Shown piece by piece: positions 1 through 41,970 of a stretch of 41,970 nucleotides of DNA. The stretch is taken from the IMG/VR virus record IMGVR_UViG_2061766007_000872; one strand, given 5' to 3'. Position 1 is the first letter of the stretch. The number at the start of each line of letters is the position of its first letter. A program made the position numbers and the translations under genes. The notes under the pieces were generated by a model. The model did not search any database and was not told the origin of the DNA. It saw only the letters and a list, made by a program, of their open reading frames with translations. This DNA is from an uncultured virus (IMG/VR IMGVR_UViG_2061766007_000872). Taxonomy: Duplodnaviria; Heunggongvirae; Uroviricota; Caudoviricetes.

Positions 1-1
1 A

Positions 2-3000
2 TATACAGATTATAATCAAATTAGAGATAATACAGATAGAATTGCTGCCCTTGAAGGTACTCCAGTTAGATTAATCTACACTGCAAGTCAAAATCCAACT
101 GCAAGTGATATTAAAACATTTGTTGATAATTATCTTGCTGGTAAAGGCATTACAAATCCTACAGATAGTGATTACAATAGTGTCTCAGTTAAAATTAATG
201 GAACAAATCATATCTGGAACTACTACGCTAATGATGGTGCTTATAAAGATGATGGTCTTGATACAGTCACAGCATTTACAAACAGTATTGCAGGTATTAT
301 TTTAGGTAGTTCTAATGATGGTCAAGTCTATGCAGAAAATGATGGCACTGGTAGTGTCTATGGTTGGAGTGCATTAAAGACAAGAGTCGGTAATAATGAA
401 ACAAACATTACTTCTTTACAAAATAGTAAAGTAGATAAAGTTAATGGAAAAGGTCTTTCCACTAATGACTTTACTGATGCTTTAAAGACTAAGTTAGATG
501 GTATCGCAACTGGTGCAGAAGTCAATACAATTGTTGGTATTCAAAAGAATGGAACAGACTTAACTCCAGATTCAAATAGAAAAGTCAACATTAGTGTTCC
601 TACAAAGACAAGTGACATTAATAATGATAGTGACTTTACTACTAATACTTATGTTAATACAGAATTAGCGAAGAAACAAAATACTTTAGATACACAAACA
701 GCATATACAAGTAAAGGTAGTGCAACAAAAGTTCCTCAAATCACTACTAATACTCTTGGTCAAGTTACAAGTATTACTGAAGTAACAATTACTGATAACA
801 ACGATAATCAAAAAGTCAAAGCAGGTAATGTTACTTTTGGTGATAATGATGTAATTAATTTTGTTGGTAGTGGAAATACTACAGTTACTGGAGATGCATC
901 TGGTAAAACAATTACTATTTCTTCTAGCGATTCTCATGTTGGTGATGTTGTTAGTGTTGGCGCTACAAGTGGCTCTAACATTGCTATTGGTGGAACAAGT
1001 GCTAATCCAACAGTTGGTGTTGCTAGTGGTTATTCAATTCCAAGTGATACAAAACAAGGTCAATGGGATGCAAAATATGATAAGCCAAGTGGAGGTATTC
1101 CAGATGCAGATATTGCAAGTGCTTCTACATGGAATGCTAAACAAGATGCATTATCTACACAAACTGCTTATACAGCAAAAGGAAGTGCTACTAAGGTTCC
1201 ACAAATTACAACCAATAGTTTAGGTCAAGTAACTGGTATCACAGAAATTACTATTACTCAACCAGTTGTTAACAATGGTACCCTAACTATTCAAAAGAAC
1301 GGTACCACACTTGATACATTTACTGCCAACCAAAGTGGTAACAGCACAGCTAATATTACAGTTCCAACTACTTATAGCGATGTTGGAGCTGCAGCTGCTC
1401 ATCACTTATATCATACTTGGGATAATGATACAAATTATTTTGATGGCTTTGAAGGTGGCAATATGTTTAGAATTGTCACTGAAAATATGTATGCTGATTG
1501 TTTTAGATTCCAAGCATCAACTGTTTCTAATTTAGAATATTATAATGGTAGTTCTTGGGTCTCATGGAATCTTGATATATCAAATCTATTTGATGGTAAT
1601 GCCAGAACAGGTATCTCAATCCCGTATGCCAATAGAAAATTTAGATTTCAATTAACTGCTAATGGAGGATGGCCTACAACAGCATTATTCATGCTTCAAG
1701 GAACTTGGTTCAATGATGGTGGGTGGCCAAATGGACATAAGTCAAGCATAATAATAGAAACCCGAGCTAGTACTTCTGATGCTTGGTCTCAAAAAGCGAG
1801 CTTTGATTTAAGTGGTGTTGAAGGTATGGCAGGACATACTTTAGGTTCACTCCATACTGGAAACACTTTGTATAGAATTACAATTGAAATTGCCCCTTGG
1901 ACTAATACTTCAAACAGTTGTCCATTACAAAGATTATGTTTATTCTCAAACTATAACGGTGGTGCTTTAGAAAAAATAACCCATGATGGAAATGGTAATG
2001 TAACAATTCCAACTTTAAAATCCACTACTATTTATGAAAATGGTACATCTCTTGCCAATAAATACTTAGGCAAAACATCAAAAGCAGCAGATTCAGATTT
2101 ATTAGATGGACACGATTCATCTTATTTTGCACCTGCTAGTGCTTTAAATGGTTATTTACCATTAAGTGGTGGTACAATGACTGGTCCTTTATCTTGGAGT
2201 GGTGAAACTGCACTACCTAGCAAGACTCTTCAATATATTTTAGGTATTGATTCTTTCTCAAGTGGTGGTCAAACTGGTTGGCAATCTAAATCAGATTTCT
2301 TATCTGGTTATGCTACTGAAAGTTGGGTAAATAATAAGAGATATGTGCAAGGTTCACCAGAAGGTCCAAGGAACTTTATAAATGGTACTTTAATTACAAC
2401 AAATATTAATTATAGTGCAACTAGTGGTGATGCCTTCTATCTTGAAATTAAAGCAGATGGTTATGGTTATGGAACATATTTGACACAAGTTAATGGTTAT
2501 ATTTATGATGATACAATTATTAACTATTATGTTAATAACTTAGGCATAGCAAGTATTGACGAATTATATGCATTAAATATTGATGGTGTATTATGTTTCT
2601 GGTTCCCTAGACTTGCTTATTGGCAATCATTTAGTGCTACTTGTAATGTTTCAAGTAGTAGTAACTATGTAACAAATCGTGTTGTCTCTATTACTGACTC
2701 AGCACATCCTTCTGGAACAAAAGAAGTTTTATTAACTGCAAGTGGACATAAATATAACAACATCAATGACCAAAATATCGGAAGTCAAAGTGTTAACTAT
2801 GCAACTTCATCTGGAAATGCAGACACTGTTGACAGTAAACATGCAAGTGATTTTGTCAAATTTGGTGGTCAATCAGGCGCATCATTAGGAAGTGATGCAC
2901 CATTTGCAGATGTAACTGCTTGGGCAACATCAGCCAACTTACCAAATGGCAATGCACTTGTCTATGATGAATATGGCAGAGAGTGGTCATTACTCTACAG

Positions 3001-3625
3001 TTTAAGACCAGATAACTTGGCATATGGTGCCATTCTCAAGTGGGGCTATGCTGATACATATTTAAGAATTGCAAGAAAGTCAGGTAGTTGGGTAGGTTCA
3101 GATTGGGAAAAGATTAGTGCAGGTTACGCTGATAGTGCTGGAAATGCAGATACCTTAGATGGATATCATGAATCTAGTTTTATTCATACCACAGGTGGAA
3201 CATTAACAGGTGCTTTAACTTTTGCTAATAGTACATATAATACCGTCGGTGATGATTCACAATTTGGTGATATTGATGTTGCAGGTACTTTAGGTATTAG
3301 AGGCTATAATGGACAAACTGCCCTTGCTTTTGTTAATCAATATGGAAGTAGTTCAGGGCAATATCGCACTAGATTAGTTGCTCCAGTTGTAACAGAGAAC
3401 CATGATGTTTATTTACCTTCTGCTGCAGGTACTCTTGCCTTAACAAGTCAGATTCCAACAGTTACTAATTACTATTGGGCCGATGTTAAAGTTTCTGCAT
3501 CATCTAGTAAAGGAACAACTCCAACATTTAGTACAGTGACAATTGGAGGTAGTGGTTCTACAGCAGGAAAGGCGACTATGCAATATAACACTACAGAAGA
3601 TTGCATTGAGTTTGTCTTTGCTTAA
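2..3625 (+). CDS. Long tail fibre protein, 5'-truncated (>1200 aa)
   Basis: Frame is open from base 2 into ORF 1463..3625. Thr/Ser/Gly-rich, with fibre motifs KVDKVNGKGLSTNDFT, YLPLSGGTMTG and three ADxLDGxHxSxF-like motifs. Confidence 0.85.
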   Translation, partial: YTDYNQIRDNTDRIAALEGTPVRLIYTASQNPTASDIKTFVDNYLAGKGITNPTDSDYNSVSVKINGTNHIWNYYANDGAYKDDGLDTVTAFTNSIAGIILGSSNDGQVYAENDGTGSVYGWSALKTRVGNNETNITSLQNSKVDKVNGKGLSTNDFTDALKTKLDGIATGAEVNTIVGIQKNGTDLTPDSNRKVNISVPTKTSDINNDSDFTTNTYVNTELAKKQNTLDTQTAYTSKGSATKVPQITTNTLGQVTSITEVTITDNNDNQKVKAGNVTFGDNDVINFVGSGNTTVTGDASGKTITISSSDSHVGDVVSVGATSGSNIAIGGTSANPTVGVASGYSIPSDTKQGQWDAKYDKPSGGIPDADIASASTWNAKQDALSTQTAYTAKGSATKVPQITTNSLGQVTGITEITITQPVVNNGTLTIQKNGTTLDTFTANQSGNSTANITVPTTYSDVGAAAAHHLYHTWDNDTNYFDGFEGGNMFRIVTENMYADCFRFQASTVSNLEYYNGSSWVSWNLDISNLFDGNARTGISIPYANRKFRFQLTANGGWPTTALFMLQGTWFNDGGWPNGHKSSIIIETRASTSDAWSQKASFDLSGVEGMAGHTLGSLHTGNTLYRITIEIAPWTNTSNSCPLQRLCLFSNYNGGALEKITHDGNGNVTIPTLKSTTIYENGTSLANKYLGKTSKAADSDLLDGHDSSYFAPASALNGYLPLSGGTMTGPLSWSGETALPSKTLQYILGIDSFSSGGQTGWQSKSDFLSGYATESWVNNKRYVQGSPEGPRNFINGTLITTNINYSATSGDAFYLEIKADGYGYGTYLTQVNGYIYDDTIINYYVNNLGIASIDELYALNIDGVLCFWFPRLAYWQSFSATCNVSSSSNYVTNRVVSITDSAHPSGTKEVLLTASGHKYNNINDQNIGSQSVNYATSSGNADTVDSKHASDFVKFGGQSGASLGSDAPFADVTAWATSANLPNGNALVYDEYGREWSLLYSLRPDNLAYGAILKWGYADTYLRIARKSGSWVGSDWEKISAGYADSAGNADTLDGYHESSFIHTTGGTLTGALTFANSTYNTVGDDSQFGDIDVAGTLGIRGYNGQTALAFVNQYGSSSGQYRTRLVAPVVTENHDVYLPSAAGTLALTSQIPTVTNYYWADVKVSASSSKGTTPTFSTVTIGGSGSTAGKATMQYNTTEDCIEFVFA
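692..1246 (+). repeat. Two copies of a ~30-aa intragenic module (692-781, 1157-1246)
   Basis: TQTAYTSKGSATKVPQITTNTLGQVTSITE versus TQTAYTAKGSATKVPQITTNSLGQVTGITE; DNA differences are mostly synonymous. Confidence 0.9.
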
Positions 3626-3640
3626 TAAAGGAGGCCAATT

Positions 3641-6547
3641 ATGAGTTTAATACATTGGTGGCCTTTAAATGGTAATTTAAATGACTATGGTCTTGAGTCT
3701 AGTGTTTTAACAAACAACGGTGCAACTATAAGTAATAGTGGCAAGATAGGTCAGTGTTATAGTTTTAATTCTAACTATATGATATTGTCAAATCCAGACT
3801 TATCATCTTTTTCTAGCGAAATTTCACTAGCACTTTGGGTAAAAATAACAACTTCACATTCCGGTTATGCACAAGTATTAGTTATGGGAACAAGTGGAAC
3901 AAGTTGGAATGATATACGTTGTGGATTAGATTTAGATGGCAATGGTTTAATTTACTTCAATGTCTCAAATGGCTCATCAAATGGATTCGTGTCTTCAGGT
4001 GATACATATAAAGATAATAAATGGCATCACGTAGTGGGTGTTTTAGGTTCTAATTCAATCAAGATTTATGTAGATGGTGAATTGAAGAACTCAGCGACAA
4101 CTGGTCTTATTCCTGCGTTAACTAACTGTTCTATTTTTGTAGGTGGTAATAGTGCAGGAGAAATGGCAAATAATAATGATTGTTTAAATGATGTAAGAAT
4201 ATATAATCATGCATTATCTACAAAAGAAGTTAAAGAAATAAGTAAAGGTCTTATTTTACATTATCCTTTTAATGACCCTTATGCTGAAGAAACAACAAAT
4301 TTAATTAATCAATCTAATCCAATTACAAATACAGTTAGATGTTCTCCATACAAGAATGGTGTTAAAATAGACTGGACAAATCCAGATAATCAAGGTGATA
4401 CATATTTTATGTTAAATGCACCAAATATGATACCTGGTGTTTCATATATCTTCTCTTTTGATTGTAGTGGTTTATTAGCAGATAGTGATGTCACTTGGGC
4501 AGTATCTAATACATATGCTCCTGCACAAATTCACAATGGAAGAAATGTATTTATATTTACTCCTAATAGTTCTGCATTACAATTATTCTTTGATGACTGG
4601 TCAAGAGATACAAGAATAGATAATTTAATCATGACAAATTTTCAACTTGAACAAGGTGACCATGCAACTCCATATCACTCATCAGTTACAAATTTATTCT
4701 ATGGTAGAATGGATTTCTCAAATACTGATTATTGGAGTAGAAGTCAGGTGAACTCAACTGCTCCAACAATTGATGCTGACGGTAACATGGTTCTTTATGG
4801 TGTGGGAACTGATGGTAATCATCAAAGTTATACAGTGTCTTCACAAGGTGGGATGATTCCTTTAGTGGGCTCTACTCCTTATACTCTTTCTGTATATGTA
4901 AAACATTCATCAACTACAGCAGGTTTTAATATGTATTTCTATGAACGTAATTCTGAAGGTCATGTAAAAACAACAGTTACTAGATTCACAGTTGGCTCTG
5001 AAGATGTAGGTAAATGGGTTAAACATAGTATCACACTTACAACAGAAGCAGTTACTACTGTAATGTATGCAGAACTTAATTGCTATAATAGTCCAGATGG
5101 TGATACAGTTATCATGATGAATAATAGTATTTCTTTAGAGATACCTAGTAAAGTATATGATGCCTCTGGTTATGGTTATAATGGAACTCAATATAATTGT
5201 GCAATAACAAATGATTCAAGATGTGGACAATATTCTTTATCTACAGATGATGCCTTTGGTTTTGTTACATTACCCTCAATTTATTTAGATACATCTTTTA
5301 CAATAAGTACCTGGGTAAAACATTTAGATTCTTTCTCATCTTGGGCAAGAATATTTGACTTTGGTGCAGCACCTAGTGGTGCAGATTACACTATCGGTAT
5401 GGCTACTTCATCTTCAGGAGGCACAATTTGTGTCTTTGGTAGAACTGCTGGTGGCGGTACTTTTCCAGATAGTTATTTTGGCTCTATGGATTTTAATTGG
5501 CATTTATGGACATTAGTTGTTGATGGTACTAATATAAAATTATATAAAGATGGCGAATTATTTAATGAATTTACTGCTTACGATAATGTAGGTGGTGCAA
5601 CATATAACTATAACTATCTCAATAAATCCAATTGGGAAGGAGATGGCTTCTCAAAGAAATATTACTCAGACTTTAAGATTTATAATACTGCTTTATCCGC
5701 TTCAGATGTTTTAGCAGAATATAATAGAAAAGCAAGTATTGATAAGAATGGTAATTTATTTACTAGTGAATTTGTTGAGAAATGTAATAATTTATTGGAA
5801 TATGCTAATTATAGAATTGCTTCTCAAGGTGAGATAAAATGGTACTTATCAGTTGTTACTAAGAGTAATTATGATGCACATGTAAATGATAGGGATTATG
5901 CATATAATTATATTTTAGGTGCTTATACACAGGCGAATTTAAGTGTAACTGTGACAAGTGAGGGTATAAGAATTTATTCTTCTCCTGATGATTCTTATAC
6001 TAATTATGACCAATGGGGTGGTTTATGTATTTCACCTATGGCTATTGGAAACTGCTTAGTTAAAGGACATAGATATATCTTGTCTTGGCATGTTAAAGGA
6101 CAATCAAGTAGAGCAATGACTGATGTATATTTTGAAAGTCAAATAGGCTGGGGAACAAGTGCAACAAGACCATCTCCAACAACCAATAAGTTATATAGTC
6201 ATCCTGCTAACTTTAATGGTGAGATTGATTGTTTTTGGGACTTCACAATTAATGATGATATATTCAAAGTTTGCACAAATAATGGTGGTAACACATCCTT
6301 TACTGAAGGCGAAACATACTTATCATATGCAGGTATTAAACTAGGATATACCTATGAAAACACAGGGAGTTTAGGAACAGATATCTATATCACTAATCTA
6401 CAACTGATAGATGTTACTGATGATAAGACATATAAAATAACAAAAGATGGAGTCATTGAAACAACACAAGCAATATCTGGTGTTAGTGATAAAGCAAGAA
6501 TACATTCAAGTGGCATCATAGATGCAGTAAACCTAGAGGAATGCTAA
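3641..6547 (+). CDS. Concanavalin A/LamG-like lectin-domain virion protein with inserted carbohydrate-binding-like modules
   Basis: Two LamG-type signatures (WWPLNGN..ISLALWVK..WHHVV..IYVDG..NDVRIYNHALS; FTISTWVK..WHLWT..LYKDG..DFKIYNTALS); RBS AAGGAGG; lies between fibre genes. Confidence 0.8.
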   Translation: MSLIHWWPLNGNLNDYGLESSVLTNNGATISNSGKIGQCYSFNSNYMILSNPDLSSFSSEISLALWVKITTSHSGYAQVLVMGTSGTSWNDIRCGLDLDGNGLIYFNVSNGSSNGFVSSGDTYKDNKWHHVVGVLGSNSIKIYVDGELKNSATTGLIPALTNCSIFVGGNSAGEMANNNDCLNDVRIYNHALSTKEVKEISKGLILHYPFNDPYAEETTNLINQSNPITNTVRCSPYKNGVKIDWTNPDNQGDTYFMLNAPNMIPGVSYIFSFDCSGLLADSDVTWAVSNTYAPAQIHNGRNVFIFTPNSSALQLFFDDWSRDTRIDNLIMTNFQLEQGDHATPYHSSVTNLFYGRMDFSNTDYWSRSQVNSTAPTIDADGNMVLYGVGTDGNHQSYTVSSQGGMIPLVGSTPYTLSVYVKHSSTTAGFNMYFYERNSEGHVKTTVTRFTVGSEDVGKWVKHSITLTTEAVTTVMYAELNCYNSPDGDTVIMMNNSISLEIPSKVYDASGYGYNGTQYNCAITNDSRCGQYSLSTDDAFGFVTLPSIYLDTSFTISTWVKHLDSFSSWARIFDFGAAPSGADYTIGMATSSSGGTICVFGRTAGGGTFPDSYFGSMDFNWHLWTLVVDGTNIKLYKDGELFNEFTAYDNVGGATYNYNYLNKSNWEGDGFSKKYYSDFKIYNTALSASDVLAEYNRKASIDKNGNLFTSEFVEKCNNLLEYANYRIASQGEIKWYLSVVTKSNYDAHVNDRDYAYNYILGAYTQANLSVTVTSEGIRIYSSPDDSYTNYDQWGGLCISPMAIGNCLVKGHRYILSWHVKGQSSRAMTDVYFESQIGWGTSATRPSPTTNKLYSHPANFNGEIDCFWDFTINDDIFKVCTNNGGNTSFTEGETYLSYAGIKLGYTYENTGSLGTDIYITNLQLIDVTDDKTYKITKDGVIETTQAISGVSDKARIHSSGIIDAVNLEEC

Positions 6548-6556
6548 ATTAGATGA
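6542..6556 (+). promoter_or_regulatory. Putative phage late-promoter motif TGCTAAATTAGATGA
   Basis: One of 12 copies; 16 nt before ATG 6573. Confidence 0.65.
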
Positions 6557-6572
6557 TAAAAGGAATAAATAT

Positions 6573-8416
6573 ATGGCAGATTTAAATAGCACATTAGTTA
6601 GAGGAAATCTTAGAGTTACAGATGAAATCACTACAAGTAGTGTAACTTCTCCTAAGGTTATTTTAAATGATGTTCAGCATAGATTAAGTCAAGAAGATGG
6701 AACAACAATAACAAGATATAATGGTTCAACAATTGCAGTTCCTAATATTAGTGGTAAAGGTGCTGCACTCTTAACTGATGAAGGCAATGACTTTGGTCTT
6801 CTCTATGTTGGTTCAGATGGTGCTTTATTGGCTAACTCTGGTGATACAGGATATGTATTAAGAGTTCATGATAAAGACACAAGCACTGATATTTTACAAG
6901 TTTGTCAAACAAATGGCACATCTGCATTTAATAGTAATCTTAATGTTAACGGTGCTTTAGAAGCCACAAGCATTACAGAAAGTGGAACTGCATTATCATC
7001 TAAATATTTAGGAATCAATTCTAATGCCGCTTCAGCATCTATTCCTTATGGCTTTAGTTCAAGAGGCACAAATGACTGGTCAGGTGTGTCAGGGACAATG
7101 GTAACTGACTGGTCAACTTCTTCTGCTGGCGACATAATGTTCAAAGATGATAGCGGAAAAATCAATGTTATTACAGATGGTTACTTCTATCAGGGCATTG
7201 ACATTTATGGCTCTTCTAAAAGAGTTCTTGATGAATATGATATCTCACATACAACATGGGGTAATGCAGGCTATGCCAGTAGTGCTGGTAATACTCCTCT
7301 CTTATTATATCAAGATACAAGAGATGCTGCAGTTTCAGTATCTGATGCAGTTGACTACAATGGTATTAAAATTGAATTTAAAAACAAAACAGCAAGTTCA
7401 ATTCCATCTACTGGAACATGGACAGCACTAATTACTTTAGATGGTTATAGCGATAATTCAGGTGGTTATCCAAGTCAACTCGGTTTTAGTATGAGTGACT
7501 TAGGTGCAGATAGACATCTCTATATGAGAAGTCCTGTTGATGGTTCAACATGGGGAGCATGGAAAACAATTGCATTTCATGGTGACAATATCTCTAACTT
7601 CAATAATGATAGTGGATATATAACATCTAGTGGAAGTTGTGCATACGCTACTTCAGCAGGCAGTGCTACAGACTCTACTAAAGTTCCATTAGCAGGTAAT
7701 AGTAGTTCTATGACTGGTACTTTAAAGGTATTAGGTTCTGGTAGTTCTCTTGGTTCTACTTCAACATCTATTACTACTGATACTTCTAATGCTCCTAATA
7801 TTTTTATTTCNNNNNNNNNNNNNNNNNNNNNNNNTATATTGATAATTTAACAATAGGTATGCCCGGTACGACTGGCTCAGCACAAATAAATTGTGCAACT
7901 GCACCTTCAGGAAGTTTACCAAAAAATATAACATATACCTTACCATATACTGATGATAATGATGGTGGTACACTTGCTACTCAATATTGGGTAGAACAAA
8001 AAGGATATTCCACTGTTTCTGGTGTTAATGATTTAACTAACTGGACTTCTATTACTATTAATGGAACAACAAAAAGTATCCCTGCGCCAACAACTGTTTA
8101 TAATCACAATGTTGTATTAACAGATAATAGTGGCTATAGATTAAGAATGCTTATAGTAAATGGTAGTTCTACATTGTTTAATGAGTTTAGATTAGTTTAT
8201 GCTTATCTTAGTCAATTCACTTCAGGAACTTATGGTGGTCCTGGTAATGTTTATGACAGCGATTATGAGTATGATGGTGCCATAACTTATTGGGCAACAG
8301 GTGGTTCTGGTGGTGGCCGATACATAAGAGTATCTTACATCATGCCTGAGGGATATTTTGCTACTAAAGACTTTACAGCAACTTCAGTAACAAGTGTAGT
8401 TGATACAAGAGTTTAA
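6573..8416 (+). CDS. Second tail fibre-like protein; probably one gene across the N gap at 7811-7834
   Basis: The frame of ORF 7859..8416 is open back to the gap and has no clear RBS. Shares ExGTxLxxKYLG with the first fibre, plus MRSPVDGSTWGAWKTIA and ISNFNNDSGYIT motifs. Confidence 0.7.
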
Positions 8417-8424
8417 TAGATATA

Positions 8425-8435
8425 TTGTATAATAT
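8425..8435 (+). promoter_or_regulatory. Putative promoter TTGTATAATAT (-10 box without -35)
   Basis: One of 9 identical intergenic 11-mers; precedes the GT2 gene. Confidence 0.6.
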
Positions 8436-8470
8436 ATTGAATATTAGTTTGAAAGGAATATATTTTTATT

Positions 8471-9445
8471 ATGACATTAGATATATTGATTCCTCAATAT
8501 AAAGAAACAAATGAAGTTATAAAGCCACTTCTAGATAGTATAGCATTACAACAAGGGATTAATTTTAATGACATTGGTGTTATTATTGTTAATGATGGTA
8601 GTAATGTCTTCTTAGATGAAGATTTTCTTAAATCTTATCAATATAAAATTAACTACATAAAAGCAGAACATCAAGGAGTTAGTGCCACAAGACAAAGAGC
8701 ACTTGATGAATCAAAAGCAGATTATGTTATGTTTTGTGATGCAGATGACATGTTCTGTGGCATGATGGGATTGTGGATTATCTTTAGAGAAATGCAAACT
8801 GGATTTGAGACTTTCTCTTCAGTTTTCTATGAACAAACAAAGATTCCGGATACTGATGAGTTAGTTTTTATAACAAGAGAATATGATTCAACATTTGTTC
8901 ACGGTAAAGTACATAGAAGAAAGTATTTAGTTGAACAGAACATTAGATGGAATCCTAATCTAACAATTCATGAAGATTCATACTTCAACATTTTATGTCA
9001 GAAGTGTACTCCACAAGTTAGATATTGTCAAACTCCATTCTATCTTTGGAAATGGAGAGATGATTCAGTTTGTAGAAATGACTTTAAATATATCCTTAAG
9101 ACTTATAATAATATGCTAGATAGCAACACAGCACTCATAACAAATCTCTTAAATAGAGGCAAATATCAAGATGCTCAGTTCTATGCCACATCAATGGTTT
9201 ATGATGCATACTTTACAATGAATAAAGATGAATGGATTAACCAAGAGAATAAAGAATATAGAGACAATACAGAAAAGAGATTTGCTGAATACTACAAGCA
9301 ATTCAAATTCATGGTAACTTCAGTTCCAAAAGAAGTTAAAGCAACAATTCTTCAAGGTCTTAGAAATAGATTCTATCAAGAAGGTATGTTACTTGAGACA
9401 ACAACATTTGAAGATTGGATTAAACACATTGAGGAGTTAGCATAA
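8471..9445 (+). CDS. Glycosyltransferase family 2
   Basis: LDILIPQY, IIVNDGS, GVSATR, YVMFCDADD (DxD), HED motifs. Confidence 0.9.
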   Translation: MTLDILIPQYKETNEVIKPLLDSIALQQGINFNDIGVIIVNDGSNVFLDEDFLKSYQYKINYIKAEHQGVSATRQRALDESKADYVMFCDADDMFCGMMGLWIIFREMQTGFETFSSVFYEQTKIPDTDELVFITREYDSTFVHGKVHRRKYLVEQNIRWNPNLTIHEDSYFNILCQKCTPQVRYCQTPFYLWKWRDDSVCRNDFKYILKTYNNMLDSNTALITNLLNRGKYQDAQFYATSMVYDAYFTMNKDEWINQENKEYRDNTEKRFAEYYKQFKFMVTSVPKEVKATILQGLRNRFYQEGMLLETTTFEDWIKHIEELA

Positions 9446-10311
9446 TGACAAAAGATAAAATTAGAGTTGTTATCATAGGTTACGGTACTGTAGGAAAGAA
9501 TCTCTCTAAAGAGTTAGAAGTTCTTGAGCCAGATATTTTTGATAGAAGACCTAATCCAGATAGTGTTTTAGGATTAGAACTTTATCATACTAATATTGAT
9601 ACTAGAAAATGTAGATTGAAAGATGATGGTACTACAGAACCTCTTACATATGATGTTGCTTTTATTTGTGTAGATACTCCTTGTACTGATGAATCTGTTT
9701 GTGATACAACACAAGTTAAAATGGCAATAGAAGAAACACCAGCAAAAGTCTATGTTATTAAGTCTACAGTTTTACCTCAAACAACAAAACATCTTAATGA
9801 AGAATTTGAGGCTAAATCATATCGTGAATTTGGAGATGATAGTCATAAAAAACATATAATTTTCTCCCCTGAATATTATGGTGCAACACAACACTGTAAT
9901 AACTTCAATTTTAACTTTACAATTCTTGGTGGAGATAAAGAAGATTGCTTAAAAGTTCAACAAGTTTTACAACATGTTTATGATGCTAGACATACATTTC
10001 GCATTGTAGATTCTACTACTGCAGAACTTGCTAAGTATATGGAAAATTGTTGGATTGCTACTAAGGTGTCTTTCTGTTGTAATTTTAGTGACATTGCAAA
10101 AATGTATGATGCAAACTATGAAACTTTAAGAGAGTTATTTATTCTTGACCCTAGAGTAAACCCTTCTCATACCTTTGTCTATGATGAAAAACCTTATTGG
10201 AGTTCACATTGCCTTGATAAAGATGTCAATGCTATTGCAGAGGCATCAGATAATGATTTCTTAAAATTTATTATTAATTTCAACAATAAATCAAAAAATA
10301 AAAATCCTTAG
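9445..10311 (+). CDS. ugd: UDP-glucose/GDP-mannose dehydrogenase family protein (short form)
   Basis: Rossmann GYGTVG, FICVDTP, VIKSTV, FSPEY, AELAKYMEN..ATKVSF, DPRV, catalytic-like HCLDKD. Confidence 0.85.
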   Translation: MTKDKIRVVIIGYGTVGKNLSKELEVLEPDIFDRRPNPDSVLGLELYHTNIDTRKCRLKDDGTTEPLTYDVAFICVDTPCTDESVCDTTQVKMAIEETPAKVYVIKSTVLPQTTKHLNEEFEAKSYREFGDDSHKKHIIFSPEYYGATQHCNNFNFNFTILGGDKEDCLKVQQVLQHVYDARHTFRIVDSTTAELAKYMENCWIATKVSFCCNFSDIAKMYDANYETLRELFILDPRVNPSHTFVYDEKPYWSSHCLDKDVNAIAEASDNDFLKFIINFNNKSKNKNP

Positions 10312-10332
10312 TAATTTTAGACCAAATTTAAA

Positions 10333-10347
10333 TGCTAAATTAAGTGA
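10333..10347 (+). promoter_or_regulatory. Putative late-promoter motif TGCTAAATTAAGTGA
   Basis: Repeated intergenic motif ahead of 10391. Confidence 0.65.
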
Positions 10348-10390
10348 AAGGAAGTAGTTCCTTATTTTATATTGTAGAGAGGGTTATTAA

Positions 10391-10927
10391 GTGAACGGTT
10401 GGCAAATNNNNNNNNNNNNNNNNNNNATAGGAACATTGTTTGGAGCATTTGGCCTCTCTGCATATTTTGTTGAGAGATTTAGACATAAAGCACAAAAGAA
10501 AAATAAGCAAGAAGACTCAGATGAAGAAAAGATTAAGGCAGCAGAAAAAATGGAATTAGAGAATACTATTGGTGAAGTTTTAGATAAAAAATTAGATGAA
10601 AAGATTATACCTCTTTTTAATGCATTCAAAGAAGAATTACTAGGAATTAAAGACAAAGTTAATACAATGTCTGATGATATGCAACTTCTCAAAAAAGGTG
10701 TTCAAGTTACCTGCCGCAATGACTTAGAAGATTTGTATGACAAAGCAGAGAAAGATGGCTATTGCTCAAAAGATGGAAAGAACAGATTTGATGCTACATA
10801 CAATGCTTACCATAATTTAGGAAAGAATGGTATCATGGATGAAAAATTCAAAAAGGTAGCAGCGATGAATGAGAGACCAAAAAGAAAAAGAACACCTAAG
10901 AAAAAGATTTTATTAGAAGACAAGTAA
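10391..10927 (+). CDS. Membrane-anchored holin-associated protein
   Basis: N-terminal hydrophobic segment, coiled coil, and GVQ..RNDL..Y..GY..YNAYHNLGKNG pattern seen in lysis-module proteins of Bacillota phages. Confidence 0.55.
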   Translation: MNGWQXXXXXXXIGTLFGAFGLSAYFVERFRHKAQKKNKQEDSDEEKIKAAEKMELENTIGEVLDKKLDEKIIPLFNAFKEELLGIKDKVNTMSDDMQLLKKGVQVTCRNDLEDLYDKAEKDGYCSKDGKNRFDATYNAYHNLGKNGIMDEKFKKVAAMNERPKRKRTPKKKILLEDK

Positions 10928-10946
10928 ATAAATTTAACGAGTAAAT

Positions 10947-10983
10947 AAAAAGACTTCTGCAAATGCTAAAGTCTTTTATTTTT
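10947..10983 (+). terminator. Intrinsic terminator
   Basis: AAAAGACTT-loop-AAGTCTTTT followed by ATTTTT. Confidence 0.7.
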
Positions 10984-10985
10984 GA

Positions 10986-11000
10986 TGCTAAATTTAATGA
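10986..11000 (+). promoter_or_regulatory. Putative late-promoter motif TGCTAAATTTAATGA
   Basis: Directly after a terminator and before RBS AAGGAG at ~11010. Confidence 0.7.
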
Positions 11001-11022
11001 TGAAATTATAAGGAGAATTACA

Positions 11023-11223
11023 NNNNNNNNNNNNNNNNNNNNNNCAGGACAAATTCCATTCATCGCTAATCTTAAGTACATGGAACCAAATGTTCCTACA
11101 AAAGACATTGATGCTAATGGTATTTATGGCACAAAAGAAGTTGATAGAGTTAACGTCAATGTTGAAACAGCGGAAGAATTGACACCTGAAGCACAACAAG
11201 AAATTCTTAATGAGGAGTATTAA
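11023..11223 (+). CDS. Small hypothetical protein (start inside N gap)
   Basis: RBS AAGGAG at ~11010 precedes the gap; frame open after the gap to TAA. Confidence 0.5.
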   Translation, partial: XXXXXXXXGQIPFIANLKYMEPNVPTKDIDANGIYGTKEVDRVNVNVETAEELTPEAQQEILNEEY

Positions 11224-11226
11224 TCT

Positions 11227-11946
11227 ATGGCAAATGAACAAATAAAACAAAACTTTAAAGATATTGCTAATGCTATTAGAAGTAAAACTGGTGAAAATGG
11301 CACAATGACTGCAGAAGAAATGCCAAGCAAGATTGGAAACAATTTAGCCAAGAAACCAGCAGGTTCTTTAAATATTACAGCAAATGGAAATAACATTGAT
11401 GTTACTACTAAAGCAACAGTTAATGTTAATGTTCCAACCTATCCTCAACCAAGTGGAACCACTTATATTTATGATAATGGTTATCATAATGTTTCAGGAT
11501 ATGCTCAAGCCTATGTAGAGGTAAGTAGTGGCGGTGGAGAATATACAGAACACTGGGATAAGTTACTCACTCTATCTTATTATACTGATGGTACTCCTCG
11601 TGTCTCTATTGGTGGTATTACTGGTGCTGGAGAAGTCTATGATGATGGAGATGGTGGATATTACATAGATTTTCCAGATAATGAAGGTGAAGGAACACTT
11701 TTAGATAGGTGTTATCAGAATTCAAATATTGATATAATTCTTCCTTTTGCAAAAGAGGTTTTAGATGAGTTATTACATGATTATAATATAGTTCTTGATT
11801 CAACAATAGAAGCCCTTGCTCAAACATCAATTCCTGACTTTGATACATCTTATTTTACAGGAACCTTATATATTCACGACTTAAATAACACACTACTTGA
11901 AAGCATAGCAGTTAACTCAATTATTAAACAACATGGTGAAAGTTAA
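11227..11946 (+). CDS. Putative virion fibre/decoration protein
   Basis: N-terminal IANAIRSKTG..MTAEEMPSKI motif and two GxxxIxxNGxxxV beta repeats common in phage fibre accessory proteins. Confidence 0.5.
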   Translation: MANEQIKQNFKDIANAIRSKTGENGTMTAEEMPSKIGNNLAKKPAGSLNITANGNNIDVTTKATVNVNVPTYPQPSGTTYIYDNGYHNVSGYAQAYVEVSSGGGEYTEHWDKLLTLSYYTDGTPRVSIGGITGAGEVYDDGDGGYYIDFPDNEGEGTLLDRCYQNSNIDIILPFAKEVLDELLHDYNIVLDSTIEALAQTSIPDFDTSYFTGTLYIHDLNNTLLESIAVNSIIKQHGES

Positions 11947-11949
11947 TAG

Positions 11950-12755
11950 ATGATTTCAATAATTATACCTTTCTACAATACTGAAAAATATTTAGAAGAA
12001 TGTCTGAGTTCTGTAAAGGCTCAGACTTTTTCTGATTATGAATGCATAATGATAGATGATGGCTCTACTGATTCATCTAGAAGTATTGCTCAGAAATATG
12101 CAGATGAGGATAGCAGATTCATTCTTCTAAATGACAAACATATAGGATTTCCACTTGCAAAGAATTTAGGATTAGATAATGCTAAGGGTGAATATATTTG
12201 TTTTATAGATAGTGATGATTTTGTAGAGCCTCAATATCTTGAAAGTATGTATAGAATACTTATAGATACAGATAGTGATATATCAAGTTGTAGTCATACA
12301 GCAAAAATGGAGTTTACTAAAGTACCTTTTGATAACAATACATCTATATTTGAAGGTACAGAGGTTATTCTAAATAAATTACTACAAAATACATATCTAT
12401 GGAATAAACTCTTTAAGAGAGAAATCTTTGATAATATGAGATTTGATAATGTTATTGCATTGAGTGATACAATGCTTAACTATAAATTATTTGAGAGAGC
12501 AAAGAGAACAGTATATACAAATTATATTGGCTATCATTATAGAGTACATAATGAAAATATGACATATCATGTGAGAAACTTTGAACCAACTTATTGGCCA
12601 CATAGACTGAATGTATATCTTATTNNNNNNNNNNNNNNNNNNNNCAAGCAAGAAGAAAGTTCATAAATGAGTATAGATTTTGCTTACCTCATCTAACAAA
12701 AGAACAAATAGAAGAGTTTCGCAATAGAGATGACTTTAAGAGATTGCTAAATTAA
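11950..12755 (+). CDS. Glycosyltransferase family 2 (C-terminus reconstructed across N gap)
   Basis: ISIIIPFYN, IDDGSTD, YICFIDSDD, LWNKLFK. After the gap a frame reads QARRKFINEY..FKRLLN* to 12755. Confidence 0.9.
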
Positions 12756-12759
12756 TTGA
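12745..12759 (+). promoter_or_regulatory. Putative late-promoter motif TGCTAAATTAATTGA
   Basis: Repeated motif ahead of the holin/terminase unit. Confidence 0.65.
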
Positions 12760-12781
12760 CTATAAGAAAGGACAATAAAAT

Positions 12782-13175
12782 ATGCAAATACCTCAAGAAT
12801 TATGGACAATTATCTGGAGTGCTTTGNNNNNNNNNNNNNNNNNNNNNNNNNNNNNTCGGTTGGTTATCTACAACTGGAATTATCTGGTTAAATCAAAAGA
12901 TTAAGAACGGTAAAATTGCAAAGTGGTCTTCTGCAATCTATCAAATTATCATGAGTGCCGTTCAAACAGTTTTCCAAGAATTTGTTGATGCAATGAAGAA
13001 AGCCGGTAAATTTGATGAAGAAGCGGCTAGAGAAGCGAAAGAAAGAGCAATGAAGATTATCATGACTCAACTAACTCCAGAACTTAGAAAGTACATTGAA
13101 GACAATTTTGGCGATATGAAAGAATATTTGATGAATCAAATTGAAGCAATGATTTATCAATTAAAGAACAGATAA
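12782..13175 (+). CDS. Putative holin (LL-H-like, single N-terminal TM)
   Basis: RBS AAAGGA then ATG 12782 (MQIPQELWTIIWSAL). After the gap: AVQTVFQEFVDAMKKAGKF..IEAMIYQLK. Confidence 0.6.
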
Positions 13176-13177
13176 CT

Positions 13178-13444
13178 ATGGCTAAAGGTAGAGGCAAGGG
13201 CGGAGCAAGTGCAGGTCCAAGAAAAGCACATGGACCAAAAAGAAAATTATTCCATTGCTGGAGTTCAACTATGAGAAAACATTTAGCAGATGAGGGTCTA
13301 TTAACTAAGCATTATAACTTTGAATCATTTGCCATGGCTTGTAATGCATGCGGCAAGAGAAATGTTTCAAGAAGTGACTTTAGTAACTACATTGGTTTAT
13401 CTTCAGAAGAAAAAGAAAACTACTTTAAGAATTTAAAGAAGTAA
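13178..13444 (+). CDS. Small basic hypothetical protein
   Basis: ORF with a Gly/Lys/Arg-rich N-terminus directly upstream of the terminase. Confidence 0.6.
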   Translation: MAKGRGKGGASAGPRKAHGPKRKLFHCWSSTMRKHLADEGLLTKHYNFESFAMACNACGKRNVSRSDFSNYIGLSSEEKENYFKNLKK

Positions 13445-13558
13445 ATTTNNNNNNNNNNNNNNNNNNNNNNNNNNNNNNNNNNNNNNNNNNNNNNNNNNNN
13501 NNNNNNNNNNNNNNNNNNNNNNNNNNNNNNNNNNNNNNNNNNNNNNNNNNNNNNNNTA

Positions 13559-15553
13559 GATAAATTAAGTCCTGAACAAAAGGAACTTGCGATAAAAATA
13601 TTAAAAGAATTTGCAAATAATGGCAACTCACATACTTATGCTGAGTTGATTTATGCTGATTATAAAGAAATACCAGTAGATATAGAAACATTCTTATCAG
13701 ATGATAAATANNNNNNNNNNNNNNNNNNNNNNNNNNNNNNNTGGCTTGAAGTTCTAAAAGATGTTTTTCCTAATAATGTAGATACAAACTATGATGTTCT
13801 TCTTGAATCTGGTGCTAGAGGTCTTGGTAAATCTGAAATAGCCGCAGGTATTATTTGTCCTTATCTTATGTATAGAGTTATGTGTCTTAAAGACCCTTTA
13901 GAACACTATCATGTTAAGAACACAGAAAAGATTGCATTTGCTTTTATGAATATTAAGTTAGACTTAGCAGAAGCAATTGCTACAGATAAATTCCAAAAGA
14001 CAATTCAAAAGAGTCCTTGGTTTACATCTAAAGGTACATTCACAAGAAGAAACAATGCAGACTTCTGGTTACCACCAGACCCACTAGAACTTATCATTGG
14101 TTCTCAAAGTGATGATGTTATTGGTCGTCCTATCTTCTTTGCATTCTTTGATGAAATTTCCTTTTTGAAGAATCAAGATGTTGAAAAGCAAAAAGCAAAA
14201 GCAAAAGACATGATTAACACCGCTAAAGGTGGTATGAAAACAAGATTTATCCATAAAGGAAAGAATCCTACATTATTGGTTGTTGCTTCTTCTAAAAAGA
14301 GTGAGCAAGCATTCATGGAATCTTACATTAGAGAACTTAGAGAAAATGAAGGTGACAATGTTAAGATTGTAGATAAACCAGTATGGGAAGTTAAACCAAA
14401 AGGTACATACAGTGATGAAACATTCTATGTTGGTCTTGGTAATAAGTTCTTAGACAACATAGTTATTCCTAGAAGTGATTATGATAAATTAGATTTATAC
14501 CTTAAAAAAGGATATGAATTATTGGCAATGCCGATTGACTTTGAAGCAGATGCTAAAGGTAATCTTGAAAGAGTTCTTTGTGACTATGCAGGTATCTCTA
14601 GTTTCTCCTCAAATAAATTCTTATCCGCAGAGAGAGTATCTGATGTTGTAGATGAAGATTCTCTAAATCCATTGCCAGCAATCATTACTTGTGGTGATGC
14701 AAAAGATGACTTAGCACAATATGGTGATTGGTTTGATTGGAGTAGATTAGATAATAAGTACATGAATAGACCTTTATTCATACATCTAGATATGTCAAAG
14801 AGTAAAGACAAAACTGGTATTGCAGGTGTGTGGATTATCGGTAAAAAACCTACAAGTGATGGCAATCCTGGAAAAGACTTGATGTTCAAAGTAGCATTCA
14901 GTACTTCTATAAAGGCACCAACTGGAAGACAAATATCTTTTGAAAAGAATAGAAACTTCATAAGGTGGTGTAAAGCAAAAGGATTCAAGATTAAAAAAAT
15001 TACATGCGATACTTATCAATCAGCAGATTTACAACAAATCATGACTGGTGAAGGATATGATTGTGCTATCTTATCAGTAGATAGAGTTGACAATGTTCCA
15101 GGTGGTGCAGGTATTTGTAAACCTTATGAATACATAAAAAGTGTTATTTATGAAGGTAGAATTATTCTTAACAAAGTTGAAAAAGATACAAATGAACTTC
15201 TCTACAATGAATTTGTACAACTTGAAAAGAATAACAATACAGGTAAAGTAGACCACCCAGATGGTGGAAGTAAAGACCAAGCAGACGCAGTTACTGGTGC
15301 TACTTACACTGCAAGTAGTTTTGCAGATGAATATGCACATGACTATGGTGAAGATGCAGAACTTGTGCTAAAAATCAATAATAAATCAAGTAGCCAAGAA
15401 TCAATAAAAGATGAATTAACAAAGCAACTTATGGAAATGAGACCGTTCTTAAATCAAAGTTATGCGAATATAGATGAAGGCTTTACAGAAGAAGATAAGC
15501 AAAAGGCTCAAGATGCTATAGCATTTAACAATGATATTATCTTTCCTATGTAG
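13559..15553 (+). CDS. terL: Terminase large subunit (true start inside N gap 13449-13556)
   Basis: Walker A SGARGLGKS, Walker B FFAFFDE, nuclease motifs IHLDMS..DKTG and VDHPDGGSKDQADA; frame open from 13559. Confidence 0.92.
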   Translation, partial: DKLSPEQKELAIKILKEFANNGNSHTYAELIYADYKEIPVDIETFLSDDKXXXXXXXXXXXWLEVLKDVFPNNVDTNYDVLLESGARGLGKSEIAAGIICPYLMYRVMCLKDPLEHYHVKNTEKIAFAFMNIKLDLAEAIATDKFQKTIQKSPWFTSKGTFTRRNNADFWLPPDPLELIIGSQSDDVIGRPIFFAFFDEISFLKNQDVEKQKAKAKDMINTAKGGMKTRFIHKGKNPTLLVVASSKKSEQAFMESYIRELRENEGDNVKIVDKPVWEVKPKGTYSDETFYVGLGNKFLDNIVIPRSDYDKLDLYLKKGYELLAMPIDFEADAKGNLERVLCDYAGISSFSSNKFLSAERVSDVVDEDSLNPLPAIITCGDAKDDLAQYGDWFDWSRLDNKYMNRPLFIHLDMSKSKDKTGIAGVWIIGKKPTSDGNPGKDLMFKVAFSTSIKAPTGRQISFEKNRNFIRWCKAKGFKIKKITCDTYQSADLQQIMTGEGYDCAILSVDRVDNVPGGAGICKPYEYIKSVIYEGRIILNKVEKDTNELLYNEFVQLEKNNNTGKVDHPDGGSKDQADAVTGATYTASSFADEYAHDYGEDAELVLKINNKSSSQESIKDELTKQLMEMRPFLNQSYANIDEGFTEEDKQKAQDAIAFNNDIIFPM

Positions 15554-15560
15554 TCATCCG

Positions 15561-15575
15561 TGCTAAATTTAATGA
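15561..15575 (+). promoter_or_regulatory. Putative late-promoter motif TGCTAAATTTAATGA
   Basis: Intergenic, ahead of the portal RBS AAGGAG. Confidence 0.7.
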
Positions 15576-15599
15576 TATTTTTAATACAAAGGAGAATAT

Positions 15600-17519
15600 A
15601 TGCCAGGTAACAACAAACAAACAAATGACAATACAGTTCTTGTTGGCAAAAAAGTACAAGCAGTACCTAAAGAGCCTCAATCAGTAGGTGCTGATATAGA
15701 TGGTAATTTTATCTATGAATTACTTGATGCAGCACAGACAAGTCAAGTTGATTTAAATTCAATTGACAATTTCAGCAATGTCTCCCAAAGCAGAGAATCT
15801 TTGTATGCTCTCATTGATACAATGGCAGAAGACGATAGAGTTTCAGCAATTCTTGAAACCTATACAGAAGATGTCACTCAAACAAATGAGAATGGCCAAA
15901 TTGTATGGTGTGAATGTGATGAGAGTGATATCAGTGAACATGTTAATTATTTACTTGATACACTAAACGTTGACAAATATGCCTATGAATGGGTTTACAA
16001 CTTGATTAAATATGGCGACTTATATCTTCAATTATTTAGAGATAGTGACTTTAAAGAAGATGAGGAATTCATGAATGAACTTAAGTCTAAGTCTAAACAA
16101 GACAATAGACTTGATGAGTCATTAGATGATTCAAAAGAAGACTTGAAAGAAGATGTAAATGTTGTGCTTCATAAAGAAAGTGACCACTATAGAAATTATG
16201 TTGAAATGGTTGCTAACCCAGGTGAGATGTTTGAGTTGACAAAACATGGAAAGACAATGACATATGTTCAAGCACCTACAAACATTCAAAGTCAATTTAC
16301 AAACCAAGAAGCATATAGTTTCATGTTCTATAAGATGAAACAAAAAGATATTAATATCTATGGTGCTACAGACTTCGTTCATGCTTGTTTGTCAAATAAC
16401 AATTCAAGTAGAAGTCCAGAAGAAGTTTCTATCTTTACTGATGATAAAGATTATGATGCTGAAAAGAATACAAAAGCAAATACATTTAAAGTTAAGAGAG
16501 GTCAGTCACTTCTCTACAATCAATTTAGAACATGGAGACAATTATCTTTATTAGAAAATAGTGTATTGCTCAACAGATTAACAAAGTCCGCTATTGTTGA
16601 ACTCATTAACATTGATATCGGTGATATGGGTAAAGACCAAGCAACACAATATGTTGATAGATTAAAACAAAAGATTGAACAAAAATCTGCTATTCAAGTT
16701 GGTAAATCAATTCAAGAATATACAAATCCTGGTCCAATCAAAAATATGGTCTATATTCCAAGTCATGGCGGACAAGGTACAGTTACTGCCACAACATTAG
16801 GTGGTGATTATGACCCAAAGAGTCTTACAGACTTAGATTATTTCCAAAATAAATTCTATGGTAACATGCGTGTTCCAAAGCAATTCTTTAACTTAACAGA
16901 TGATAGCACAGGCTTCAATGGAGGTAGTTCATTAACAATTATCTCTAGTAGATATGGTAAAGAAGTTAAGAACATTCAAAATGTGTTTATTCAATGTTTA
17001 ACAGATTTAATTAATTACTTCTTAATTGATAGAGGTTATACATCTTACATCAATAAATTCAAATTAAGAATGCAAGCACCTGTTACTCAAGAAGAATTGG
17101 ATAAGAGAGAAGCAGCACAAAAACAAATGGGCATTGTTCAAGATACAATGTCTCAAGTTAATAGTTTAATGAAAGATGAAATTATTAAACTTAAAGTGCT
17201 TAAAACATTATTATCCACAACTTATTCTGACCCAGAGTTAATTAACTTAATTGATGAACAAATCAAGCAGTTAGAACAAGAAAAAGAAGAAAAGGAAAAT
17301 AAAGGTGAACCTAAAGATAAAAAGCCAAAGAAGAGTGAAGAAGAAAATTTACCTCCAATGACAAGAAGTGAAACTCCATTAAGAGGTGAACCATCTTTAG
17401 AAGAACCATCTCTTGAAGAACCAGAAGAAACTGGTGAAGAAGAAGCACCTACAGAAGATGAAGGTTCATACTTACCAAGTCCAGATGAACTCGGTGTAGA
17501 CCTCTTAGGTAATCAATAA
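15600..17519 (+). CDS. Portal protein, T4 gp20-like
   Basis: RQLSLLENSVLLNRL..IDIGDM and DLDYFQNKFYGNMRVP resemble conserved gp20 blocks; follows terL; acidic Pro-rich tail. Confidence 0.88.
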   Translation: MPGNNKQTNDNTVLVGKKVQAVPKEPQSVGADIDGNFIYELLDAAQTSQVDLNSIDNFSNVSQSRESLYALIDTMAEDDRVSAILETYTEDVTQTNENGQIVWCECDESDISEHVNYLLDTLNVDKYAYEWVYNLIKYGDLYLQLFRDSDFKEDEEFMNELKSKSKQDNRLDESLDDSKEDLKEDVNVVLHKESDHYRNYVEMVANPGEMFELTKHGKTMTYVQAPTNIQSQFTNQEAYSFMFYKMKQKDINIYGATDFVHACLSNNNSSRSPEEVSIFTDDKDYDAEKNTKANTFKVKRGQSLLYNQFRTWRQLSLLENSVLLNRLTKSAIVELINIDIGDMGKDQATQYVDRLKQKIEQKSAIQVGKSIQEYTNPGPIKNMVYIPSHGGQGTVTATTLGGDYDPKSLTDLDYFQNKFYGNMRVPKQFFNLTDDSTGFNGGSSLTIISSRYGKEVKNIQNVFIQCLTDLINYFLIDRGYTSYINKFKLRMQAPVTQEELDKREAAQKQMGIVQDTMSQVNSLMKDEIIKLKVLKTLLSTTYSDPELINLIDEQIKQLEQEKEEKENKGEPKDKKPKKSEEENLPPMTRSETPLRGEPSLEEPSLEEPEETGEEEAPTEDEGSYLPSPDELGVDLLGNQ

Positions 17520-17543
17520 TAACAACATTTGAAAGGAATTAAT

Positions 17544-17993
17544 ATGATTAGTAAAAATGAATTAGTTTTATTATTAACAGAATTAGAGAAGTCCGGTGTT
17601 GAGGGAGCATCTAAGCAAATTANNNNNNNNNNNNNNNNNNNNNCTACATTAAAATTCATTAATGACAATAGACCTCTTGAAATCATTCAATTCTATGAAA
17701 GAATGAGAAAGAACTACAATAGCAAGAAAAGTCCTTTATATAAGAATATTGTAAAGGATATTGATGATGTTGAAGAAATTATAACAACATTACATGCTTA
17801 TGCACTTCAAGTAAATCTATTCTCCAAGAAATTAGAGAACAAGCAATTATTCTTTAAGCATGCTAGAGAAGAAGAAGTTACAAGAGTGTTAAATAGATAC
17901 TACACTGACTATGATATTACATCAGCAGTTAAAGTGTTAAGACTTATTAAAGCAGACTTAGTTGCATTTGAAACAATTGCAGGAAGAAGATAG
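17544..17993 (+). CDS. Hypothetical protein in head module
   Basis: RBS GAAAGGA, ATG 17544. Confidence 0.7.
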   Translation: MISKNELVLLLTELEKSGVEGASKQIXXXXXXXXTLKFINDNRPLEIIQFYERMRKNYNSKKSPLYKNIVKDIDDVEEIITTLHAYALQVNLFSKKLENKQLFFKHAREEEVTRVLNRYYTDYDITSAVKVLRLIKADLVAFETIAGRR

Positions 17994-18014
17994 TGAAAAG
18001 ATAGTGAAAAAATA

Positions 18015-18674
18015 ATGAAGAATTTAATTGGCATAATATCATATCTACCAGATGACAAGGAAAAGAGAGCAACTAGATTCACAGGTTTAGTTGACTTAAT
18101 AAATACTTGCAACAAAATATTTGGATATAGTCTACATATTTTCATTCTCATTCAAAACTATTCTGAAAATGAAATCCATGCACTATATAGAATACCAAAT
18201 GTTGAATGCTCATTTAATTATCCAAAGTTAGGCATTCTTGGTGCTAGAAGACAATTAAGAAGTGAATTCTTAAGGGGTAATTATGATAATCTTATCATGT
18301 TAGATGATGATAGCATTATTGAAGGTGGTGCTGCAGGCGGTAAAAAGTATATTGAACAACTAGATAGTCATCCTGGAATGTTTTATGAATTTCAAGATAC
18401 ACTATTAAAACTATTTGCAATCTCTAGAGAAATATTTGAAGAACAAGATTTTATTGATGTAAATCCGGAGAAAGAGGAAGGTTTTGAAGATAGAGTATTT
18501 ATCAATGTTTTAAGACACAAATTTCCAAACAAGAGATATGTGTTTGAGAAGAATGGATTGCAAGAATCTAGTATATCTACGAGTGATAAAATGTCAACTT
18601 GGTATACAAATCAAGATAATAAAAAGATGTTAGATAATACGGAAGTTATAATAAATAAAATAATTAATTGCTAA
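18015..18674 (+). CDS. Putative GT-A fold glycosyltransferase
   Basis: IGIISY, LGILGARR, LIMLDDDS (DxD), GFED motifs. Confidence 0.6.
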   Translation: MKNLIGIISYLPDDKEKRATRFTGLVDLINTCNKIFGYSLHIFILIQNYSENEIHALYRIPNVECSFNYPKLGILGARRQLRSEFLRGNYDNLIMLDDDSIIEGGAAGGKKYIEQLDSHPGMFYEFQDTLLKLFAISREIFEEQDFIDVNPEKEEGFEDRVFINVLRHKFPNKRYVFEKNGLQESSISTSDKMSTWYTNQDNKKMLDNTEVIINKIINC

Positions 18675-18683
18675 ATTAAATAG
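18669..18683 (+). promoter_or_regulatory. Putative late-promoter motif TGCTAAATTAAATAG
   Basis: Motif variant ahead of protease/scaffold/capsid. Confidence 0.6.
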
Positions 18684-18745
18684 ATGAGATTATTTTCTCA
18701 TACATTTATGATTAAAACTTCCATGTAGGAGGGTATATAAACTAA

Positions 18746-19480
18746 ATGAAAGATAAAATTAGGGAAATGTTAGCATTTGAAGATTTGTCTCAGGAAGAAA
18801 AAGAGAAACGCCACATTTTAGGTAGACTCTATGGTCCTGTTGCAGATGTCATTAATCCTACAAGAAACGGTAGAAAATACAGTGAAGAATTGTGGGAAAA
18901 TGTTTTTGACAATCCTATCATGAAAGAAAAGTTCAATAACAAGGTTATGTATGGTGAATTAGGCCATCCAGCCGATAGAACTGAAATAGACATGGAAAAG
19001 ATTGCAGTAAGCATGCCAGAACCACCAAAGAAAGATAAAGATGGTAGATTAATTGCTTACTTAGATATCTTAGATACTCCTAACGGAAGAATCTTAAAGA
19101 CTTTATGTGATTATGGTTCAACATTAGGCATCTCATCCAGAGGTACTGGTGATTTATACACAGATGATGATGGTGAAGAAGCAGTTGACCCAGAATCATA
19201 TGAATGTGAATGCTTTGACATTGTGTTAGTTCCAGCAGTTGAAAGTGCTAGACTACAATTCACTGAAGGTTTACATACTGGAAAGACAATGAAACAAGCA
19301 TTAAGTGAATCACTTGAAAAAGCAAGTGAAGAAGATAGAAAAGTAATGACAGAAGCATTACACAACCTCAATATTGATGTTGAGGAACCAAAAGAAGTTT
19401 CTAATCCAGAAATGGACGAGAATAAACAGAGTGAATCTGAAGAAGTAGTTATTGAAAAAACTGAAGAAGCCACAGATAGT
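18746..19480 (+). CDS. Prohead protease, T4 gp21-like (3' end obscured by gap)
   Basis: RNGRKYS, YGELGHP, ILDTPNGRI, LGISSRGTG, FDIVLVPA motifs. Confidence 0.92.
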
Positions 19481-19490
19481 NNNNNNNNNN

Positions 19491-19586
19491 AGATTTTATC
19501 AGGTATTATTAAATAGAATCTATCATTCAAATAAATTAGAATGTGATTTAGTTTTTTTACCTAATATTACAAAAGAAGATTTTATG
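19491..19586 (+). repeat. 96-bp variant copy of 21869-21964 between two 10-N gaps (probable mis-scaffolded strain variant)
   Basis: Encodes RFYQVLLNRIYHSNKLECDLVFLPNITKEDFM versus ..IYNSNKVECD..; mostly synonymous differences. Confidence 0.85.
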
Positions 19587-19598
19587 NNNNNNNNNNTT

Positions 19599-20234
19599 GA
19601 AACAAGTAAATCTACTATTATTAGATTAACTAATATTGCTAGAAAAACTAAAGCAACTAATGATGATTTAACAAAGTCAGTTTCTACCTTAAAAGAAGAA
19701 CTCAAAGAAAAGAGTCAAACTATTGACAATCTCTTAAAAGAAAAAGAAGCAGTTAATGTTGAAGATGATGAATCTAAAAAACAACTCACTGAAAGCATGA
19801 ACACTATGAAAGTGAATCATGAAAAAGAAGTGACTGCTATCAAAGAATCTTATGAAGAGAAGTTAACCAATTCCAATAAACTTATAGAAGAGTTACAAGG
19901 AAAAGTCACAAAGGCTAACAAAATCAAAGAGGGTTACAAGAATTTAGCCAACAATGCTGTTAATAAGTATATTGAGTTAAGAGCCAGAAATATTGGTTCA
20001 ACACCTGATGAAATTAAGAGCAGATTGAATGATTCATACACTCTTAATGATATTGATAAAGTTTGTGAAAGTATCCAAAGTTACAACTTAACTGTAAGCA
20101 AATTACCATTCAATGTGGACAGAAAAGTCCGAATCAAGGTCAATGAATCTGTTAAACAACAACCTAATGGTGAAGTTGATGATGACTATGTTGATGACAC
20201 TTTAATAGATGTCGCAGGTATAAATGACCAATAG
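19599..20234 (+). CDS. Coiled-coil prohead scaffold region (possibly the C-terminus of the protease gene)
   Basis: Lys/Glu-rich heptads between protease and capsid; no start visible after the gap. Confidence 0.7.
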   Translation, partial: ETSKSTIIRLTNIARKTKATNDDLTKSVSTLKEELKEKSQTIDNLLKEKEAVNVEDDESKKQLTESMNTMKVNHEKEVTAIKESYEEKLTNSNKLIEELQGKVTKANKIKEGYKNLANNAVNKYIELRARNIGSTPDEIKSRLNDSYTLNDIDKVCESIQSYNLTVSKLPFNVDRKVRIKVNESVKQQPNGEVDDDYVDDTLIDVAGINDQ

Positions 20235-20279
20235 ATAAATTAAATCAAGACCATAACAAAATTAATCAAGGAGATTACA

Positions 20280-21635
20280 ATGAAAGTTTCATTAACAGAA
20301 GCATACAAAAAGAGATTAAGTGTCTCTGAACAAGTTTATGCTAAAGCCCATGAAAATAATGCTTCCTTAACAATCGCTCAAAAAGAAGTGATTGCCAAAG
20401 TTTTAAATAACTCTTCTGAATTTATCAAATTCAAAATGAATGAAGCATTCGGTAATAGTGTTGGTACACAAAGAGCAGACATGGGTAATTTCAAAAAGTT
20501 CTGCTTAGACGTTACAACCGTCGCTTTACCAAACTTAATTGCTAACGATTTAGTTATCGTTCAACCAATGCCATCTTTCACCGGCTCCATCCAATACTAC
20601 AAGTTTGTTGCTGGTAGTAATAAGGGCGGTGTTAAGATTGGTGATGAATTCAACAGTCCATTCAAACTCAGTCCAATGACTGAAGAAAGAATGAACTACA
20701 CCGGCCAAGCCGTTGTTGATGTCATTCCAACTATCGGTGATGATGGTAAGGCTTTCTTAGCCTGGACACCAATCAATCCAGATTTTGCTCCAGTTTTAGT
20801 TGGTGCTCCATCTGGTGCTACAATCACAGTTAAAGATGCTGCTACAGGCGAAGTCAAGATTGAAGGTGCTACCGCTCCAGTTAGAGTTAAATACCTCTAT
20901 GACCAAGTCACAATTCCACAAAATGACTTACCAATCTACAATGTCAAAGTTGATAGAATTACCTTAGAAGCAAAACCACGTAGAATTGCTATTTACTATT
21001 CTCAAATGGCTGCTTTCCAAGCGCAACAAGAAAACAACATTGACTTAGGTAAATTACTCCAAACTCAAGCAGTTGGTGAATTAAACCTCCAAATTGACAC
21101 AGAAGTTGTTAAACTCTTAGCCACTTCCGCTCCAAAAGATGCTACATTAGAATTCAATAGAAGAAAACCAAATGGTATCAGCCTTGCTGAACACTATGAA
21201 AGTTTCTCCGAAACATTAGAAAGAGCATCTCAAATCATCTATGACCGTACACAAAAACATGCCGCTAACTACATGATTTGTGCTTCCGATGTTAAGACAA
21301 TGCTCCCATTAATGAGAGGTTGGAAAGAAGCCAATCGTGGTAAAATTAACGGTCCATATTTTGCCGGTACATTAAATGGCTTAAAAGTCTATGTCTCTTC
21401 CGCAATTGAAAAAGGCAAATTCATTTGTGGCTTCAATGGTGATGACTTAGCAACATCCGCTGCTATCTATGCTCCATATATGGCCATTGTTCCAACAGCC
21501 TTATTACAATTTGCCGATGGTGGCAATAGTCAAGGTTTCTCCACACTTTATGACTTAAAACTCTTAAACGATTGTTTATTAGTTGCTGGTGAAGTTGTTG
21601 ATAAACCACAAGTGGTTGATGTCCACAATGCCTAG
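20280..21635 (+). CDS. Major capsid protein, T4 gp23-like
   Basis: ALPNLIANDLVIVQPM, ITLEAKPR, GPYFAGTLNG, IYAPY motifs; biased codon use; followed by a strong terminator. Confidence 0.93.
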   Translation: MKVSLTEAYKKRLSVSEQVYAKAHENNASLTIAQKEVIAKVLNNSSEFIKFKMNEAFGNSVGTQRADMGNFKKFCLDVTTVALPNLIANDLVIVQPMPSFTGSIQYYKFVAGSNKGGVKIGDEFNSPFKLSPMTEERMNYTGQAVVDVIPTIGDDGKAFLAWTPINPDFAPVLVGAPSGATITVKDAATGEVKIEGATAPVRVKYLYDQVTIPQNDLPIYNVKVDRITLEAKPRRIAIYYSQMAAFQAQQENNIDLGKLLQTQAVGELNLQIDTEVVKLLATSAPKDATLEFNRRKPNGISLAEHYESFSETLERASQIIYDRTQKHAANYMICASDVKTMLPLMRGWKEANRGKINGPYFAGTLNGLKVYVSSAIEKGKFICGFNGDDLATSAAIYAPYMAIVPTALLQFADGGNSQGFSTLYDLKLLNDCLLVAGEVVDKPQVVDVHNA

Positions 21636-21664
21636 TCTTTTGACTAAGTAACATGTCAAAATAC

Positions 21665-21693
21665 AAGAGGATTCTTAATGAATCCTCTTTTTT
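21665..21693 (+). terminator. Intrinsic terminator after capsid gene
   Basis: AAGAGGATTC-TTAAT-GAATCCTCTT plus T tract. Confidence 0.9.
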
Positions 21694-21697
21694 GTTG

Positions 21698-21728
21698 TTG
21701 ACTCACAGTTGATATAATTGTATAATAT
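21698..21728 (+). promoter_or_regulatory. SigmaA-type promoter TTGACT-17-TATAAT (also a TTGTATAATAT copy)
   Basis: Canonical spacing; precedes RBS GAGG and ATG 21746. Confidence 0.75.
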
Positions 21729-21745
21729 TAGTGAGAGGTGCTGAC

Positions 21746-21997
21746 ATGGAATATTATTGGTTCACACATTGTAGTTTTGATAGAAAAGGAAATAAGAAAA
21801 TTAAAGGCTTTGTTGTTTCAATCAAAGAAATTGAAAATGCTATCCTAAATCATGATTGGGATATGTTTCGTTTTTATCAAGTACTATTAAATAGAATCTA
21901 CAATTCAAATAAAGTAGAATGTGATTTAGTTTTTTTACCTAATATTACAAAAGAAGATTTTATGAAAATCGACCATGTAGAACATGAATGTGGTTAA
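21746..21997 (+). CDS. Hypothetical protein
   Basis: RBS GAGAGGTG; the variant copy shows mainly synonymous changes, supporting coding status. Confidence 0.75.
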   Translation: MEYYWFTHCSFDRKGNKKIKGFVVSIKEIENAILNHDWDMFRFYQVLLNRIYNSNKVECDLVFLPNITKEDFMKIDHVEHECG

Positions 21998-22009
21998 AGA
22001 GGTATTATT

Positions 22010-22402
22010 ATGAAAAAGAATTATTTTAAAGCTTTAGAATGGAACCATACAGTTACTAAACACAAGGATGGTTCTATTACTGTTAAAATGCTTGGTCCAA
22101 AAGATGACCAATATATTTCTGCTCCAGCTTATACTTTAGCTCCAAGTGAAGTAGTTGAAGATGATGTTAAGGTAGAGGACTATGAACGTGACTATACTCG
22201 TACTCATAAAGATGGTTGGACTATCACCGGAAAACTTCAAGAAGACTGGTATGTATGGGTAAATGACTTTGAAGCTACTAAAGAAGATGGTAGCTTTGTT
22301 AAGGGTAATTTTGAAAATGAGATTAAAGCCTCATCAGTGAAAGCTTTAAGGAATTTCTTAAAGAATCATACTCCAGATGCTTGGGACTATTGGGATATTT
22401 AG
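22010..22402 (+). CDS. Hypothetical protein
   Basis: RBS GAGG, 130 aa ORF. Confidence 0.7.
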   Translation: MKKNYFKALEWNHTVTKHKDGSITVKMLGPKDDQYISAPAYTLAPSEVVEDDVKVEDYERDYTRTHKDGWTITGKLQEDWYVWVNDFEATKEDGSFVKGNFENEIKASSVKALRNFLKNHTPDAWDYWDI

Positions 22403-22413
22403 GAGGAATAATT

Positions 22414-22962
22414 ATGAACCCATATAAAGATATAAAAGCTGAAAAGGGAAGATTTGAAAATCTCGAAGAAACATTCGAAGAAGGACAAGAATGGAGCGAA
22501 GAAATTGTCAATTACTTTGATGAAAATTATAAAGCACAAATGGAAGCCTTACTTCATTTAATCAACCTAGCATATGAATTAGGAAGAAACGAAGCAGGAA
22601 TGCCTTTAAAAAACGGNNNNNNNNNNNNNNNNNNNNNNNNNNNNNNNNNNNNNNNNNNNNNNNNNNNNNNNNNNNNNNNNNNNNNNNNNNNNNNNNNNNN
22701 NNNNNNATTCTTAACAATAGCACTTCGTAACTATACAGAAGTTGAAATTATTAATGAAGAAATCTTAGATAAGTTTAAAGAATTCAATCGTAATCAAGAG
22801 TACAATGCATTACTTAGTCATTGTGTTCACATGGCTAATCTTGAAGGAATAGCTACTATGCCTGAATACTTTATGAAATATCCACCTGAAGAAATGAATC
22901 TTCCAGAAGAAAAGTTAAAAGAGTTTAAACAATATTTAAAGGATGCTGGTTGTATTGCATAA
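22414..22962 (+). CDS. Hypothetical protein(s), interrupted by N gap
   Basis: RBS AGGAGG, ATG 22414; could be two genes. Confidence 0.55.
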   Translation: MNPYKDIKAEKGRFENLEETFEEGQEWSEEIVNYFDENYKAQMEALLHLINLAYELGRNEAGMPLKNXXXXXXXXXXXXXXXXXXXXXXXXXXXXXXXFLTIALRNYTEVEIINEEILDKFKEFNRNQEYNALLSHCVHMANLEGIATMPEYFMKYPPEEMNLPEEKLKEFKQYLKDAGCIA

Positions 22963-22981
22963 AGGAGAATTGGAATTTTTT

Positions 22982-23245
22982 ATGAACAAAGGTTTAAAGG
23001 CATTAAATAGAATTATTGAAAGGTTGCAAAATGGCGAAAAAATAATTGCAAGAGATTACGATGCCATTGAGAAAGAACTTAAAGCATTAGAGATTATTAA
23101 AGAAAAAAGAGTTTGTGTTTATGCTTTATTAAATTCAATATCCGCAAATATTTATAATGCAATAATTGATAATGATTTAGAAGGATTGAATTTACCGCAT
23201 ATAACTCAAGAAGAATATGACTTATTAAGAAAGGTGTTGTTATGA
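22982..23245 (+). CDS. Hypothetical protein, paralogue of 31978..32266
   Basis: MNKGLKAL..DYDAIEKELK..EEYDLLRKVL versus MNEGLEAL..DYSTIEKELK..EEYNLLKEVL. Confidence 0.7.
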   Translation: MNKGLKALNRIIERLQNGEKIIARDYDAIEKELKALEIIKEKRVCVYALLNSISANIYNAIIDNDLEGLNLPHITQEEYDLLRKVLL

Positions 23246-23661
23246 GAAGATTAACTTATAAACGCGGCAAAGGTTGGCTTGTTGAAAATAACATTGAATA
23301 TGGCTTTNNNNNNNNNNNNNNNNNNNNAGACTGTGTAGACAAACTTGGTCAATTAGAAGATATCGAAGAAGAACGCGGCATTGATTTAATGGCTTTTTCA
23401 AAACTTTTGTGTGCGCTAGACAAAGAGTGTGTATATGTAAAAGTTAAAAAGACAAAGCAATACAATGGTTATTCTATTGATGAAGAAACAGGTGAAATTG
23501 GAAGAAAAGTTATCGCTAGATTTTCTCGTTATGCCAACGGAACAAGAGATTGGTTCTTTACAATTTCTTTCACCGACATTTCTAGTGTTAATCATTATTT
23601 GCTAAAAGACTATGGCAAGACCTGGGCATTAACAGAGGAGGAACTAAATAATGGTAGATAA
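23242..23661 (+). CDS. Hypothetical protein, paralogue of 32256..32651
   Basis: Shared IEEE/QxGIDL and YGKTWALTxxEL. Confidence 0.7.
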   Translation: MRRLTYKRGKGWLVENNIEYGFXXXXXXXDCVDKLGQLEDIEEERGIDLMAFSKLLCALDKECVYVKVKKTKQYNGYSIDEETGEIGRKVIARFSRYANGTRDWFFTISFTDISSVNHYLLKDYGKTWALTEEELNNGR

Positions 23662-23863
23662 AATAATTGATATTTGGTTTAAGGCTTGGATGGTTTTCCT
23701 TGCTCTTTTGGTTACATTATTAATATTTGGTATCACTCTTGTAATAAGTATTTGTACAGGCAATTGGTGGGTTATGTTAGGTAATCTAGCATATATCCTT
23801 ATTGGGCCTGCGTTCGTAATCTTGTGGGCAGACATAATTGAATGGTTAAAATTTGATATATAA
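23651..23863 (+). CDS. Small membrane protein (two TM)
   Basis: Two hydrophobic stretches, RBS GAGG. Confidence 0.65.
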   Translation: MVDKIIDIWFKAWMVFLALLVTLLIFGITLVISICTGNWWVMLGNLAYILIGPAFVILWADIIEWLKFDI

Positions 23864-24041
23864 AGAGAAAANNNNNNNNNNAATCACGTTGAACATGAAT
23901 GTGGTTAAAGAAGTGTCGCTATGAGAAGAAATATCAACAAAACAAAATTGAATCAACGTAATCCTGGCAAATCAACATATGAGTTAGAGATTGCTAGAAG
24001 AAAAATTGATGAGCAAAGTGAATGTAGAAAGAAGTATCAAA

Positions 24042-24365
24042 ATGAATAATGTAAGAGATGGTTTAAAAAGATTAGCAGAAAGAGTTAGACAGTCATATTA
24101 CACTGAGCAATTAGGAGAATATGATGTACTTCAATTTGTGCAAGATGTTCATGAGATAGATGTATTAATCAGTAAATATGAAAAATGTCAAGAATTAGTA
24201 GACATCATTTTTAAGGCATTAACTTCTAATAGTAAGAATGTCTACAGTAGAATTTTTGAAGATAAAGCAGAATGTGGTTGGATTACTCAAGAAGAATGTG
24301 ATAGAATACTTGCTGAAATTGAATGTTGGAATAAAAGCAAAAAACAACATACAGATTCAAAGTAA
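24042..24365 (+). CDS. Hypothetical protein
   Basis: ATG 24042 overlaps the stop of a 42-aa ORF at 23921..24049. Confidence 0.6.
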   Translation: MNNVRDGLKRLAERVRQSYYTEQLGEYDVLQFVQDVHEIDVLISKYEKCQELVDIIFKALTSNSKNVYSRIFEDKAECGWITQEECDRILAEIECWNKSKKQHTDSK

Positions 24366-24379
24366 TTGTATAATATATT

Positions 24380-24496
24380 ACCAAGCAAGACCGAGACATC
24401 TACCTTAAGGGTATAGCAAGTGGGCAAGTAAATGATGCTCTTTGGGATTATGGACATATGTCTGTAAGCACAGTGTAGACAATGCTCTACACTTTT
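24380..24496 (+). ncRNA. Candidate small RNA A (~115 nt)
   Basis: TTGTATAATAT at 24366; no ORF; hairpins TACC/GGTA and TTATGGAC/GTCTGTAA; terminal AGTGTAGA/TCTACACT plus T tract. Confidence 0.5.
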
Positions 24497-24497
24497 A

Positions 24498-24529
24498 TTG
24501 TATAATATAGTGAATGCTAAATTAAGTGA
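24498..24529 (+). promoter_or_regulatory. Tandem TTGTATAATAT and TGCTAAATTAAGTGA motifs
   Basis: 24498-24508 and 24515-24529. Confidence 0.65.
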
Positions 24530-24647
24530 ATCAATGAGTCAACATGTATGTTAGGACTCAGGTATATAAATTCATTGATTCTTATCTAACTAATTAGTTT
24601 AGGATTTTAGTTAGATATGTAAAAGAATTAAAAGGAGAATTTAATCA

Positions 24648-25061
24648 ATGGCTAAAGAAAAAGAATTAGTTCGTGAAAACGAATGCAATGAAATGACAGA
24701 TGCTCAAAGGGAAGCAATTGTCTACCGTTCAAAATTATTAAACAAATACTTTGAAAACTACTCAGACATGCTAAAAGAAGAAGCAGAGTTTAAGAGAGTT
24801 AATGAAGAAAAACTTAAAAAACAAGAGGAAAAGAAGGCCAGAGCAAAGGAAGTTGAAGAGGCATATCTCCAATATGAAGAAGTGAAAAGAAAAGCCTACA
24901 GCGAGATTTCCGAAGCAGAACAAAAATGGGTTGAACTTAGAAATAAGTTTGCACAAGACTACGGTGGCTACCACATGACATACACAAACAACAATGGAGA
25001 GACACAAATCTCATTTGGTGACATTGTGATGTCACACTTAATTGAAAATTTCTTACACTAA
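24648..25061 (+). CDS. Coiled-coil hypothetical protein with structured leader
   Basis: RBS AAAGGAG, Glu/Lys-rich helix, own terminator. Confidence 0.75.
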   Translation: MAKEKELVRENECNEMTDAQREAIVYRSKLLNKYFENYSDMLKEEAEFKRVNEEKLKKQEEKKARAKEVEEAYLQYEEVKRKAYSEISEAEQKWVELRNKFAQDYGGYHMTYTNNNGETQISFGDIVMSHLIENFLH

Positions 25062-25089
25062 GGATTCAATAAACTGAGTCCTTTTTTTT
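25060..25089 (+). terminator. Intrinsic terminator
   Basis: AAGGATTCA-ATAAAC-TGAGTCCTT plus T tract. Confidence 0.8.
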
Positions 25090-25110
25090 ATTTTTATTGT
25101 ATAATATATT

Positions 25111-25404
25111 GTGAGTGAGTAAACACCGCGCTAGGAATAAAAGCCTAATAAATAAAATCCAGTGAAGGCTTGAGGATATTAAAATCTAACGTATGGGCCA
25201 AAGTGCTTGGAATAAATAGNNNNNNNNNNNNNNNNNNNNNTGAATCTAAGTATAACTGAATGTTGATTTGGCGCTAACAAAGGCTTGCAAGTGAACAGAG
25301 GCCAGTTATCAGGCGACAAAAAATAGTTTAGAGTATGGGTGACAAAGGGTAAAACTAAGCGCCGAAATATGATAGCAAGAAAGACTTGAAATATAGTCTT
25401 TTTT
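25111..25404 (+). ncRNA. Candidate structured RNA B (~290 nt)
   Basis: TTGTATAATAT at 25097; GC-richer than flanks; no + strand ORF; several helices; terminator AAGACT/AGTCTT plus T tract. Confidence 0.6.
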
Positions 25405-25414
25405 ATTTTCTCTA

Positions 25415-25443
25415 TTGACAACTATTTAATATAATGATAAACT
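25415..25443 (+). promoter_or_regulatory. SigmaA-type promoter TTGACA-17-TAAACT
   Basis: Canonical spacing with TGn extension. Confidence 0.65.
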
Positions 25444-25449
25444 ATACTC

Positions 25450-25620
25450 GTGAGTTGCAATTGCACATATAACTCCAGGTAAATGCTAAAGTGTCAAGTG
25501 CAAAAGTTCTTCAATGGGGGTGTTTCAATTTCAAAAGAAGAATACCTAATGTGAAACTAGCGTAGGGACGCCACACTAGTTTCTAGACACAATAGAGAGT
25601 CTCTTGTAGATTCTCTTTTA
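25450..25620 (+). ncRNA. Candidate structured RNA C (~170 nt)
   Basis: GAGTTG/TAACTC hairpin; GTGTC/GACAC closing TTCTTC/GAAGAA and GAAACTAG/CTAGTTTC arms; terminator AGAGAGTCT/AGATTCTCT plus T tract. Confidence 0.6.
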
Positions 25621-25628
25621 TTTTTTTA

Positions 25629-25657
25629 TTGACAAATTATTGATATACTTATAAAAT
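25629..25657 (+). promoter_or_regulatory. SigmaA-type promoter TTGACA-17-TAAAAT
   Basis: Canonical spacing ahead of ATG 25678. Confidence 0.75.
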
Positions 25658-25677
25658 GGTTGTAGAGGTATATTGTT

Positions 25678-26603
25678 ATGAACATAAAAGATAAATCATC
25701 TGAGATTAAATTTACTAAAGAATACATTCAGAACACTCTTATAGAAATTCAAGATGCAACACAGCATCAAGATTATACTAAGGTTAAAGAAATAATGAAA
25801 AATTATGGTCTTAGTGCTTCAGTTGAGGACATTGATTTATTAAGACAATTAGCAAAGATACTTGATACTGAGATTCCAAAAGAAAGACTTTTGCGAATAA
25901 AAGAGGACCGAGATTTTGAAATATTTAAAGAGAAAATGAAACTTCATGAACTCTATTTGAAAAATGACCCCTCAGGTGTTAGGGCAGAAATTATAGGTCT
26001 AAATTTAAGAGGAAGAGTGTTAAGTGGATATAATTTTTCCTGTGCACAAATTAGAGATACTGACTTTAGTGCTTGCGCATTACCATATGCTAATTTTTGT
26101 AATGCATATCTTTATAATGTTAATTTTACAGGTGCTATCTTAAAGTATGCAAATCTTTCGGCTACTCTTTANNNNNNNNNNNNNNNNNNNNNNNNNNNNN
26201 NNNNNNNNNNNNNNNNNNNNNNNATAAAGACAAGAAAAAACTTGAGGATTATAAACATAGAACAGGAGTTTGTCTAAATAAACATATTATTGGTTGGAAA
26301 AAATGTCATTTGCCAAATGTTTTTTACCGTAAAGTTTTAGTTAAATTAGAAATTCCTAGAGGTGCTGTTGTATTCTCAATTAATAATGATAAATGTAGAA
26401 CAAACATGGCTAAAGTACTTGATATTGTATCTTTAGATGGAAAGAAACATTACAAACTTGCTTATGCTGGTTACAAATTATTTAAATATCGTGTAGGTAA
26501 AGAAATCTTTGAACCTAACTTCAATTGTCAATACAATGTTGAATGTGCAGAAGGTATACATTTCTTCAGAAATAAAAGGAGTGCAATCAATTATTATGGA
26601 TAA
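25678..26603 (+). CDS. Pentapeptide-repeat protein with C-terminal DUF5758-like domain (one gene across N gap)
   Basis: A(D/N)(L/F)xx repeats. After the gap the frame is open through IIGWKKC..VKLEIP..KCRT..AKV..CAEGIHFF. Confidence 0.75.
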
Positions 26604-26778
26604 GAAATTTGTAGTTTATCATTATCTAATGGATTCAAATCTTGAAAGTACATTGAATGAAATGGCAGATAATGGATATGAACTAATTCATCTACATACA
26701 AGAAATGAGTTTGACACTTATTACAAACATGACAAAAATATACATCTAGCAGTATTCAAGAAGATTGAAGAAAAATAG
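26596..26778 (+). CDS. Small protein, DUF4177-like
   Basis: MDKKFVVY..LESTLNEMADNGYELI pattern. Confidence 0.5.
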   Translation: MDKKFVVYHYLMDSNLESTLNEMADNGYELIHLHTRNEFDTYYKHDKNIHLAVFKKIEEK

Positions 26779-26790
26779 TTGTATAATATA

Positions 26791-26910
26791 GTGACCAGAA
26801 GGTGCGCCTAATGGGATAAGTGGTGAATCCATCGTTTATATGAGTAGAGTAGTTTGATACTTTTCTAGTCAGTGACTCATATTTCTGTTAAACTCTATTA
26901 GATAGAGAAA
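26791..26910 (+). ncRNA. Candidate structured RNA D or extended leader (~120 nt)
   Basis: TTGTATAATAT at 26779; CAGAA/TTCTG closing GGAT/ATCC and TATGAGT/ACTCATA arms; CTCTA/TAGAG hairpin. Confidence 0.45.
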
Positions 26911-26917
26911 AAGTATT

Positions 26918-26932
26918 TGCTAAATTTAATGG
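26918..26932 (+). promoter_or_regulatory. Putative late-promoter motif TGCTAAATTTAATGG
   Basis: Motif copy 11 nt upstream of the riboswitch P1. Confidence 0.65.
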
Positions 26933-26943
26933 CCGCATATCAT

Positions 26944-27022
26944 ATGAAATAAAGGGCACACTTACAGTGATGTAAGGTCGCAAAACTATGAGTCTCATTA
27001 GAGATTGTCAAGTCGCTTTCAT
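26944..27022 (+). ncRNA. c-di-GMP-I (GEMM) riboswitch aptamer
   Basis: P1 ATGAAA/TTTCAT; AAAGGGCACA; P2 CTTACA-GTGA-TGTAAG (GNRA loop); GTCGCAAA junction; P3 ACT..GTCTC/GAGAT..GTCAAGTCGC. Ligand-contact equivalents G20, A47 and C92 are retained. Confidence 0.88.
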
Positions 27023-27044
27023 GGAAACATGAAGGCTTTTATTT
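27015..27044 (+). terminator. Riboswitch expression-platform terminator
   Basis: GCTTTCATG-GAAA-CATGAAGGC-TTTTATTT; the 5' arm overlaps the 3' strand of P1. Confidence 0.88.
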
Positions 27045-27070
27045 GCAAAAAGCAAAGGAGAATATACAAA

Positions 27071-27646
27071 ATGAAATTAAGAAACAAATTAAGCATCATC
27101 ACAGTAGCATCTATGTTGGCATTTATGGGTGCTGGTTTCGCAGCATGGACATTCAACAATAGTGTTGCACAAGAAAGTGAATCTGGTACATATGTCACTT
27201 CTGCTATTAGTGCGAAAAATGTTACATTAAGTGGCAATACTACTGTGTACTTAGTTTTAGACCAAGCAAAACCATATTGGTCAACAGCGGTCAACACAGG
27301 CTCTAAGCCAGTTGAATTAGCCAATGGTAAAATTACAGTTGCTCCTGATTATGATTTACAAAATCAAAATGATGGTGCATCTTGGACATGGACTTTAACA
27401 AGTGTCATTGACATTGATTCTGACATTGCTAACTATGTGAATGTTACAGGTTTTGACACAACAAATAAAACAGGTACAATTCATGCAAATGTTGGTGAAA
27501 CAATTTCTCCAGTTGACTACAATCTTCCAACATTATCTTACACTGCTAATAAGCCAAGCACTTATGCAGAATATCAAGATATGTTAAGTGATGTTAATGG
27601 TAAAGTTATTACATTTACATTTAACTGCACATTTGTTGAAGACTAA
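27071..27646 (+). CDS. Secreted protein with SipW-class signal peptide (TasA/camelysin-like fibre subunit candidate)
   Basis: RBS AAAGGAG; MKLRNKLSIITVASMLAFMGAGFA-AWTF; beta-rich body ending ITFTFNCTFVED. Confidence 0.7.
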   Translation: MKLRNKLSIITVASMLAFMGAGFAAWTFNNSVAQESESGTYVTSAISAKNVTLSGNTTVYLVLDQAKPYWSTAVNTGSKPVELANGKITVAPDYDLQNQNDGASWTWTLTSVIDIDSDIANYVNVTGFDTTNKTGTIHANVGETISPVDYNLPTLSYTANKPSTYAEYQDMLSDVNGKVITFTFNCTFVED

Positions 27647-27658
27647 TAGGAGAGACTA

Positions 27659-28450
27659 ATGAACTCAATTACGATTATCACAATAGTCGTAGTTGCACTC
27701 TTAACAATAATTATCTTTGGTTTAACTTTATTATCTTATAAAGCATGTTTAAAAGCATACAAATTTGAAGTTAATAATGGAAATCATGATAAGCAAATTA
27801 AGAAAGATTATCTTAACAAAAAGAAAAAAGGAGGGCTACTAGGACTAATTGGTTCGTATGTAGTCCTTTCTCTTCTTGTGGGATTATTTGCTTGTGGAAT
27901 AGTTTATAAAGCAAGCAACAATAACATTATTATCAATAATCAAACTGCACTTGTTATTAGAAGTGGCTCAATGTCAGATTTCTATGATGAAGAAATTGCA
28001 AATGAGTTAGATAATAATAAGAGTTTACAATTTGATGTTGGTGATATATGTCTATTTGAAAAAGTATCTTTAGATGATGAATTGATACCTGGTCAAGTAT
28101 ATGGTTATAAATATAAAAATATAATCATCACGCATAGACTAGTTTCAATAGATTCAAATAATTGTAAGTTTAGAGGAGACAACAATAAGACATTTGATGG
28201 AAATGTTTCTCGTGAGAATGTCATCTTTCACTATGTAGGAAAGAAACTTCCAGGTGTTGGTGCTTTTGTACTCTATGCTCAGTCTTACTTCGGTATTTGG
28301 TCTCTTGTAAGCATCATTGGTGTAGCAATTAGTTCTGAAGTTGTATATCATAAAATAGATGTTATTAATAAAGATAGATTTAAAATCATTTGTCCTATAC
28401 TTCCAGAACCAGAAGTGAAGAAAAGAGGGAAGAAGAATGAAACTAGGTAG
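27659..28450 (+). CDS. sipW: Signal peptidase I, SipW/ER-type (Ser-His)
   Basis: VIRSGSMS, VGDI, IITHRLV, FRGDNN..DG motifs; two N-terminal and one C-terminal hydrophobic segments. Confidence 0.88.
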   Translation: MNSITIITIVVVALLTIIIFGLTLLSYKACLKAYKFEVNNGNHDKQIKKDYLNKKKKGGLLGLIGSYVVLSLLVGLFACGIVYKASNNNIIINNQTALVIRSGSMSDFYDEEIANELDNNKSLQFDVGDICLFEKVSLDDELIPGQVYGYKYKNIIITHRLVSIDSNNCKFRGDNNKTFDGNVSRENVIFHYVGKKLPGVGAFVLYAQSYFGIWSLVSIIGVAISSEVVYHKIDVINKDRFKIICPILPEPEVKKRGKKNETR

Positions 28451-29420
28451 AAAACTTCTAATTCCAATAATTAGTCTCTTTGCAACATTTCTGCTCGTTG
28501 GAACAACATTTGCTGCCTGGACAACTAACAATGCAAACAGTACAGATGCGCTTGTTCCTGTAGAGGTTTTAAATTGGACATTTGAAGATATTGATTTTGC
28601 CAAGTCATCTAATCTATTAAGTGCTACTAATTTAAATGTCACTAAAGAAGAAACAATTACTCAAAATAGTAATGAAGCGATTAGAATCACAAGTACAACA
28701 GGAACATCAACAAAAGACCACATTATTAATATTAACTTAGATAGAGATTACTACTTATCTGAGATTAAGTATTATAAGTTTGAATTTGATTATTATCATA
28801 GATATAAAAGAGAACAACATGATAAGGGATTTCCTAAAGTTCAATTTACAATTAATAATTCTACTTTAGGTAGTGACCAAGGTGGAACAGACACATGTAC
28901 AAGTAAGTCTCCATTTGTTGCTACTGCTATTGATGAAGATTGGTGGCATTTAGAGTATTACATATTCGCTCATATGCCGACAATGGCCAAACATGGTGAT
29001 ACACCAATTGCTCTAACTAAGAAAATAAATGGTGTCAGAATCAATGATAGAACTATGTATGATTATGCAGGTACTACTGCTTTTGCAATTATTGATAATA
29101 TGTCATTTAGTGAAGAGCCTGCTCCGAGATTAGGCATCTTTAACAGATGGACAAGTGCTACTGCCGGACAACCATTTTGGTTTAAAGTTGCATTCTCAGG
29201 TGAGTTACATTCAGTTAAACTTTATTCAAGTGATACCAGTGTAGCAGTTCCAGAATTTGACCCAACAGATATAATTTCTACAAGTGCTCCATTTCCTAAT
29301 GGAAGCCCATTTTACTTTAATCTTTTACAAGCAGGTAAAGTTCAATTTACAGCAGTATTGGAAGTTGGAGAGAATCATGATGTGTTTACTGTTACTTCAG
29401 ATACATTCACTGTTAACTAA
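28437..29420 (+). CDS. Secreted protein with SipW-class signal peptide; carbohydrate-binding-like and Ig-like regions
   Basis: MKLGRKLLIPIISLFATFLLVGTTFA-AWT; WWHLEY..IIDNMSF beta-sandwich pattern; SSDTSVA..AGKVQFTA Ig-like end. Confidence 0.7.
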   Translation: MKLGRKLLIPIISLFATFLLVGTTFAAWTTNNANSTDALVPVEVLNWTFEDIDFAKSSNLLSATNLNVTKEETITQNSNEAIRITSTTGTSTKDHIININLDRDYYLSEIKYYKFEFDYYHRYKREQHDKGFPKVQFTINNSTLGSDQGGTDTCTSKSPFVATAIDEDWWHLEYYIFAHMPTMAKHGDTPIALTKKINGVRINDRTMYDYAGTTAFAIIDNMSFSEEPAPRLGIFNRWTSATAGQPFWFKVAFSGELHSVKLYSSDTSVAVPEFDPTDIISTSAPFPNGSPFYFNLLQAGKVQFTAVLEVGENHDVFTVTSDTFTVN

Positions 29421-29463
29421 AAATATTGTATAATATTATGATTAGATGAAGTCGTTTAATAGA

Positions 29464-29478
29464 TGCTAAATTAAATAG
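29464..29478 (+). promoter_or_regulatory. Putative late-promoter motif TGCTAAATTAAATAG
   Basis: Identical to the copy at 18669; followed only by a short non-coding stretch and a terminator. Confidence 0.55.
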
Positions 29479-29503
29479 AATTGAAAAAGATAAAACTTTT
29501 TGC

Positions 29504-29531
29504 GGAGGAACAGAGGTTCCTCTATTTTTTT
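29504..29531 (+). terminator. Intrinsic terminator after the sipW operon
   Basis: GGAGGAAC-AGAG-GTTCCTCT plus ATTTTTTT. Confidence 0.8.
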
Positions 29532-29631
29532 GTTGTATAATATAGTAATTCATAAACCCTCACATGTTAGAAGGTACTGCAAAAATACTTGAACTATGCA
29601 GAAAATAGAGTCTAAAATTATNNNNNNNNNN

Positions 29632-29786
29632 AGAAGTTGGAGAGAATCATGATGTGTTTACTATTACTTCAGATGCATTCACTGTAAACTAAAAATATTG
29701 TATAATATAATAATTCATAAACCTTCACATGATAGGAGGTACTGCAAAAATACTTGAACTATGCAGAAAATAGAGTCTAAAATTAT
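29632..29786 (+). repeat. Variant second copy of ~29361-29436 joined to ~29545-29621 (strain haplotype joined across 10-N gap)
   Basis: Repeats the 3' end of gene 28437..29420 and the following RNA-like element with scattered substitutions. Confidence 0.85.
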
Positions 29787-29814
29787 GAACGTGATAATGA
29801 GTAGACTCTTTTTT
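29712..29814 (+). ncRNA. Candidate small RNA/attenuator E (~100 nt; partial variant copy at 29547-29621)
   Basis: TTGTATAATAT upstream; TTCATAA/TTATGAA closing ACCTTC/GGAGGT and CTGCA/TGCAG; AGAGTCTA/TAGACTCT plus T tract. Confidence 0.55.
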
Positions 29815-29877
29815 ATTTGACATCAAGTTGATAAAATNNNNNNNNNNAAACGTGATAATGAGTAGACTCTTTTTTAT

Positions 29878-29906
29878 TTGACATCAAGTTGATAAAATGA
29901 TATAAT
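29878..29906 (+). promoter_or_regulatory. SigmaA-type promoter TTGACA-17-TATAAT
   Basis: Perfect consensus with TGn extension; RBS AAGGAGG follows. Confidence 0.85.
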
Positions 29907-29932
29907 GATTATGATTAAGGAGGCCAAATAGA

Positions 29933-30106
29933 ATGGTAACTAGAAAAGAATTAGAAGAAGTTTTAAAGAAACTAGAAGGAACAATCAAATACAATGAATT
30001 AGATAAATATGATGTTTCTAACTCACGAAGATATGTTTATGATGTTGATGGTGTTGTTGAAAGATTATTGTTAGCAAGAGATACTATCAAAAAATTATTA
30101 GGATAA
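29933..30106 (+). CDS. Hypothetical protein (57 aa, absent from ORF track)
   Basis: RBS AAGGAGG; MVTRKELEEVLKK..KLLG*. Confidence 0.65.
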   Translation: MVTRKELEEVLKKLEGTIKYNELDKYDVSNSRRYVYDVDGVVERLLLARDTIKKLLG

Positions 30107-30117
30107 GATGATTAGTT

Positions 30118-30366
30118 ATGGAACAAACTTATTATTATCCGATTGTTTACTTCAAACATGAAGAAGTGTCTGTAGGTGGTCCATATGAATCATATGACAA
30201 GATGATGGACCATTTAAAGAAAGGTGTTCTTAAACATCCAGAAATGGTAAAGAGTACCAGTTACATTACTAGAAAAGAAAAATTGTCTCTTGAAGAGATT
30301 TTTGGTCATCCAAAATCTAGAGATATTATGCAAGATAAGAAGTTCTTAAAGGAGATTACATTATGA
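30118..30366 (+). CDS. Hypothetical protein
   Basis: ORF in tightly packed early-type operon. Confidence 0.6.
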   Translation: MEQTYYYPIVYFKHEEVSVGGPYESYDKMMDHLKKGVLKHPEMVKSTSYITRKEKLSLEEIFGHPKSRDIMQDKKFLKEITL

Positions 30367-30827
30367 TAATTCCAGAAGAAAAAATAATTCTTAATAATCA
30401 AGGTGATTATTTAGTAGATGATGAAATCTATGATAAACATGGTAATTATAAATGTAGAGCAAGTCTTTCTTTAATTAAATTAATATATTGTGGTCTACCT
30501 GAACCACGAGAAAGAGGAAAATAAAATGAAGCAATTAGAACTTGAAGAGAAAAAAGCCTTAATTAGAGCATATCTTAGTAAGAATGAGGAAGTGAAAGCA
30601 CAAGTTTGCATTGAAACTTTTTTAGATTATCTTAATGCAAATAAATACTTAAACACCTCAAAGATTAGAATTGACATATAAACATTTCAGTAATGTTAGA
30701 AAGAAGAAAATAAAATCATGTATGATACATTTGATAGATTTCAAACACCTGCAATGTTTAAACCTAGAAAAACAAATAAACAACATTACAGAGATATGAT
30801 TAAAAAGCACAGTAGGAGAAAAAGAAA

Positions 30828-31154
30828 ATGAAATACATCAGAACGAAAGATGGAAGATTATTTAACAAAGGTAAAATCATTTGTTATGCTTTTAGAGAAG
30901 AATACATTAGTCCTAATTGGAATGAAGATATTGAAAAATATTTACAAACTAAAATCGTTGCTGAAGCCGACACCATTGAAGAATTGTGTGATTGTTACTC
31001 GTATGATACAGAAACAACAAGAGATATTGCTGTTGCTTGTAGTTGGAAATTACATAATAAAGAAAGAGAAATCTTTGGTTGCATCAAAACTGATAAAGGT
31101 CTTATCTATGTAGCGAAAATGAATGATAAAGGGGAGTTAGAATATGGCATATGA
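30828..31154 (+). CDS. Hypothetical protein
   Basis: RBS AGGAG, 108 aa. Confidence 0.65.
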   Translation: MKYIRTKDGRLFNKGKIICYAFREEYISPNWNEDIEKYLQTKIVAEADTIEELCDCYSYDTETTRDIAVACSWKLHNKEREIFGCIKTDKGLIYVAKMNDKGELEYGI

Positions 31155-31412
31155 TTTTTTACATTATGCTCCTGGAACAGATGTGCTTCCAGTAGACTAT
31201 TCTTGGTTAGACAAAAAGAGAATGAGAACATTTGATATTAACTCTTATTCATTTATCTATAAAGGTTGGGAATTTGTTTTTTATGATATTGAACATTCAC
31301 AAGAAATTAAAATAATGGCTTCAAAAGGTAAATTAAGACAGGCTTTTAGTACTAGTTATGACCAATTAACTTCATTCTTTTATCCAACATTTACATGGGA
31401 AATAGACCATAA
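31144..31412 (+). CDS. Hypothetical protein, truncated by large N gap
   Basis: RBS GGAG, open to the gap. Confidence 0.55.
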
Positions 31413-31977
31413 NNNNNNNNNNNNNNNNNNNNNNNNNNNNNNNNNNNNNNNNNNNNNNNNNNNNNNNNNNNNNNNNNNNNNNNNNNNNNNNNNNNNNNNN
31501 NNNNNNNNNNNNNNNNNNNNNNNNNNNNNNNNNNNNNNNNNNNNNNNNNNNNNNNNNNNNNNNNNNNNNNNNNNNNNNNNNNNNNNNNNNNNNNNNNNNN
31601 NNNNNNNNNNNNNNNNNNNNNNNNNNNNNNNNNNNNNNNNNNNNNNNNNNNNNNNNNNNNNNNNNNNNNNNNNNNNNNNNNNNNNNNNNNNNNNNNNNNN
31701 NNNNNNNNNNNNNNNNNNNNNNNNNNNNNNNNNNNNAAGGATTAGTTATTGATTTCGCCTATGCATATGAGGATAGTTGGAATGTAAATCCTAATTGGAG
31801 TGAAGTGCTATTTAATTATTTAGAAAGTCATGGATTACCTAGAAAATATTATGCTGTGAAATGTAGGCTATATCCTAGAAAAAGGTTTAAGAGATTACTT
31901 AGAAAATACTTTTTTGATTTAGGTAAATATGAAAAGAAATACCATTTTAAGTGGAATGAGAATTAGGAGATTGATTT

Positions 31978-32266
31978 ATGAACGAAGGTTTAGAGGCATT
32001 AAAAAGACTATTTATTAAAATTAAACACTATGATAGTCTTGATGAAAAAGTAATGTTAGAAAATGATTATTCAACCATTGAAAAAGAACTCAAAGAANNN
32101 NNNNNNNNNNNNNNTAGTAATACAGTGGTTAGACAATGAACACGATATTACAAAAATATTAAAAGATATTGAAAATAGTGAAAGTTATGGTGACTTTATA
32201 AGTCTTTATCCATTTGCCCTAAAAGAAGAATATAACTTATTAAAAGAGGTGCTTAATGATGATTAG
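31978..32266 (+). CDS. Hypothetical protein, paralogue of 22982..23245
   Basis: RBS AGGAG, ATG 31978; reconstructed across gap. Confidence 0.65.
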
Positions 32267-32651
32267 TAAATCAATAGGAATTATACAACGATTACTTAAT
32301 GAACCATTAAGACCTACTGAGTGTTTTCCACAACGCCACATCATTGATGACGAAGAACTCTTGGAAATAAGACACGATATAAATGATTTAGATTTGTATC
32401 GTAAAATTGAACAAGAACTCGGCATTGATTTAATTACTTTGATTAAAGCATTAAAGCAAAAGAAAGTGTGGTTTAAAACTTACTTTACCGAAGAAATAAA
32501 AATTATTGAAAGTTGTTTTGAATTAGAAATTTATACGGATAAGAATAATAAATTACTTTGTTGGCTTTGGTTTGAGGATTATGGTTATCAAATTCAAGCA
32601 AGAACTTATGGCAAAACATGGGCATTAACAAAAGCGGAGTTAGAGAAATGA
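32256..32651 (+). CDS. Hypothetical protein, paralogue of 23242..23661
   Basis: IEQELGIDL, YGKTWALTKAEL. Confidence 0.7.
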   Translation: MMISKSIGIIQRLLNEPLRPTECFPQRHIIDDEELLEIRHDINDLDLYRKIEQELGIDLITLIKALKQKKVWFKTYFTEEIKIIESCFELEIYTDKNNKLLCWLWFEDYGYQIQARTYGKTWALTKAELEK

Positions 32652-32825
32652 AATATGAAATATTCAAAAGCATAACCACGAATAATTATATTGCTATTAT
32701 TTATTCTGAGGGTTTTGAAACAGCAAACGAAATTCGTAAGGAAATTGAAAATAAAGGTTTTGTCATCACTGATGATGATTATGAAGGCAGAGTAATTATG
32801 CTTTGGCTAGAGAGGAATTAGATAA

Positions 32826-33551
32826 ATGAAAGCAATGATTTTAGTAGTACCACCAAAAGAATATTGCAACCTATTAAATGGTGATTTAACAATCTTGGTT
32901 AAAAGAGATAAGAAATTGTCTATTGCAATTTCAAACCTCATCAAAGAACAAGGCAACGCACTTATTTATGCATATTGCACAAAAGGAAAAGTTTATGCTC
33001 GGCCATATTTGGTAAAAGANNNNNNNNNNNNNNNNNNNNNNNNNNNNNNNNNGCTCTATGACAAAGACTTTGTTCCTAAACCTAAAAAGTTTGACATCTA
33101 TGATTTTAAGGATGGAGGTTTTAGTGCACAATTTTATGATTTTTATGATGGCAAAGTAGTCGCTAGATTTTGGTGCGATAAGGTGGATAATGTTTTGAAT
33201 GTAGGTTCAGACTACGGATGTTTTTTACAAAGTGAAGGCATTGATAGTATGGAAGATGTATATAGTTTTTACAAAAGATGTTGCATTGAATGGGAAGACT
33301 TTACCAAAAGATTTATTGATAAAAACAATAGACATAAACCTTTATTTGCCATTCACATTACCAAGTTAGAAATCTTTGACAAGCCAAAAGAGATTAGTGA
33401 GTTTTGCAAAGTTGGTTGTCTAGAAAAAGCAAAGCACTATATAGAAACTTGTTCGCTAGATAAATTATTCCAAAAAGAAATGCCAAACGAGTTTAAACAA
33501 TACATATTAACTCGTGCGCCTAGAAGTGGTTGGTGCTATGTGGAGGTGTAA
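32826..33551 (+). CDS. ASCH/PUA-like domain phage protein (divergent)
   Basis: MKAMILVVPPK..NGDLTILVKR..YAYCTK..GKVVARFWCD..AIHITKLEIFDKPK..RAPRSGWCYVE. Confidence 0.6.
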   Translation: MKAMILVVPPKEYCNLLNGDLTILVKRDKKLSIAISNLIKEQGNALIYAYCTKGKVYARPYLVKXXXXXXXXXXXXLYDKDFVPKPKKFDIYDFKDGGFSAQFYDFYDGKVVARFWCDKVDNVLNVGSDYGCFLQSEGIDSMEDVYSFYKRCCIEWEDFTKRFIDKNNRHKPLFAIHITKLEIFDKPKEISEFCKVGCLEKAKHYIETCSLDKLFQKEMPNEFKQYILTRAPRSGWCYVEV

Positions 33552-33553
33552 GT

Positions 33554-34192
33554 ATGGAAAATAAAATAATCTATTTAAAAGATGCATTAGCAAACAAAAC
33601 ACCAGCAGAAATTCTTGATATGATGCCTTTTATGATATGTATAGAAAAACATCAACCAGAATGTAAAGATGCTACTAATAACTCAATCTACTTTAAAGCA
33701 TTTGTAAAGAGAGAATCATATGCCGTTATTGGAGTAACTAAAGAAAGCATTCTATTAGGAACTAAAGTGTATAGTGAAAATGATGATGACTTTGGTTTTA
33801 GTCCCTACACTGTACATGATAGTTACATTGAACTAAGACTAGATAAATTAGAAAATGTTATTGAAGACTTTAACAATGCAAGTTCTAATCATTATAGTAA
33901 TGGAAGCAAAAAGTATATATACAATGGTGTATATGAAGAGAGATATGTTTTTTGTCATGAGTGTACTCAAAAGCAAAAAGAATTCTTAGTTAAATATTGT
34001 GATATTGATAAGTATGAGGCTATAAGTGGCTATGAAGCCTTCCATCTTATTCAAGAAAAAACAAGTCAATGGCAAAAACAGAAGCAAAAGAAAAAAGGAC
34101 GAGGCTATGATGACCATGTTCTCGGTATCCTTGAAGGTATGGATATGCAAGACTTTGTTGATAGTGGATTCTATTTTGATGAACCATATTAA
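33554..34192 (+). CDS. Hypothetical protein
   Basis: RBS GGAGG, ATG 33554. Confidence 0.7.
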   Translation: MENKIIYLKDALANKTPAEILDMMPFMICIEKHQPECKDATNNSIYFKAFVKRESYAVIGVTKESILLGTKVYSENDDDFGFSPYTVHDSYIELRLDKLENVIEDFNNASSNHYSNGSKKYIYNGVYEERYVFCHECTQKQKEFLVKYCDIDKYEAISGYEAFHLIQEKTSQWQKQKQKKKGRGYDDHVLGILEGMDMQDFVDSGFYFDEPY

Positions 34193-34211
34193 TTCAGTTG
34201 TCTACAAATTG

Positions 34212-34240
34212 TTGACATCTCAGTAATTAAAGTATATAAT
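34212..34240 (+). promoter_or_regulatory. SigmaA-type promoter TTGACA-17-TATAAT
   Basis: Perfect consensus ahead of a 49-aa ORF at 34273..34422. Confidence 0.85.
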
Positions 34241-34424
34241 TAGTTTAGTTAAGTTGTTTAGGAGTTAAGAAAATGGTAAAATATGACAAAGAAAAGGCAT
34301 TAGAATATCATAAACAACATATGCATACATACAGAACAATAGATAGCATAAAACATTCTAGTAACTTTAAAGCAGTTATTACGGGTGGAGAAGTTGTTAT
34401 CAAAGAAAAGGAGGAAAAATAAAT

Positions 34425-34610
34425 ATGTTAGCACTTAGAATTATTGGTACAGTACTCATGGCTTACAGTGTAATTTCAGCATTTTGTAAGAATGCAAAAT
34501 TATTCCAAACCGGTAAGAATGAATGGAACTACAAAGGATTCTTCTCATTCACAATTTGGGGTTGGCTATGGAGAGCATTTATCATTGTTGCTCTTTGGGT
34601 AATTCACTAA
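34425..34610 (+). CDS. Small membrane protein
   Basis: RBS GGAGG, two hydrophobic segments. Confidence 0.65.
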   Translation: MLALRIIGTVLMAYSVISAFCKNAKLFQTGKNEWNYKGFFSFTIWGWLWRAFIIVALWVIH

Positions 34611-34632
34611 ACTTAAAAATTAGATTTAAATA

Positions 34633-34659
34633 AAGAGGTGCTTAGAGCATCTCTTTTTT
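34633..34659 (+). terminator. Intrinsic terminator
   Basis: AAGAGGTGCT-TAG-AGCATCTCTT plus T tract. Confidence 0.85.
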
Positions 34660-34673
34660 GCTAAAATTAATGA
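34659..34673 (+). promoter_or_regulatory. Putative late-promoter motif variant TGCTAAAATTAATGA
   Basis: Directly after a terminator, ahead of the RBS of 34697. Confidence 0.55.
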
Positions 34674-34696
34674 TATAAGAAAGGAAACATCAAAAG

Positions 34697-36511
34697 ATGT
34701 ATATTTACTTAACTCTATTGTCAAATGATGCTTATATGCATTGTTTGATTGCATTATACAGTAGTTGGTTAAAAACAAATTCAAAATATGATTTTTATTG
34801 TGCTTGTACAAAAGATGTTTCAGAAACTGCTAGAAATAATTTAAAAGAGTTAAATATAAAGATTATTGATTTAGAACCTATTAAAGGTCTAGACAATCTC
34901 ATTTCTAAATTATATGTTAGTGGATATAATTCTTGGGTTCCTGCTCTATCTAAGTTGGCTATATATGGCCTTGAACAGTTTGACAAGATTATTTTTCTAG
35001 ATGCAGATACTTACATGTTCAAAAATATAGATGATTTATTTGAATGTGAGCATTTAACGGCTGTTCCAGATGGTGAAGGTAGAGTTACAAAAGATTATAA
35101 GTTTGTTCCTGGAGATAATTATTTTAAAAAATTTAATGCTGGAATGGTTGTCATTAAACCTAGCAAACAACTCCTTAATAAAATTATTCTCTCAACTAAA
35201 AATTTAAAGATTGATAGACCTTGGGCAGACCAGAATATTGTAAGTGAGTTATATCAAAATTGGCCAAATGAGAAAGAAAAGCATTTACCTATTTACTATA
35301 ATTGTTTTGGTAGACATATANNNNNNNNNNNNNNNNNNNNNNNNNNNNNNNNNNNNNGAAAGATGTCTTCTACTTATGGTTTTGAAGATATGTTTAGAGA
35401 AAATAAACATAACACTTATTGTAAACTTTTGACCATTATTTGTGATAATGTAAACAATTTTATAACTGATAATCATAAACAAAATAAATTAAAAAATATT
35501 TCTTTAATTAAATCACCACCATGCTGTGATTTGGTTGTGCCTTATGTGGACTCTTTAGATAGCAAGTGGCAAGAAGATTATAACAAATATAATCCAATTA
35601 TAGGGAAAGAGATTGAAAGTGTAAACGGTAAAAATAGATTTAGAGGACAAGGTGATTTCTTTAGATTCTTCTTTAGATGTGTTGAGAAGAATATGTCTTG
35701 GATAAAAAAGGTACACCTTATTGTGTCAAATGAATCTCAAATACCCAATTGGTTAGATAGGAACAATGTGAATATTGTCTATCACAAAGACTTTATTCCA
35801 TCAGAATATTTACCAACATTTAATAGTTGTACAATAGAGATGTTTTTATGGAATATTCCTGGATTGAGTGAGAAGTTTATTTATGCTAATGATGATTTCT
35901 TTAGTTTAACTCCATTGTCTATAACTGACTTCTTTGATAATAATCATGTAAAACAAAATTTTAAATCAGATAAATTTATTTTGACAAAGACTAATAGTAT
36001 GTTCGCACATCACTGCTTTAATTGTTTTAATTTAATATTTACNNNNNNNNNNNNNNNNNNTTAAACCTTATTTAAAATCTGTTATGAAAGAATGTTTTTA
36101 TAATAATAAGGAAAAGATTTTACAATCAATATCTAGATTTAGAGATAATAAAAATATTAATTGTTTTGTCTATTCAAATTATCAAGTAAAGAAAAATATA
36201 GTTGAGAAGTCTAATCTAAAATTTAATTACATAGGTATATTTGATAAAACTAAATTAGACAATTCTGATATAGTTTGTATAAATGACCATGATACTAGAG
36301 ATTCTATTTATGAAGATGTTTCATTGATAAATNNNNNNNNNNNNNNNNNNNNNNNNNNNNNNNNAGAAATAATAGTATACAATTTGAAAAAACACATGAA
36401 ACAATTACAAAAGAAGTTTTAGAGAAAATTAAGTGGTATGAAACAGCAATCTGGCAAGGTTGGTGTACTAAAGAAGAATATAATGAATTCAAGAAGAAGT
36501 ATGGTTTATAA
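34697..36511 (+). CDS. GT8 glycosyltransferase fused to Stealth-family hexose-1-phosphate transferase (three N gaps)
   Basis: GT8: YLTLL, SKL, IIFLDAD, NIDDLF, FNAGM, ADQ, IYYN. Stealth: DLVVPYVD..W, NRFR, IVYHKDFIP..LPTFNS..IE..IPGLSEKFIYANDDFF, SRFR, VCIND. The last frame ends at 36511. Confidence 0.8.
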
Positions 36512-36540
36512 TTGACTTACTTCTTTTTTCTTGCTATAAT
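36512..36540 (+). promoter_or_regulatory. SigmaA-type promoter TTGACT-17-TATAAT
   Basis: Canonical spacing with TGn extension. Confidence 0.8.
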
Positions 36541-36558
36541 ACTTATGAGGAAATTATT

Positions 36559-37059
36559 ATGGCAGAATTAGTTAGAAAATTATTCCATAAAGACATCTTC
36601 ATTCCAGAAGGTGTTGCAGAAAGTTGCATTAATCTTCAAAAGAGATTAAATAAATTTTCTTTATCAAAACATTTTAGTGACCACTTAGACCAACAACTAA
36701 GTGAAAATGATAGTCATACTTATTATAAAGATATGATTGTCCATTGTGTTAAAACTCTTAAAGATAATCCACAAGAAGTCTTTGAAGTAGAGTTATCTAA
36801 AGGATGTGATAATAACACTTGGTCTATCACTAAATATTGTGTCAGAGTACCTTGTGGCGGAGATGAAGATTTAGCAATCGTTATTAGACCACTAATCATG
36901 AAAGGTGGAAAACTAATCAATAGTGCAATCATTACTGCTTGGATTAACAAAAGAGATGATAAGCATACAACATTAGATGATAGTAGATATTGTACAAATC
37001 CAGATTGGTATTATATCATGTGGAAAAGTGGAAACACAGCAAAGATTAATTTAATATGA
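36559..37059 (+). CDS. Hypothetical protein (possibly RelE/BECR-like fold)
   Basis: RBS GAGG; SKHF..H, then beta strands ending IITAWIN..DKHTTLD..Y; fold call is tentative. Confidence 0.55.
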   Translation: MAELVRKLFHKDIFIPEGVAESCINLQKRLNKFSLSKHFSDHLDQQLSENDSHTYYKDMIVHCVKTLKDNPQEVFEVELSKGCDNNTWSITKYCVRVPCGGDEDLAIVIRPLIMKGGKLINSAIITAWINKRDDKHTTLDDSRYCTNPDWYYIMWKSGNTAKINLI

Positions 37060-37202
37060 AGACATTAAGAATTAAAATTAAACCAGAAGATATTAAAGTT
37101 CGTAATGAACTTCATTTTAATGTTCAAAAATCTACAAGGGCAAATGTATATAAAGATAAAACAAAATATACAAGAAAAAAGAAGCATAAAGAGAATCTTT
37201 AT

Positions 37203-37217
37203 TGCTAAATTTAGTGA
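37203..37217 (+). promoter_or_regulatory. Putative late-promoter motif TGCTAAATTTAGTGA
   Basis: Ahead of RBS AGGAG of 37241. Confidence 0.7.
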
Positions 37218-37240
37218 TATACTAGGAGATTTTTAAAATT

Positions 37241-38518
37241 ATGGATGAAAATAAAAAAGAATTGCCTACAGAATATTCAATTGATTTATCCACTTATTAT
37301 ATGGATGACTATGATAGTGGTGTTGAATTAGATGATTGGATTAATGCATATTTAAAAGATGAGTTTGGTAAAGAACCTTATTCATATGAATGTGATATTG
37401 ATGAAGATGATTATTCTTCTTCTGCAGATTTAAGTAACATTGTTTGGGAAAAACCAAAAACAGAAGAAAAGTTAACTGAAGCACCAGATGATGATGGCAT
37501 CTTAAGTGATGACGATTTAGATGCTGAAGAACAAAAAGAAAGAGATGAAATGGAAGCCCGTTTCAAGGCAAGAAGAGATAAAGTTGCTCAACAAAGAACT
37601 GAAAGAGACGCCAAGATTGCTAGACAAAATGAACTCAAAGCAAAAGCAGAAGAAAAGTTAAAAGAAATCAACAATGATTGGCAATTTGAACATCTTTTTG
37701 ATGTCTTAGTTCCAGATAATGGTAAATGTGATACACTTGCTGGTGAAATCATAAGAGCAATTAATAAGATTGAATATAGATGGTTCAATGATGGTGATAG
37801 ATTCAACGAAGATTATGGTATTGAAACATGTGGTCAACCTGCATATTTCTTAGCAGACTACATTTATGAACCAGATGATGAAGCACCATTTAGAGATATT
37901 CTCTTAAATGTTGACACAGATGATGATGACGAAGAGTATGAGAAAATGATTGAAGAATTAAAAGCCAAAGCATCTGAATTCTTAAAAGCACATACTGATG
38001 TGTTAGCAACAGAAACTTCAGATATGTATGATGTCAATAGAAGAGATGTTGAAAATTGGCTTGAAGATGAAAATTTAATTCCTAAGTATGATGTTGATTG
38101 TTCAATTCCAAATGAACTTCAAGACCATTTAGATAAAGGCAACATTAGTGAAAGAGATTTGATTTGGGAAGTTGAATCTTGGATTGAAAACATTGGTGGT
38201 GCTAGATATAGTGATGTCTCAATAGATTGGGGCAATGTCTATGTCAATGATTGTAATAAAGCAGTCTATAGAGAATTAGATGAAGGCAGAACTCTTTATG
38301 ATTGGTTAGAAGACTATGCTGAAGAATTAACTAATGAATATGGTGACCCTAATGAAGATGATGAAGAGGAAGAGGATGATTGGGCAGAAAGTATTGCGGA
38401 TGAATTAGGTCAAGATGTTGACATGGTTCAAAATGCCTTAAATAATCATAAATTTGATTCTTATGATGATGCCTTAGATTACATTAAGGGATTAATTGAA
38501 GAAGAAGGTGAAAACTAA
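37241..38518 (+). CDS. Highly acidic multidomain protein, probable internal head protein
   Basis: Asp/Glu-rich; KLTEA site; central LVP..GKCDTLAGEIIRA..YRWFNDGD domain. Confidence 0.7.
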   Translation: MDENKKELPTEYSIDLSTYYMDDYDSGVELDDWINAYLKDEFGKEPYSYECDIDEDDYSSSADLSNIVWEKPKTEEKLTEAPDDDGILSDDDLDAEEQKERDEMEARFKARRDKVAQQRTERDAKIARQNELKAKAEEKLKEINNDWQFEHLFDVLVPDNGKCDTLAGEIIRAINKIEYRWFNDGDRFNEDYGIETCGQPAYFLADYIYEPDDEAPFRDILLNVDTDDDDEEYEKMIEELKAKASEFLKAHTDVLATETSDMYDVNRRDVENWLEDENLIPKYDVDCSIPNELQDHLDKGNISERDLIWEVESWIENIGGARYSDVSIDWGNVYVNDCNKAVYRELDEGRTLYDWLEDYAEELTNEYGDPNEDDEEEEDDWAESIADELGQDVDMVQNALNNHKFDSYDDALDYIKGLIEEEGEN

Positions 38519-38874
38519 TGGACAATAATAAAACTAGATACGAAGTTTTGTATGATGACTTTGAGTATAAAGGTCATAAATCACACTATTTCTACTACAT
38601 TCCATTTGAAACATTTATTAATGGAATTAGACAATGGTTTAGTGATAAAATGATTAATCTTGATGGCAAAGATAATGATATCTGGAATGCTTTTGTTGAT
38701 GTTGAAGATTTCTTTGATACTATTGAATATGACATGGAAGATTGGTTTAGAGAAACTTGTAAAGAAGATGCTTTTGAAGAATACAAAGAACAAGTTGAAG
38801 AAGATATTGAACTAGACAGAGAAGAAGCAGAATATCAAGCAAGAAAAAATGCTGAATATGATGAGATAGACTAA
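38518..38874 (+). CDS. Acidic hypothetical protein
   Basis: Coupled TAATG junction. Confidence 0.7.
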   Translation: MDNNKTRYEVLYDDFEYKGHKSHYFYYIPFETFINGIRQWFSDKMINLDGKDNDIWNAFVDVEDFFDTIEYDMEDWFRETCKEDAFEEYKEQVEEDIELDREEAEYQARKNAEYDEID

Positions 38875-38875
38875 T

Positions 38876-39793
38876 ATGGATATTGGACAAAAAGTTAAAA
38901 TTAAAGGTACAAATAGTGTTTGGGATGGAAAAGAAGGTATCTTAGAAGATGTCAATGAAGATACCTGTACAGTTTTTGTTGACTTCATTCCGGGTGAACA
39001 TAAGAGAGTAAGACAAGATTTTAGTATTGACAATATTGATTTCGGTGACTATACTGATAATAGTGAGGTACAAGACATGAGAGAAGATTTAGATTTAAGA
39101 GAAGATGAAATTGAAGAAGAAGATGATACTTCAAGAATCATTAAAGCATTAGCAGAACACTTTGGTGTTGATGAAGATGAAATTGAAGTAAGTTCATGGG
39201 GTGGCGGCCACAACTTCATTGTTAATGGTGAAGAATATTGGGTTGGCACATATGATGAAGCATATGATGAAGCAGTTGCAATGGCTAAGAGTAATCTTGA
39301 TGACTTAGGTCTAGAAGCATTATCTCCAGATTATAAAGATTATGCTATTAAAAACTTCGGTGATGCTGATGCAGTTGAAGATTGGATGAGAGAATCATTT
39401 GAATATTACATTGCAAACATTGAAGATGAATCTGATAGTGAATTTGAAAATAGATTAATCTCTGAAATGTATGATGAAGGTATTCTTACAGATGATGACT
39501 TTGAAGAGTTTGAAGGTGAACCAGACCATACAGCATTAAAAGAAGGTGTTGACATTGAAGCAAAGAAAGATGAATACTTAAATAAACTTTGTGACCAAGA
39601 TGCTATTCAATGGTTATTTGATAACTTTGGTGATGAAGAAGCAAATAAAATGTTAGTTGACAATAATGCAATTGACTATGATAAAGTTGCAGAAGATTGT
39701 GTTGACACAGATGGTATTGCACACTTTGTTGCAGATTATGATGGTGAAGAAATTGAACTCGCCGACAACCTATATGCCTATAGAAGAGGCTAA
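38876..39793 (+). CDS. Acidic protein with N-terminal KOW/SH3-like motif
   Basis: IGQKVKIKG..WDGKEGIL..TVFVDF, linker MREDLDLRED, acidic domain ending DGIAHFVADYDG. Confidence 0.65.
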   Translation: MDIGQKVKIKGTNSVWDGKEGILEDVNEDTCTVFVDFIPGEHKRVRQDFSIDNIDFGDYTDNSEVQDMREDLDLREDEIEEEDDTSRIIKALAEHFGVDEDEIEVSSWGGGHNFIVNGEEYWVGTYDEAYDEAVAMAKSNLDDLGLEALSPDYKDYAIKNFGDADAVEDWMRESFEYYIANIEDESDSEFENRLISEMYDEGILTDDDFEEFEGEPDHTALKEGVDIEAKKDEYLNKLCDQDAIQWLFDNFGDEEANKMLVDNNAIDYDKVAEDCVDTDGIAHFVADYDGEEIELADNLYAYRRG

Positions 39794-39829
39794 CAATTAA
39801 GATATTTTAAAAAGTTGTTAACTAAGATG

Positions 39830-39852
39830 AAGCACTAGAAATGGTGCTTTTT
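39830..39852 (+). terminator. Intrinsic terminator
   Basis: AAGCACTA-GAAA-TGGTGCTT plus T tract. Confidence 0.85.
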
Positions 39853-40031
39853 CTTTTCTTTAATATTTCTTTACTTTTCTAATAGTATGAAATACTATGA
39901 ATATTAAAGAATGTATAATGTTATATAAGGAATATATAGAATATATAAGGAATATACAATTATATAACAATTACATTCACATATGTAAACATATGTATAT
40001 AAAAAGGAATACAGCGATTCCAAGAAAAACA

Positions 40032-40046
40032 TGCTAAATTTAATGA
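40032..40046 (+). promoter_or_regulatory. Putative late-promoter motif TGCTAAATTTAATGA
   Basis: Ends 1 nt before ATG 40048. Confidence 0.7.
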
Positions 40047-40047
40047 T

Positions 40048-41970
40048 ATGAAGAAATTAATTTTAGAAGCAAAAGAAGATAGAATAAAATTTACTAACTG
40101 GCTAAGTCAAGGATTAGACTTAAATGACGAAGTTGTGAACAATTTAGTTGATAACTTTGTTAAGTTAAAGGGAAGTATCAAGTCTCCTTATAATGATTTT
40201 TACTACTGGATGAAAAATGAATCTCCACAAGTATTTTTCGATTATATGCAAGAGTTAGTTAATAAATATGCTAAGAAGCAACAGGTCAAACAAAGTGAGA
40301 AAGATGGTGCTAGATTAGTCTATAGTGATAATGATTGGAAAGTCTATGAAATTACAAACTATGAAGCAAGTGCAAAATATGGTAAAGGTACTAAGTGGTG
40401 TATTAGTGGTTCAAAGAGATGGGCTAACGGAGAAGAAGGCGCAGGTTACTTTGACCAATATTATTCACAAAATGGCGTAAGATTCTATTTCTTTATTAAC
40501 AAAGATACTAAATATGCATTAGCAGTATATCCAGATAACAGTTGTGAAATTTTTAATGCTGAGGATGTAGGTATTCCATATATTCCTAATGCTCCTGTTG
40601 TTGATGAAATTAAAGCTGAGTATAAAAATGAAAGTAATAGCAACATTTTAATTAATGCTATTATGAATAAAAGAATTGATAGTAATGTTTTAAAGCAAAT
40701 TATTCAAGAAACTTTTACAGATAATACAGGCAATGAGTGTGAAATTTATAGTAGAGATGAACTTAATGCTCTTTTAACAGCTGTTGATGATATGATTCCT
40801 GATGGTTATCTTGAATATGAAGCATGTGTTGATGGAGATATAACACCTGAAGAGTATAAAAGAATAACAGGTGAAGAATTTGATGAAGATTCTATGTGGG
40901 ATGGTGATTTACCTGCACTTGCTGGTTATGAATTAGCCTCTCTTAGCGGTAATACAAAAGAAGAAAAATTAAATTCACTTAAATATACTTTAGAAAATGA
41001 AGCAGAATATATAGTTCTAGAGGAAGATTATGATGGTTGGTTAATCTCACCTATAAAAGACTATACTGAATTATTCATGTGGGCAAACAATAGATGTGGC
41101 ATTAGTGATTGGTCAGATGGTGAACTTGATGACTTCTTTATCAATAGTTTTGATGCAGATGAATTAGAACATGTACATCCTGGAAGATTGTATGTATTTC
41201 CTATTATGTTAGCAAATAGATTAATTTTTGATATTAAGAGCGGAGATATCTCAAGTAGTGTATTAAATGGTTTAGGACTATCTAAAGACTATTTAAGCAA
41301 GTTTAATAAAAATTATGATGAAAATCTCAATGAAAGTGAAAAAGTGTCTGAGGATGTCTATTTTCATGGTTCTGTTGAAGAAATTGATGGTTATCTAAAT
41401 AGACCTATAAATTGGATTACAAAAGATTATGATTATGCTAAAACATTTGCCTTAGGTAATGGTTATGTTTACAAGTGTAGTGCAACTTTAGGAAATCTTT
41501 TAGATGTAGGTAAAACTGATGCTAGAGTGTTTGATATGATTCCTTCAACTCCTTTAAAGTTCTCTAGAGAGTTTACTGCAATTATTAGAAGATTAAACAT
41601 TAGTGAGGATGCAATTAGAAAAGTAATTGACAATGTTGCTGATGAGTATAGTGTCAATGCATATAGACTTGCTATAAGACCTGTTGTAAGGTCAATGGCT
41701 TTCAAGAGAATCTTAGAAGGTTTAGGTTACAATGGAATTAAAGCAATTGAATATGATAGTATAAATGATAAGAATGTTGAAACATTTGGTTTATTTGACC
41801 AAGTTAAAGTCTTAGGTAAAGCAAATGAATCTCTAGAGGAAGAAACTCTCTATAGGGGTGTAGGAAAATCAAGTTCAAGAATACCTAGATATCTATCTCA
41901 ATATACTGGAACTTTCTATGCTCCTGATGAGTATTATGCAAGTCTCTATGGAGATGTGTCTCAAAAAGAT
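40048..41970 (+). CDS. Polyvalent protein (>641 aa, 3'-truncated, absent from ORF track) with two ADP-ribosyltransferase-like domains
   Basis: Open frame MKKLILEAKED.. to window end. N-domain YEASAKYGKGTKWCI; ART-like YFHGS..WITKDYDYAKTFA..GYVY..GYNGI..E; second LYRG..TFYAPDEYYASLYG. Confidence 0.75.
   Translation, partial: MKKLILEAKEDRIKFTNWLSQGLDLNDEVVNNLVDNFVKLKGSIKSPYNDFYYWMKNESPQVFFDYMQELVNKYAKKQQVKQSEKDGARLVYSDNDWKVYEITNYEASAKYGKGTKWCISGSKRWANGEEGAGYFDQYYSQNGVRFYFFINKDTKYALAVYPDNSCEIFNAEDVGIPYIPNAPVVDEIKAEYKNESNSNILINAIMNKRIDSNVLKQIIQETFTDNTGNECEIYSRDELNALLTAVDDMIPDGYLEYEACVDGDITPEEYKRITGEEFDEDSMWDGDLPALAGYELASLSGNTKEEKLNSLKYTLENEAEYIVLEEDYDGWLISPIKDYTELFMWANNRCGISDWSDGELDDFFINSFDADELEHVHPGRLYVFPIMLANRLIFDIKSGDISSSVLNGLGLSKDYLSKFNKNYDENLNESEKVSEDVYFHGSVEEIDGYLNRPINWITKDYDYAKTFALGNGYVYKCSATLGNLLDVGKTDARVFDMIPSTPLKFSREFTAIIRRLNISEDAIRKVIDNVADEYSVNAYRLAIRPVVRSMAFKRILEGLGYNGIKAIEYDSINDKNVETFGLFDQVKVLGKANESLEEETLYRGVGKSSSRIPRYLSQYTGTFYAPDEYYASLYGDVSQKD

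Follow-up and report, generated by a model that had tools for sequence, protein, structure and literature searches.

A non-coding transcript of about 290 nt, here termed RNA1, is predicted at 25112-25404 on the + strand of the window (the whole stretch of 41,970 nt that was analysed), between a promoter and an intrinsic terminator. On balance, RNA1 is best explained as a real, new orphan phage small RNA that is loosely folded, carries a 3' domain and a terminator hairpin, and would act in trans on host RNA or protein. The preliminary description had called 25097-25404 an uncharacterised phage ncRNA, and this call is probably right: exact RNA contigs were found in two studies, no coding signal was detected, and no match to an Rfam family, tRNA or tmRNA was obtained.

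The window has a GC content of 31.6% and derives from a large, low-GC phage; gene-like ORFs of at least 90 aa are located on the + strand only over the whole 41,970 nt, and the encoded proteins include a portal, a prohead protease and a T4-gp23/HK97-like capsid protein. The closest isolate matches are Bacillus and Listeria myoviruses, with about 30% capsid identity, and the relatives in IMG/VR (records of 115-217 kb) reach 53-82% capsid identity. The public runs that contain the stretch are bovine gut/rumen metagenomes, and the phage is a large low-GC rumen myovirus of virulent type. Two group I introns were also observed in a related phage record of 217 kb (L018), within the region that matches the capsid gene (10414-10756, 89 bits; 10873-11175, 58 bits).

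Positions 24648-26171 are partly present in 20 runs (six of them RNA libraries) from 17 studies. Contigs were compared over 2.9 kb for two DNA runs (X3, X4) and for two of the six RNA runs (X9, X16), the latter from different studies; the RNA runs X17-X20 and 12 DNA runs contain 5-17% of the sampled words and were not counted as evidence. The layout of the locus is as follows:

24648-25061, + strand: gene of 137 aa, the ORF upstream of RNA1.
25060-25090, + strand: terminator of the 137-aa gene (stem 25060-25083 of 9 pairs, then a T-run; -10.3 kcal/mol, z -3.6), the left cassette boundary.
25092-25111, + strand: promoter motif of RNA1, in which a perfect -10 element (TATAAT, 25100-25105) stands behind TG and a tract rich in T; a -35 hexamer is missing.
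25112-25404, + strand: RNA1, predicted non-coding transcript of about 290 nt (promoter, terminator, RNA contigs, stops).
25267-25366, + strand: 3' domain of RNA1, closed by a 9-bp helix and enclosing a 5-bp hairpin (25282-25286/25299-25303) with a 12-nt loop.
25377-25409, + strand: terminator of RNA1, a hairpin (25377-25404; 10 bp, 8-nt loop) and U-tract.
25415-25443, + strand: promoter of RNA2, TTGACA-17-TGnTAAACT, with 10 of 12 consensus matches and TG.
25415-25625, + strand: RNA2, a second ORF-free unit of about 170 nt (promoter, then a terminator at 25594-25616).
25629-25657, + strand: third promoter, with 11 of 12 consensus matches, which drives the pentapeptide-repeat gene.
25678-26277, + strand: pentapeptide-repeat gene, downstream of RNA2.

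The 5' end of RNA1 (about 25112) and its strand are predicted from the promoter and the terminator. RNA1 contains a masked stretch of 21 nt, at which eight extra letters are present in all of X3, X4, X9 and X16. RNA2 has a GC content of 38.9% and fold z-scores of -2.4 and -1.8, which are better than those of RNA1; a permissive scan of the locus gave no Rfam match for RNA2. It is covered by DNA contigs of X3 and X4 and lacks cover in the RNA runs X9 and X16, a contig gap that proves nothing. The RNAs are followed, at 25678-26778, by three small accessory genes of variable cargo, for a pentapeptide-repeat protein, a DUF5758 protein and an 89-aa ORF. Further downstream, a c-di-GMP-I riboswitch (26945-27020; 49 bits, gathering score 35) is located upstream of the ORF 27005-27646, whose product begins with a hydrophobic, signal-like segment; in the relative L006, a c-di-GMP-I riboswitch (10060-10133; 52.5 bits) directly follows the homologue of the 137-aa gene.

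A promoter belonging to the RNA itself had been claimed, and this was borne out: TTGTATAATAT at 25097-25107 is one of nine exact copies of this 11-nt core in the window, all on the + strand and all between ORFs. When up to one mismatch was permitted on both strands, 13 matches were found against 5.03 +/- 2.2 in shuffles, and none of 100 shuffles reached 13. A 20-nt version of the promoter is present in three copies (24493, 25092 and 26774), and the same motif precedes the orthologue of the 137-aa gene in L006. As judged from the motif, the promoter of RNA1 is a strong one of the extended -10 type, of a class that the phage uses at least nine times. The claimed terminator was also recovered: at 25377-25404, an A-U-rich hairpin of 10 bp leads into a U-tract (-9.1 kcal/mol, z -3.1; 1 of 200 shuffles was as good), and its stability is comparable to that of the neighbouring terminators (-10.3 and -9.8 kcal/mol). 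A consensus scan did not report this terminator because its hairpin has only two G-C pairs. No RNA contig of X9 or X16 reaches it, 25367-25404 being uncovered, and such a contig gap proves nothing.

Other elements recur near the promoters. A short motif, TGCTAAATT, is repeated near those at 24515, 26918 and 29465 and was also found in L006 and L007. The 5' untranslated region of the 137-aa gene, of about 135 nt (24513-24647), is conserved in L006 (9512-9669; 74% over 162 nt) and could be a regulatory leader.

The preliminary description had named RNA-seq as a check for a transcript, and contigs of RNA1 were found in two rumen metatranscriptome studies. In X9, a whole contig of 255 nt lies on 25119-25365 with no substitution (depth 10), and in X16 a whole contig of 202 nt lies on 25119-25312, again with no substitution (depth 5.1). 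Both start at the same base, 25119, which is 14 nt past the -10 element, and neither has loose ends; the DNA contigs of X3 and X4 continue uninterrupted past the ends of these RNA contigs. Over the 2.9 kb, the RNA1 contigs are the only substitution-free pieces in X9 and X16. The remaining pieces (four of the five in X9, one of the two in X16) are short and less than 90% alike, and are therefore attributed to other phages; the flanking genes are represented only by such pieces. For three further copies of the RNA1 promoter within the 2.9-kb stretch (24366, 24498 and 26779), no matching RNA contig was found in X9 or X16. The exact contigs on RNA1, with only dissimilar pieces on its flanks, therefore point to a discrete, accumulating, non-coding phage transcript. 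This pattern is what a discrete, stable and abundant transcript would give, in a sample of two RNA runs and from contigs, which carry no information on strand, true ends or RNA level.

As had been stated, RNA1 holds no ORF on the + strand: the three + frames (99 codons each) contain 12, 8 and 10 stops, of all three kinds, and about 8-9 per 99 codons are expected, by a rough estimate, for random sequence of this composition. The longest open run on the + strand extends over 35 codons, across the masked stretch. No reassignment of a single stop codon opens RNA1, and alternative stop readings give at most 46 codons on the + strand. A tblastx search of 25085-25660 against all fetched loci of relatives gave nothing below E 0.38. 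Opposite RNA1, on the - strand, an ORF of 80 aa is present at 25179-25421; it begins at a TTG within the promoter of RNA2, has no ribosome-binding site before its start, and has no homologue among 5.8 billion clustered proteins searched at 44-140 aa. Antisense ORFs of 63-101 aa also overlap real + strand genes nearby, and the 80-aa ORF is therefore unremarkable in this A-rich phage. In the relatives represented by X3 and X4, 1-nt insertions after 25277, 25341 and 25353, and the eight letters at the mask, would shift any frame. The search for a conserved coding signal on either strand, by stop counts, tblastx and protein homologues, was thus negative, in agreement with the ncRNA call.

The reported elevation in GC content is real and modest: RNA1 has 38.3% GC against a mean of 32.0% for coding sequence (sd 3.0, maximum 38.3%), i.e. 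about 2 sd above it, and exceeds eight other intergenic stretches (24-35.5%). Purines make up 64.5% of RNA1 (A 40%, G 25%, U 22%, C 14%), compared to a mean of 55.6% and a maximum of 64.3% for coding strands. The purine-rich, positively skewed composition thus resembles that of the coding strands of the phage, and also fits a decayed gene.

The structural part of the preliminary description fared less well. The complementary segments that it had named are all present, but all except the 9-bp helix are at chance level relative to shuffles. The 3' half of RNA1 has four helices of at least 7 bp against 3.2 in shuffles, and the 7-bp pair 25252/25303 (-5.1 kcal/mol) and the 6-bp pair 25324/25352 (-2.3) are ordinary by the same comparison. 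The exception, a G-C-rich helix of 9 bp (25267-25275/25358-25366), has -13.2 kcal/mol, and an equally stable helix was found in 1.7% of 300 shuffles. In both the minimum-energy and the centroid fold it is nested and closes a domain of about 100 nt, and the 1-nt insertions in X3/X4 (after 25277, 25341 and 25353) fall outside both of its arms; those after 25341 and 25353 hit the arms of 25305-25310/25338-25343 (minimum-energy fold) and of 25324/25352, respectively. With dinucleotide shuffles, the fold z-score is +0.65 for the 5' half, -0.14 for the 3' half without the terminator, -1.0 for the 3' half with it, and -1.3 for the domain 25262-25370, against a background of mean -0.5 (sd 1.1) in 141-nt windows of the phage. 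The purine content of 64.5% limits pairing to at most about 70% of the bases. The claim of a structured RNA is hence unsupported, given a folding energy no better than that of shuffles, the purine content and the chance level of all listed helices but one. The pseudoknot is likewise not sustained, since it needs the chance-level 7-bp helix 25252/25303, which is missing from the minimum-energy fold, where the 9-bp helix is nested. The credible structure is confined to a 3' domain of about 100 nt closed by the 9-bp helix and followed by the terminator hairpin, in an otherwise loosely folded RNA; the earlier structural model should be dropped pending an alignment of variants.

The comparison with Rfam that had been suggested (4227 models, Rfam 15) gave no gathering-level match to RNA1, in line with the earlier statement that by eye it does not match tRNA, tmRNA, RNase P, 6S or raiA; the c-di-GMP-I riboswitch at 26945-27020 is the sole gathering-level match in the window. 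These models presumably include tRNA, tmRNA, RNase P, 6S, raiA, ROOL, GOLLD and phi29 pRNA. When the locus and its two halves were scanned permissively (E up to 10), with the masked stretch splitting RNA1, 3, 3 and 1 matches of 9.2-17.5 bits against thresholds of 35-85 were obtained, none of them credible, and ARAGORN predicted no tRNA or tmRNA gene. A blastn search with RNA1 against phages and plasmids gave no match. Exact words of 18-20 nt from RNA1 matched four viral contigs, all GC-rich and unrelated, and two further word searches gave none; among metagenome contigs one unrelated GC-rich match was obtained, and among genome contigs none. A search of viral contigs for the arms of the 9-bp helix, with a gap of 70-100 nt, returned 58 loci (44-68% GC in the match), none with blastn similarity at E <0.1. 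Local blastn against 14 loci of capsid relatives and 32 loci of the upstream gene detected only AT-rich, promoter- or terminator-like bits; in the whole records of five related viral contigs no homologue was found, and such bits were present in three of the five. RNA1 was also absent from three MAGs and from 106 genomes of one order, and in 401 genomes of another order a single A-rich match of 20 nt was found; these genomes are samples, and the negative result holds for those searched. The two halves of RNA1 show no significant similarity to each other (133 of 500 shuffles scored equally well), nor is RNA1 significantly similar to RNA2. A literature search, at the level of listings, yielded no description of an RNA like RNA1 in rumen phages.

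Three known types of RNA were considered for RNA1 and rejected. A type III antitoxin or phage pseudo-antitoxin RNA would show near-identical tandem repeats of some 34-45 nt, and a full system would have an endoribonuclease toxin gene next to it; Tandem Repeats Finder (minimum score 30) returned no rows, and no toxin family was found among the neighbours of RNA1. A riboswitch or cis-acting leader would lie in the 5' untranslated region of the gene under its control and does not fit the layout, in which a further promoter and another ORF-free unit come next after RNA1, and the first ORF is 270 nt on and has its own promoter. For a sponge of the CsrA type, the 5' half offers three GGA motifs, whose GG, however, are placed in stems and not in loops by the minimum-energy fold.

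A base-pairing regulatory sRNA would need an accessible seed that is significantly complementary to a target mRNA. Targets of RNA1 were sought among 47 translation-initiation regions of the window (less those with masked bases), where 60% and 12% of shuffles equalled the best duplexes; no significant duplex between RNA1 and RNA2 was predicted.

The sequence comparison shows RNA1 to be a single cassette within a hypervariable slot, with composite terminator-promoter motifs on both sides. The boundaries are the terminator at 25060-25083 with the motif at 25092-25111 on the left, and the hairpin at 25377-25404 with the promoter at 25415-25443 on the right. After the 137-aa gene, the slot contains a c-di-GMP riboswitch in L006, a terminase-like gene in L007 and small ORFs in L028. 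Joints between promoter copies were found in the relatives, from 24378 to 24515 in X3 and from 24514 to 25093 in X4; 25675-26507 is missing in X4, and 25672-25899 is replaced in X3. RNA1 and RNA2 are nevertheless kept together in the window, X3 and X4 (the X3/X4 relatives being about 95% alike) despite the differing downstream genes. Within 24645-25671 of X3, at least 26 of the 51 substitutions are located in 290 nt of the 137-aa gene (at least 9.0%), 17 of them at third codon positions and with 13 of the 23 changed codons synonymous; the other 737 nt, including RNA1 and RNA2, have at most 25 (at most 3.4%). The low divergence of the RNA part could equally reflect purifying selection or a recent transfer of the cassette.

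Further short ORF-free units follow the same promoter motif at 24366-24493, 29426-29530 and 29533-29900. The unit 24379-24514 is missing from the X3 relative. A duplication of about 165 nt in 29533-29900 takes in the final codons of the gene upstream, and a terminator-promoter piece of about 50 nt is repeated on either side of a masked stretch. Several of these other units between promoter and terminator look like recombination debris.

RNA1 itself might be such debris, i.e. an empty or decayed cassette from recombination at the motifs that is functionless and is transcribed via its retained promoter and terminator. We regard this as unlikely, if the most substantial objection. The cargo after the 137-aa gene differs in every relative examined (L006, L007 and L028), the joints in X3 and X4 fall at promoter copies, other short ORF-free units exist (one pair duplicated with the 3' end of a gene), the purine-rich composition matches coding strands, the fold z-score is near 0, and no homologue was found in the collections searched. 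Mere debris is at odds with the presence of RNA1 in the RNA libraries of two studies from which, over 2.9 kb, transcripts of three other copies of the same promoter are absent, and with its retention alongside RNA2 in three variants with differing downstream genes. The divergence (at most 3.4% in the RNA part against at least 9.0% in the adjacent gene) also speaks against it, and nothing remains that would betray an earlier reading frame (stop density about random by estimate; no tblastx match). It is improbable, too, that RNA1 is densely structured, with a tertiary fold in which the loop 25267-25275 pairs with 25358-25366 as a pseudoknot across the 25252/25303 helix. The complementary segments on the list are all present, the 9-bp pairing surpasses 98% of shuffles, GC is elevated, and the RNA was stable enough to be assembled from metatranscriptomes; but the fold z-scores (+0.65, -0.14, -1.0), the 64.5% purine with at most about 70% of bases able to pair, and a required 7-bp helix that is at chance level and unused in the minimum-energy fold argue against this fold, as do the insertions after 25341 and 25353 inside helix arms in relatives and the lack of an Rfam family match.

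The two other alternatives concern the use of the transcript. If RNA1 were the by-product of a terminated leader, the polymerase would stop at 25377-25404 unless a phage antiterminator permitted read-through, in the manner of the lambda late promoter with its short ORF-free transcript. The order of promoter, ORF-free stretch and terminator, with downstream genes all on the same strand, suits such a leader, which would also account for cover on RNA1 alone in the RNA libraries, and intergenic terminators recur across the region. The downstream units, however, have their own promoters at 25415 (10/12) and 25629 (11/12), RNA1 is immediately followed by a further ORF-free RNA, the window contains no recognisable antiterminator gene, and the same promoter class drives ordinary genes without a leader (e.g. 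at 8425, before the gene at 8471), so that a terminated leader is very improbable. There is least to be said for a messenger, encoding one or more tiny peptides on the + strand or the 80-aa ORF 25179-25421 on the opposite strand, which we consider scarcely probable. Shine-Dalgarno-like GGA/GAGGA is present at 25133, 25173 and 25209, an ATG ORF of eight codons lies at 25193-25219, the masked stretch could hide a start codon, and the antisense ORF does exist. The spacing from GAGGA to ATG is, however, 16 nt, and an ORF that starts in the mask would stop within about eight codons past it; the antisense ORF starts at a TTG in the RNA2 promoter without a preceding ribosome-binding site, has no homologue, is on a strand that carries no other gene, and would be shifted in frame by the three 1-nt insertions and the eight extra letters of the relatives.

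On the reading of RNA1 as an orphan phage small RNA, transcription starts at the extended -10 promoter and ends at or just before the intrinsic terminator, and the product, which is purine- and A-rich and mostly loosely folded, appears to accumulate far more than the surrounding mRNAs; its action would require no elaborate tertiary fold. Cassettes are gained and lost by recombination at the terminator-promoter motifs. During infection RNA1 may act in trans, with its long single-stranded A/G-rich stretches pairing with or titrating a host RNA or RNA-binding protein, and might thus be a riboregulator or a decoy. As the phage window yielded no target, a host target is probable. A bolder version, which we put forward only tentatively and consider unlikely, is that with RNA1 a new class of phage RNAs comes into view that accumulate to high levels, i.e. 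ORF-free cargo on mobile cassettes that serves as decoy or sponge for an RNA-binding factor or a defence component of the host. If that were true, cassette shuffling in large phages would exchange RNA genes besides small ORFs, and its signal would already be contained in rumen metatranscriptomes.

Hardly any study has addressed the small RNAs that large virulent phages of Gram-positive or low-GC gut bacteria make, and RNA1 adds an orphan candidate with independent expression evidence from environmental RNA, which suggests that cassette slots of these phages can carry RNA genes. A functional RNA1 would provide a handle on host manipulation by an uncultured rumen phage; a functionless RNA1 would be a clean case of a strongly transcribed, stable cassette and a caution for the discovery of ncRNAs in metatranscriptomes.

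Short, abundant, ORF-free transcripts are known from other phages: the late promoter of lambda makes a short terminated ORF-free transcript, and T4 has small stable RNAs. RNA1 is like these in being abundant, short and free of ORFs, with an intrinsic terminator at its end and with no function or none that is known, and unlike them in that neither an antiterminator nor a tRNA cluster was found nearby and there is no relation in sequence. ROOL and GOLLD are far longer RNAs, recognised by an extensive structure that covaries, whereas RNA1 has about 290 nt, matches none of the 4227 Rfam models and is without the thermodynamic signature of dense structure. The setting in rumen and phage is shared, as is the abundance of an RNA without known function, as far as the sources at hand describe these large ornate RNAs, which are associated with phages and prophages and of which ROOL was first seen in rumen metagenomes (PMC5737381; 10.1101/2024.12.08.627333).

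The slot in which RNA1 is located resembles the PeSL cassettes of T4-type phages, in which, according to the passages drawn on here, composite terminator/early-promoter motifs mediate modular shuffling in hyperplastic regions (PMC4122927, PMC2839356). In both, a terminator stem-loop and a conserved promoter motif flank variable cargo; in the RNA1 phage this motif is significantly repeated, the indel end points of the relatives (X3, X4) lie in it, and the T4-gp23-like capsid protein, at low identity, recalls the T4-type phages. The cargo of PeSL cassettes as outlined there consists of ORFs (PMC4122927), whereas the RNA1 cassette is ORF-free. Its motif is the phage's own sequence and not a T4-type early promoter, two promoter classes alternate, and the phage belongs to a group distant from the T4-type, with Bacillus and Listeria phages as its closest isolates at about 30% capsid identity.

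Phage-encoded trans-acting small RNAs are mostly of 50-200 nt, come from prophages and phages of Proteobacteria, and have known Hfq-dependent targets. RNA1 differs from them in its length of about 290 nt, in its origin from a large phage of virulent type with a low-GC rumen host, and in that no homologue and no target in the window were found. It shares with them, to the extent that their review outlines them (PMC12197685), the short ORF-free unit from promoter to terminator, the location in an accessory region and the discrete RNA, and in kind RNA1 belongs with these phage-encoded small RNAs.

Follow-up and report, generated by a model that had tools for sequence, protein, structure and literature searches.

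A 2017 survey found riboswitches to be rare in phage genomes, and its relevant passages give only two Clostridioides difficile prophages as examples of the c-di-GMP-I class (PMC5473149). In this species the c-di-GMP-I riboswitches lie in two prophage regions that correspond to the PhiCD119 lysis module, according to the passage drawn on here (PMC3649979). The phages concerned are temperate, the aptamers stand beside lysis genes, and a phage-specific promoter goes unmentioned in these passages of the two papers. In a limited literature search, none of the matches listed dealt with riboswitches in jumbo or huge phages, and lytic or T4-like phages were absent among the matches listed for c-di-GMP riboswitches and phage. 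Two further systems are relevant to the locus described below. The sipW-tasA and sipW-bsaA operons of Bacillus and Clostridium perfringens encode a dedicated SipW-type peptidase beside secreted proteins that share an unusual signal peptide, and the secreted BsaA of C. perfringens forms extracellular filaments and requires SipW, as stated in the part of PMC7395162 used here. According to the passages we used of PMC2988020, a T4 late promoter consists of one 8-bp box set about a helical turn ahead of the transcription start; nothing is conserved at -35, sites adhere tightly to the consensus, and the box is recognised by the small sigma gp55 acting with gp33 and the sliding clamp. By the same passages, phage Aeh1 has a late-promoter variant with a/gC at -13/-12 replacing TA, and recognisable gp55 homologues were present in all T4 relatives sequenced by then.

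The locus lies in a stretch of phage DNA of 41,970 nt and 31% G+C, which we refer to as the window. All gene-sized reading frames taken as genes are on its + strand, the standard genetic code is used, and the PHROG matches are a terminase fragment, the portal (gene at 15600), the head protease (18746), the major head protein (20280) and a holin (12756). The operon region gave zero matches in a DNA search of 50,697 phage records. Similar to the C. difficile prophages, a c-di-GMP-I aptamer is found in a phage genome ahead of phage-borne genes; it differs from them in that the phage belongs to a T4-like clade (with records of up to 232-239 kb), that the genes form a three-gene secretion operon, and that the aptamer stands directly behind a motif recurrent in the phage (Table 1). 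A first reading made from the DNA letters had placed the motif directly ahead of the aptamer, and this was borne out, with 12 nt between the end of the 15-nt motif and the aptamer where 11 had been counted. Our preferred explanation, which we consider probable, is that the motif is a promoter of the phage's own programme, of the -10 type and lacking a -35 element, that starts a c-di-GMP-ON riboswitch RNA leading into the three genes.

Table 1. Features of the window that are discussed in the text, in groups (motif copies, leader, operon)
Feature	Position	Strand	Remarks
Motif copy	6542..6556	+	ahead of large unannotated gene at 6573, 425 aa
Motif copy	10333..10347	+	ahead of gene 10391 (phrog_4105)
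Motif copy	10986..11000	+	after terminator-like hairpin, before ribosome-binding site at ~11010
Motif copy	12745..12759	+	ahead of holin gene (12756)
Motif copy	15561..15575	+	39 nt before portal gene (15600)
Motif copy	18669..18683	+	ahead of head maturation protease gene (18746)
Motif copy	24515..24529	+	17 nt downstream of a second-motif copy; before gene 24648
Motif copy TGCTAAATTTAATGG, ahead of riboswitch	26918..26932	+	PWM 19.6 bits, top class
Motif copy, orphan	29464..29478	+	runs into terminator at 29504
Motif copy	37203..37217	+	ahead of large unannotated gene 37241
Motif copy	40032..40046	+	ATG of large unannotated gene 40048 just 16 nt past motif start
Second-motif copy TTGTATAATATAGTG	26779..26793	+	perfect TATAAT at 26782-26787; predicted start near G26793
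Predicted transcription start	26932	+	conserved purine at motif position 14; predicted from the logo read against T4 late-promoter geometry (PMC2988020)
Closing helix P1, 5' strand ATGAAA	26943..26948	+	duplex prediction and compensatory variants in relatives
c-di-GMP-I aptamer	26945..27020	+	Rfam RF01051, 49 bits against a gathering score of 35
Intrinsic terminator	27015..27046	+	9-bp stem 27015-27036, then T tract
P1 3' strand TTTCAT	27017-27022	+	inside terminator 5' arm
Shine-Dalgarno AAGGAG of gene 1	27055..27060	+	read from sequence
Gene 1, 191 aa, predicted secreted	27071..27646	+	signal peptide ...GAGFAAWTF
Gene 2, 263 aa, SipW-like (archaeal/ER-type) signal peptidase I	27659..28450	+	profile matches below cut-offs
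Gene 3, 327 aa, predicted secreted	28437..29420	+	signal peptide ...TTFAAWT; CBM-like jelly roll and Ig-like domain
Terminator after operon	29504..29533	+	predicted

Two strand-specific motifs in the window and in related phages

The motif was recovered by scanning the window with words taken from 26890-26965. TGCTAAATT occurs 11 times in the window, with 11/11 copies on the + strand, and shuffled versions of the window carry a mean of 1.35 and a maximum of 4 copies (0/100 shuffles reach 11). A weight-matrix scan with a cut-off of at least 12 bits gives 13 sites on the + strand and 0 on the - strand. Start codons lie 16-153 nt downstream of most of the window copies, and many copies, both here and in the relative G001 described below, have a hairpin with a T-run upstream and a ribosome-binding site downstream. 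It had been claimed that the motif stands ahead of the portal, protease/capsid and tail genes. This holds for the portal and the protease, and also for the holin; the capsid gene at 20280 has no copy of its own, and the genes at 6573, 37241 and 40048 are unconfirmed as tail genes. Recognised late functions are encoded downstream of only 3/11 window copies.

Related phage records show the same strand preference. G001 is a complete 232-kb virus record that is T4-like, with a Gp23-type capsid protein, an S77 prohead protease and a T4 baseplate protein (Pfam), and with a replication set that includes a sliding clamp (processivity factor phrog_947) and a clamp loader (phrog_5846); it also encodes a DNA polymerase, a UvsX-like recombinase and an SbcCD-like nuclease. 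Counts of the motif 9-mer (forward/reverse) are 19/0 in G001, 0/22 in G002, 18/1 in G003 and 17/0 in G005 (controls, 0-1), but only 4/1 in G004. In an unbiased ranking of 8-mers from the intergenic DNA of G001, GCTAAATT comes first, the ribosome-binding site next, and then words of the second motif, TTGTATAAT. Genes that follow a copy in G001 include those for the prohead protease, the head-tail adaptor and the baseplate, and none of its recognised replication genes is preceded by the motif. At one copy the ribosome-binding site starts 13 nt after the motif start.

Reading TGA as tryptophan in G001 raises the coding density from 0.68 to 0.92 (453 in-frame TGA against 470 TGG), and the operon genes of this phage carry in-frame TGA read as Trp, in the phage's own code. 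We considered a phage suppressor tRNA for the recoded operon and rejected it, the tRNAs of G001 being those for Lys, Leu, Gln and Pro only. GGDEF domains were found in 0/4 phage records searched. The host is probably a low-GC Gram-positive or Mollicutes-like bacterium.

To describe the motif we built a logo from 36 sites, that is, the 11 window copies and 25 intergenic GCTAAATT sites of G001. Its consensus is tGCTAAATTawwTRR, and the information is limited to positions 0-14, with none in the -35 region. T occupies position 0 in 28/36 sites and G is invariant at position 1; the next position (the n of a TGn element) is always C, and the hexamer is TAAATT throughout by selection of the core. Conservation is also seen outside the selected core, with A at position 9 in 30/36 sites, T at position 12 in 29/36, and purines at positions 13 and 14 in 34/36 and 36/36. 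The T4 middle promoter was considered as another candidate, since its MotA box shares the TGCT with which the motif begins, and was rejected because the logo has no conserved -10 element 11-13 bp downstream.

A second motif, TTGTATAATAT, is present in the window as 9 exact copies, each of them on the + strand, and its 11-mer occurs 16 times forward and 0 times in reverse in G001, where TTGTATAAT precedes the tmRNA gene, the DNA polymerase gene and a methyltransferase gene. It too is without a -35 element (logo of 30 sites). The copy nearest to the riboswitch (26779-26789) comes right after the stop codon of the preceding gene, 139 nt upstream of the first motif, and the stretch from 26779 to the aptamer holds no predicted terminator. 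Two other runs yielded contigs that lack 26791-26901 (111 nt), so that both motifs come to lie side by side. From its sequence, this copy is a possible additional promoter into the riboswitch. The earlier statement that no TTGACA-type promoter lies nearby therefore stands in part: pairs of -35/-10 consensus elements near the site (26765-26792 and 26854-26883, each matching at 9/12 positions) are about as dense as chance would have it (39 observed, 34 +/- 5.3 after shuffling), and it does not extend to the second motif with its perfect TATAAT.

The riboswitch and the operon behind it

The aptamer of the window has the standard GCAAA segment, where the consensus of the GGC variant has GCGAA, and the GGC-variant model gives it 51.1 against that model's gathering score of 59. 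Ahead of the operon in relatives, c-di-GMP-I scores range from 46.8 to 60.2 bits. The unconstrained fold of the leader is the terminator (-32.1 kcal/mol), and enforcing the closing helix P1 gives -16.1 kcal/mol, a cost of 16 kcal/mol. A terminator of at least 9 bp overlaps the 3' strand of P1 in 9/13 loci, and P1 has undergone compensatory changes between lineages (AUGAAA/UUUCAU against CAUAGAA/UUCUGUG). On these sequence features we regard the element as a genuine c-di-GMP-I aptamer with a coupled expression platform, and its response to the ligand is predicted. Because P1 and the 5' arm of the terminator overlap, binding of c-di-GMP should prevent termination, making it an ON switch in the folding model.

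Gene 2 matches the profile TIGR02228 with E 1.5e-9 and 38 bits, below the cut-off of 51.85, and the SipW model NF046067 with 36.7 bits, for which the cut-off is 190; the catalytic-type motifs SGSM, THR and GDNN are visible in its translation. The hydrophobic signal peptides of genes 1 and 3 both end in FAAWT. The structure model of gene 1 (pLDDT 63) has no fold match at E <= 0.001, and that of gene 3 (pLDDT 78) has a CBM-like jelly roll plus an Ig-like domain. Neither gene 1 nor gene 3 has a Pfam, PHROG or NCBIfam match to the TasA/camelysin family. The operon thus resembles sipW-tasA and sipW-bsaA in placing a dedicated SipW-type peptidase beside secreted proteins that share an unusual signal peptide. 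It is unlike them in that the peptidase falls below the curated cut-offs, that genes 1 and 3 are without a TasA/camelysin match, that gene 3 models as CBM-like plus Ig-like, and that a c-di-GMP riboswitch is the predicted control.

One contig, from the likely source sample, is identical to the window over 26230-27694. A second, assembled in another study, runs from 26396 to 27267 at 30 differences and links the upstream gene to gene 1 through both motifs and the riboswitch. With the operon also found inside the complete 232-kb phage record and on other long contigs, a chimeric assembly, which the sequence-only reading had argued against, is excluded.

The upstream region of the operon across relatives

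The three-gene order is kept in the phage records G001, G003 and G004 and in the contigs L019 and L020. For each of these we compared the region upstream of gene 1 with that of the window, where TGCTAAATTTAATGG (19.6 bits) precedes a riboswitch leader. G001 carries AGCTAAATTAAAAGA in the same place (16.8 bits), again with a riboswitch leader. In G003 the motif copy is TGCTAAATTAAAATG (14.7 bits), and the leader (L016) is a different hairpin that matches no Rfam family, with chance-level hits only (E >= 3.7). No motif above 5.2 bits was found upstream of gene 1 in G004 or L020, which have a riboswitch leader, or in L019, in whose leader no riboswitch was detected. L017 (GC 59%, partial operon) was excluded from the upstream comparisons.

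This distribution follows the use of the motif in each genome. Among the phage records, G004 alone makes no genome-wide use of the motif, and it carries its own sigma-70-family gene. L019 and L020 are chromosome-like, flanked by ABC-transporter and acyltransferase genes on both strands, and the motif 9-mer is at control level in both operon-bearing bacterial genomes (5/5 against 3/3, and 2/14 against 9/8). The genome that holds L020 encodes one GGDEF protein, and its sole c-di-GMP-I match sits at the operon. All operon-bearing phages that use the motif genome-wide (the window, G001 and G003) have it upstream of the operon. It had been proposed that the operon is wired to the phage's own motif, as opposed to being a passive host capture, with the motif expected to be missing ahead of chromosomal copies. 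Both parts agree with what we find, as the motif is kept in the phages that use it and is absent ahead of the operon in G004, L019 and L020. That the operon is wired to a phage-owned motif, distinct from the bacterial operon copies, is well supported by these sequence comparisons.

A scan of metagenome contigs gave 42 further loci, and the aptamer is present in 13 of the 20/42 that were run against Rfam. A motif scoring at least 9 lies within 12-45 nt upstream of the aptamer in 9/17 riboswitch-bearing loci (the window, L001, L033, L036, L037, L051, L052, L059 and L063), a set that includes near-duplicate pairs and one locus with the aptamer after gene 3. The exact GCTAAATT core is found in 8/9 of these, and in the remaining 8/17 riboswitch-bearing loci the motif score is at most 2.4. 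From the background on the minus strand of G001 (28 sites of at least 8 bits per 232 kb) we calculate that about 0.3 chance sites are predicted. Where a metagenome locus extends from the start of gene 1 to 300 nt ahead of it, the motif is present in 9/18 cases, and 8/9 of these have the riboswitch. The leaders diverge between lineages outside the box. In the riboswitch-proximal copies of relatives, position 0 is often A, C or G and not T, and two of these copies score 9.1 and 9.5.

How the motif may be read, and what the wiring may mean

The motif resembles the late promoters of the T4 family, especially those of Aeh1, in consisting of one AT-rich 8-bp box at -10, in lacking a -35 element and in keeping tightly to a consensus; GCTAAATT agrees with the Aeh1-type box at 7/8 positions (GCTAAAT), as that box is worded in the passage used of PMC2988020. 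As with T4 late promoters, the motif stands ahead of virion and lysis genes, and the capsid, protease and baseplate proteins of G001 are T4-like. G001 also encodes a clamp and clamp loader, in a part of the genome that the window does not reach. There are also differences. The last position of the box is T and not A, an extra conserved T-purine-purine lies 4-6 nt downstream, all copies are on one strand, the probable host is Gram-positive or Mollicutes-like, and no gp55 or gp33 homologue is detectable. Profiles of gp55-like sigma (phrog_234 and phrog_12791) matched in 0/4 phage records at E up to 10, and the lowest E that T4 gp55 reached in a phmmer search of every reading frame of G001 and the window was 0.32. 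A Sigma70_r2 profile matched G004 alone among the phage records, and not G001. No sigma or RNA polymerase gene was found among the scanned G001 proteins (112 proteins with Pfam; 122, 5 and 10 with PHROGs), where the PHROG scan covered part of the proteins and a 2,897-aa frame (L027) lay outside the scan. A 274-aa G001 protein encoded beside the SbcC-like gene gave a best E of 1.2 in a search of PDB sequences, to an unrelated entry. We describe the likeness to T4-family late promoters as resemblance and not as membership. Because neither a gp55 homologue nor another sigma was found in G001, we infer late timing from how the motif is built, from the T4-like gene set and from what kinds of gene lie behind it.

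With promoter function, start site, late timing, ON direction and protein functions all taken as predicted, the mechanism would run as follows. The host RNA polymerase, together with a phage-supplied specificity factor not yet recognised, would read the motif, and the RNA would start at about 26932 from the copy at 26918-26932, with the c-di-GMP-I aptamer as its first structured element. Without ligand, the terminator stem at 27015-27036 would form and transcription would stop. With c-di-GMP bound, the closing helix (26943-26948 with 27017-27022) would sequester the 5' arm of the terminator, and the polymerase could then enter the three genes for a SipW-like signal peptidase and two secreted beta-sandwich proteins with a matching signal peptide. 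A bacterial-type unit of riboswitch and operon would, by this account, have been placed behind the motif in phages that use the motif.

The motif might instead be a host sigma-A promoter of the extended -10 kind (TGn plus TAAATT), active throughout infection and in need of no phage factor, so that c-di-GMP would be the sole gate. We think this unlikely, although the T at position 0 in 28/36 sites and the invariant G at position 1 fit a TG element, TAAATT keeps the key A at -11 and the key T at -7, and no phage sigma was detected in G001. The second motif is likewise -10-only, so the host may simply use -10-only promoters. However, sigma-A sites usually vary around TATAAT, and here neither the C at the n position nor the hexamer varies, while the T of TG is absent from 8/36 sites and from most riboswitch copies. 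The presence of two sharply distinct motif classes within one genome, and of the 9-mer at control level in the two operon-bearing bacterial genomes, also argues against a host sigma-A reading, as does the placement of the motif ahead of portal, protease, holin, adaptor and baseplate genes and of no recognised replication gene. Somewhat less probable still is that most operon transcription originates further upstream, at the TTGTATAATAT copy of 26779 or as read-through out of the genes at 25678-26778, with the TGCTAAATT copy being minor or having another role. The perfect TATAAT at 26782-26787 within a motif conserved at 30 sites would allow this, as would the unterminated stretch between 26779 and the aptamer, and the two motifs stand side by side in the contigs that skip the intervening DNA and are adjacent in L052. 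What weighs against it is that the GCTAAATT box is found 15-21 nt before the aptamer in G001, L033, L036, L037, L059 and L063 despite their differing surroundings, and that in G001 the box follows a tRNA-like hairpin with a T-run, and the DNA ahead of the operon leader is free of TTGTATAAT copies.

It is very improbable, in our estimate, that the motif is not a promoter at all and serves as a DNA site for a phage regulator, or as an RNA processing or translation signal near the 5' ends of messages. Lying 16-150 nt from start codons, the motif might be transcribed, and the copy at 24515 sits where RNA from a neighbouring TATAAT would begin. Many copies, however, follow terminator hairpins with T-runs, so that upstream transcripts would rarely include the motif; the conserved T-purine-purine is at the distance expected of a start site; the G001 copy with a ribosome-binding site 13 nt after the motif start leaves room for a promoter only; and the resemblance to the T4 family counts against a non-promoter role as well.

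If the motif is a promoter of the phage programme, as we favour, the phage probably couples the signal peptidase and the two secreted-protein genes to its own programme and to the c-di-GMP state of the host. The sequence-only reading had gone further and proposed an AND gate of phage late transcription and high c-di-GMP. This logic is supported in part. The ON direction fits the structure, but the late timing is itself deduced, and a strict AND gate is doubtful in the window, because transcription from the second motif or from the upstream genes can reach the riboswitch with no predicted terminator on the way. The idea is reasonable for G001, where the tRNA-like hairpin with a T-run precedes the box, and for several metagenome loci. 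The safest statement is that the riboswitch gates whatever transcription arrives and that the phage-specific box is its conserved source.

A wider proposal, which we advance tentatively and with less confidence than the promoter function of the motif, is that a clade of T4-like cattle-gut phages (records up to 232-239 kb) took over a bacterial operon under a c-di-GMP-ON riboswitch, whose secreted products are matrix- or adhesin-like, and set it downstream of its own late promoter, so that export would occur only in the late phase and in a sessile host with high c-di-GMP. If this is true, the virus reads a lifestyle signal of its host through a riboswitch and so decides how the dying cell and the progeny meet the biofilm. 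The c-di-GMP riboswitch is here a conserved part of a whole clade of large T4-like phages, at a fixed distance behind the clade's own putative promoter box, which makes it a concrete and testable case of a phage transcription programme combined with a host second messenger. The motif likewise offers a likely late-promoter consensus for an uncultured phage group, usable to annotate timing classes. Between the bacterial and the phage operon the promoter differs and the riboswitch is kept, and this amounts to a natural experiment on the rewiring of captured genes.

In a tree of gene 3 (29 rows), the phage and chromosome-like copies are not separated, and L019 nests among sequences from long contigs; because the copies are mixed in this way, we draw no direction of transfer. 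The protein collection holds 175 homologues of gene 3, some of them on contigs of up to 232 kb. One homologue is recorded as a hypothetical protein of a Bacilli bacterium MAG.

Variation in the operon leader

In G001, the complete record of a related 232-kb T4-like phage, the gap from the upstream gene to the first, promoter-like motif (tGCTAAATTawwTRR) holds a truncated tRNA-like element and a T-run, and the spacer at the corresponding place in the window consists of 125 nt of unrelated sequence. The spacer between the two motif classes varies among close relatives, because X5 and X7, contigs from two other sequencing runs that match the operon region, are missing 111 nt between both motifs and also 5 nt between the first motif and the c-di-GMP-I aptamer. 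The related phage record G003 retains the first motif at the operon, where the leader is a long GC-rich hairpin with a T-run; no Rfam family was matched by this leader, which could be either a plain attenuator or a different sensor.

The two motif classes

The second motif class, TTGTATAATAT(A)wtG, is of a -10-only form, and every copy in the window lies on the plus strand. In G001 the same motif is found upstream of the tmRNA, the DNA polymerase and a methyltransferase, and it is probably a promoter class of a different temporal or host type. At L052, a locus on another contig with operon homologues, the first motif is directly followed by a TGTATAATATATTG box, and both motif classes are therefore fused upstream of the riboswitch. 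The pentapeptide-repeat protein gene, two genes 5' of the riboswitch in the window, is preceded by a near-consensus TTGACA-17-TAAAAT promoter.

Elsewhere in the window, the ATG of a 641-aa reading frame is found 16 nt downstream of the first base of a first-motif copy; transcription from the predicted start site would leave this message a leader of only some 3 nt. One further copy is followed less than 40 nt on by a strong terminator, with no gene behind it.

Coordinates of the features by record
Feature	Record	Position	Strand	Detail
tRNA-like element and T-run	L001 (G001)	3307-3367		Rfam tRNA, 40 bits, 61 nt
Stretch missing from X5, X7	window	26791-26901
Stretch missing from X5, X7	window	26936-26940
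Hairpin leader	L016 (G003)	2322-2453
Second-motif copies	window	8425, 21718, 24366, 24498, 25097, 26779, 29426, 29533, 29698	+	TTGTATAATAT(A)wtG
Fused motifs	L052	about 417-445
Pentapeptide-repeat protein gene	window	25678-26277
First motif, terminator	window	29464-29523
First motif to ATG	window	40032-40050
Nested duplications	window	29361-29898
Repeat	window	29361-29443, again at 29633-29715		last 60 nt of gene 3 + second motif
Repeat	window	29533-29621, again at 29698-29786
Repeat	window	29788-29837 = 29849-29898		identical
c-di-GMP-I aptamer	L045	2421-2495		66 bits
1,195-aa reading frame	L003 (G001)	14732-18319

Surroundings and homologues of the operon

Nested duplications lie immediately 3' of the operon in the window. 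On the metagenome contig L045, a c-di-GMP-I aptamer lies immediately downstream of gene 3, which suggests that a second unit under riboswitch control adjoins the operon. Homologues of genes 2 and 3 (a SipW-like signal peptidase and a secreted protein) are also present in GC-rich DNA beside tRNA clusters, at L017 (GC 59%) and at L050 and L072 (both GC 54%), and they are accompanied by the riboswitch in L050 and L072. The AT-rich 9-mer core of the first motif occurs 17 times in forward and never in reverse orientation in the record holding L017.

Genetic code and gene content of G001

The phage of the window follows the standard genetic code, unlike the related G001, in which TGA encodes tryptophan (453 in-frame TGA codons); reading TGA in this way lifts the coding density of G001 from 0.68 to 0.92. 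A tRNA-Trp(UCA) was not found in G001, where the tRNAs are those for Lys, Leu, Gln and Pro only, together with the tmRNA; a release-factor gene with an RF-1 domain is present. The gene content of G001 also includes a reading frame with LAGLIDADG and intein-splicing domains, a formate-tetrahydrofolate ligase, a formate/nitrite transporter family protein and an anaerobic ribonucleotide reductase.
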